A stretch of DNA of 53,438 nucleotides, the filler included, from Jimgerdemannia flammicorona (lineage: Eukaryota), in assembly GCA_003990765.1 (NCBI GenBank). It is 3 parts of 3 records of this genome, joined end to end, with 100 filler letters (N's around TTAATTAATTAA, not from the genome) between each part and the next. Parts side by side here need not be neighbours in the genome. Positions count along the whole stretch, not along the records: positions 17,848 to 35,594 come from RBNJ01002426.1; 2 more parts are not named here. One strand, 5' to 3'. Position numbers and translations under genes: made by a program. This document shows positions 1 through 53,438 of this stretch, in pieces. The notes under the pieces are model-generated. The model was not told where the DNA came from. It saw only the letters and a list, made by a program, of their open reading frames with translations, and searched no databases. Every line of letters begins with the position of its first letter. The first letter of the stretch is position 1.

Positions 1-863
1 CTGGTTGTCCTAGGTCGCTCAGATTTGTGGAGCTGACAAAACTCTTGTTGAGAAGAGTAAAGAAGGCTTCAATAAGACCTTCTTCATCTTGACTTGCTGG
101 GTGTAGTGCAAGGAGTTCAGTGAATAGGGTTTCACCTATTTGCTAGTTTAACTTGAGTACTTCTTTCTTTGAATGAAGTTTATCCCACTTGTTGCAGGTG
201 TGGAGGTCAAATTGTCCTTGTATGTCAGGTTCAATTCTCTCCAGATTGTCAGATGGTTCAGGATAAATTCCAGTTCAGAGATTGGGCTTTACACCAACTT
301 GTAGGAATTCGTAGAAGGGTTTGTAGCAGGGTGAGGAAGCGTCTTAAAGTGGAATTGGATTGTAAACCACTGCTACTAAGTTGTAAGAGGGTTGCTTTTT
401 TAGGGTAACCATTACGTAGTTCTAGAAAGGTTTTCTGGATATTCTGGATGTTCTGGAAGACCGTTTTCTTATGGTCAAGATCAATTTCATATGGAGTACA
501 TCCTCTATGCTTATTGATTTCAAGATTGGGTTGACGTCTCAACCAAAGTCCTTTTTCGGACTAGTTCTGGATGTTCAGGATTTTCCATATTTCAGGAAGT
601 TCAAGAAACTAAGACCAGCTTAGTTGAATTGGCGTATCGCTGCAGACAATACCCAATTAGGAAATTTCGTGACAGGGTTAGGAGTAGGACCTAACAGAGA
701 GCGGATTTACTTAAGAGTGGTTTGTGGGTTATGGAATAGGTTTATTTGCTATTCATGATATTGCTATACTAGGAGTATTTGTGTGAAGGGATATTGTGGG
801 GAAGTGCTCAGGAGTTGTGTTCGGATTGTTCAAGTCTGAGATTCTGAGGTCTGGGAGAGGGGG

Positions 864-871
864 TATTTATA
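864..871 (-). promoter_or_regulatory. Probable LTR TATA box (TATAAATA followed by a C-run)
   Basis: Present in all five GypA LTRs (e.g. 26223-26230) and as TATAAATACCCCCC in the GypB LTR (39788). Confidence 0.65.
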
Positions 872-1060
872 CTAGTGAGGGGCTATCTGGACTAGGCTAG
901 ATATGGATGTAGCACTAAGTGCTTTACTGAGTCGGAATGTAGTCACGTAGTACAAGTGTGATCTGACATGTCAAGAGATTGTCTGACTGCTGAGTCAGTT
1001 CACAGTCATATCATACAAGGCTAATCTATCTATACTATGACTGCTAGACTATTTATAGGT

Positions 1061-2293
1061 TTAGGCGCTGTCTGGGTAGTCCTCGATGATATCACCATCG
1101 ATTGTATCATCTCTGATGAAGTAGTCGTCTAGGAATAATGGTTTGCGGATTACTTCTCCTTGTTGGCTGAGGTAGTAATACATTGGAACTTCATCTCTGT
1201 CCCACAGGATAGCATCATCTGTTTCGTATACTGGATAAGGTGTTAGTGGGTGAAGGATGGGTGTATTGTCTTCGCTTTCATCGGATTCACTGTCTGTGTA
1301 CCTTCTATAGGTTACAGCACTATGAGTCACAGAGTTGTAGTAAGCTGGTGGCTATGGTTCATGTCGCTCGTACTCAGGTGGTGGGGTTGTTGGTTCGGTC
1401 TCTAGGGTTGTCTGAAGGTACAGGTTGTGTTCTCCAGTCTCTTCATTATAATTGAAGTAATCGGGGGTAAATGCGGGTTGGTATTTGTGCCAGTGGTCAT
1501 TGTCTCAATAAGTCTTGTATGTAGTTATGAACTGTTGTAAGTTCATCGGCAAGGTTGGCGGAGTGATCAGGGTTGGCAGAGATCCTTGGCTAGAGGTCAT
1601 GTCGGCATCAGAGGGATCATTGTCTTCTACTTCGTCTTCGTCAAAGTGGATTATATCATAGATATCCTTCATGGTGTATCCGACTTGAGGCATTTGCAGG
1701 ATATGGTCATCAGGGTGCAAGAAGGTTCTGTCTGTGGTCTGGACATATTCGAGGTACTTGCAGTTGAGTTCTTGTATCATATCATCGATTTGGCCATAGG
1801 ACAGGGTAGCAACCATTTCGCTGGTAGTGACTCAGAGGTGGGGAATAAAGGTGTTGTACTCATAGAAGAGTTCTTGATGTTTGCGGGTGATGAGCTTCTA
1901 GTGTTGAGACATCTGGGTAATATCTGTATCATGGTGGTGTTCAACCATGTCTTCCAGGAGGTGGCCGATCTGGTAGTAGCTTGAGATTTGTCCGATTCGG
2001 TGGGCCTCACTAAGCATGTTCAGGGCATTCCATCGGGCTTCCACAAAGTAAAGGGGTGCCAGGCTATGGATATTCATGAGGGGCAGAGGGGGTGTGGCTC
2101 GGTTGACAATGGCATTCCAAATGTCAGTGCAGATGCGGTTGTAGATCTCAGTGGTCATGTTTGTGTATTTGGAAGTTATGGTTGTTGTTTGTTTTAGTTC
2201 TCTGATTCGACGCGTCTCAGTACTCGGTATATATGCATTTAGTCCTGATTGGTAAGATTCTGTTTGTGTAAATCTTGTGTTCCGTGACTTCAT
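1061..2293 (-). pseudogene. LTR U3-encoded ORF of unknown function (410-codon consensus, acidic), copy 1 with four point-mutation stops
   Basis: ORF-track pieces 1898-2380, 1505-1816 and 1061-1330 share one frame. It runs MKSRN...MTTEIYN...YPDSA*. Confidence 0.8.
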
Positions 2294-2447
2294 ATTGACC
2301 CAGCTTTGTGTGCTGTGACTTTGGTTTGACTTAGCTTCATGATCAAGCAGGTGATTTCCAGATTTGTTCGGAGGTCGCATGTGATTTCAGTGGCTTTGTT
2401 CAGAGGGTGACGTGTAATTTTGGTGGCTTGGAGGTTGTGTGCTTACA

Positions 2448-2925
2448 TATGAGATATACAGTCACAGAGTATGCATTTTACCCCAAGAGAGCTGCTTTTT
2501 AGAGAAGAAGATTCTGATGGAACCTCAGCCACAAATCTAGACCTAACTTGGAGATGGGTTGATGCAGAAATCTGGAGACTACACCAAATCAGGAAGAAGG
2601 CTGAAGATTATATCACCAAGTTACAAGCGCTGATAAGAAAGAATGCGATAAAGAATTACAAGGCCCTAGAACCCATCTAAATCAGAGAAAAGGTTCTACT
2701 GTATTGAAATATGATAGAAGCCTCATGGTTGTGAAAACTGGAGCCCAAATGGGAAGGACCCTTCTATATATAAGATATCAAGGGAACTACCTTCTGGCTT
2801 AGAAAAATTTCAGGGACCATACTATCTACTACAGTATATAGGAACAGGCTCAAGAAGTACCACGAACCTATACAAGAAAAGCAAAATATGATGACTGCCC
2901 ATGAGGTTCTAGTCCGTGAATCATA
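2448..2925 (+). pseudogene. pol: Gypsy integrase C-terminus (GPY/F region, no chromodomain)
   Basis: ORF 2471-2680 continues through stops to EKVLLY...KLEPKWEGPFYI...VYRNRLKKY. Confidence 0.75.
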
Positions 2926-3850
2926 ACAGCATGTCTCGTGACCAGCAAGCTATCTGTCTGGACCATTCTCTAAGGGATACAACACTGGCAACTACTCATC
3001 TGTAAGACTTTCGAAGTTAGAGGAGTTCAAACCATCAACTGATTGGTCAAGATCAGAATTAGGTTCTTGCTCTATATGAAGGGAGTGACCCTTCACCATC
3101 ATGCCAAAATATAAAGGGAAGACGCCAGCCCATAAATACCACTTTTTGACCCCTTGCCAGAGGTTATGGGATCAGCAAATTTTTCAGGATGGACCAATGA
3201 ATAAGGATGCTTGAGAAGATCCTTATTCAGGAGAAAGATATAATGGTGACCCCAGAATAATGACATCAGCACAAGAGACAGCCTTTCCTTACAAGCCACC
3301 AGATCAAAGTATAAGAAGATCATATAGTATATGAGATGAGCAATGATGACCAACTGTGAGCCATTGTGACCACAGTACAAGCATTCTGAAGAATATAAAA
3401 GAAGGATCAAGAAACTGCAGTAGCAGCAACTAATAAGAACCACTAATCCCAAAATAGCTCAAAGACTTACTACAAATGAAATGCCTGCTGCCCACCAAAC
3501 CTCAAGGTCAAGAAATCACCAAGATATCTCAGTTGAGAAAAGGATGTTCCAAGACATCAGAAGAGCCATGGAGACCTACTCAAGAAGAACTCCTAGTATC
3601 AACCTGAGTACTGCAGACCCTTATTACTTCATTCTCTACTGCTGTGAAATGGAAACAAGGATCACCATTGCTACCAAATGCCTCCAAATGTAGCAGGAGT
3701 ATGAAATAGGAAACCTCCTCTGCCAGGAGTTCCTACAGGCCAGCACCCAAGAGCTACAAGATACCACTTCCATAGATATACATATGTGAAATGAGAACAG
3801 CTAAGAAGATCCATCAGATCTTCAGACATACATTATAGTCGATCCCCAAC

Positions 3851-4306
3851 TTGGAGTATGTCAGAGTCTCAGACTTCAGAGACCTGTCATCCTGCTATAT
3901 CAATGCACTAGAAGCCAGGGTGGCTACAGAAGCCCAGTCTACTATCACCCTCAACAGTAAAGAAGTAGAAGACTTCTGGCATCCTATCCTTCAGGACAAC
4001 CCAGACCAATTCCTGCAAGGATTGATCTCAGTATTCCAAGGCCCAAGCATCCAGGTTAGACCTCCCCAAGACCCCACATTTGTTTCCTATTTTGTGGAAG
4101 AGAACTTCATAGACTGGAGAGCTCCAGATCTCCTTGTTCCTGATTTCCCTGCCACAGCCAAATGTGATAATGTCATTGGCGATGACATCATCCCATGCAA
4201 CATTGAAGTATATGAAATATGCAACCTGTATAACAAATTCATAGATCTCATCTCCTTCAGTGATGATGATGATGAAGCCCCTATGATCCTGAACTTTCTG
4301 CTCTAA
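3851..4306 (+). CDS. Hypothetical protein (151 aa, acidic tail), last part of a degenerate accessory region downstream of GypC integrase
   Basis: Open frame with protein-like composition between integrase and the putative LTR. The true start is probably further upstream. Confidence 0.45.
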   Translation: MEYVRVSDFRDLSSCYINALEARVATEAQSTITLNSKEVEDFWHPILQDNPDQFLQGLISVFQGPSIQVRPPQDPTFVSYFVEENFIDWRAPDLLVPDFPATAKCDNVIGDDIIPCNIEVYEICNLYNKFIDLISFSDDDDEAPMILNFLL

Positions 4307-4314
4307 AAGTTCTT

Positions 4315-4823
4315 TGTTACACTGGATAATGCCAGCACCGGTATTCTCATGTAATACTGGATAATGCCAGCACTGGTATTCTTATATATCACTGGATAAT
4401 ACCAGTACTGGTATTCTGAGGTGATGTGAAATTGTTCCAGCACTGGCATTTTGATGTGATACTAAATAATGCCAGCATCCTGAACCTGTACAACCATCAG
4501 TACTAGCCCTGGTACTTAGTAGTTTTAGTTATTGGAATTTATATTTAGCTTTATATCTTAGCAACCATTGAATTATATTTTGTATAAATATCTCTCTTAT
4601 TTCCTCTGAAATAAAGTCAGTTTCTCTCAGTGCAATATATATACTTCCTTGCAAGCAATCTAAGAGATAACAAGACAGTTTAAAGATAAGAAGTTTGAGG
4701 ACTATAAGACCTTGGGAAGGCACTCTAATAAGAACTTGCTTATAACAAACTTAAGTTAGTCTAAGAGATATACCTTGAAGAGAATCTGGCGTATTTGAAG
4801 GACTCAGTGACCACTACATAACA
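4315..4823 (+). repeat. Putative GypC 3' LTR (TGTTA...TAACA) starting with 35-bp tandem repeats
   Basis: 5-bp inverted termini. Units ACTGGATAATGCCAGCACYGGTATTCT start at 4321, 4356 and 4391, with decayed copies to about 4480. No clear PPT, so the left boundary is uncertain. Confidence 0.5.
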
Positions 4824-7800
4824 GTATCTATGATGGCTAATATTTCCTTCTCATGAGTTACATAGTTGATTTCAGCATCATTAAACTTATAGAAATGATA
4901 GGCCACAGGGTGTCCTTCTTGTATGAGCACTGCTCTAAGAGCTAGGTCAGAGGCATCAATAATGACTTCATATGATAGGGCAGGATTTGCTGCTTAAAGT
5001 ACTGGAGTGGTTATCAAGGTATCCTTCAGTATTTGAAAGGCTGTATCTTGTTCAGATTCTCAATTTATAAAATTGTTGAAGTCTTTCTCTTATTTCATGA
5101 TTCAGGGCTGTTCTTCTTTCTTATTATACTTGATTATTTGAGTAAGGGTAGTAGCAATTTTAGCAAAGTTAGTAACAAATTACCTATAATAGTTTGCTAA
5201 TCCCAGAAATGACTGGAGGTCTTTCAGCTTCTTGGGTCTGGACCAATTCTTGATTGCAGAAATTTTACTAGAGTTTATTTTGATTCTATTTGATATGACA
5301 ATGTGTCCAAGGAATTGAATTTCTTTCAGAAGGAATTTATATTTGCTGAGTTTCACAAAGAGTCAGTTTTCTTGAAGTTTCAATAGTACTAGTTCAAGGT
5401 ATTCAAGATATTTCTTCAGTGTTTTGCTGAAGACTAGGATGTCATTAATATAGATAACAATAAATTTGTCTAGGTATGGATACAAGATGGTATTCATCAG
5501 TGTCTGGAAGATTGCAGGAGCATTAGTTAAGCCAAAGAGCATAACTAGGAACTTGAAATATCTATAGCAGGTTTGAAAGGCTGTCTTGTAGATGTCTTCT
5601 TCTTTCATGGCAATTTACCAATAACTATTTTGTAGATCAAAAGAGCTCATAAATTGTGAGTTGGTAAGCCTATCAAATATTTTATTGATTTGGAGTAGTG
5701 GGCAATAGTTCTTGATGGTCTATTCATTGAGATCATAGTAGTCTATACACATTTGTAGGTCTCCTCCTTTCTTAATAATAAAGAGGACTAGTGCACTATA
5801 GGGTGATACACTGGGTCTGATGAATTCTTGTTCTAGGAGTTTGTCAATTTTCTTTTTAAGTATATTGATTTCTCTCAGAGACATGTGGTAGATTGACTTG
5901 AAGGCTGGCTTAGCATCTGGGATAGTTTTGATAGTATGGTCTACTGCTTGTTTAGGAGGTAGGCCTTTCAGGAGTTTCTTTAGAAATATGTCTCAGAATT
6001 TCTGGAGTAATGATCTGATATGACTATTAACTTTGGAAAAGTCTTCTTCAGCATTCTCAGGTTCTTCTTTGGATGGGCAGATGGAGATGGCAAAGAGAGG
6101 GCATTTCTTGGCCAATTTCTTGAACTATAGCTTGTTGATATAGGTGATCTTTGGTCCAGGATCACTGGAACTGAGTGAGTCTCTTTTGCCTTACAGTTTG
6201 AAGTTGTGGTATCCTTTCTTAATGATCAGAGAGTGGTTTACCCAATCGATCATAGGGTTTTCTTGCTTTAACCAGAGAGTTCCAAGGATAATTTCATTAT
6301 CAGAAAGTGGTAAAATCTGGAGGGTAACATGTACTCAGTAGTCAATAATTCAGAAGAACAGGTTGTAGACTTCTTTACTAATGATATGAGAAGTTCTATT
6401 AGCTGTAACAACTGCTTGAGTTTGTTGTACCAGAGATATCAGGACCTTGAGTCTGTTGGCTATTTCTTTATTGATGAAGTTGTCTGAGGTACCACTGTCT
6501 ATCATAATCTTGACAGGTGCTCAGTTGACAAAAGCTTGAAGTGTAAGCAGTTTGTCTAATCTAATGGTAGTGATTTCAGTTATAGGAGCTTTCCTTCTGT
6601 TAGTCCTTCTTTGAGCTAGTTCATTGATACAAGAGAAGTAATCATCAATCATTCAAGAAGAGTACATTCCAATACTATAGAGGCATCAGCCATTGGGTAT
6701 ATATCTGTCTTCAATTTTCTTATAGAATTGTTCTTTACTCATAGTAGGTTGGGCTGGGGCTTTGTTTGATGAGCTAAATCCTTTGGATCCTTGGATAGTG
6801 GGTAGTAATTCAGAGACTTTCTTGACTGTCAGAGTTGACTCAATTTTTTCAAATAGGATCTGGGTAATATAGAAATCAATGAGGATCTTGAAGAGTGTCC
6901 AATTATGGTTTTGGATAAGGATAATAATTTTACCTGTGTAATCTTCATCAATGACTCCTCCTTCTACTGAGAGTTCTTTTAATACTAGGCTGCTGTAACA
7001 GCATATTCTTCCAACATGTCTTTTAGAGATTTGGATACTGATTTCTATGTAGACTTGCTTGACTTATCAGTTGGAAACTGTAGCTTCTTCGGCTATATAC
7101 AGGTCATATCCAGCTGCCTTTTGACTTCCTTTGGTTGGAGCCTTGGCAGTTGGTCTTAACTTGACAAAGTCCAGTATTCTGATAGTCAGGTTATTGAGGT
7201 GGTGCAGAGTAGTAATAGTTGCTCATATTGCTGTTTGGGGTTTTTGATTGGGGCAGACACTGGCTATATGTTCTGTCATTTAGCAATAGAAGTATGCTCC
7301 ACTTCTTCAAAGTTCATTTCTTTCTCCTTCAGTGAGTTTCTTGAAGATACTTGGCTGGGTAGGTTTATAATTTCTGGGTGTCTATGAGATAGATATGGAG
7401 GGAGTTTGAGATACTTCATACTTGGGTTCTTCTTTCTTAGTCCAGGTTTTTTTCTTGTTGTTGAAAATTATCTTTAGGGCAGAATTGGTCCAGCTGTTAG
7501 AATTTACTTGACCATAGTCTTGATTCCTGCCAGGTACCATTATTGATGATTACAACTAACTGGGCATCCTTGTTCTCAGATTTTTCTTATAAGCCATTTG
7601 GGTAGTACATCAAATAGATGGTCTGCTCTTGTACCATTTCATGCTTCATCATTGGCAATATATCCTAGGCCAATGGTATTTAGAAGTGACTTGAGTTTTG
7701 TACAGAAGATTTTAAATTCCTCCTTACCATATACATCAAATTTGAGGTTGTAGAGTTTAACTTGAGATTCAGCAATTATGATTTTGCTATGATATTGTGC

Positions 7801-8241
7801 AATCATAAGTTGTTTGAGTCCAGGGGCTGCAGGATGGGCTCTATATCCTGAAGTATTATTTGTTGTATTCTGGACAATTACTGCAGATCAGGTATCTTAT
7901 GTGAGGGGTTTTTCAGAAAGAGTTCCCCACCATTCTTCAGCAGGTCCTCGGAAGAATATAACAACTCAATAGATATAGGCCATAGTAGTAGCAAAGAGTT
8001 GTTCCAGAGTGTGGTCTTGATTGTTTGTCAGGAGATGATCAGCAACTTACTCATTGGTCCATTGGTTGGTTTTAAAGTTAGTGTCAACTATACTAATGAA
8101 GCTTTAGACTTCTTGTACAGTTCCATTGAAGGTAGGTAGGCTCAGATTTTTGGTTGGTCAGTTCTGTTTGGCCAAGGCAGTAATGGTTGCTGCCATTATG
8201 ACTACTTGGGCTGTAAGGTCTAGAATCTGTTGATTTGCTAT
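4824..8241 (-). pseudogene. pol: gag-dUTPase-pol remnant of GypA copy 2
   Basis: AGYDL/GGVIDEDYTG/GFSSS dUTPase motifs (about 6765-7180), IDSGT protease, KTAFQT...FGLTNAP...YINDILVFS RT (5363-5608), DASD RNase H. Confidence 0.85.
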
Positions 8242-9224
8242 ATTATTTACTAGAGGTGATTGGACTACTGGTAGTGGTGTTATTAGTACTACTTGAGATA
8301 CTGGTGCAGAGTGTAATGGTGTTCTTTGAGTCTATATAAGTTGCTGGAGTAGTATTTGTGGGTCTGAAGTAAGGGCTTGATAGATAGCTATCTGTTGCTG
8401 TATAGGTGTGTTCTATCCTGATAGAGGTATATCTCCTTCAGTAGTATATCCAGAATTGAATTTACTGAGATACTCCTTCTCTTCTTTAGCTTGGTCTCTG
8501 TGTAGTTGGGTTTGCTTGGCATCAAAGTAGACAGAATCAGTTGTATATCTGATTTCAGAAGGACTTAATTCAAAGTTAAGTTCTGGTTCAGTATTAGTTT
8601 CAGGGTCAGATAGGGCTGTAGCTGGGCCTGCCTCTAGTTCAGAGTCAGATAGCTGGACCTGTCTCTGGTTCAGGGTCAGATTGCTGATGAAGAGTTTCTC
8701 TTACTTCTTTCTTAAGAATATAGCAGGCCTTGCTGTTCTAGAAGTGGTAGTATAATGTAGTCTTGGTTCTGGTGCAGTAAAAGTTGGTAGAGTTGAGCTA
8801 CTTGGCTATAGAGACTTAGGCTTTATGAGGAACTAAGGCTAGAAAGACTGCTGCTGGTTATTCTAGATTGCTCAGATTTGTGAAGCTGACAAAACTCTTG
8901 TTGAGAAGAGTAAAGAAGGCTTTGATAAGACCTTCTTCATCTTGATTTACTAGATATAGAACAAGGAGTTCAGTGTATAAGGTTTCACTTATCTGCTGAT
9001 TTAATTGGAGTACTTCTTTCTTTGAATGAAGTATGTCCCAATTGTTATAGGTATGAAGGTCAAATTGTCAGGTTCAATTCTCTCCAGATTATCTGATGGT
9101 TCAGGATAAATTCCAGTTTAGAGGTTGGGCTTTATACCAACTTATAGGAATTCTTAGAGGTATTTGTAGCAGAGTGAGGAAGTGTCTTAAAGCAGAATTG
9201 GATTGTAAACTGCTGCTATCAAGA

Positions 9225-11103
9225 TATAAGAGGATTACTTATTAGGGTAACCATTATGTAGTTCTGGAAGAGTTTTTTGGAAGTTCTAGATATTCTGGAA
9301 GACTGTTTTCTTAAGGTCAAGATCAATTTCATATAGAGTATATTCTCTATACTTATTGATTTCAAGATTGGGTTGATGTCTCAACTAAAGTTCTTTTTCA
9401 GACTAGTTCAGAATATTCAGGATTTTCTATATTTCAGAAAGTTCAAGAAACTAAGACCAGCTTAGTTGAATTAGCATATTGCTACAGATAATATCTAATT
9501 AGGAATTTTTGTGATAGAGTTAGAAGTGGGACCTAATAGAGAGCAGATTTACTTAAGAGTAGTTTGTTGATTATTAAATAGATTTATTTACTATTCATGA
9601 TATTGCTATATTAGGAGTAGTTGTATGAAGGGATATTGTGGGAAAGTATTCAGGAATATTCTTATATATTTGAGTCTGAGATTCTGAGGTCTGGGGGAGG
9701 GGGTATTTATACTAGTGAGGAGTTATCTGGACTATGCTGAATATAGATATAGTACTTAGTGCCTTGCTGAGTCAGAATACAGTTACATAGTATAAGTGTG
9801 ATCTGATATATCAAGAGATTGTCTGACTACTAAGTCAGTTTACAGTCATGTTGTATAAGGCTAATCTAACTATACTATGACTGCTAAGCTATCTATAGAT
9901 TTAAATGCTATCTGGGTAGTCTTTGATGATATCACCATTGATAGTATCATCTCTGATGAAGTAGTCATCTAAGAAGAGTTGTTTGTGGATTAATTCTCTC
10001 TGTTTGCTGAGGTAATAATACATTAGGACTTTATCACCATCCTACAGAATAGCATCATCTGTCTCATATGCTGGGTAAGGTATTAGTGGGTAGAGAAGGA
10101 GTGTATCATCTTCACTTTTATTGAATTCACTGTCAGTATACCTTCTATAGATAATGGTACTATGAGTTGTAGGGTTATAGTATGCTGGCAGTTATACTTT
10201 ATATCACTTATACTCAGGTAGTGGGGTTGTTGGTTCAATCTTGAGAGTTGTCTGAAGATATAGGTTGTATTCTCTTGTCTCTTCATTGTAGTTAAAGTAA
10301 TCAGGAGTAAATGTAGGTTGATACTCATACCAGTGGTCATTATTCCAATAGATCTCATAGATAGTTACAAACTGTTGTAAGTTCATTGGTAAGACTAGTG
10401 AGATAATCAGGATTGGTAGGGATTCTTGACTTGAGATTATGTCAGTATCAGAGAGATTGTTGTCTTCTGCTTTATCATCATTAAACCATTTGTAGGATAT
10501 GGTCATCAGGGTGCAAAAAGGTTCTGTCTATGGTCTGAATATACTCAATATACTTGTGGTTGAGTTCTTGTATCATGTTATTGATTTGGCCATAGGATAG
10601 AGTGGCAACCATTTTGGCAGTAGTAATACATATAGAGGTGAGGAATAAAGATGTTGTACTTGTAGAAGAGTTCTCAATATTTGCAGGCAATGAGTTTCTA
10701 GTGTTGAGACATCTGAGTAATGTCTATATCATGGTGGTGTTTGACCATATCTTCTAAGAGGTGGTCAATTTGGTAGTAGCTTGAGATTTGTCTGATTCAA
10801 TAGACCTCACTAAGCATGTTCAGGGTATTCCATCAGACTTCTATGAAGTAGAGGAGTACTAGGCTATAGATATTTATGAGGGGTAGAGGGAGTGTGGCTC
10901 AGTTAACAATAATATTCCAAATGTCAGTATGGATGTAGTTGTAGATCTCTGTGGTCATATTTGTATATATTTAGGATTTGGGGTTGTTTATTTTGGTTCT
11001 CTGTTTCAACATATCTTAGTGCTTAGTATATATGCATTTAGTCCTGATTGGTAAGATTCTGTTTATATAAATCTTATGTTTCATGACTTCATATTGACTC
11101 AGC
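9225..11103 (-). repeat. GypA 5' LTR of copy 2, truncated; contains a frameshifted U3 ORF copy (9901-11092)
   Basis: Homologous to 382-2300, with an internal deletion near 10485. A degenerate PBS lies at about 9210-9221. Confidence 0.85.
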
Positions 11104-12070
11104 TGGTACTCTCAAATGAATTGAATCAATTCAAATCAAATTAAATTGAGGGTGATTTAAATCAAATCAAATTGAGGATTTTTCAATTTGAATTGAGTTC
11201 AAATCGAATTGAGATCTGATTTGAAATGTTCAAATCGAATTGTAGTCCAATTCAATTCGAAAAAAAATTAGGTTTGTAATTGTTGTTAGCATATGATTTA
11301 TTTATTATTCATATATATACATATACAGTACTTGTGACATATTCCACTCACCCAACACATTCAGCACTTACAATACTCAGTATGCAGTATGTCTGGCCAT
11401 AGTAGCCAACTGACAGGAATTGTTATAAGGCCTTTTTCTCAAAGGTAGATCAGAAGTCAATGGGTTCAACTTCTGGCAAACTTTAGGGAGGGTACTACAA
11501 GTCTTTCCATATCTTCTGCAATTATAACAACTGATCCAAGGATGGTCTCTTAGCTTTGGAAGGGGCTGGAGTAATGACTGGGGCTGGGGTGATGATGACT
11601 GGGGCTGGGGGGACTGGGGTGATGACTGGGGCTAGGGTGATGACCAGGGCTGGGGCAATGACTAGAGCTAGGGTGATGACTGGGGCTGGGGCGACAACTG
11701 GGGCTAAAGGGGCTGGGGTGACAATTGGGGCTAGGGGGGCTGAGGCAGCAGGAAGTATTGGGGCAATAGCTAAAAAGAATTGCTCAATTACTTTAGTAAG
11801 TATTTTCTTCTTTTTTCTATGTTCTTCTTGAGTAACATAGATTCCATCAGTCACTGCCCAAGTATATATCTTATCAATGGTATAGTTCATGTTTTCAAAA
11901 TGATTTGAGAGGTAGTTGAGATAAGTTTGAATATACATTTTGTTTTTATTTTTATTAAAGATGGCAGCTTAGACAGCTTATTATACATTTTTAATACTAG
12001 GCCAACAAGTGATCCCTGAGAGCTTCATAAGCAAGCCCCAAGCTTTGAATATGGCTTATAATATTCAAAG
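11104..12070. mobile_element. One end of a hAT-like TIR element with AATCGAATT-type subterminal repeats and a repeat-rich gene remnant
   Basis: Begins TGGTACTCTCAAATGAAT, a decayed match to the TAGTGCTC..AACGAATC termini at 34503, 50626 and 51188. Interrupted at 12071 by GypA copy 3. Confidence 0.55.
11340..11938 (-). pseudogene. Unknown gene with Pro/Ala-rich PAPVIT repeats inside the TIR element
   Basis: ORF 11522-11938 continues through stops to LQKIWKD...VGYYGQT. Similar C-terminal sequence occurs at about 34830-34990. Confidence 0.5.
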
Positions 12071-14134
12071 TATAAGAGGGTTACTTTTTTAGGGTAGCCG
12101 TTACATAGTTTTAGAAGGGTTTTCTGGAAGTTCTGAAAATTCTGGAAGACTGTTTTCTTATGGTCAAGATCAATTTCATATGGAGTACGTCCTCTATGCT
12201 TATTGATTTTAAGATCGGGTTGATGTCTCAACCAAAGTCCTTTTTCGGACTAGTTCTGGATATTTAGGAGTTTCCATATTTCAGGAAGTTCAAGAAACTA
12301 AGACTAGCTTAGTTGAATCGGCATATTGCTGCAGACAATACCCAATTAGGAAATTTCATGATGAGGTTAGGAGTGGGACCTAATGGAGTAGATTTACTTA
12401 AGAGTGGTTGTGGGTTATTTGAATGGGTATATTTGCTATTTATGATATTGTCATACTAGGAGTAGTTGTGTGAAGGGATATTGTGGAGAAATATTCAGGA
12501 ATGTTCTTGTGTGTTGTTCAAGTCTGAGATTCTGAGGTCTGGGGGAGGGGATATTTATACTAGTGAGGGGCTATCTGGACTATACTAGATATGGATGTAG
12601 CACTAAGTGCTTTGCTGAGTCAGAATACAGTCATGTAGTACAAGTGTGATCTGACATATCAAGAGATCATCTGACTGCTGAGTTAGTTCACAGTCATGTT
12701 GTATAAGGCTAATCTAACTATACTATGACTGCTAGGCTATTTATGAGTTTAGGTGCTGTCTGGGTAGTCCTCGATGACATCACCATTGATTGCATCATCT
12801 CTGATGAAGTAGTCATCTAGGAAGAGTGGTTCGTGGATTACTTCTCCTTGTTCGCTGAGGTAATAATATATTGGAACTTCATCTCCATCCTACAAGATGG
12901 CATCATCGGTCTCATATGCTAGGTAAGGTGTTGGTGGGTGAAGGAGGGGTGCATTATCTTCACCTTCATTGGATTTGCTGTCTGCATACCTTCTGTAGGT
13001 TACAGCACTATGAGTCGCGGGATTGTAATAAGCTGGCAGCTGTAGTTCATGTCACTTATACTCAGATGGTGGAGTGGTTGGTTCAATCTTGAGGGTTGTC
13101 TGGAGGTACAGGTTGTGTTCACTGATCTCTTCATTGTAGTTGAAGTAATCGGGGATGAATGTGGGTTGGTATTCATACCAGTGGTCATTGTCCCAATAAG
13201 TCTCATATGCTGTTATGAATTGTTGTAAATTCATTGGCAAGGTTGGCAGTGTGATCAGGGTTGGCAGAGATTCTTGGCTAGAGGTCATGTCGGTATCAGA
13301 GGGATCATTGTCTTCTACTTCGTCTTCATCAAAGTGGATTATATTGTAGATATCTTTCATGGCATATCCAACTTGGGGCATCTGCAGGATATGATCATTG
13401 GGGTGTGGGAAGGTTCTGTCTGTGGTTTCGATGTACTCGAGGTACTTGTGGTTGAGTTCTTGTATCATATCATTGATTTGGCCATAGGACAGGGTAGTAA
13501 CCATTTCAGCTGTAGTAACTTGGAGGTGGGGAATAATGGTGCTATACTTGTAGAAGAGTTCTTGATGTTTGCGGGCGATGAGCTTCTAGTATTGAGACAT
13601 CTGGATAATGTCTGTATCCTGGTGGTATTCAATCATGTCTTCCGGGAGGCGGCCGATCTGATAGTAGCTTGAGATTTGTCTGATTCGGTAGGCCTCACTA
13701 AGCATGTTCAGAGCATTCCATTGGGCTTCCATGAAGTAGAGGGGTACCAGGCTATGGATATTCATGAGGGGCAGAGGGGGTGTGGCTCCATTGATAATAG
13801 CATTCCAAATATCAGCATGAATATGGGTATAGATCTCAGTGGTCATGTTTGTGTGTTTGGAAGTTATAGTTATTGTTTGTTTTGGTTCTCTGATTCGATG
13901 CGTCTTGGTGCTCAGTATATATGCATTTGATCCTGATTGGTAAGATTCTGTTTGTGTAAATCTTATATTCTGTGACTTCATATTGACTCAGCTTTGTGCA
14001 CTATGACTTTGGTTTGACTCAGCTTCATGATCAAGCAGGTGATTTCCAGATTTATTCAGAGGTTGTATATGATTTCAGTGGCTTGTTCAGAGGGTGACAT
14101 GTAATTTCAGTGGCTTGGAGGTTGTGCACTTACA
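12071..14134 (-). repeat. GypA 3' LTR of copy 3 (2064 bp)
   Basis: Starts TGTAAG directly after the PPT and ends CTTATA (mutated CTTACA), where homology stops abruptly. Confidence 0.92.
12749..13981 (-). pseudogene. U3-encoded ORF, copy in the 3' LTR of copy 3
   Basis: 1233 nt in a single frame. ORF-track pieces are 13586-13981 and 13052-13504. Confidence 0.8.
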
Positions 14135-14148
14135 ACTCTCCCCTTCTT
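14135..14148 (-). other. Polypurine tract
   Basis: AAGAAGGGGAGAGT immediately precedes the LTR TGTAAG. Confidence 0.9.
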
Positions 14149-14346
14149 AGCTTTCGACGTCCTCATTGGGGCTTTCTAATTTTGTTCAGTAGTACAGGGA
14201 GAATAGGCTTGCTTTCAGTTTTGCTATTTTTTCAGAGGGTCAGTATTCTTATCTTGTTTTGCTGAGTTCTTGGTTTGGTTTGCAATAATTATAATGTCTA
14301 GGAGGATAATATATAATATGTACAGATAGGTGTGGAGTATTTGGTT

Positions 14347-17300
14347 CTAGTTGTTTAAGAAATTATATTCCTAAACTAGGTTGATAGCATTCTGGAGATT
14401 GGTCTTGGGTTCCCAGGTTGCATCGTGGATCAGGTAACCTTTCCATTTGACAAGGTACTCTGGGTGGTTCTTGTGGCCACATTTGTTGAGGATTTGTTCA
14501 ACTTTGTACTCTTCTTGATCATTAATAATAACAGGTGCAGGTGGTTTCATGGTTCAGTTAGGGAATAGTTCATCATCATTCTTATTGTATCACTTGAGAT
14601 GTTGGACATTGAAGACTGGGTGAATCTTAATAGTGTCTGGTAGTACCAATTTGTAGGAGGTTGGAGAGACTTGTGCAATGACTTCAAATGGTCCAATGAA
14701 CTTACTGTTCAGCTTTGTAGATGGTCTGTGCTTGAGGTTGTCAACTCGGTATCCTCTGATGTCCAGTAGAACTTTTTCTCCAATATCAAAGGTTTCTTCT
14801 CAGCAGTGTTGATTAACATACTGTGACTGTTGTTCTTGAGCTTGTAATAAATTCTCAATGGCAATCTGGCTTAGATTGCACATTCAAAGTAAGAATTCTT
14901 CAACAGCTTCAACTGTAGAGAGTTCTTCAGTTATTTAGATAAGTGTCAAAGGGGTGTTTGGGTTTTGTCCAGTATTGGCAAAGAATGGGTTCATTCTGAG
15001 AGAGGCTTGCTTGCTATTATTATAGGCAAACTCAACTGTAGTGAGGTATTCATGCCAATCATCTTGTCTGTAGGAAACATAGTTCCTTAGTATTTGTTCC
15101 AGAGTTTGGTTCATTCTTTCAGTTTGGCCATCAGTTTCTGGGTGAAAGGCTGTGGATAGTGTAAGTTTTATTCCAAGGTGTGTATAGAGGGCTTTCCAAA
15201 AATGGCTGGTGAATTTCAGGTCTCCATCACTAACGATGATCTTGAGAAGACCATGATAGTAGAAGATGTTGTCAAACAAGAGTATGGCTATGTCTGGTGC
15301 TGTTGCAGTAGTGGTAGTAGGTACAAAGTAGGCTTGTTTGCTGAGATAGTCCACAAAGACAACAATTGCATCTTTCCCATTCTTGGTTTGGGGTAGTTGT
15401 ATAATGAAGTCTATAGAGATTTGTTCCCAATTCACAGATGGTACTGGGATAGGGTGAAGTAAGCTGAGTTTTGCTAGTGTTGAGGACTTGTTTTGTTGGT
15501 AGACATCATAGGAAGTGATGTAGGTTTTGAGCTGATCTGCCATGCAGGGCCAATAGAAGTTTCAGGAGATAACTTTATAACATTTATCAAATCCTAAATG
15601 TCCAGCTATAGGGGCATCATGACATTCGAATAGGATAGTCCTTTGGAGGTCTCGGTTGTTTGGGACATACAGTCTGTCTTTGTAGTAGATAGCATTATCC
15701 TTCAGTTGGTATTGATGATACTATGTATGCTTATCAGTATTATCACTATTCAGGATTTCTCACAGTGCTTGAGCTTCCTTATCATCAGCACATGCTGTGA
15801 TAATTTATTCCATGATGGAGTTTGTAACCAAGGTGAGAGTTTGGATAACCTCTTCGATTGGTGGTCTGGAGATTGCATTGGCAATAATATTTTCCTTGCC
15901 AGGACAGTACTGGATTTTGTAGTCAAAGTTGGTGAGGACTTTCATCCATCTGGCTTGCTTTCGAGAAAGGGTAGCCTGTGTCTTGATATTGATTAATGAT
16001 TTGTGGTCAGTCAATATAGTAAGTGTACTCCTTCTAGATAGGGTTACCATTTGATCAGAGTATCTACGATGGCTAGCATTTCCTTCTCATGGGTTGCATA
16101 GTTAATTTTAGCATCATTGAACTTGCGGGAGTGATAGGCCACCAGGTGTCCTTCTTGCATGAGTACTGCTCCAAGGGTTAGATCAGAGGTGTCAGTGGTA
16201 ACTTCATATGGCAGTGTAGAGTTTGCTGCTTGAAGTACTAGAGTGGTTATTAGGGCATCCTTTAGTGCTTGAAAGACAGTATCTTGCTTAGGTCCTCAGG
16301 TTACAAGATTGTTGAAGTCTTTCTCTTATTTTATGGTCCAGGGTTGTTCTTGTTTCTTGCTATGTTTGGTCATTTGGGTGAAGGTGGTAGCAATTTTAGC
16401 AAAGTTGGCAATGAATTGTCTGTAATAGTTTGCTAATCCCAGGAATGACTGGAGGTCTTTCAGCTTCTTGGGTCTGGGCCAATCCTTGATTGCAGAGATT
16501 TTGCTAGAGTCCACTTTGATTTCATTTGGAGTGACAATGTATCCAAGGAATTGAATTTCTTTCAGAAGAAATTCGCACTTGCTGAGTTTTGCAAAGAGTC
16601 AGTTTTCTCAGAGTTTCAGTAGTACTAGTTCAAGATGTTCAAGATGTTCCTCTAGGGTTTTGCTGAAGACTAGGATGTCATCAATTAGACAATAATGAAT
16701 TTGTCCAGATATAGATGCAGAATGTTATTCATCAGTGTCTGGAAGGTTGCTAGAGCATTAGTTAAGCCAAAGGGCATAATCAGGAACTCAAAGTGTCTAT
16801 AGTGAGTTCAGAAAGCTGTCTTGTAGATGTCTTCTTCTTTCATAGCAATTTGCCAATAGCCATTTCATAGGTCAAAAGAGCTTATGAATTGTGGGTTGGT
16901 AAGTCTATCAAATATTTTATCGATCCTTGGTAGTGGGCAACAGTTCTTGATGGTCTGTTCATTGAGATTGCAGTAGTCAATACACATTCGCAGGTCTCCC
17001 CCTTTTTTGACAACAAAGAGGACCAGTGCACCATAGGGTGATATACTGGGTCTGATGAATCCTTATTCTAGGAGTTTATCAATTTCTTTCTTGAGTGCAT
17101 CAATTTCTCTTAGAGACATGTGGTAGATTGACTTGAAGGCTGGTTTGGCATCTGGAATAGTCTTGATGGCATGGTCTACCACTCATTTAGGAGGTAGGCC
17201 TTTTGGGAGTTTCTTTGGGAATATGTCTCGAAATTTCTAGAGTAGTGGTCTGACATAGCTGTCAACTTTGGAAAAATCTTCAGAGTTCTCAGGTTCTCCT

Positions 17301-17747
17301 TTTGATGGGCAGATGGAGATAGCAAAGAGAGGACATTTCTTGGCCAATTTCTTAAGTTGTAGCTTGTTGATGTAGGTGATCTTTGGTCCAGGGTCACCAG
17401 AATTAAGTGGGTCCTTTTTGCCTTGTAGTTTGAAGTTGTGGCATCCTTTCTTGATGGTCAGAGAATGGTTTACCCAATTGATCATGGAGTTCTCTTATTT
17501 TAACCATAGAGTCCCAAGGATGATTTCATTGTCAGGAAGTGATATGATTTGGAGGGTAACATGTACTCGGTAGTCACCAATTCGGAGGGGTAGATTGCAG
17601 ACTTCTTTGCTAATAATATGTGAGGTTCCATCAGCTGTAGCAACTGCTTGAGTTTGCTGTACTGGAGAGGTGAAGACCTTGAGTCTGTTGGCTATCTCTT
17701 CATTGATGAAGTTGCCTGAGGCACCACTATCTATTATAATCTTGACA
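14347..17747 (-). pseudogene. pol: pol remnant (PR, RT, RNase H, integrase, chromodomain)
   Basis: [45 protein letters not shown] and EYLVKWKGY...TWEPK motifs, with many stops. Confidence 0.9.
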
Positions 17748-17847
17748 NNNNNNNNNNNNNNNNNNNNNNNNNNNNNNNNNNNNNNNNNNNNTTAATTAAT
17801 TAANNNNNNNNNNNNNNNNNNNNNNNNNNNNNNNNNNNNNNNNNNNN
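17748..17847. other. Artificial contig linker
   Basis: 100 nt of N with central TTAATTAATTAA (stop codons in all six frames). Confidence 0.97.
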
Positions 17848-19513
17848 GTTGTGTGAAGGGTATTGTGGGGGAGTATTCAGGAATGTTCTTGTGTATTTGA
17901 GTCTGGGATTCTGAGGTCTGGGGGAGGGGGTATTTATACTAGTGAGGGGCTATCTGGACTATGCTAGATATGGATATAGCATTAAGTGCTTTGCTGAGTC
18001 AGAATGCAGTCACGTAGTACAAGTGTGATCTGACATATCAAGAGATCATCTGACTGCTGAGTCAGTTCACAGTCACGTCGTACAAGGCTAATCTAACTAT
18101 ACTATGACTGCTAGGCTATTTATGGGTTTAGGCACTGTCTGGATAGTCTTTGATGACATCACCATTGATTGCATCATCTCTGATGAAGTAGTCATCTAGG
18201 AATAATGGTTCACGGATTACTTCTCCTTGTTTGCTGAGGTAATAGTATATTGGAACTTTGTCTCCATCCCACAAGATGACATCATCAGTCTCATATGCTG
18301 GATAAGATGTTGGTGGGCGAAGGAGGGGTACATCATTTTCACTTTTGTCGGATTCACTGTCTGCATACCTTCTATAGGTTATGGCACTGTGAGTTGCAGG
18401 GTTATAGTATGCTGGCGGCTGTGGTTCATATCGCTCGTACTCTGGTGGTAGAGTGGTTGGTTCGATCTCAAGGGTTGTCTGGAGGTACAGATTGTGTTCT
18501 CTGGTCTCTTTATTGTAGTTGAAGTAATTGGGGGTGAATGCAGGTTGGTATTCGTGCCAGTGGTCATTGTTCCAATAAGTCTCATATGCAGTTATGAACT
18601 GTTGTAAGTTCATCGGCAAGGTTGGTGGTGTGACCAGGATTGGCAGAGATCCTTGGCTAGAGGTCATGTCGGTGTCTTAGGGATCATTGTCTTCTGCTTC
18701 ATTTTCATTGAAGTGGATTATATCGTAGATGTCCTTCATGGCATATTCAACTTGGGGCATTTGCAGGATGTGATCATTGGGGTGGGGGAAGGTTCTGTCT
18801 GTGGTTTCGATGTACTCAAGATACTTCTGGTTGAGTTCTTGTATCATTTCATCGATTTGGCCATAGGATAAGGTAGCAACCATTTTGCTGGTAGTAACTC
18901 AGAGGTGGGGAATAATGGTGCTATACTCATAGAAGAGTTCTCAATGTTTGCGGGTGATGAGCTTCTGGTGTTGAGACATCTGGATAATGTCTGTATCATA
19001 GTGGTATTTGACCATGTCTTCCAGGAGGCGGCCGATCTGGTAGTAGCTTGAAATTTGTCTGATTCGGTGGGTCTCACTAAGTATGTTCAGAGCATTCCAT
19101 CAGGCTTCCACGAAGTAGAGGGGTGCTAGGCTATGGATATTCATAAGGGGCAGAGGGGGTGTGGCTCGGTTGACAATGGCATTCCAAATGTCAGCACGGA
19201 TATGGTTGTAGATCTCGGTGGTCATGTTTGTGTGTTTGGAAGTTGTGGTTGTTGTTTGTTTTGGTTCTCTGATTCGACGTGTCTCGATGCTCGGTATATA
19301 TGCATTTAGTCCTGATTGGTAAGATTCTGTTTGTGTAAACCATGTATTCTGTAACTTCATATTGACTCAGCTTTGTGCGCTGTGACTTTGGTTTGACTCA
19401 GCTTTGTGATCGAGCAGGTGATTTCCAGATTTGTTCAGAGCTCGCGTGTGATTTCAGTGGCTTGTTCAGAGGGTGACGTGTAATTTCGGTGGCTTGGAGG
19501 TTGTGTGCTTACA
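17848..19513 (-). repeat. GypA 3' LTR of copy 4 (cut by the contig end)
   Basis: Starts TGTAAG at 19513 after the PPT and matches the 5' LTR. Confidence 0.92.
18128..19360 (-). pseudogene. U3-encoded ORF, copy in the 3' LTR of copy 4
   Basis: 1233 nt in one frame. The C-terminal 179 aa are open (18128-18667). Confidence 0.8.
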
Positions 19514-19527
19514 ACTCTCCCCTTCTT
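19514..19527 (-). other. Polypurine tract
   Basis: AAGAAGGGGAGAGT is adjacent to the 3' LTR. Confidence 0.9.
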
Positions 19528-19669
19528 AGGTTTTGACATCCTCATCGGGACCTTCTAATTTTGTTCTGCTGAGTTCTTGGTTTGGATTGCGATAATTATA
19601 ATGTTCAGGAGGATAATATATAGTGTGTACTGATAGGTACGGAGTATTTGGTTCTAGTTGTTCAAGGAA

Positions 19670-19825
19670 TCATATTCCTGAAATAGGTTGGTAGCATTCT
19701 GGAGATTGGTCTTTGGTTCCCAGGTTACATCGTGGATCGGGTAACCTTTCCATTTGACAAGGTACTCAGGGTGGCTCTTGTTGCCACATTTGTTGAGGAT
19801 TTGTTCAACTTTATACTCTTCTTGG
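19670..19825 (-). other. Integrase C-terminal chromodomain
   Basis: EEYKVEQILNK...EYLVKWKGYPIHDVTWEPKTNL. Confidence 0.85.
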
Positions 19826-22800
19826 TCATTAATGATGACAGGTGCAGGTGGTTTGGTGATCTGATTTGGAAATAGCTTGTTATCATTGTCATTATATCAC
19901 TTGAGACATTGAACATTAAAGACTGGGTGAATCTTAATGGTGTCCAGTAGTGCCAGTTTGTAGGAGGTTGGAGAGACTTGTGCAATGACTTCGAATGGTC
20001 CGATGAACTTGCTGTTCAGCTTTGTAGATGGTCTGTGCTTGAGGTTGTCAACTCATTATCCTCTGATGTCTAGTAGGACATTTTCTCCAATATCAAAAGT
20101 TTCTTCTCGGCAGTGTTGGTTAATATACTGTGATTGTTGTTCTTGAGCTCGTGATAAATTCTCGATGGCAATCTGGCTTAAATTGCACATTCGGAGTAAG
20201 AATTCTTCAACAGCTTCGACTGTGGAGGGTTCTTCAGTGGTTCGGATGAGTGTCAAAGGGGTGTTTGGATTTTGTCCAGTGTTGGCGAAGAATGGGGTCA
20301 TTCCAAGAGAGGCTTGCTTGCTATTGTTATAAGCAAACTCGACTGCAGTAAGGTATTCGTGCCAATCATCTTGTCTATAGGAAACATAGTTCCTTAGCAT
20401 TTGTTCCAGAGTTCAGTTCATTCTTTCAGTTTGGCCATCAGTTTCTGGGTGAAAGGCTGTGGATAGTGCAAGTTTTGTTCCAAGGTGTGCATGGAGGGCT
20501 TTCCAAAAGTAGCTGGTGAATTTCGGATCTCAGTCACTAATAATGATCTTAGGAAGACTATGATAGTGGAAGATGTTGTCAAACAAGAGTGTGGCTATGT
20601 CTGGTGCTGTTGTAGTAGTGGTAGTAGGCACAAAGTGGACTTGTTTGCTGAGATAGTCTATAAAGACAACAATTGCATCTTTCCCATTCTTGGTTCAGGG
20701 TAGTTGTACAATGAAGTCCATAGAGATTTGTTCCCAATTTGTGGATGGTACTGGGATAGAGTGGAGTAAGCTGGGTTTTGCTAGTGTTGAGGACTTGTTT
20801 CGTTGGCAGGCATCACAGGAAGTGATGTAGGTTTTGAGCTGATCTGCTATGCGGGGCCAATAGAAGTTCCAGGAGATAACTTCATAGCATTTGTCAAATC
20901 CTAAATGTCCAGCTGTAGGGGCATCATGACATTCGAATAGGATAGTCCTTCGGAGGTCTCGGTTGTTTGGAACATACAGTCTGTCCTTGTAGTAGATAGT
21001 CTTATCCTTGAGTTGGTATTGGTTGTACCAGGTATGCTTGTCAGCATCATCACTGTTCAGGATTTCTTGGAGTGCTTGAGCTTCCTTATCATCAATACAT
21101 GCTGCAATGATTTGTTCCATGATAGTGTTGGTAACCAAGGTCAGAGTTTGGATAACCTCTTCGATTGGTGGTCTGGAGATTGCATTGGCAACAATATTTT
21201 CTTTGCCAGAGTGATACTGGATTTCATAGTCAAAGTTAGTGAGGACTTTCATCCATCTGGCTTGCTTTCAGGAAAGGGTAGCCTGTGTCTTGATATTGAC
21301 TAATGACTTGTGGTCAGTCAATATAGTGAAGTGTGCTCCTTCTAGATATGGTCACCATTTGATCAGAGTGTCTATGATGGCTAGCATTTCCTTCTCATGA
21401 GTTGCATAGTTGATTTCAGCATCATTGAAATTGTGGGAGTGATAGGCCACAGGGTGTCCTTCTTGCATGAGCACTGCTCCAAGAGCTAGGTCAGAGGCAT
21501 CAGTAGTGACTTTATATGGTAGGGCAGGGTTTGCCGCTTGAAGTACTGGTGTGGTTATCAGGGCATCTTTTAGCGCTTGGAAGGCGGTATCTTGTTCGGG
21601 TCCCCAATTTACAAGATTGTTGAAGTCTTTCTCTTATTTCATGGTCCAGGGTTGTTCTTGTTTCTTGTTGTACTTGGTCATTTGAGTGAGGGCTGTAGCG
21701 ATTTTAGCAAAGTTGGCAACAAATCGCCTGTAATAGTTTGCTAATCCCAGGAATGACTGGAGGTCTTTCAGCTTCTTCGGTCTGGGCCAATCTTTGATTG
21801 CAGAGATTTTGCTGGGGTCTACTTTGATTCCATTCGGAGTGACAATGTGTCCAAGGAATTGAATTTCTTTCAGAAGAAATTCGCACTTGCTGAGTTTGCA
21901 AAAAGTCGGGTTTCTTGGAGTTTCAGTAGTACTAGTTCAAGGTGTTCAAGATTTTCCTCCAGGGTTTTGCTGAAGACTAGGATGTCATCAATGTAGACAA
22001 CAACAAATTTGTCCAGGTATGGGTGCAGAATAGTATTCATCAGTGTCTGGAAGGTTGCTGGGGCATTAGTTAAGCCAAAGGGCATAACTAGGAACTCAAA
22101 GTGTCCATAGCGAGTTTGGAAAGCTGTCTTGTAGATGTCTTCTTCTTTCATGGCAATTTGCCAGTAACTATTTCGCAGGTCAAAAGAGCTCATGAATTGT
22201 GGGTTGGTGAGTCTATTGAATATTTCATCAATCCTCAGTAGTGGGCAACAGTTCTTGATGGTCTGTTCATTGAGATCATGGTAGTCAATGCACATTCGCC
22301 GGTCTCCTCCTTTCTTGACAATGAAGAGGACTGGTGCACCATAGGGTAATACACTGGGTCTGATGAATCCTTATTCTAGGAGTTTGTCGATTTCCTTCTT
22401 GAGTGTATCAATTTCTCTTGGAGACATGTGGTAGATTGACTTGAAGGCTGGTTTGGCATCTGGGATAGTCTCGATGGCGTGGTCTACTGCTCGTTTGGGA
22501 GGTAGGCCTTTTGGGAGCTTCTTTGGGAATATATCTCAGAATTTCTGGAGTAGTGGTCTGACATGGCTGTCAACTTTGGAAAAATCTTCTTCAGAGTTCT
22601 CGGATTCTCCTTTGGATGGACGGATGGGGATGGCGAAGAGAGGGCATTTCTTGGCCAATTTCTTGAGTTGTAGCTTATTGATGTGGGTGATCTTTGGTCC
22701 AGGGTCACTAGAATTGAGTGAGTCCTTTTTGCCCTGTATTTTGAAGTTATGGCGTCCTTTCTTGATGGTCAGAGAATGGTTTACCCAATCAATCATGGGG

Positions 22801-23309
22801 TTCTCTTGTTTTAACCATGGAGTCCCAAGGATGATTTCATTGTCAGGAAGTGGTATGATTTGGAGGGTAACATGTACTCGGTAGTCGCTAATTCGGAAGG
22901 GTAGATTGCAGACTTCTTTGCTAATAACATGTGAGGTTCCATCAGCTGTAGCAACTGCTTGAGTTTGCTGTACTGGAGAGGTGAAGACCTTGAGTCTGTT
23001 GGCTGTCTCTTCATTGATGAAGTTGCCTGAGGCACTACTGTCTATCATAATCTTGACAGGTGCTCTGTTGACAAAAGCCTTAAGGGTGAGCAGTTTGTCT
23101 GATCCAATGGTGGTGATTTCAGTTGTAGGAGCCTTTCTTCTGTTGATTCTTCTTTGAGCCAGTTCATTGACACAAGAGAAGCAATTATCAATCATTCAGG
23201 AAGAGTACATTCCAATACCATGAGGGCATCGGCCACTTGGTACATATCCATCTTCGATCTTCTTGTAGAATTGTTCTTCTTTGCTCATGGTAGGTTGGGA
23301 TGGGGCTTT

Positions 23310-23720
23310 GTTTGATGAGCCAAATCCTTTAGATCCTCGGATGGTGGGTAGTAGTTCAGGGACTTCCTTGACTGTCAGGGTTGACTCGATCTTTTCAAAT
23401 AGGATCTGGGCAATGCAGAAACTAATAGGGATCTTGAAGGGTGTCCAACTGTGGTTTCGGATGAGGATAATAATTTCGCCTGTATAATCCTCGTCAATGA
23501 CTCCTCCTTCTACTGAGAGTCCTTTCAATGCTAGGCTACTGCGACAGCATATTCTTCCAACATGTCCTTCAGGGATTTGGATACTGATTCCTGTATAGAC
23601 ATGTTTGACTTCTCGGTTGGAAACTGTAGCTTCTTCGGCTGCATACAGGTCATATCCAGCTGCTTTTTGACTTTCTTTGGTTGGGGCCTTAGCAGTTTGT
23701 CTTATCTTGACAAAGTCTAG
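23310..23720 (-). pseudogene. dut: dUTPase domain between the Gag zinc knuckle and protease
   Basis: All five trimeric dUTPase motifs are present: AAGYDL, RSSLA, GGVIDEDYTGEI, IAQIL and RGSKGFGSS. Confidence 0.93.
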
Positions 23721-25729
23721 TATTCTGGTGGTCAGGTTGTTGAGATGGTGCAGAGTGGTAACAGTTGCTCATATTGCTGTTCGGGGTTTTCAGTTGGGGC
23801 AGGCACTGGCCATGTGTCCTGTCTTTCGGCAATAGAAGCATGCTCTACTTCTTCAAAGTTCATTCCTTTCGCCTTCAGTAAGTTTCTTGAAGGTACTGGG
23901 CTGGGTGGGTTCAGGATTTCTGGGTGTCCAAGAGGTGGATGTGGAGAGAGCTTGGGATGCTTCATGCTTGGGTTCTTCTTTCTTGGTCCAAGTCTTTTCC
24001 TTATTGTTAAATTATCTTCGGGGCAGAATTGGTCCTGCTGTTAGGATTCGCTTGACCATGGTCTTGATTCTTGCCAGACACCATTGTTGGTGATCACAAC
24101 CAACTGGGCAGCCTTGTTCTTGGATTTTCCTAGTAAGCCATTCAGGCAGGGCATCGAATAAATGGTCTGCTCTTGTACCATTTCATGCTTCATCATTGGC
24201 AATGTATCCTAGGCCAACAGTGTTCAGGAGTGACTCGAGTTTTGTACAGAAGGTTTCGAATTCTTCTTTGCCATGTATATCAAATTTTTGGTTGCGCAGT
24301 TTTACTCGAGATTTGGCAATCATGGTTTTGCTGCAGTATTGAGCAATCATGAGTTGTTTGAGTCCAGGGGCTGCAGGATGGGCTCCATATCCTGGGGTAT
24401 TGTTTGCTGCATTCTGAGCAACTACTGCAGATCAGGTATCCCATGTGAGGGGTTTTTCAGGAAGGGTTTGCCACCATTCTTTGGCAGGTCCTCGGAAGAA
24501 TGTAACAACTCGACAGACATAGGCTGTAGTTGTAGCAAAGAGTTGTTCCAGAGTGTGGTCTTGATTGTTTATCAGAACACGATCAGCAACTCGCTCATTG
24601 GTCCATTGATTGGCTTTGAAGTTGGTGTCAACTACACTAATGAAACTTTGGACTTCTTGTGCAGTACCATTGAAGGTAGGTAGGCTCAGATTTTTGGTAG
24701 GTCGAGTCTGTTCAGCTAAGGCAGTAATAGTTGCTACCATTATGACTACCTGGGCTGTAAGGTCTAGAATCTGTTGGTTTGCCATGTTGTTTACTGGAGG
24801 TAGTTGGACTACTGGTAGTAGTGTTACAGGTACTACTTGAGATACTGGTGCAGAGTGTGATGGGGTTCTTTGGGTCTGTGTAAGTTGCTGGAGTAGTAGT
24901 TGTAGATCTGAAGTGAGGGCTTGATATGTAGATAACTGTTTGTTGCTGTGTAGGTGTATTCTGTCCTGATGGAGGTACTTCTCCTTCAGTGGTATATCTG
25001 GAATCAAATTCACTAAGATACTCCTCCTCTTCTTCGGTTTGGTCCCCATATAATTGGGTTTGCTCGGCATCAAAGTAGACAGAATCAGTTATATATCTGA
25101 TTTCAGATGGACTTAACTCAAAGTCAAGTTCAGGTTTGGTATTGGTTTCAGATTCAGGTAGGGCTGTGGCAGGGCCTGCTTCAGGTTTGGGGTCAGGTAG
25201 TTGATGAAGGGTTTCTCTTGCTTCTTCTTTAAGGATATGGCAGGCCTTGCTGTTCTGGAATTGGTAGTATAAGGTGGTCTTGGTCCTGGTGCGGTGAAAG
25301 TCAGTAGAGTTGAGCTACTTGGCTACAGAGGCTTGGGCTTCATGAGGAACTAAGGACTGCTGCTGGTTGTCCTAGGTCACTCAGATTTGTGGAGCTGACA
25401 AAACTCTTATTGAGAAGAGTAAAGAAGGCTTCAATAAGACCTTCTTCATCTTAACTTTCTGGGTGTAGTGCAAGGAGTTCAGTGAATAGGGTTTCACCTA
25501 TTTGCTGGTTTAACCGGAGTACTTTTTTTTTTGAATGAAGTTTATCCCACTTGTTGCAGGTGTGGAGGTCAAATTGTTCTTGTACATCAGGTTCAATTCT
25601 CTCCAGATTGTCAGATAGTTCAGGATAAATTCCAGTTCAGAGGTTGGGCTTTATACCAACTTGTAGGAATTCTCAGAAGGGTTTATAGTGGGGTGAGGAA
25701 GCATCTTGAAGCGGAATTGGATATTAAAC

Positions 25730-25740
25730 CGCTGCTACCA
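25730..25740 (-). other. Primer binding site, initiator tRNA-Met type
   Basis: TGGTAGCAGCG lies 3 nt after the LTR end and is complementary to a tRNA 3' end CGCUGCUACCA. Confidence 0.75.
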
Positions 25741-25743
25741 AGT

Positions 25744-27805
25744 TGTAAGAGGGTTGCTTTTTAGGGTAACCGTTACATAGTTCTGGAAAGGTTTTCAGGA
25801 TATTCTGGATGTTCTGAAAGACCGTTTTCTTATGGTCAAGATCAATTTCGTATGGAGTACATCCTCTACGCTTATTGATTTCTGGATCAGATTGACATCT
25901 CAACCAAAGTCCTTTTTTGGACTAGTTCTAGATATTCAGGATTTTTCATATTTCAGGAAGTTCAAGAAACTAAGACCAGCTTAGTTGAATTGGCATATCG
26001 CTGCAGACAATACCCAATTAGGAAATTTCGTGACAGGGTTAGGAGTGGGATCTAACAGAGAGCGGATTTACTTTAGAGTGGTTTGAGAGTTATTAAATAG
26101 GTTTAATTGCTATTCATGATATTGCTATACTAGGAGTAGTTGTATAAAGGGATATTGTGGGGGAGTATTCAGGAATGTTCTTGTATGTTCGAGTCTAGGA
26201 TTCTGAGGTCTGGGGGAGGGGGTATTTATACTAGTGAGGGACTATCTGGACTATGCTAGATATGGATGTAGCACTAAGTGCTTTGCTGAGTCGGAATGCA
26301 GTCACGTAGTACAAGTGTGATCTGACATGTCAAGAGATCATCTGACTGCTGAGTCAGTTCACAGTCACATCGTACAAGGCTAATCTAACTATACTATGAC
26401 TGCTAGGCTATTTATGGATTTAGGTGCTGTCTGGATAGTCTTTGATAACATCACTATCAATTGTATCATCTCTGATGAAGTAGTTGTCTAGGAATAATGG
26501 TTTGCGGATTACTTCTCCTTATTCGCTGAGGTAATAGTATATTGGAACTTCATCTCCATCCCACAAGATGGCATCATCAGTCTCATATGCTGGATAAGGT
26601 GTTGGTGGGTGAAGGAGGGGTGCATCATTTTCACTTTCGTCAAATTCACTGTCTGCATATCTTCTATAGGTTACAGCACTGTGAGTTGCAGGGTTATAGT
26701 ATGCTGGCAGCTGTGGTTCATGTCACTCGTACTCTGGTGGTGGAGTGGTTGGTTCAATCTCAAGGGTTGTCTGGAGGTACAGGTTGTATTCTCCGGTCTC
26801 TTCATTGTAGTTGAAGTAATTAGGGGTGAATGCAGGTTGGTATTCGTGCCAGTGGTCATTGTCCCAATAAGTCTCATATGCAGTTATGAACTGTTGTAAG
26901 TTCATTGGCAAGATTGGTGGTGTGACCAGGGTCGGCAGAGATCCTTGGCTAGAGGTCATGTCAGTGTCAGAGGGATCATTGTCTTCTGCTTCATCTTCAT
27001 CGAAGTGGATTATATCATAGATGTCCTTCATGGCATATTCAACTTGGGGCATTTGCAGGATGTGATCATTGGGGTGGGGAAAGGTTCTGTCTGTGGTTTC
27101 GATGTACTCGAGGTACTTCTGGTTGAGTTCTTGTATCATGTCATCGATTTGGCCATAGGACAGGGTAGCAACCATTTCACTGGTAGTAACTTGGAGGTGA
27201 GGAATAATGGTGCTATACTCATAGAAGAGTTCTCGATGTTTGCAGGCAATGAGCTTCTGGTGTTGAGACATCTGAGTAATGTCTGTATCATAGTGGTGTT
27301 CGACCATGTCTTCCAGGAGGCAGCTGATCTGATAGTAGCTTGAGATTTGTCCGATTTGGTGGACCTTGCTAAGCATGTTCAGAGCATTCCATCAGGCTTC
27401 CATGAAGTAGAGGGATGCTAGGCTATGGATATTCATGAGGGGTAGAGGGGGTGTGGCTCGGTTGACAATGGCATTCCAAATGTCAGCACAGATATAGTTG
27501 TAGATCTCGGTGGTCATATTTGTGTGTTTGGAAGTTGTGGTTGTTGTTTGTTTTGGTTCTCTGATTCGACGCATCTCGGTGCTCGGTATATATGCATTTG
27601 GTCCTGATTGGTAAGATTCTGTTTGTGTAAACCTTGTGTTCTCTGACTTCATATTGACTTAGCTTTGTATGCTGTGACTTCGGTTTGACTCAGCTTCGTG
27701 ATCAAGCAGGTGATTTCCAGGTTTGTTCAGAGGTCACATGTGATTTCAGTGGCTTGTTCAGAGGGTGATGTGTAATTTCGGTGGCTTGGAGGTTGTGCGC
27801 TTACA
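25744..27805 (-). repeat. GypA 5' LTR of copy 4 (2062 bp)
   Basis: TGTAAG...CTTACA termini, followed by the PBS. Confidence 0.95.
26420..27652 (-). pseudogene. U3-encoded ORF, copy in the 5' LTR of copy 4
   Basis: 1233 nt in one frame. The central 217 aa are open (26723-27376). Confidence 0.8.
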
Positions 27806-30464
27806 GCTGCCCTCCCCAGATCCATGATCTCACCATCTTCAACAGCCCCTTGACCACCCAGGTTGGGAAATCCAAATGATATCCCACATACCACAACTTC
27901 AGCATCCAATACACATTCAGCACCATTACCCTTCCAGCTATTGACATATGCTGACCTCCCCATTGCAGCAGAACATTTCCCCACTCCAGAAGTTTTTGGT
28001 CCCACCATGCCTGGGGAAGAAGAGATCCAAATACTGCGAAGTAGATCTCCAAATAATGCACTGGTTCCCTAGCCAGCACCACCATCCCAATGACATCACT
28101 ACTAACAATTCCAGCACCCAGCACCAGAGTCTTGCATTTGTGCCAGTTTAGTTTAGCACCAGAACCCCTCTCATACCATTCCACAGACCTCCATAACTCC
28201 CCCACATCCACCAAGGAGCCCAGCCCGACCACCATATCATCAGCAAAGGCCCCCACCTACCAATTAATCCCAAAAATGTCCAAACCCACCAATCGGACAC
28301 TGAATTCTGTCCAGTAGGGGCTCCAGGGAAAGGGCATACAATATGGGCAACAAGGGGTCCCCTTGCGGTACCCCACATCCCAGGGGAAAGGTCACCTCCC
28401 TGTGGCCATTGATGACCAATGCTGCCTGACTGTCCTCCAAGAGGCTGATCAATGATTCTCAGAACTCTGGGGGGATACCAATCTGTCTCAGCACTCCCTC
28501 CAGCCATATCCTCCATACTCTATCATACCAGAAGAAGTATTATAACCATAAGACTGACTCTGAACCTCTATAACTAGTTTAGTATACTGTACTATTATAA
28601 AAGAAAACCAAAAGTACCAAACTCAAACCAAGACAAGTAAGTCTTCTCTTGGTCCAGAAACACCAATCTGCCATCCACCCCTATCGCCCGGGCCCCTTCA
28701 ATCACTCCATGTATCCAAGCTGTCCCATCTTGAATCAACTGATCATCGACAAACCCACACTACTTTACACCAAGCACCTGCTGAGCAATTCCTTACAGTC
28801 TCATCACCAAGATCTTCATCACCAGTTTTCGGTCCATGTCGAGAAGCATGATTGGCCACCAGTTCTTCCAGTCCTCTTGCCTTCCCTTATTCTTGTAGAG
28901 CAAGGAGACAAGCCCTAAGTGCTGTCCCCCAATCCAAGCATCAGACCAAAGAACTCCATCACATATAGCAGTCATTTCCTCTAGCACCTCGCCCACCCCA
29001 GCCATCTTCTGCCAAAAATCCTAGGGAAGTCCATCCTCTCCCAGAGCTGTCCCCTTACTCGTCGAGACCATAACCCTGCGAATTTCCTTGCCATTCACTG
29101 GGTCCCCCAATGCCCCAAGACCCATCGCAGAGTCTGGATACCAATCCTCCAGCTGCCTTTCAACATCCAGAGCATCCATTCCTCCTTCCTTCTCACTCCA
29201 TAGATTCCCCCATCTGGCTCTCAATAGGTCCAGAATAGCTGGAGTCCATACCACCAGCTTGCCATTCGCATCCAGAACTCCCTCCCACCACTGCCTCGTT
29301 TGTCATGTCTGTAACAACTATGACAAAAACCTAGTAGGCCTCTCCCCCTCCTCAAGTCTCTGCCACCACAGTCGGGCCACCATTCCCTGTAACTTCACCT
29401 CCTCCTCCCTTTGTAAAACTCCTTTAAGCTCCTCTACCTCCTGCCAGATTCTCACAATATGTCAATCAGTCATGTCCCCATCTTCCAGCACACCTGCCCA
29501 TCTCTGAGTGCTGCCAGATGCTGCGAGGCTCACAGCACCCTCTACCTTCACTGGGCACACTTTCCTTTCCCAGCTTCCCTCTAATATCCCTGAGCATTTG
29601 CCTTCAGCCTTCTCCAGTGGTCTCCAATCTCAAGGCCTTATTCCTGCCACCTATCGATATTTCCAACCACCTCCATTTCCCAATTCTCCCACAACCCCCT
29701 ATCTACCAACAAGGAAGAATTTAGCTACCAATGTCCAGGCCCATCCTCATTACCCCCAAACCTCCAACCTCCAAGCAGCCCCCAGTGATCCGACCACTGA
29801 CACCAAATGACTTCCAGCACCGACCAGACATCTGCTCCCCAACACTCCACTGTCAAAACCCAGTCAATCCTAGAGCCCAGCCCTGCTGCCCAGTGGGTGT
29901 ACACCCACTGATCGGCCCAAAAATATCTTTCCGAGTCCACTAAAGAACTCAACCTCTCTGTCTCCAACCAGTCACCCAACCCACCACTTTTGCCCCACAC
30001 ACCTCTCCCTCCATCTGTTCTATCCATCTCCTTATCCCATACCATGTTGAAGTCACCCCCCATATAGTCCAGTCCAACTTCTCCCAATACACTAGCCTTG
30101 TTCAATCTGCGAATCCAATCCACCCTCTCCCCTCTCTCAACTGGACAGTAGCAAGACCCAACTGTCAATGAGCCCCATCCAGGTCTCTTCCACACACCCC
30201 ACACCACCTGAGACCCCCAATGTCCAATGTCCTCAATGTCCCCCATCCCTTTCTGAACGAGAATACACACTCTCCCCCTCCATACTGCTGCACCCCCCCA
30301 TTCCTTAGTCCAATCCTGTAAGTCCACATCTGCCTCTAACAAACATCCTGTAATAAGAAGAGGTCCACATCCAGTCCCTTAAACCATCCAAATATATACT
30401 TCCTCCTAGCTGCCCCCCGTAACCCATTAACGTTCAATAAGAATATCCTAGTTGTACTGTTCAT
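27806..30464 (-). pseudogene. LINE ORF2 (APE endonuclease and reverse transcriptase)
   Basis: NVNGL, LLQD, GGDFN, SRIDW, SDHW, GEDGL, NWWPIMLL, FLDQEK..YDRV, GVPQGDPL and AFADD motifs; frameshifted. Confidence 0.9.
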
Positions 30465-30495
30465 ATTGAAAAAATATTGCAATAGGGACCCCATC

Positions 30496-32454
30496 CTAGA
30501 ATTCCATGCTCATCTCATTCCCAGCCAGATCCAAATGCTGTTCAGCTTCCAAGTCATCCTCTGCATTAGCCTGAGCATCCAGTGCCTCTAAGATTTCCTG
30601 ACATTCTACCCCATCCACTACCTCCAATCTGACCAATAATCCAAGCAGACTGCGCACCACTTCTCTAGTCCCTTCCTCGAGTTCCACAAGAATAGTATTC
30701 TGTCACTCACAATCCTTCTAAGTTCCTCCTCCCTCTGATCATTGACTTGATATTCAACCGACTCCAAGAGAACAGCTAGGATCTCATTCCTCACCTTTCT
30801 CAGCACCTCCTCTCCCCATAAGATCTCCTCCCAATGCCTTTCTTCCATCACCCTGAAATTCTCACCCCCCAGCTCTTCAGCTGCTACCCTTTCCAGGGTC
30901 TTCCACATCCACTTCTCCTCATCTACCACCTTTGCTGTACCCTGAGCGATTTGTCCCCTGTCCACCTCAGGGTCCACCAGCATGCTCCTCTGCACTGACT
31001 CATTCCACTCCTCATCCAGCACATCTAGCAGCTCCTCCTCTCCCTCAGCTCTTTTTTTTTATTTTTTTTTTTTTTATAGTACCTCTCCCTCAGCTCCACC
31101 TGGGACACTATACTGGGGGTGCACACCTTCGCCCATATCTGCATCTGCCTCCATACTGCCTACCCTCTCCACCTCCACTCCCAGCTGAGCCCCACTCTGG
31201 GCCCTATCACACCCCTCAGCCCAGGCACTTTCCTGCAATCCTGCCCCCCTCTCCCCTGAGCTTCCACTGGCCCTACCCCCACCCAACCTCGCCAGCAGTT
31301 TCTTCTGGATTTTCCACCCCTGCAACTTCTCCCAGGCCCTCTTCTCTATTCGAACCCTCTTCCCATCCACCTCCCCCACCACTATCCTGGCCTCAAACTC
31401 CTTCCATGCCAATCTCCTCCTTGCGACTGCCCCTTCCAGATCCTCCAGAGCCTCCAACAGGTCTTCCTCCTCCTCCTGGGTCCCCTTCACCCTCGTGACC
31501 TTGTACTCCACTGGTCCCCACCTCAGCATCGCTGGCCAGTCCCTTGACTTCCCTGTACTCTCCCTCTCAGCCAGCCTCACCCTGACATTGACATCACCAG
31601 TCCGAAGCTCTGAACCCTCCCAGACCTTGAACCCAATATCCACAATCTCTCCATACTCCCTGATTGCCTCCACAACCAACTCCCTGGTCCTCTCCTTCAA
31701 CACTGTAGGGAGATCCAGCACTGTCAACTGCACCACTCAGGGGTCCCAGCACATGTATCTGGCCATAGGGACAACAACTCCACCAACCATCACCCTCTCT
31801 TCAAGGCTGCCAGCAAGGCATCTTCTTCCTCGAACCCCACCTCGACCCCTTCCTTTCCCTTCAAAAGCTTCACCAAAACTGCTCCCTTTGCCTCCTACAC
31901 CACCAGCCCCAAAATCATCCTTGCCATCACTGCTAAGCCCCGGAAACACATCATGACTGTGAATTCTGACCTCAACTTCTTAAGTAATGGGGCCGACACC
32001 ATGCCCATAACCCCATCTGCCAGGTCCCCAGGCCTCATGCCCACTTCCCATCCTGAATTATCAACTGCCATCACATTTGGATTTTTTGCCAGATCCCCAG
32101 TTACAGCTCCATCACCAGTCACATCTCCAGCCCCTACTCCTGCCCCTCCCCCCCCTCAGCAACTCCCCTGTGTACACCTCCCAGTCCCCCAGCAGCAGCT
32201 GTCGATGCCTTTCCCAGGCCCAGCCAACCATCTAGACCTGAGGCTATCTTCTCTATTCTGACCTTGTCAGCAAAGGTCAACCTCTCCCCTTTTCTCTGCC
32301 TCAGACCGCCCCTCCCTCCACCACTAGGACCTTGGCTAGCCATTGAGGCCCCCAGCATCCCCAAACCATCTCCCCTCCTTCCCACCTGCTGCCAGCCAAA
32401 GGCGCCGTCTCCCCCCTGGCCAGTACACTCACCAGTTCGATCATTGCCATCCAT
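30496..32454 (-). pseudogene. LINE ORF1 (RRM-like core and acidic coiled-coil-like C-terminus)
   Basis: LTFADKV...LPTVLKERTRELVVEAIREYGEIVDIGFKVWEG; homologous to 35726-36940. Confidence 0.7.
31052..31081 (-). mobile_element. Minimal poly(A) retro-insertion with a 15-bp TSD
   Basis: CCTCTCCCTCAGCTC at 31037-31051 and 31082-31096 flanks TACTAT plus poly(A) on the minus strand. Confidence 0.85.
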
Positions 32455-32769
32455 GTCAATAGTCGTCGGACACCAAAAACATAGTAAAAAGTGTTGTTGA
32501 AGTCTTGTGTCACCCAAATAGTACTGGTGAAAGATGTTGGATTGCCTTGTCTGTGGCTTACATAAATAATGTTCTGTCATGATTCTGAGGTAATCTGCAA
32601 TAGTACATATATTTTAATATATAAGATAGTGAGCCTCGCATTTATGAACATATAAAATGATTAATATACACACCAGCCTTTCATTAATTTTATTCTAAAG
32701 GCTTAACCCTGAATTCATAATACAGGTCATTCAGCATTCCTTCATCTCTAAGTATTTTCTTGACCACCA

Positions 32770-33130
32770 TCACTATCTATATAGAGATATTGGAGAACAA
32801 CAGGTGAAAATTCTCATTGATATAGGAGCAGCTATGTGTATCATTACTATGAAATTCCTGGATACACTTCAAAGGCCTATTTATAAACCATCTAGCCTTA
32901 GTATATATCATAATACCAGATAGTACCTAAACTCAACCTCTGAAAGAAGTATGAAACACTACAATCACTCTGAGACATATTCAGTTCTGTATACTTAATA
33001 AAGCTGTTAACAATAATATGATCCTTAATATAAACTGGATAAATAAAATAAATAAAATAAATAAGATTATTAATATTGACTAACAGATACTCAAATTTGA
33101 CTATAGAGAAAAGAAATACTAAATTAAAGT
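32770..33130 (+). pseudogene. Highly decayed Gypsy-type aspartic protease relic
   Basis: IGEQQVKILIDIGAAMCII (DTGA mutated to DIGA). Confidence 0.55.
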
Positions 33131-33399
33131 AACTAGCTTCAAATAAACCAAGAGAAAGAAGATTACTATTTAAGTGAAATATACTAGATATAAAAAATCT
33201 ACTACTGATAAAAAAGAAGAATCTGCAAATAACAATAACTTCAGACTATACTCATAAAATTATCTAATAGATAACAGATCAGAAGACAATATATAGGCTC
33301 AAGATATCATTCTCATTAAAATCAGTACTATTGCTATACAAATTAAGAGATATACTGAATATCTCAAAAGAAAAAAATATATATCAAAAAGACTATTAT

Positions 33400-34502
33400 A
33401 TATTTATTAAAAATATGGAGTAGAGAGAAGAGCAGTAGTATTATTTATTAATTGCTTATATTTTTATATATTGAGTGATATAGCTCAAGGATGATATGGT
33501 TCTATATAAGCTACATATAATTGAGATGTCAAATAATAAGAATTTCAATATTTCTACTTAATGAGATAATATATAATATAACTAGAAATATAAGAATATA
33601 ATAAAACTAAGTATTAACTATGAAATAACTATAAATATACTAAAAGAATACTATTTAGACATACTTAAAGTATAAGAAACTGTAGTGAAAATAAAGAATA
33701 TAAATAACTCTCAATAGTAGGAAAACTGAAATGTAGAAGAAGAAGAAAAAAAAATAAGAAAAACTAGTAAATAATAATATAATATAATGCTTGAAGAGAG
33801 ATAGAAAGATATAATGTATTTTTTTTCTGCTTCTTTTGTAATATAAAATATTTGGTAATTATCCATCACTAGTATATAGTTTCCTATAAGACTTATTGCT
33901 TTAGTACATTACTTAAACTTAGATTCTGAGAGAGCTTTAGTAAGTAAATCTACAATCTTATACTCTATAGAGATGTATTTTAAGTATATAGTTTTATTCT
34001 CTTTATATTTTCTTATATAATACTATTATATATCAGTATACTTTATTTACTATAATGAATAGAGTTCTTTACCATAGTATTTATAGACTAGTTATTCTGA
34101 TGAATAAGTACAGAGTGCTGTTTCTGATCAAAGCTAAGTTTCTTTAATAGCTAATATAGCTAAATAGCTTCTTTAATTCCTGTGGATAATACTTGATACT
34201 CTATTTATATAGATGATATTACTACTGAGCTTTACTTATATATTTGTCAAGTTATAACCTCTTTATTATTTAATTAAAAGAAGTATCCAATTATAGATTA
34301 GCAATTATCTAAGTCTTTAGCTTAATCAGTATTGTATATACTGAATAGTTATATACTATTCTCCTTATCATAATTGTTATTACTATTACTCCTACTCAAT
34401 CTGCTAAGAGTGTGTATATAGTATACTATTTCTTTAATATATCTAAAAATTCTCTTAATAGCACTCTAATGGAAATTATTATAATAGAAGTAATACTATA
34501 TC
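33400..34502 (-). mobile_element. Highly decayed Ty1/Copia relic (RT end, RNase H, possible PPT and 3' LTR)
   Basis: Translation matches Copia RNase H (D*AKDLDN..SIIGY..IEYQVLSTGIKEAI..IHQNN). A decayed PPT/LTR junction is possible near 33550. Confidence 0.65.
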
Positions 34503-35150
34503 TAGTACTTCCAAATGAATCAAATTAGAGTTGATTTAAATAGAATTAAATTGGAAATTTTTATATTAAATTGAATTTAAATTAAATTGAGAGTCTAATT
34601 TGAATTAGTTAAATTAAAATAAATATCAATTTGAGATTCTAGGTAGCTTACATCATGAGGTAATCAGTTCTTTATTTGAAAGATATATTACTGGAAATTT
34701 ACACATAAATATATAACTGAAATTTATATATATATAACTGAAATTTACACTTAATCAAAGTTCATATATAACTAATATATATTTTTGAAATTCTCATATA
34801 TATATAACTCTGATCCTGGTTCTGATTATCGCTATGTCTGGCTATAGTGATAGCTATCTAGTGAGTATTATTATATATATGCTCTCTTTTCTGTAAATAA
34901 TCAGAGACCAATGAAATAAGTTATTGATAGATTTTGAGAAAGATACAATATAGTTTTCTAAATCTTCTATAATTTTTACAGCTTATACAAATTGATCTTT
35001 AGTTTTTAGAGTATAGCTTAGGTAGTAGTAGTGGCTTAGACTTTGGCAGTAGCTTGGACTTGAGCAATAGCTTAGGCTTAGACAGTGACTTAGGCTTGAG
35101 TAGTAGCTTGGGCTTGAGTGGTAGCTTGGATATAGCCAGCAATATCTATA
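34503..35150. mobile_element. Second hAT-like terminus with subterminal repeats and a QAQATT-repeat gene remnant (minus strand)
   Basis: TAGTACTTCCAAATGAATC terminus, with the same layout as 11104-11940. Confidence 0.5.
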
Positions 35151-35159
35151 CCAACTTCA

Positions 35160-35594
35160 AAGATGAGTAAAATGACTCTTATACTTGGAACAGTAGTTAA
35201 AATTCCAACAAAGGTATTCTCAACACCTATACTAGTACCAGCACAGCCCAAGCATATATCAATAAGACTATTAGAGCCAAGAATTATAAAAATTATAAAT
35301 AAGGATAATGAAGAGAATACCTCTCTAAAGGGCAAAAAGAAGTACAGATCAAGACTGGATAGTGAAATTCAAGTAGATTTAGAAGATTATTGAGAACTAT
35401 CTAAGACATTCTGTTATAATAATAAACATCATATATATAAACTATATCTATAAGTATACTTATATAGTAATAACTAGTAAGTCTGCAAACTATAATAAAG
35501 TTGTTAATTTAGATAATAAGAAAGAGTGGAAAAAGGTTATAAATGAGGAGTTTAGTTCACTCATTGGGAAAAATACTTAGGATTTAGTCTCTTT
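35160..35594 (+). pseudogene. Copia pol relic (integrase-RT linker and RT start)
   Basis: KEWKKVINEEFSSLIGKNT*DLV matches the Copia W..AM.EE..SL..N.TW.LV motif. Confidence 0.65.
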
Positions 35595-35694
35595 NNNNNN
35601 NNNNNNNNNNNNNNNNNNNNNNNNNNNNNNNNNNNNNNTTAATTAATTAANNNNNNNNNNNNNNNNNNNNNNNNNNNNNNNNNNNNNNNNNNNN
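35595..35694. other. Artificial contig linker
   Basis: 100 nt of N with TTAATTAATTAA. Confidence 0.97.
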
Positions 35695-35725
35695 TCTAAG
35701 AGAATATAAAAAAAAAAAAAAAAAA

Positions 35726-38700
35726 TGGGTGTCTGGATAGGGATGGTGAGGTGTCTGAGGTGGAATCCACATGCTGTTCAGCTGGTGGTGGAAGGACTGC
35801 CAACCCTGGGCAGGCAAGAGACCAAGGAGATAGTGGTAGAGGCACTGGGTGGATATGATGAGATGGTGGACTTCGGGTTCATGTTCTGGGAGGGCACCAA
35901 GTTGAGGAATGGTAACTATGAGGTGATGCTGTGACTGGAGGGCAAGGAGGCGACTGGGCTGGGCCACAATTGGTCTGAAGGGATTAGAATTAGGGGGCAA
36001 GAGTGCAAGGTGTAGAGGAGGAAGGGAGTGGAACAGGAGGAGGAAGAGTTAGCAATTGCTCTGGAGGAGAGAGAGGCTGCCAAGGAGCTGCAATAGAGGA
36101 AGTAAGAGGAGTATGCCAAGGATTGGGTCTGGATCCAGGCAGATGGCAAGTGGAAGAGGTGGAGGAAAGGAAACTGGGAGCATCTGCAGGCAGCCCTTCA
36201 AGGGGCAGCAGTGGAAGAGGAGGCAAGAGTAGAGGCAGCCAAGAATCAGATGGAAGGAGTGGAGGCAGCAGAGGTATCCTTCTCCCAGCTGGGTGGTGTA
36301 GAGAACTCAGCATATGCACCGGTGAGAGGAAAGTGGGCAGATAAGGAGGAGGTTGGTGAAGGAGGCTTTGAGGTTGATGCTGAAGTAGTGCCGGAGACTC
36401 AGGTGGAGGACACCCATGTGGCTGAGGTGACAAATGTTCATTGGGAGTGCCCAGAAGCTGGTGAGGTAATTCATTTGGAGAAAGTGGTGGAGGAGGATGA
36501 GCTGGTGGATGTGGCTTCTGATGTATTGGCAGACAGGGAACAACTGCAAGAGCTGAGCAGGACTCCCAGGCCTTCAACTCCTGGGCCCCTAGTGATGACA
36601 GCAGAGAGTTGGTACCAGGTGGTGCTGGAGGAGCTGGCCGAGGAAGATATCAAGAAAGTGGATGTGTTTCATGGATCTCAGGAGGTATGGGAAGGATTTC
36701 TCAATATAGAGATGCAGGGGTCTAAGCTGGTGATGGTAATAGTAGCCACCCTTCTGGATGATGAAGGATATGATATTGACGAGAGCAGAATGGCTGACAT
36801 CAGGAAGGTGGCAACAGAAAGAGTGGACCTTTTCTGCAGCAGTGAAAATGGTGATCGAATCTGGAGGGTGATTTGCAAAGATTAGCAAGAGATTGTTAGA
36901 GAAAGGGCTGAGAAGGTGGTGGTGGTCCCAGCTGAGCTTTAAACAATTTCCTTAATGATGATGAACAATCTACATATTTTATCGATCAATGTCAATGGAT
37001 TGTGGGATGGTATTAAAAGATGGCAGCTTTTCAGATAGCTTAAAGTCAGGAGGTATGATGTTATGTTTCTTTCAGGGACTTCTTTCTCTCAAACCATACC
37101 AGTCAAAAGGTCTGAGTGGAAATTGGATCCCTATGGTGTAGGGGAAGGGGGGCCATCAGTGCCCTGAGGTTGGGTGTGCCAGAAGCAGTGAGAGAAGAGG
37201 AGTCCAATGGTGTTGAGTTGCCCCAACCTCAAGGCTACAGTTTTCAAGAATTCAAGAGTTTTATCATTTTGTGGGCCAGATGGTATGATGCAGGCTCTGG
37301 GAGCTACTGGCAAGTTCTCAAGGAGATGTGGAGTCTTACATCCAGCAATGTGGCTGGCTTCATGGTGAGCATCCAATTTACTGGCATACTCTAGTGGGCT
37401 GGGGGACATGGGTCAGGCCCTTAGGCTTTCTTTCACTCAGAGGGGGACTCTCACTGTATCCTCAAGGCATAGAGGTGTACCAGGTGATTTTGGAAGGGGC
37501 TCAGAGAATTTCAGAAGGTGCAGCTGGTGATTGGCTAAGGTGGATGAGGTGATCTCGATACATGTAGTGATAGTGACTAGTGATTGGTAGATGCAGGATG
37601 GTGTGATTCAAGATGGCAGTGACGATCAGGCCAGGTGATTGGCTGATGATGGTGTGATGATCAGCAGGGAGATCAGCAGGTGACTACTTCACTGCTTTGG
37701 GGAGGGAGGAGCCAGTAGGCTGGGTGCATGCTGCAGGAGTACTTGAGGTACTGGGGTCACATTCAGTGGTCCTTTAGGGTAAGACCAGGTATGATGGCAG
37801 TATCACTTAAGGTGCTGGTGTCACAAGTCAGATGGTAACTTCTGACTCAGAGTTGGGCAGGGAGAGTGGTGGTCGGATGACAGACCCATTCATTAAGTAT
37901 GTAGGCTGGCACTGGGCAGCCAAGGTGGGGTGGAATAACTTATGGATGGAGATTATCAGACCTGCATGCCATTTCATTTCTCTACATTGCATATATTATT
38001 TGTATGAGGGGGCTGGTTGTGGCCTTGGTGGTACATTGTTATTGGTAGGGAGAGGGGCCCTGGCCACCTTGGCTTTGCCAAGATTAGATATCGAATAGCC
38101 CGAGACTACTCTTTTCAGGGCCTGACCACACTTACTTTCTTGTCAGGTAATCCGGGGGATGTTTTCCCACTGTTTGCTGTATAACTATGTTCAGAATAAT
38201 TGAGTTTAGAAAAAAAAAAAAAAAAAAAAAAAGATGTTATGTTTCTTCAGGATGTTTGGGCTTATGGTGAGTTGGACTTTGAGATTTGGAGCAAAGAATG
38301 ATATGGTGGAGCGGTTTGGAATATGCAGGTGGGCATCTTGTTTGGTATAGGCAAAGGCGAGTTGGTGGAGGTAGAGAGCTATGGCAACAGACTGATTTGG
38401 GAAAGATTAAAAGAAAGGGCAGGTGATAGTTTGACAGTTGGATCAGTTTACCTCCCTGCAGTTGGCAGAGAGTGAAAGCAATGGGTTGAGGGATGGCAGG
38501 CATGGGATGATCAGGAGGTAGATGCTTTGGACATTCTGGGGGGAGACTTCAATATGGTGCATGATTAAATACTGGATAGATCTGATGGTAGAGCAGAAGT
38601 CACGGTATTCTCTGGACTTTCTCAATGGCTTCAGGTGGAGTGTGACAGGGGCTTGGTGGATGGCTTTCATCAATAACAGGGGGATGCATTGGGACCTTTT

Positions 38701-39117
38701 ACCCAGTGGCACCCAGTTGGAATAGCATTAGTTGGGATACGAATAGATTGGGTGCTAGTGGCAGAGTGCTGGGGTAATGTACTGGACACTGCTGAGGTTT
38801 GCTGGTGCCCTTGGTCAGATCACTGGGGAGTGGAGGTTTGCAGGATATTCCAAGCAGCAGGCTGTGGTGAAGGGCACTGGTGCCTCAATGTGGCCTTACT
38901 CAGGAGGAAGAAGGAGAGGGATAATTTTGTGATAGTTATGAAGTAGGAAGTTATGTGATAGCAGAATGAAGAGCAGTTGATAGCAGAATGGTAGGGTAAA
39001 TTCAAACATTTGGCTAGTGCTTACTGGCATGATGTTGAAGAAGTGGCTGGAAAAGAACAGAAGGACAAGCAAAGGAGAGTGGAGAAGGGGCTGAGATGAC
39101 GATTGAAGCTTTTGGAA
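35726..39117 (+). mobile_element. L1/Tx1-like LINE fragment (ORF1 from mid-gene; ORF2 APE from 36955)
   Basis: VQLVVEGLPTL..KEIVVEALGGY ORF1; SINVNGL, MFLQD, GGDFN, RIDW and SDHW APE motifs. Confidence 0.85.
37072..38232 (+). mobile_element. 5'-truncated LINE 3' end with poly(A), nested in the APE domain of another LINE
   Basis: 15-bp TSD GATGTTATGTTTCTT at 37057-37071 and 38233-38247, with A23 at 38210-38232. Confidence 0.85.
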
Positions 39118-39474
39118 AAGGGGAACTTGTCTGGGGAAGATTGCTGCAACCTTCAAGATCAACTTCTTGAGTAACAGTGCTACCACCAGCCCCATCACAC
39201 CATCTGCCAGGACTCCCTTCTGCTTCTGCTTCAGGAACCCCTGCTCCACCTTACCATCAGCCATCACATCTCTTTTTTTTTCCTAATTCTCTTTTTTTTT
39301 TTTTTTTTTTTTCTAATATCAGCAAAGCTGTCCCTTGCCAAGAGTGATTGTATTATTTTTGCTGAATACATATTTACAAATTGAAGGAATGACACAATCC
39401 CAATTGATAATCTCTTGGTATAGTAGTAATATGGAGATCATTTCTGAACTTTTAGCCCTTCTATAAGAGGAAGT
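39118..39474 (-). mobile_element. Inverted LINE ORF1 fragment preceded by poly(A)-tailed 3' end(s)
   Basis: LADGVMGLVVALLLKKL matches LADGVMGMVSAPLLKKL in ORF 31895-32122. T-tracts lie at 39273-39281 and 39292-39312. Confidence 0.6.
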
Positions 39475-40238
39475 TGTAATAAAATGAGGCATGACAAGCA
39501 ATCACATGACCCAGCAGTGATGACATCATCATACAATTGAGTGTGACATATGAATAATGAATGAATGAACAATGCAGAAAATAAGGTAAAAAATGATATC
39601 CAGCTTATTTCTGACAATCGGTGCCGCAGCAACTGTTGCCAAAACAGCTGATTATTGCCTAGTAATTGAGGTCCTGATTACAAAGTTGTTTTTGCCAAAA
39701 ACCACCTGACAAAGGTCACAATCACAAACCTCATTATAGTTACCAAATTAGTCACTCATACTTAGTCAGAAATCATGGACCAACTTGTATAAATACCCCC
39801 CAGTTTCCATCCAAAATAAAGCAGTTTTAGTTCAGTTCTTGATATAAGAATCAAGTCCCCCCCACACACACACATTCCCCTGAGTCTTAGTAATGATACC
39901 TAAGTGACTCTAGTGTTTCTGACTAAACTCCAGAAGCCTAGCTAACTTCTGCCAGAACTGAGACTGGTATATAAATTCTCCAAAGACTTAAGTAAATCTA
40001 TTGAATCTGAATTCCAAGATGAATTCAGTCTGTACACAGCAAAGAACAAGACCCTCAAAATAGGGCAAAAGAGAAAGACTTTTGAAATAGAAGGCACTGC
40101 TACTATAACTAATTATAAGTGAGTGCTTCCTCAAACTGAAGGCTTCTTGATTCCCATTGTGTACTAAGTCTCTAAGTAATAGTCCACTTCCCTAATTATC
40201 TAAAGGATAAGAGAGGGGTAGAAGTGAGAGTTATTACA
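39475..40238 (+). repeat. GypB 5' LTR (764 bp)
   Basis: Perfect 8-bp inverted ends TGTAATAA...TTATTACA and a TATA at 39788. Followed by ACT and a degenerate PBS TTATAGCAGTGG (40242-40253), the same layout as GypA. Confidence 0.8.
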
Positions 40239-40483
40239 ACTTTATAGCAGTGGATTACCAGCCAAGAAGATACCAAAGAATATACTCCTGAAGTTGGAAC
40301 AAGACCAACCTTGGACAGGAGTAACCCCCAGAACCAACTGTGGATCCTCAAACCAGAGCCAGAGAAGTCCTTGCTATTAGAACTAGGTAGTACCAGGAAA
40401 CCACAGACCCAAGGACCCACCAGGTTATAATTGACCAGACTTATAAGGATCTATACCAGGCATTTAGATAGTGCTCTGCAAAC

Positions 40484-40850
40484 CCAACCCAATTAACCTG
40501 AAACCCAACCCATAAAACAGCCAACCTGGAATTAGATATCACCTGTCTTTAACCAAACCTAGAATTATACATCACCCATCTTTAACCTAACCCGAAATTA
40601 TATATCATCTATCTTTAACCTGACCTAGAATTGTATGTCACCCATCTTTAACCCAACCTGGAAAGATACATTACCCATCTTTAACCCAACCTGGAATTAA
40701 ACATAACCCATCTTTAACCCAACCTGGAAATATATGTCACCCAATCTATTATTTACCCTTACCCAAACCTGAATATGACCCCTGAACCCAACCCTGAACC
40801 TGATCCCTGAACCCAACCCTGAACCTGACCCTCTGAACTCTGCCCTGAAA
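40484..40850. repeat. Left subterminal tandem array (33-bp unit, then CCTGAA-type short repeats)
   Basis: TTAACCCAACCTGGAATTATATGTCACCCATCT-like units start at 40648, 40681, 40714 and neighbouring positions. Confidence 0.85.
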
Positions 40851-40912
40851 AAATGATATGGAAAATATTTAGATAATATTCAGAGCAATTAAAAGTGAAA
40901 AATATCTGAAGA

Positions 40913-43235
40913 TTACCAAGAATCCAAACACATGCATGCACGAATTGTATTTACACACAAGCTGTTTCAACATTCAGTCACTAGCTCACCAGCAATAGAA
41001 AAAATATGTTCAAATGGAACAGATGTCACCAAAATAGCAAGATAATCATGAGTCATTCATGAAAGATTAGGATATACTGACTAATTTTGCCACCACCAAT
41101 CCAGTATATCTATATGAGGATCAGCTGGATTCTCTGACAAATAACTGAAACAGAGAAATATGAGTGAAAATTAACCAAGCCAACCAAAAAACATAAAAAC
41201 AACATCCACTATTCAAGCTCATCATCCACATTGATACACTGTTTCTTATATATTGAGTTGATAAAATTATCAGCATCATGAGATATTGAGGATATAATGA
41301 CAGTATTAACAGACTTATACTCCTTTTCCCAGATATGTTCCATCTAATTCTTTCATTCATCAATTAAGGATTTTTTCCATTGCTCATGATGGAAATAACA
41401 CATGTTGATATGTAGATCTAAGGCTGAAGCTATGCTGTATAATGGTGTTGTCTTGCAGTAATACTTTAGAAGTTTCATATATGCATTCTTAGCAGTGGTA
41501 AGTATTATCTATAAAAAATAAAAATATATACATATTACTTCCCAATTACTTACTAAATTAGTTCCTAAATTTACAAATAAAATTACTTTCAAAATTATAT
41601 ATATATCTGATTAAAATGTTCACCAGTTTGATATATATCAATGATATCTTCAAGGTGATCACATAGTCAATTAAATAGTGGGATAACAGCTGCTATTATA
41701 GAATACTTTGAAGCTAACATCACAGTTGTCACTTTGGTAAAAGGCTCGAGAAATCAGCAAATCAATTAAAATTATTGCCATATATCTTCAGATATATTGC
41801 TCATTTGTTTATTCATGACACACAATATATCTAAGCCCTATTTGGATATAATATCAATTTATTTAGTACCAAAATACTTCCGAATTGTATTCCAAAATCT
41901 ATACAAATAGATTCAAAATCTTACCTTATGAATCTCCAGAGCACATACTAACATTTTATGTGTAGAACTCCATCTTATCATAACATCTAAGAGAGACTTC
42001 AAAATGGGAATTCTGGAGGATTCACAGACCTTTGCCAGTTGTGCTTATCATTGCACTGAATTTTTGATCTTCTTTATCAACTTCCATAGCTTTCCAATGG
42101 GCTCACTAAGAGAACCAAGAGCATCATGAACAATGAGATTCAACATATACCCAAAACAGTATACATGAGTGAGCGGATGATGGAGATTCTCAAACAGAGT
42201 ATCATTGTTACTGGTATTGTCATATATAACAGCAATAATTTGATTGTCACTAGGCAATAAATCATCTATTACCAGCTCTAGACTTTTTGCAAGATTGGTA
42301 TCCATTTGTGTTATTTCGCTAATATTCACAAAGTCTAAGATAATGTTATGTATCTTCCAATTACTGTCAATCCAATGGGCTGTTATTCTAAGGAAGACCT
42401 TGATGTTAACATCTGATATCCAACAATCAAGTATAAGTGACACCTTTGACTTGAGCCCTACTAGCCTTACTTTCACTTGAGTCCACAATAGTTCAAATTT
42501 CTTTCGAATAACTTGCAAAATCATATCAGCTGATAGAAGGACCAGATCAGGGCATAATATGTGAAGGAGATACTTGAAGCCAGTATTTTTGATAGTGGAG
42601 AATGGCTGATATCTAGTGACAATGAAGTTGGCAATTAACTGATGGAAATTTTCATCACTTAAAGTCTTGCTAGTGTGTTTCTATTTGTAATAATAAAATT
42701 TGATGAATTATTTTTCTAATAATCTCCTAAGTACTTCCCGAATTCCATTCTATCCATACTCATAATATTATCTTTCTTAGACCAGCAAGGATTCTCAGCA
42801 TGCTGAAAAGGTAAGAGTATGACATTGTGATGCTTCCAGAGATGTCATTTAAGATTGTTGATATTGCCATTCTTCGATATATTGCTCCAAGTTGTGCAAT
42901 GGTTGCAACTGATGAGCTTACTTTGTAAATTCTATTTGAATAGAGAGATATGAGACTATATTAGAACCTCAATTACTTACAACTGACTACTCACCCTTAC
43001 AACTGATGAGACCAATCACCCCTATGAATGCAACCATTAGCACAATGTATAAAACTACCTTTGTGACATGATTCCACACCCAGCTATCACCAGGTTTTGT
43101 TTTTATTTTTATTTTTGTGCTTGTTGGTAATAATGAACTAGTGGAGATATCTGATATATCCTCTGATATATCCTCCAATATATCATCTAATGGTTCCAAG
43201 ATTTCTCCTAAATGTACTTCTTGATCTTTAGACAT
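40913..43235 (-). pseudogene. hAT transposase (BED finger, DDE core, dimerisation domain), probably intron-containing
   Basis: SWVWNH..CNHC..HLWKHH, SLILDCW, ITAHWID, DNTSNN, CFGYMLNLIV, RWSST and YPNLS..DYLAI..TSVPFEHIFS motifs. Confidence 0.88.
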
Positions 43236-43578
43236 TTTGAATGTTTGATGATGGTGGGGACTGGGAGCTTGAGTGAGAGGCCGAAAGCTGGAAAGTGGCT
43301 AGGAAGTGGTAAGCTAGGGAGTGGCAAACTGGGAAATGAGCTGGGGGGGCAGTGAACTAGGGGGCAGGGAGTTGGGGAGAGGCAGCGAGCAGTGGGAAAA
43401 GCCAGGAACTGTGCAGTCTGGAATAGGAGTCAGTGAGCTAGAGGGCAGTGAGAGAGAGAGCAGCAAGGTGACATATGATAGCCAATAATCAATTGTGGAC
43501 AGAGGATGGATGAATAAATATGCACAGGTGGTGAACTGGTACCCATCACACAACTACAAACAGCAAACATACTTTGGA

Positions 43579-44019
43579 GATTCAGCATGTTCTGCATTGA
43601 GCAAGGTTTGCAATGATATTTGAGTGAGGTTTGTAGTACATTTGAGCGAGATTTGCAGCAAGGTTCAAGCAAGATTTGCAAGCAAGATTAAAGTGAGATT
43701 TGTAAGTAAGATTTGCACATAAGATTAAAGCGAGATTTACATAAGCCAGGCTTTGCAAGCCTTGTGCTTGCAAGCCTGGACAAGCTCAGTCACAAGCTGA
43801 TATGACATATATATAAGCTGATATCATGTGATATCAGCTATTGGCTGAGCTTGCAAGTGCAAGGCTTGCAAAGCCTGGCTTATGCAAATCTTGCTTGCAA
43901 ATCTCACTCAAACCTCGCTGCAAATCTCACTGCAAATCTCACTCAAACATACTACAAATCTCGCTCAAATGTCATTGCAAACCTCGCTCAATCAGGGCTT
44001 ATGCAGAACCTGCTGAATC
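43579..44019. repeat. Long imperfect inverted repeat 1 in the hAT intergenic region
   Basis: Arms GATTCAGCA.GTTCTGCAT...GCAAGC are built of GAGATTTGCA units around the palindrome AGCTGATATCATGTGATATCAGCT (about 43817-43840). Confidence 0.85.
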
Positions 44020-44023
44020 ATGC

Positions 44024-44230
44024 AGAGAAGAGCAGAACACAGTGAGGAAAGCTCCAGATTGCAAGCATAAGCATAAGCATAAGCTTTGTTCTGCTCAGTC
44101 TGACAAGCTAATAATAAGCTGATATCATGTAATATCAGCTATCAGCTGAGCTGAGCAAAGCTTGTACTTGTGCTTATACTTACACTTATGCTTGCAATTC
44201 AGAGCTTTCCTCACTGTGTTCCACTTCTCT
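44024..44230. repeat. Inverted repeat 2 with the same core palindrome
   Basis: GAACACAGTGAGGAAAGCTC...GAGCTTTCCTCACTGTGTTC surrounds AGCTGATATCATGTAATATCAGCT (about 44117-44140). Confidence 0.85.
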
Positions 44231-44337
44231 TGTATTCCACTCCTCTTGTGTTTCACTCCTCTTGCACAACTCTCACATATTCCTCCACCTCCCTCACCCC
44301 TCATTCCTCAGATTGCAAACAATATACAATTTAGAAA

Positions 44338-44450
44338 TGGGTTTCAAAAGAGATTTTGAAGAGATTCCAAAAGAGATTTCAAAGAGATTTGGAAAGGGCT
44401 TCTGAAAGAGATTTCGGAGAGATTCCAAAAGAGCTTCTGAAAGATATTAT
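44338..44450. repeat. Short tandem repeats (GAGATTTCAAAA-like, 11-12 bp)
   Basis: About nine imperfect units are directly visible. Confidence 0.75.
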
Positions 44451-44576
44451 AGCTTTTGAACATTTAAGATATCAAAAGCTTACTTTTGCCTCTCATTCTT
44501 TTCACCTTGTCCTTTGCTTTACCTCATCCTTTGCTTTGCCTCACTTAATTCACTGCTATGTTGAGAAAACGTGGAT

Positions 44577-45939
44577 ATGACCATCTGGCCAATAAGTATT
44601 TACTTGGCCCCCCCCAAGCTCAATGCACTTCAGCTCACCATCAAAGCTCAGCACCCTAAAGATGCCCAGCTTACCAACACCCAGCCTGCCAAGCTTGCCA
44701 ACACCCAGCCTGCTGAGCTTGGCAACACCCAGTCTGCTGAGCTTACTGATACCCAGCCTGCCAAGCTTGCTGACACCCAGGTTGCTGAGCTCGCCGACTT
44801 CCAGCTCACTGACCCTCAGCTCCCTGATCTCCAGCTTGACCACCAGCTCACTGCTGGTCGGCAAGCACAAGGTCCCCCACCAGATCTCAATAATGCAGCT
44901 CGAAAAAGTTAGTTTTTTTTTTTTTTTTTCTTTTTAAATCAGTGTCCGAATTTTTTTCCTAATAACATTCGAAATATACATATCCTCCAGCTTCTAAGCC
45001 TGGGCTGGAGTGCAAATATTGCTACAATTGCCATTTTTGCCATCAAGTTTGTCCAAACACCACCTGGAAGCATTGCCAAACCAATTTCCCAGATGCCCCA
45101 AACCTCATAGAGAAAAGGCCTTACAAATTGGACATTAGGTGTGCTTTTACTGCAGCCAACAAACATATAAAGAAAGTACATGATGACCAACTGAGGCAAG
45201 AAGTCATAAGAGTGATAGAAAACTATGTGAAAATCATAGAATGTTTGTCATACCACACTGGCTTCAAGGTGAATGCCAAAGCATGGAACAAGTGAGGTTG
45301 TCCAGATGGAATTGTTATCATGGATGAACATGAAAAACTGCTGACCATATTTGAATGAGTACTGGTGAAGAACAACAAAATACTTTATATGCAACTGATG
45401 GATAGCAGGCTTATGCATTTTGTTGAGGGGAGTGGTGGTGGAGAAGATGGAGAGGTGGGAGAGGTCAGTGCTAGTGAAGGAGTCAGTGCCAGTAGAGAGG
45501 TCGGTGGAGAGGTTGGTGCAGAGAGGTCAGTGCGGGGGAGGTTGGCGCAGGAGAGGTTGGTGCAGGGGAGGTTGGTATGGAGGAACATGGGGAGGTCAGT
45601 ATGGGGGAGGTTGGCATGGAGGAACATAGGGAGGTCAGTGTAGAGGAACATAGAGAGATCAGCATGGAGAAATACAGGGAGGTTGGCACAGAGGAACATG
45701 GGAAGGTCGGCGCAGAGGAATACGGGGAGGTGAGTGCAGAGGAACATGGAGAGGTTGGTGTGGAGGAATACAGGGAGGTTGGCACAGAGGATGAAATAGA
45801 GGTTGGCATAGAGGAGGTTGGCACAGAGGAGGATATGGAGGAGGAGGATATAGAGGAAAGCAGTTTGGAATATATGGAGGAAGATGGTTCGGAATATGAG
45901 AAGGAAGAGAATCAGTTGGTTTATAGCAATGAAGAGTAA
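44577..45939 (+). pseudogene. hAT-borne second gene: 8-aa repeat N-terminus, Cys/His-rich core, acidic 8-aa repeat tail
   Basis: ORF 44571-44912 joins via a putative GT-AG intron (44908-44942) in frame to CKYCYNCHFCHQVC..KHC. It then continues in frame to ORF 45365 and, after a 1-nt slip, ORF 45577-45939. Confidence 0.6.
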
Positions 45940-46119
45940 GATCTATTCACACTGATAAGTTCTTTATTTTTCTGATTTACTTCTTATTTATTTCTAATTT
46001 TATTTTGATTTCTGATTCCTAATTATGTTTCTATTTGTTTATTTTAAATGTATATCTTAGATGTACAACACATTTTTTTTGGTGCCTTGTAGCTTAATGG
46101 TGGATTAAAGATAGGTCTG

Positions 46120-46455
46120 TGTCAGGTTAAATATGGGTCAGAGTCAGGTCACATATATTTCTCAGGTCAGGTCATGTATATTTCTCAGGTCAGATCACAT
46201 ATATTTCTCGGATTGGGTTAAAGATGGGTTATGTATAATTCCGGGTTGGGTTAAAGATTGGTGACATACATTTCCAGGTCAGGTTAAAGATGGGTAACAT
46301 ATAATTCTGGGTTGGGTTAAAGACAGGTGACATATTATTCTGGGTTAGGTTAAAGATTGGTGACATATAATTCCAGGTCAGGTTAAAGATGGGTGACTTA
46401 TAATTCTAGGTCAGGTTAAAGATAGGTGATGTATAATTCTGAGTCAGGTTAAATA
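46120..46455. repeat. Right subterminal 33-bp array, inverted relative to the left array
   Basis: GGTTAAAGATGGGTGACATATAATTCCAGGTCA units are the reverse complement of the left unit. Confidence 0.85.
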
Positions 46456-46488
46456 TGTACATAGGTCAGCTTGGGTTGTGATGCACTA

Positions 46489-49400
46489 CCTTTAGGACTT
46501 ATCACCCAGGACTTAGGAATATTGTCAGCTACCATAGGTTCTACGAACTCCTCCAAGAATACATTGGAACCACTAGGACCCCAGAATCTACTGCTGTAGC
46601 CACTCAGGATTTTTTAGATTATATCACACCCTCTGCTGCAAGAGAAGCAGCTGTCGAGTAGATTGTCTCTGACAGATATCATCATACCCCTACCAAGACC
46701 TCTCTCTACTATAGACTAGTTATATACTATGCCTCTGCTATAACCAGGTACAAGAATGAGCAAGCAGGCCAACCATCCCCTACTACTGAATAAGAAGCAG
46801 GCCTATCTACCTAGCCAGAAACTGATATCCTCTTTGAAGGACCTAGTCAGTATGAAGATGCACTATCTCATCAGAGAAGGGAGTCAGATGAAGACTCTAC
46901 TGGTTATCAGTCTGATGATAGCCAACTAGGAACAGCAGGCCTAGGAATTTACCAAGGAACTATAGGTCAAGAAGATCAGACCCCAGAACCAACCCAGCCA
47001 TCTATACAGAGGTTTGGTTTACCCTCTCTCACAGGACTCTTTGACTTGATATCTGAGAATCAAGTAACCCTAAGTCATATAGCACTACAACCCTACCAAG
47101 CAGAACAATCTTCAGGAGAATCTACCCCAACAGGCCCACCACCAATAGTCAATACAATATTAGATGTCAATATTGTAGCACTGACTACCCAGCTAGAAGC
47201 ACTAGCAGGAATAGTAGGACAAATTGCTGAACAGAACAAATCAACCAAGACCTTGTGAATCCCAACATTCAGTAGAAAAAACAGTGATATTGAAAACTTC
47301 ATCAATGCAGTTGATATAGGCTACCGAGCAAACCAATAGAATGACAATTGAGTACCTATAGGAATGCTCACCAACAACCAGAACAATACCCTTCAACAGC
47401 TATTTGTTACCTCAGCAGCACAAGTGGAAACAGTAGCCACATTCTTTACTAGAACAGCAGTCGAATTCTGGCAAACCTTGAAACAACACTCAGTAACCTG
47501 GGAAGACCACCCTCAAGTTAATGGACAAGTACCTGCTAACAATAGACCAGGTTGAGATGACTATGAAGCAGGCCCAGGACTCAAGGCCTTGCTACTGACT
47601 AAGTTCTGAAATGCAGCCTACATATAAGAAACTTGGAACAAACTGTCCCAGATGAAGTTCTACAAGAATAGTGAAGAGGATCTAGAGACCTTTATCACCA
47701 GAATGGATGCCTATCTCAAAACTGTTAAACTTACCTACTAGGAGAACAATTTGGCCATCAAAGGTACCAGAACCAACCACCTTTTTGCCACCCTACCAGA
47801 CTGGCTCACCCAGAAGATCAAGGAACAAGGTTTTCTCCAAAGACATCCCCACTACTCATGGTACTTTGCCCAAGTACAAAGAAGAGCCCATGAAATCCTT
47901 GCTGCATAAGCCCCATAAAATCAAGAACACAAGAAGGATAACCAAGATAGGAGGAATCCTACCAGAAGGAATGACCAAAAATATGATCAAAGAAACAATC
48001 AAAGAAACCAGTGAACCAGACCTCCCACCAAGGATGAAAAGAAGCAGCTCCATAAAAAGAGATTATGCTTCATCTACAAAAAGGCAGAACATATCTCATT
48101 CAAATGCTCGAAGAAGAGAAACAGATCAGGCAAACCCAGTAACCAGAACATTACTGTCATTGGAGAAGGTCCGGGAAAGAAGAATCCCAAGAATATCATC
48201 AAAGTATAGAAGATATGGTACAAGGCCACCATCCCCACTAAGGCCCACCCAACCAATGCTGAATATGACCTCTACAGCAGCCAAGACCTCACCATTCCAC
48301 CAAGTACCAATACTATAGTGCAAACAGGAATTGCAATACAAGTCTCCAAAGATACATATATCTGCCTTGCTGAGTGAAGCAGTCTAGCCAAAGAGTTCAA
48401 CATTGGGCTAGGAGGAGAAGTAGTTGACCAAGAATTTACTGGTGAAATCTATGTTATCTTGCAAAATTTTGGAAATACATCATTTGAAGTCAAAGCAGAC
48501 CAAAGAATTGGCCAAGCAATCATTGAAGAAATCCATCAAGATCTCACCATTGAAGAAGTCCCCAAGCTCTCCCAGATAGACTATGGCAAGAAAGAGTTTG
48601 GATCTACCAATAAACCTCTCAGCCAAAAGATCACTACCATGAAGGAAGATGATGAAAACTGGTACAAGAGAATTGCAGATAGTTTTGCACCATGTGGGCA
48701 ATGCCCTCATTCTATTTGAATGTACTACATGGAATATGTTGGTGAATACCATGCATACCTTTCCAAAGTTTTCAAAATTCAATCTGAGAAGTGCCAAGCC
48801 CAACAGACTGAGGAACCCAAACAAGACAACCCTCCTTATGAAGGATAGGGAGAAACTGACTTTGAGGAGACTGATAGCAATTGGGACAATAATGAGGATG
48901 AGGAGCTCAACACTATCAAGAAGGAGGACAGTTGCATCAAGTTCACAGACCAAGTCTACAGACAGAATGTCAATGTCTTGCTTGATAGTGGTGCTACTGA
49001 AAACTACATCAGCACCAAGACTGCCAAGAGAATTGGAGCCCAAAGCAGACCAGCTACTGAGGAAAGAAGTATTACCTTTGGTGATGGCAAAACTGCACCA
49101 TTGATCAAGATCTGTTAAGATCTCTTGCTTGAGTATCTAGGACATATTATCTCTGCTAAAGATATCAATGTAGACCCACAAAAGATATCAGCCCTCAAGA
49201 ATATTCCTATCTCCACTACCCTCAAGCTACTCCAGCACTTCCTGGGTATTGCTGGTTACTACCGAAGGTTTATCTAAGGATACTCTGCTATTATAACTCC
49301 ACTGACCAGCCTGGCTTATAAAGGAGTAAACATCAAAACTGAATGGATCCCTGAATGCATCCTGACTATGGACCATCTCAAGAGACTTCTTACTAAGGCC

Positions 49401-50625
49401 TCAGTGCTAATTGCACTTGATCCTACCAGACCATTCACTCTGATCACAGATGCCTCTGATATTGCTATTGAAGCAGTGCTCAGCCAGGAAGACTGCCCAG
49501 TAGCCTACCTTTCCCAAAAGCTCAAGCCAGCTGAAATTCGATATACTATCTATAAGAAGGAACTCCTGGCCATTGTTACTGCACTCCAGGAATAGCACTA
49601 TTTCCTCCTAAGACAACTATTTGTGGCCTACACTGATCACCATACCCTATAGTATATTTACACACAGCCCATACTAACCCACAGACAAGCCTGCTGGATG
49701 GAAATCATTGCTAACTTTGATATGGAAATCAAGTACATCCCAGGCAAAACCAACTGTGTGGCTGATGGTTTCTCCAGGTATATATATGGAAGATGAACTT
49801 ATCTTCATAGTTGAAGTAATTGGAGAACTGATACAGATGATCAAGGATAGCTATCAGCAGGATAGCCCCCTGATGATATTCCTTCAATTCTGTCAAGACC
49901 CAGAAGCTAAGGTCCCAGAACTCATGAGACAAATGTCCAAGAGATTCACTTACCATGATGGACTCATCTATAGAGACCATGACAGAGTGGTTGTACCCAA
50001 TAATAATACTCTATGACTCAAGATCATACAGAAACTTCATGATACTCCTGCAGCAGGACACTTTGGTTTCGAAAAAACCTACAACCTCCTCTCAAGAGAG
50101 TTCTACTGGCCAAAGATGACCAAGGACATCAAAGACTTTGTGGCCTCATGTGAGATATGCCAAAGGTTCAAAAGTGATAACAAACTACCAGCAGAACTTC
50201 TGCAACTACTACCAATCCTGAGTCACAACTGATATCAGATTGCAATGGACTTCATTGTCCAACTCCCCAAGACAAAGGCAGGATGAGATGCCATCATGGT
50301 ATTCATCAACTGCCTAAGTAAATAAGTCCATTTTGCACCCACCAAGACCACTGCTACAGCACCAGAGATTGCTGAGATTTTTCCCAATCAAGTATTCAGA
50401 CTATATAGTATGTCTAGTACTATTGTATCTGACTGAGATGCTAAGTTCACAAGCAACTTCTGAAAGACATTCTTTTCTCTCCATAAAACCAAGCTGAAGT
50501 TCTCTACTGCTTACTACCCTCAGACTGATGGTCAAACCAAGTGAACTAATAGAACTTTCAAACAGATGCTTATTATCTTCTGCTGTTACAAGCAAAATGA
50601 TTGGGATAAGTACCTAGCCCATACT
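46489..50625 (+). pseudogene. pol: GypB gag-dUTPase-PR-(RT deleted)-RH-IN remnant
   Basis: CFIYKKAEHISFKC knuckle (about 48065), dUTPase (about 48200-48610: AEYDL, SSLA, VVDQEFTGEI, IGQAI, EFGST), LLDSGA, TDASD, HDTPAAGH..CEIC, MDFIVQLP and QTDGQT. Confidence 0.88.
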
Positions 50626-51188
50626 TAGTGCTCTTAACGAATCAATTTAATCCGGATTCGAATCGGATTCGAATCAACCATTGTTTTGATTTCCACATTA
50701 GACAATTAAATGTTTATATCAATAACTTGATGAATAATCATCCAAATTTGATGATCTTGGTGTCATTTGAAAGCCCTTAATAAGGCCTATCTAATGATAC
50801 CAAGAACATTGAAATCGGATCATGCGTTGCTGAGTTATGAAGGAAACCGTCTGAATCACCGATTTTGGAAATTCTTTGATTTGCTGATTTTGGAAATTTC
50901 ATCAAATGGAACGTTTTCCTTAATATCTCAGCAACACGTAATCCGATTTTAATGTTCTTGGTATCATTAGAAAGGCCTTATTAAGGGCTTTCAAATGACA
51001 CCAAGATCATCAAATTTGGATGATTATACATCAAGTTATTGATGTAAACATTTAATTGTCTAATTTGGAAATCAAAACAATGGTTGATTCGAATCCGATT
51101 CGAATCCGATTCGAATCCGATTCGAATCCATCCGGATGGGATTCGAATCCATCCGAATCCCATCCGGATTGACTCGTTCGGAGCACTA
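50626..51188. mobile_element. Palindromic MITE-like element (563 bp) with hAT-type termini
   Basis: TAGTGCTC...GAGCACTA ends, long near-perfect inverted arms, GATTCGAATC repeats and intact CpGs. Confidence 0.85.
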
Positions 51189-53438
51189 CTGCTTGCCAAC
51201 TTCCAGGCCAAAGATCCTGACTGAGTCTCTGCTGCCACTCCACTCCATCCTCAATATCAAACTCAATAAGTGGAGTGCCCCTCAAAAGCAGTCTATCCCA
51301 TCTTCACATAGCTAGTCTCCACAGCATCTCCCCTTCATTGCTATACCATTACAAGTCTATACAGTATGCTCCATCTGCTACCTCCACCAGAAGCCTTTAT
51401 ACCTTAGCCAATGGCTTTTACTCAGGTCCACCAGGGATAGCAAATCCCCTGAGAACTCTTTTGGGGAGAATCTCATCTCCCACACCTTCTGCATCAGTGG
51501 TATCCATCTCCCTACTCTCAGTTCCATAGCTCACTTCAACTACTAAGCTTTCAGGCAGTGCAGCCTCTTAGGAAAATCCACCAGTCCTAGCCTCCCTTGA
51601 ACCACTGGCATTGAAAGGGTATCCCAACTGATCTGAGACCACCTCCTAGCCCAAATTCAATCTCTAGCCAGTTTCATCAGTCTCTTCACTATCCAAGCAG
51701 GGAAGTCCAGTAATAGGCCATATACCACAGCTTAGGGAATCAGTAGATATTCAGAATTAATACCCAGCCTGCCAGAGAGATGTGGTGACCTCCTCAGCCT
51801 CTAAGAGCCTTCCCCCAGATGGCCACTCTCCTCTCTCACCACACCTGTGACAAGACAGATCTATATACTGAAAGGAAGATGCCCAGATATCTCACTACCT
51901 CTCCTGTAGAGACAATTGTTCCAATGACATCCCCTCCCACTAATCCATTTCTCAACACTATTGTCTCATACTTATATCAGTTGAGTTTTGCTCCAGAGTG
52001 TGCCTCATACTATTCTACCATCTCCTTAAGAGCCTCAACATCTGCCACTGATCCAAGTCCAATCACCATGTTATCTGCAAAGGCTCCCACCTTCTACACT
52101 ACACTATAAATAGAGAGCTCTGCCACCTTCTGCCAAATTCTATCCATCAAAGGTTCTAGTGAAAGGGCATATAGAATAGGAGATAGTGGATCTCTCTGAG
52201 GAACTCCTCTCTCCAAGAGAAATGCCAGACCTTGGTGACTATTACACATTAGTGCTGCCCAACTGCCCTCCAACAGATTTAATATAGAAGCTTGAAATAG
52301 CAGAAGAACTTCTATTCTGTCTAGTACCTTGCCCAACCACACTTATCAGACCTGGTCATAGGCCTTCTCCTGGTCCAAAAAGACCAGTCTCTCATCTAAT
52401 CTACTAGCCTGTGCCTCTTCAATAATGCCATGAACCCAGGCCATTTCATCCCTGATAAGTCTATCTACAACAAAACCCTACTGCTCCTCACCCAATACCT
52501 GTTGGGCAACCTTCTGTAATTTTACTATAATCACCTTAGTAACCATCTTCCTATCTATATCCAGAAGCATGATTGGTCTCCAGTTCTTTCAATTCTCCCT
52601 CCTCTCCTTGTTCTTATACAACAGGGCCACTAGCTCTAGGTCCTGCCCTTCCACCCACTGACCATTCAGAAGAACAATGTCATAGAGGGTTACCATCTCT
52701 CCTAACACTCCTGGGACTCTTGCCATCTTCTTCCAAAAGTCCCAAGATAGTCCATCCTCTCCTGGTGCTATTCCAAGCTTAGTTGCCACAAGGATACTCT
52801 AGATCTCCTCCTTTTGGACTAGAAGGATCAAATCCCCCAGGCCCTCCACTTGTGGTAGCTCCCAATTCTCCAAAGTATCTCCAATTGCCTCTGCATCAGC
52901 ACTCCCTTCCTTCTCACTCAACAGACCCCTCCACCACTTCTTCAGTAACCCCAAGATCTGTTATATACTATGAATTATTTCCCCTTCTGCATCAAGGACT
53001 CTATCTCATTGATATCACACCCTTCTAGTCTGGAGGAGCCTTAACAAATACCAAGTGGGCCTCTTCTCCTCCTCAAGCCCCTGCCATCTCAACCTAGCCA
53101 CCATTTCTTTTATCTGCATCTCCTCCTCCTCTCTCAACACCTGTTGCAACTCCACTACTTCCAGCTTAGCCTGCACTGACCTTCAATCATCCACCTTTCT
53201 AGAATTTATAAAATTAGCCTATTTCATCTGCAATCTAACTAACTTATTGGAAGTACACCTCACTCTCTTTCTTCTCTACCTCCCAGCATCTCTACCAGCT
53301 CCTCTCCAGTAAACTCTCACATCCTCTTTCAATTTCATCTACTGGATATCCACTTGCAAACCCTCATATACCCAGCTTATGATCTTCACTAAATGGCCTA
53401 TACCAAAGAGTCATACAAAACCTTCTCAGCTAGCTGAG
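51189..53438 (-). mobile_element. L1/Tx1-like LINE ORF2 fragment (RT and downstream)
   Basis: APGEDGL, FLDQEKAYDQV, RGVPQRDPLSPILY and AFADN motifs; many stops. Confidence 0.88.

Follow-up and report, generated by a model that had tools for sequence, protein, structure and literature searches.

A reading frame of 410 codons (26420..27652, minus strand) was found within the 2-kb long terminal repeat (LTR) of a dUTPase-bearing fungal chromovirus in the window, the whole stretch of 53,438 nucleotides of Jimgerdemannia flammicorona DNA that was analysed. The frame evolved as coding sequence under purifying selection and is very probably a real ancestral gene inside the LTR. With a probability of roughly 0.7, it represents the remains of a selected accessory gene lying wholly in the LTR and sited in its U3 region. 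Because the gene sits in the LTR, reverse transcription would leave one copy of it at either end of each new insertion. Purifying selection would have held the gene intact while the family transposed, and all five copies in the window would have decayed later, mostly by C-to-T and G-to-A changes.

Element, LTR copies and the embedded frame

The assignment of the element to the chromoviruses in the initial annotation was borne out by Pfam, which found protease, reverse transcriptase (RT), RNase H, integrase and a C-terminal chromodomain. The internal region of element 2 (19511..25743, minus strand) carries a gag-like region, dUTPase, protease, RT, RNase H and integrase with chromodomain, along with many stops. 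The E-values for this element were 1.3e-34 for dUTPase, which lies upstream of the protease, 2.1e-11 for RVP_2, 3.2e-27 for RVT_1, 3.3e-28 for RT_RNaseH_2, 5e-20 for Integrase_H2C2 and 3.9e-15 for Chromo. The pol domains follow the order protease, RT, RNase H and integrase on the minus strand from 23195 to 19523 (Pfam). The chromodomain (PF00385) is C-terminal, after rve and SH3_Tf2-1, with E-values of 3.9e-15 in element 2 and 4.4e-13 in element 1. The structural marks of a chromovirus were present as well, namely TG...CA LTR ends, a primer-binding site after the 5' LTR and the polypurine tract AAGAAGGGGAGAG before LTR copies C and D. No element has its two outer ends, where a target-site duplication would be read, inside the window.

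Five LTR copies were delimited, all on the minus strand. Copy E, the 5' LTR of element 2, occupies 25744..27805 (2062 bp, TGTAAG...CTTACA). Its ends were set by reading the sequence and by aligning it with copies A to D, to which it shows BLAST identities of 81-93%. The primer-binding site TGGTAGCAG (25732..25740, minus strand) lies 3 nt beyond its end. Copy D, the 3' LTR of element 2 (17848..19510), is cut at the contig join and holds the open reading frame (ORF) at 18128-19360. Copy C is the 3' LTR of element 1 (12071..14131; ORF 12749-13981). Copy A is a 5' LTR (382..2447; ORF 1061-2293) whose primer-binding site and leader extend beyond the start of the window. Copy B (9225..11104) is degenerate and truncated at the 5' end. 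A primer-binding site and leader come after copies A, B and E, and the polypurine tract comes before C and D; none of the five is a demonstrated solo LTR. Of the sister family GypB, a single GypB-like copy lies in the window.

The 1233-nt frame, running from an ATG (MKS...) to a TAA (...YPDSA/T*), was verified by translation in copies A, C, D and E with zero indels. In copy E it begins 153 nt (M1) or 288 nt (Met46) into the LTR. Fourteen internal stops at 10 positions were counted in these four copies, at codons 87, 310 and 378 in E, 132, 310 and 364 in C, 132, 154, 263 and 314 in A, and 87, 140, 154 and 228 in D. Four of these positions are each common to two copies, and none is common to all four. 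The stops had been attributed mostly to single transitions, which holds for 9/10 positions (from CGA, CAG, CAA or TGG); two transversions are needed for codon 228 of copy D. The stop at codon 87 in both D and E may reflect a parent of element 2 that was already defective, or a CpG site struck twice. The fifth copy, at 9901-11092 in copy B, is frameshifted as described, matching in four pieces in different frames, and it carries deletions of 1 nt and 44 nt as well as an insertion of 4 nt. Gap columns number 0 within the ORF among A, C, D and E, 0-1 in the 165 nt before the ATG (A, C, E pairs) and 3-7 in the stretch of about 477 nt from the TATA box to the LTR end (A, C, E pairs, D being cut there).

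The ORF is carried by 5/5 LTR copies of the window, so that the claim of its duplication with every LTR holds, and family contigs from runs X1 and X2 cover it as well. All five window copies are broken and an intact copy of full length was seen nowhere; the stop codons of copy E are not among the 40 of 371 differing places listed for X1 and X2. The ancestral frame was nonetheless intact, as had been proposed, and evolved under purifying selection.

Coding signal, selection and homologues

The variable sites among copies A, C, D and E were distributed over the three codon positions as 89/50/122 for the whole frame. This pattern was confined to codons 46-410 (84/39/115); codons 1-45 vary as 5/11/7 and show no coding pattern, and the start is therefore probably Met46 (MTTEIY...), giving a coding sequence of 365 codons (26420..27517, minus strand). 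The homologue P0006 also begins with MTTEIY. Of the 410-aa product proposed in the initial annotation, the frame of 410 codons stands, and its coding start at M1 is improbable; the coding part would most likely run from Met46 (365 aa).

Among the singleton changes in the frame, 83 were non-synonymous, 75 were synonymous and 4 gave stops, compared with expected shares of 0.626, 0.323 and 0.05 under a CpG-aware spectrum. The context-corrected N/S ratio (omega) was about 0.55 (p=1.5e-4), and the five control frames gave 0.73-1.58. The selection tests were made on four copies with polarity set by majority rule, and the omega of 0.55 is a mix of pre-insertion constraint and post-insertion decay. 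Pairwise maximum-likelihood dN/dS between elements was 0.28-0.49 in frame and 0.84-1.70 with the frame shifted. The comparison of D with E, the two LTRs of element 2 whose divergence is post-insertion only, gave 0.72. The integrase-chromodomain of both elements, used as positive control, gave 0.42 in frame and 1.08-1.74 when shifted; its stop load was 8-11 per 554 codons compared with 3-4 per 410 for the LTR ORF. The number of stops in the same stretch was 4-5 in the ORF frame, the terminal one counted, and 8-38 in the other five frames.

The public databases were searched with the ORF protein. One match was obtained among 856 candidates and one among 37 shorter candidates, and 1.84 billion representatives gave three matches at E <=0.001. 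P0005 (247 aa) is 65% identical and has two in-frame gaps of 2 aa; P0006, 128 aa long from MTTEIY, is 85% identical. Neither contains a stop. Neutral simulation to 65% identity left the frame stop-free in 3/1000 runs. Both homologues are fragments that entered the databases by virtue of being open frames, which introduces an ascertainment bias. The third match, P0007 (E 8.6e-5), was rejected as a repetitive, unrelated protein. The scan of metagenome contigs and viral contigs for the DNA around the homologues gave no relative.

Candidate promoters, inverted repeat and alternative readings

The TATAAATA box (26223..26230, minus strand), presumed to be the main promoter for the genomic RNA, is present in all five copies and lies 190 nt downstream of the ORF stop. 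Over the 197 nt between the ORF and this box the LTR shows its lowest divergence (3.5-9.6%). In run X20, which is RNA only by guess, the summed contig depth was 1215-4158 over 25834-26226 and 0-14.5 over the remaining LTR. This interval (25834..26226, minus strand), which starts immediately past the TATA box and stops close to the LTR end, was taken on the depth of the same guessed RNA as the presumed R region. Just past the TATAAATA box the X20 depth rises from 14.5 to 2183-4158, and over the ORF it is 0-11; these are contigs of presumed RNA, which cannot show transcript ends. The ORF had been placed entirely inside U3. Its location within the LTR, on the upstream side of the TATAAATA box, was confirmed, and a U3 position, which would follow if that box drives the genomic RNA, is likely on the strength of the box and the X20 step.

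A candidate promoter of the ORF itself (27587..27611, minus strand) consists of CCAAT (27611-27607) and TATATA (27592-27587) and lies 70 nt ahead of the ATG of Met46. Both are kept in all five copies, and the CCAAT sits within the longest run that is invariant in the five, 23 nt from 27624. The conservation of this region is no higher than that of the ORF (6-7 vs 3-16 variable sites per 40 nt). The interval from TATATA to Met46 is ATG-free in copies A, C and D. Fungal introns are short, so that a 6-kb retrovirus-like splice to the 3' LTR is unlikely and an own promoter is favoured. Transcription of the ORF from CCAAT/TATATA is accordingly a plausible reading, though put at somewhat under even odds.

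The ORF is bracketed by a 36-nt inverted repeat whose module carries AP-1/Gcn4-like sites. The upstream arm (27659..27694, minus strand) contains TGAGTCA and stops 7 nt short of the M1 ATG. The downstream arm (26348..26383, minus strand), 37 nt past the stop codon, is also the first member of a direct pair of modules that precedes TATAAATA; the second direct copy (26284..26326, minus strand) shows 74% identity over 43 nt to 26347-26389. The arms are complementary at 28/36 positions, a value reached in 0/200 shuffles (shuffle maximum 25). They resemble a neighbouring promoter module that is itself repeated in direct orientation. A structural RNA stem was considered and is unsupported, compensatory changes between the arms being absent in copies A and C. 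A nested DNA transposon with terminal inverted repeats is disfavoured, as no target-site duplication was seen at the outer ends of the arms, where the flanks differ, and Pfam gave no transposase or known transposable-element protein. The frame is accordingly not a recognisable unrelated transposable element, in line with the initial annotation.

The promoter arrangement allows a different placing of the same gene. If CCAAT/TATATA drove the genomic RNA, R would extend over some 1.7 kb, and the full-length RNA would have the ORF as its leading cistron, in the 5' leader, as ORF0 stands upstream of gag in rice elements of the Retrosat2 type. The conserved pair 70 nt before Met46, with the ATG-free interval in A, C and D, fits such a leader, and direct translation without splicing would be allowed; passages of PMC3485330 also propose a very long R (2023 bp) for Retrosat2. 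Against it, a canonical TATAAATA box with two upstream modules stands where the LTR is most conserved, gag would become a downstream cistron, and the depth step from 14.5 to 2183-4158 past the box, with 0-11 over the ORF, points the other way if X20 is RNA. A leader position is therefore regarded as unlikely, and the U3 position is preferred.

The inverted repeat bears on the origin of the gene, which may first have arrived by capture. On this view an ancestral LTR of some 715 bp would have received an insertion, either a host gene or a small transposon with inverted repeats, and merely carried it thereafter with no service to the element. The significant repeat around the ORF, the ordinary-sized LTR left on excising 26348-27694 and the orphan nature of the protein agree with such a passenger. 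Neutral evolution would then be expected, yet the between-element dN/dS of 0.28-0.49 equals that of the integrase control and the relative at 65% identity is still open. The sense-strand composition of the ORF (A/C/G/T.343/.278/.164/.215) also equals that of pol (.343/.262/.160/.236), and its presence in 5/5 copies differs from transduced genes, which are typically in one or few copies according to passages of PMC7264820. The missing target-site duplication at the outer arm ends, and the likeness of the arms to the resident promoter module without compensatory changes, speak against a landed unit too, and a mere passenger is considered highly improbable. The chance that the long frame is only a by-product of a T-poor, A/C-rich sense strand is next to negligible. 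The low shares of T (21.5%) and G (16.4%) do reduce stops, but the two other sense frames, at identical base composition, have 14-38 stops each. The codon-position bias and synonymous excess are peculiar to the ORF frame, as the frame-shift controls show, indels are absent from it and divergent homologues stay open.

For the preferred reading of a selected U3 gene, the following expression scheme is proposed. The gene would be transcribed from its own CCAAT/TATATA promoter, which would be fed by the inverted AP-1/Gcn4-like module, with two further module copies standing upstream of the main TATA. Its transcripts would end at the poly(A) site of the LTR itself, so that each LTR would be a self-contained gene. 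With less confidence, the protein would act in trans on the expression or life cycle of the element, the most plausible role being that of an acidic activator or a co-factor. In its fullest form the scheme is rather doubtful: each LTR would be a complete, self-sufficient gene with AP-1/Gcn4-like module, CCAAT/TATATA, 365-codon ORF and own poly(A) site, and every LTR, the 3' copies and any solo LTRs included, would express the trans-acting protein. Its dose would then track LTR number and the protein would be a copy-number-coupled regulator, either activator or brake.

Protein product and comparison with known systems

The ORF protein is acidic, Tyr/Pro-rich and largely disordered. It has no hydrophobic segment, the maximum 19-residue Kyte-Doolittle mean being 0.78. 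Pfam-A gave no family at E up to 1 save a sub-threshold DUF5338, and the PDB profile search gave a chance match only (E 0.45). The AlphaFold2 model from a 6-row alignment had no confident fold (mean pLDDT 29.6, pTM 0.26). The Atlas search returned TM <=0.30 for P0005, and low-recognition feature matches to mixed families for P0006. The search for DNA-binding or other diagnostic motifs in the protein found none, and a PPxY motif (PPPEY) in copies A, D and E was dropped as a lead since it is lost in copy C and in P0005. An activator-like role of the product is a speculative conjecture as to function, and so is the transactivator or anti-silencing role suggested in the initial annotation.

A close likeness in arrangement is to MMTV sag, a sense ORF inside the LTR and thus in both LTRs of each provirus, the MMTV ORF being in U3. 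Sag is a type II membrane protein. The LTR ORF protein, in contrast, lacks a hydrophobic segment and has no sequence relation to Sag (Pfam-A), and MMTV is a vertebrate retrovirus whereas the present element is a fungal Ty3/gypsy retrotransposon. Lentiviral nef and foamy-virus bel/bet are 3'-end accessory genes overlapping U3. They differ in starting in the internal region and merely overlapping U3, belong to vertebrate retroviruses and show no similarity to the LTR ORF. In the literature, as covered by exact-phrase matching, which gives no proof of absence, LTR-embedded ORFs were found for MMTV and other retroviruses only and none for LTR retrotransposons. An LTR serving as a self-contained gene is not known to have been described for LTR retrotransposons.

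Retrotransposon LTRs are treated as purely regulatory DNA and are masked by annotation pipelines. With a selected LTR gene, a fungal Ty3/gypsy element would join retroviruses such as MMTV, with its sag, in housing an accessory gene in the LTR. Placement in the LTR doubles the gene dose per insertion, and solo LTRs, usually seen as inert scars, could possess coding capacity. The family offers a tractable case for the roles of accessory proteins in intracellular retroelements.

Additional ORFs (aORFs) besides gag-pol are known family-wide in other LTR retrotransposons, including the env-like ORFs of Athila/Bagy2, Grande gene23, RIRE2, Retand, Boty brtn and the ORF0 of Retrosat2. Passages of PMC7264820, PMC3485330 and 10.1101/2021.04.13.439636 describe such aORFs of plant and fungal elements as of unknown function and mostly orphans, and in PMC2864245 the legend of one figure labels an 'add. 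ORF', likewise without known function, for some fungal chromoviruses. The window ORF shares the family-wide occurrence; it is in 5/5 copies and in contigs of X1 and X2 too, in contrast to one-off transductions. [quoted passage not shown]

Cer1 of C. elegans, also a Ty3/gypsy element, encodes 3' of pol the orphan accessory protein CERV, which acts in trans on Cer1's RNA (passages of PMC10309623). CERV shows how an orphan accessory protein can act; the present ORF differs in lying in the LTR, in that splicing is unlikely and in having no sequence similarity to it. The passages of PMC2864245 on PosPlaTy3 (Postia placenta) and the elements of Phanerochaete chrysosporium and Tuber melanosporum describe no ORF inside the LTR; they report a chromodomain integrase and a dUTPase in the polyprotein, a combination which the window element shares. 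With the dUTPase also in the family, the LTR gene would be one of two additions of retroviral kind.

The LTR copies and the chromovirus that carries them

The left half of the window contains five minus-strand copies of one long repeat, located at 382-2447 (A), 9225-11104 (B), 12071-14131 (C), 17848-19510 (D) and 25744-27805 (E), and BLAST gave an identity of 81-93% between copy E and the others. The repeat starts with TGTAAG and ends with CTTACA, the PBS TGGTAGCAG or a one-mismatch variant lies 3 nt past the end of copies A, B and E with the leader next, and the polypurine tract AAGAAGGGGAGAG stands directly before copies C and D; the repeat is therefore an LTR. Copy D is truncated by an N-run with the linker TTAATTAATTAA at 17748-17847. 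This linker, enclosed by pairs of 44-N runs at 17748-17847 and 35595-35694, presumably marks a join between separately assembled contigs, so that neighbours across these positions need not be genomic neighbours. Copies D and E share a contig and form the LTR pair of a single element (element 2); a further element (element 1), truncated at the contig end, has copy C as its 3' LTR.

The internal region between D and E codes for dUTPase, protease, RT and RNase H (Pfam) and also for an integrase in which an H2C2 finger, core and SH3 are followed by a chromodomain at the C-terminus (E 3.9e-15); this identifies the element as a chromovirus, as had been proposed in the initial annotation. The dUTPase domain (PF00692, E 1.3e-34; 23196-23768, minus strand) is located upstream of the protease, with further sites at 6689-7063 (-) and 48378-48716 (+). 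A dUTPase is likewise encoded by another gypsy element, only distantly related, that lies near 48-50 kb on the plus strand. An excerpt of PMC2864245 already reports this domain in fungal chromoviruses, from some basidiomycete and Tuber elements.

Beside LTR E, the minus strand at about 28000-32600 is C-rich, with a GC content of 45-55% and a strongly negative GC skew; it matches PF03372 (endonuclease/exonuclease/phosphatase; E 1.3e-5) at 29728-30378 and is probably a decayed LINE-like element. The G+C content is only 21-23% at 33000-35000 versus 33-55% in the other bins. The short, internally repetitive stretches 40523-40798 and 46191-46457 show a mutual inverted match of 75-83% over about 130-215 nt at several offsets, and may be LTR parts of other elements.

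A decayed frame with a coding past

On the minus strand, an ATG-to-TAA frame is found in copies A, C, D and E; its length is exactly 1233 nt in each, and their alignment shows no indel. Each copy has 3-4 internal stops (14 in total at 10 positions), none common to all four, and nine of the ten positions arise by a single transition from a CGA, CAG, CAA or TGG codon. Four of the positions are CGA codons changed to TGA and to CAA in different copies, indicating CpG hot spots. The remaining five frames of the same stretch contain 8-38 stops, and in copy B the frame shared by A, C, D and E is interrupted by two deletions (1 nt and 44 nt) and one 4-nt insertion. Translation and alignment thus bore out the earlier description of an exact frame in four copies, no universally shared stop, mostly transitional stops and a frameshifted fifth copy. 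Every ORF copy within the window is dead. The decay spectrum, taken over 26140-27805 in E and its equivalents in A, C and D, resembles methyl-CpG deamination, with CpA somewhat preferred, more closely than it does the CpA-only pattern of classic RIP: 141 of 200 private ORF changes are C>T or G>A, and the C>T rate by 3' neighbour falls from CpG (0.161) through CpA (0.076) and CpC (0.053) to CpT (0.018).

Variable sites among the four copies fall at codon positions 1/2/3 as 89/50/122. Changes private to one copy were evaluated with rates estimated from the same data for each base change and CpG context (CpG transitions 0.53-0.58 per site, other C>T or G>A about 0.21-0.22). Under this spectrum, 0.626 of the changes were expected to be non-synonymous, 0.323 synonymous and 0.05 stops; the counts actually seen, 83, 75 and 4, give an omega-like ratio of 0.55 (synonymous excess p=1.5e-4). 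The same procedure gave 0.73-1.58 in the five other frames; p=0.03 was reached only by the antisense frame at 0.73, whose wobble position we take to be common with the ORF. The ratio by copy was 0.41 for A (p=3.6e-4), 0.64 for C, 0.69 for D and 0.72 for E, the values for D and E being non-significant, as is expected if these two diverged only after insertion.

The initial annotation had named dN/dS as a check, and pairwise ML estimates were 0.28-0.49 for different-element pairs, 0.72 for the D-E pair and 0.84-1.70 in shifted frames. The positive control, the integrase-chromodomain region of element 1 versus element 2, gave 0.42 (shifted 1.08-1.74) with a stop load of 8-11 per 554 codons, compared to 3-4 per 410 for the LTR ORF. 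By these values the LTR frame shows the signature of earlier constraint just as the integrase of the element does, and it has decayed no further. Gap columns number 3-7 between TATA box and LTR end (~477 nt) and 0-1 in the 165 nt upstream of the ATG in pairs of A, C and E, and 0 in every pair across the 1233-nt ORF. The selection tests, the controls and the open relatives in public proteins uphold the core proposal and lend good support to a once-functional accessory gene carried within the chromovirus LTR.

Probable start codon, inverted repeat and likely placement in U3

In copy E the LTR opens with TGTAAG at 27805 (sequence reading, minus strand as for all features here), and at about 27788-27720 the repeat search revealed a ~32-nt motif in two and a half copies. 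The first ATG (M1) stands at 27652, followed by CCAAT at 27611-27607, TATATA at 27592-27587 and the Met46 ATG at 27517. The frame length of 410 codons stands as first described; the product is likelier 365 codons from Met46. Codons 1-45 vary as 5/11/7 by codon position and codons 46-410 as 84/39/115, CCAAT lies within the longest stretch (23 nt) invariant in all five copies, alignment reading of copies A, C and D showed no ATG between TATATA and Met46, and the public relative P0006 starts at Met46. From these sequence features we think that the gene has 365 codons, and it may have its own candidate promoter (CCAAT and TATATA).

The ORF, with its TAA at 26422-26420, is bracketed by an inverted repeat, a feature absent from the initial annotation: the 36-nt module with TGAGTCA found by repeat search at 27694-27659 is the inverted complement of the module directly past the ORF, matching at 28/36 positions, and none of 200 shuffles reached 28 (maximum 25). 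The ~36-43-nt module with TGAGTCA/TGACTCA occurs in three copies, one inverted before the ORF and two direct (26389-26347 and 26326-26284) before the TATA box TATAAATA at 26230-26223; we take TGA(C/G)TCA to be an AP-1/Gcn4 site. The arms could be a scar of the ORF's arrival. Transposon ends are disfavoured by the match of the arms to this tandem promoter module and by sequence reading, which showed no target-site duplication around them, such as the initial annotation had named for a TE inserted in the LTR. Alignment found no compensating changes between the arms in copies A and C. We read the arms as a putative reused upstream activating module.

The ORF had been described as lying entirely in U3. 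It does lie inside the LTR, upstream of TATAAATA; the U3 status itself depends on this box and on depth in X20, a run only guessed to be RNA. The summed contig depth of X20 was 1215-4158 over 26226-25834 (-), 14.5 and 11.1 in the pair of bins immediately upstream of 26226, 0 over 27012-26489, 0.5-9 over 27798-27013 and 0 across the internal region; one contig spans 26457-26199, ending there. Should X20 be RNA, this pattern would match strong transcription initiation ~30 nt past TATAAATA with polyadenylation ~100 nt short of the LTR end (25744), and the depth jump just downstream of TATAAATA would leave the ORF in U3. In the main alternative the genomic RNA comes from an upstream promoter, which would put the ORF in a long R; as the X20 contigs cannot prove transcript ends, placement in U3 is given a probability of about 0.65. 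Fungal introns are short, so a retrovirus-like splice over ~6 kb is unlikely. The least diverged part of the LTR is the 197 nt from the ORF to TATAAATA (3.5-9.6%).

The high X20 depth over ~400 nt (25834-26226) suggests, on the guess that the run is RNA, an abundant short transcript with start and polyadenylation both within the LTR. In X1, a soil metagenome, summed depth over 24000-27900 was ~960-2400 in the promoter and R-U5, roughly twice the rest (ORF part ~490-1270, internal region ~400-1070); this may reflect ORF-less LTR variants or sister families, or an ORF part that is simply more diverged.

Comparison with known systems and the encoded protein

Exact-phrase searching of a limited paper library for ORFs in LTRs turned up mainly work on MMTV sag and other retroviruses, and further searches brought up an MMTV review and papers on additional ORFs (aORFs); none of these describes an LTR retrotransposon with an ORF in its LTR, which does not prove absence. 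MMTV sag is the closest analogue by architecture. Among extra genes elsewhere in elements, partial texts describe Retrosat2 ORF0, positioned upstream of gag-pol (PMC3485330), brtn of Boty (10.1101/2021.04.13.439636), counted in a review excerpt among antisense examples, and an unexplained 'add. ORF' of fungal chromoviruses in a figure legend (PMC2864245); the available portion of PMC3248453 makes no mention of an LTR ORF. Pfam, PDB-sequence and Atlas searches with the protein or its relatives returned no relative. By kinship the LTR ORF belongs to no known family, and it is filed as an accessory ORF of an LTR retroelement, unusual in place and host.

The protein is acidic (pI 4.35; Asp+Glu 16.5%, Lys+Arg 5.2%) and contains 8.4% Tyr, 7.9% Pro and 9.8% Thr, with no hydrophobic segment found. 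The AlphaFold2 model has a mean pLDDT of 29.6; residues 48-215 form helices of low confidence, and little structure is modelled beyond them. These features, taken with the activity of accessory proteins such as Cer1 CERV, whose action is described in part of PMC10309623, would suggest an activator-like or other trans-acting role. The sense-strand base composition of the ORF equals that of pol, which argues for its long residence in the element.

Only two relatives were recovered from 5.8 billion clustered proteins and 1.84 billion representatives, both stop-free. P0006 (128 aa, beginning MTTEIY; source label 'hypothetical protein') is 77-90% identical to the window copies. P0005 (247 aa) spans residues 160-409 with 62-65% identity and two in-frame 2-residue gaps. 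In a neutral simulation with the spectrum measured in the window copies, run down to 65% protein identity, the 251 codons acquired 5.5 stops on average, and 3 of 1000 runs stayed stop-free; this comparison is subject to ascertainment bias, as gene callers report open frames, although the shorter-protein search yielded P0006 alone. The Atlas model of P0005 has a mean pLDDT of 0.39, and the blocks it retains are aromatic and acidic: LQQFIT.YETYW, YQPAFTPDYFNYNE, DDA.LW and PLF.D.YFIRDD.
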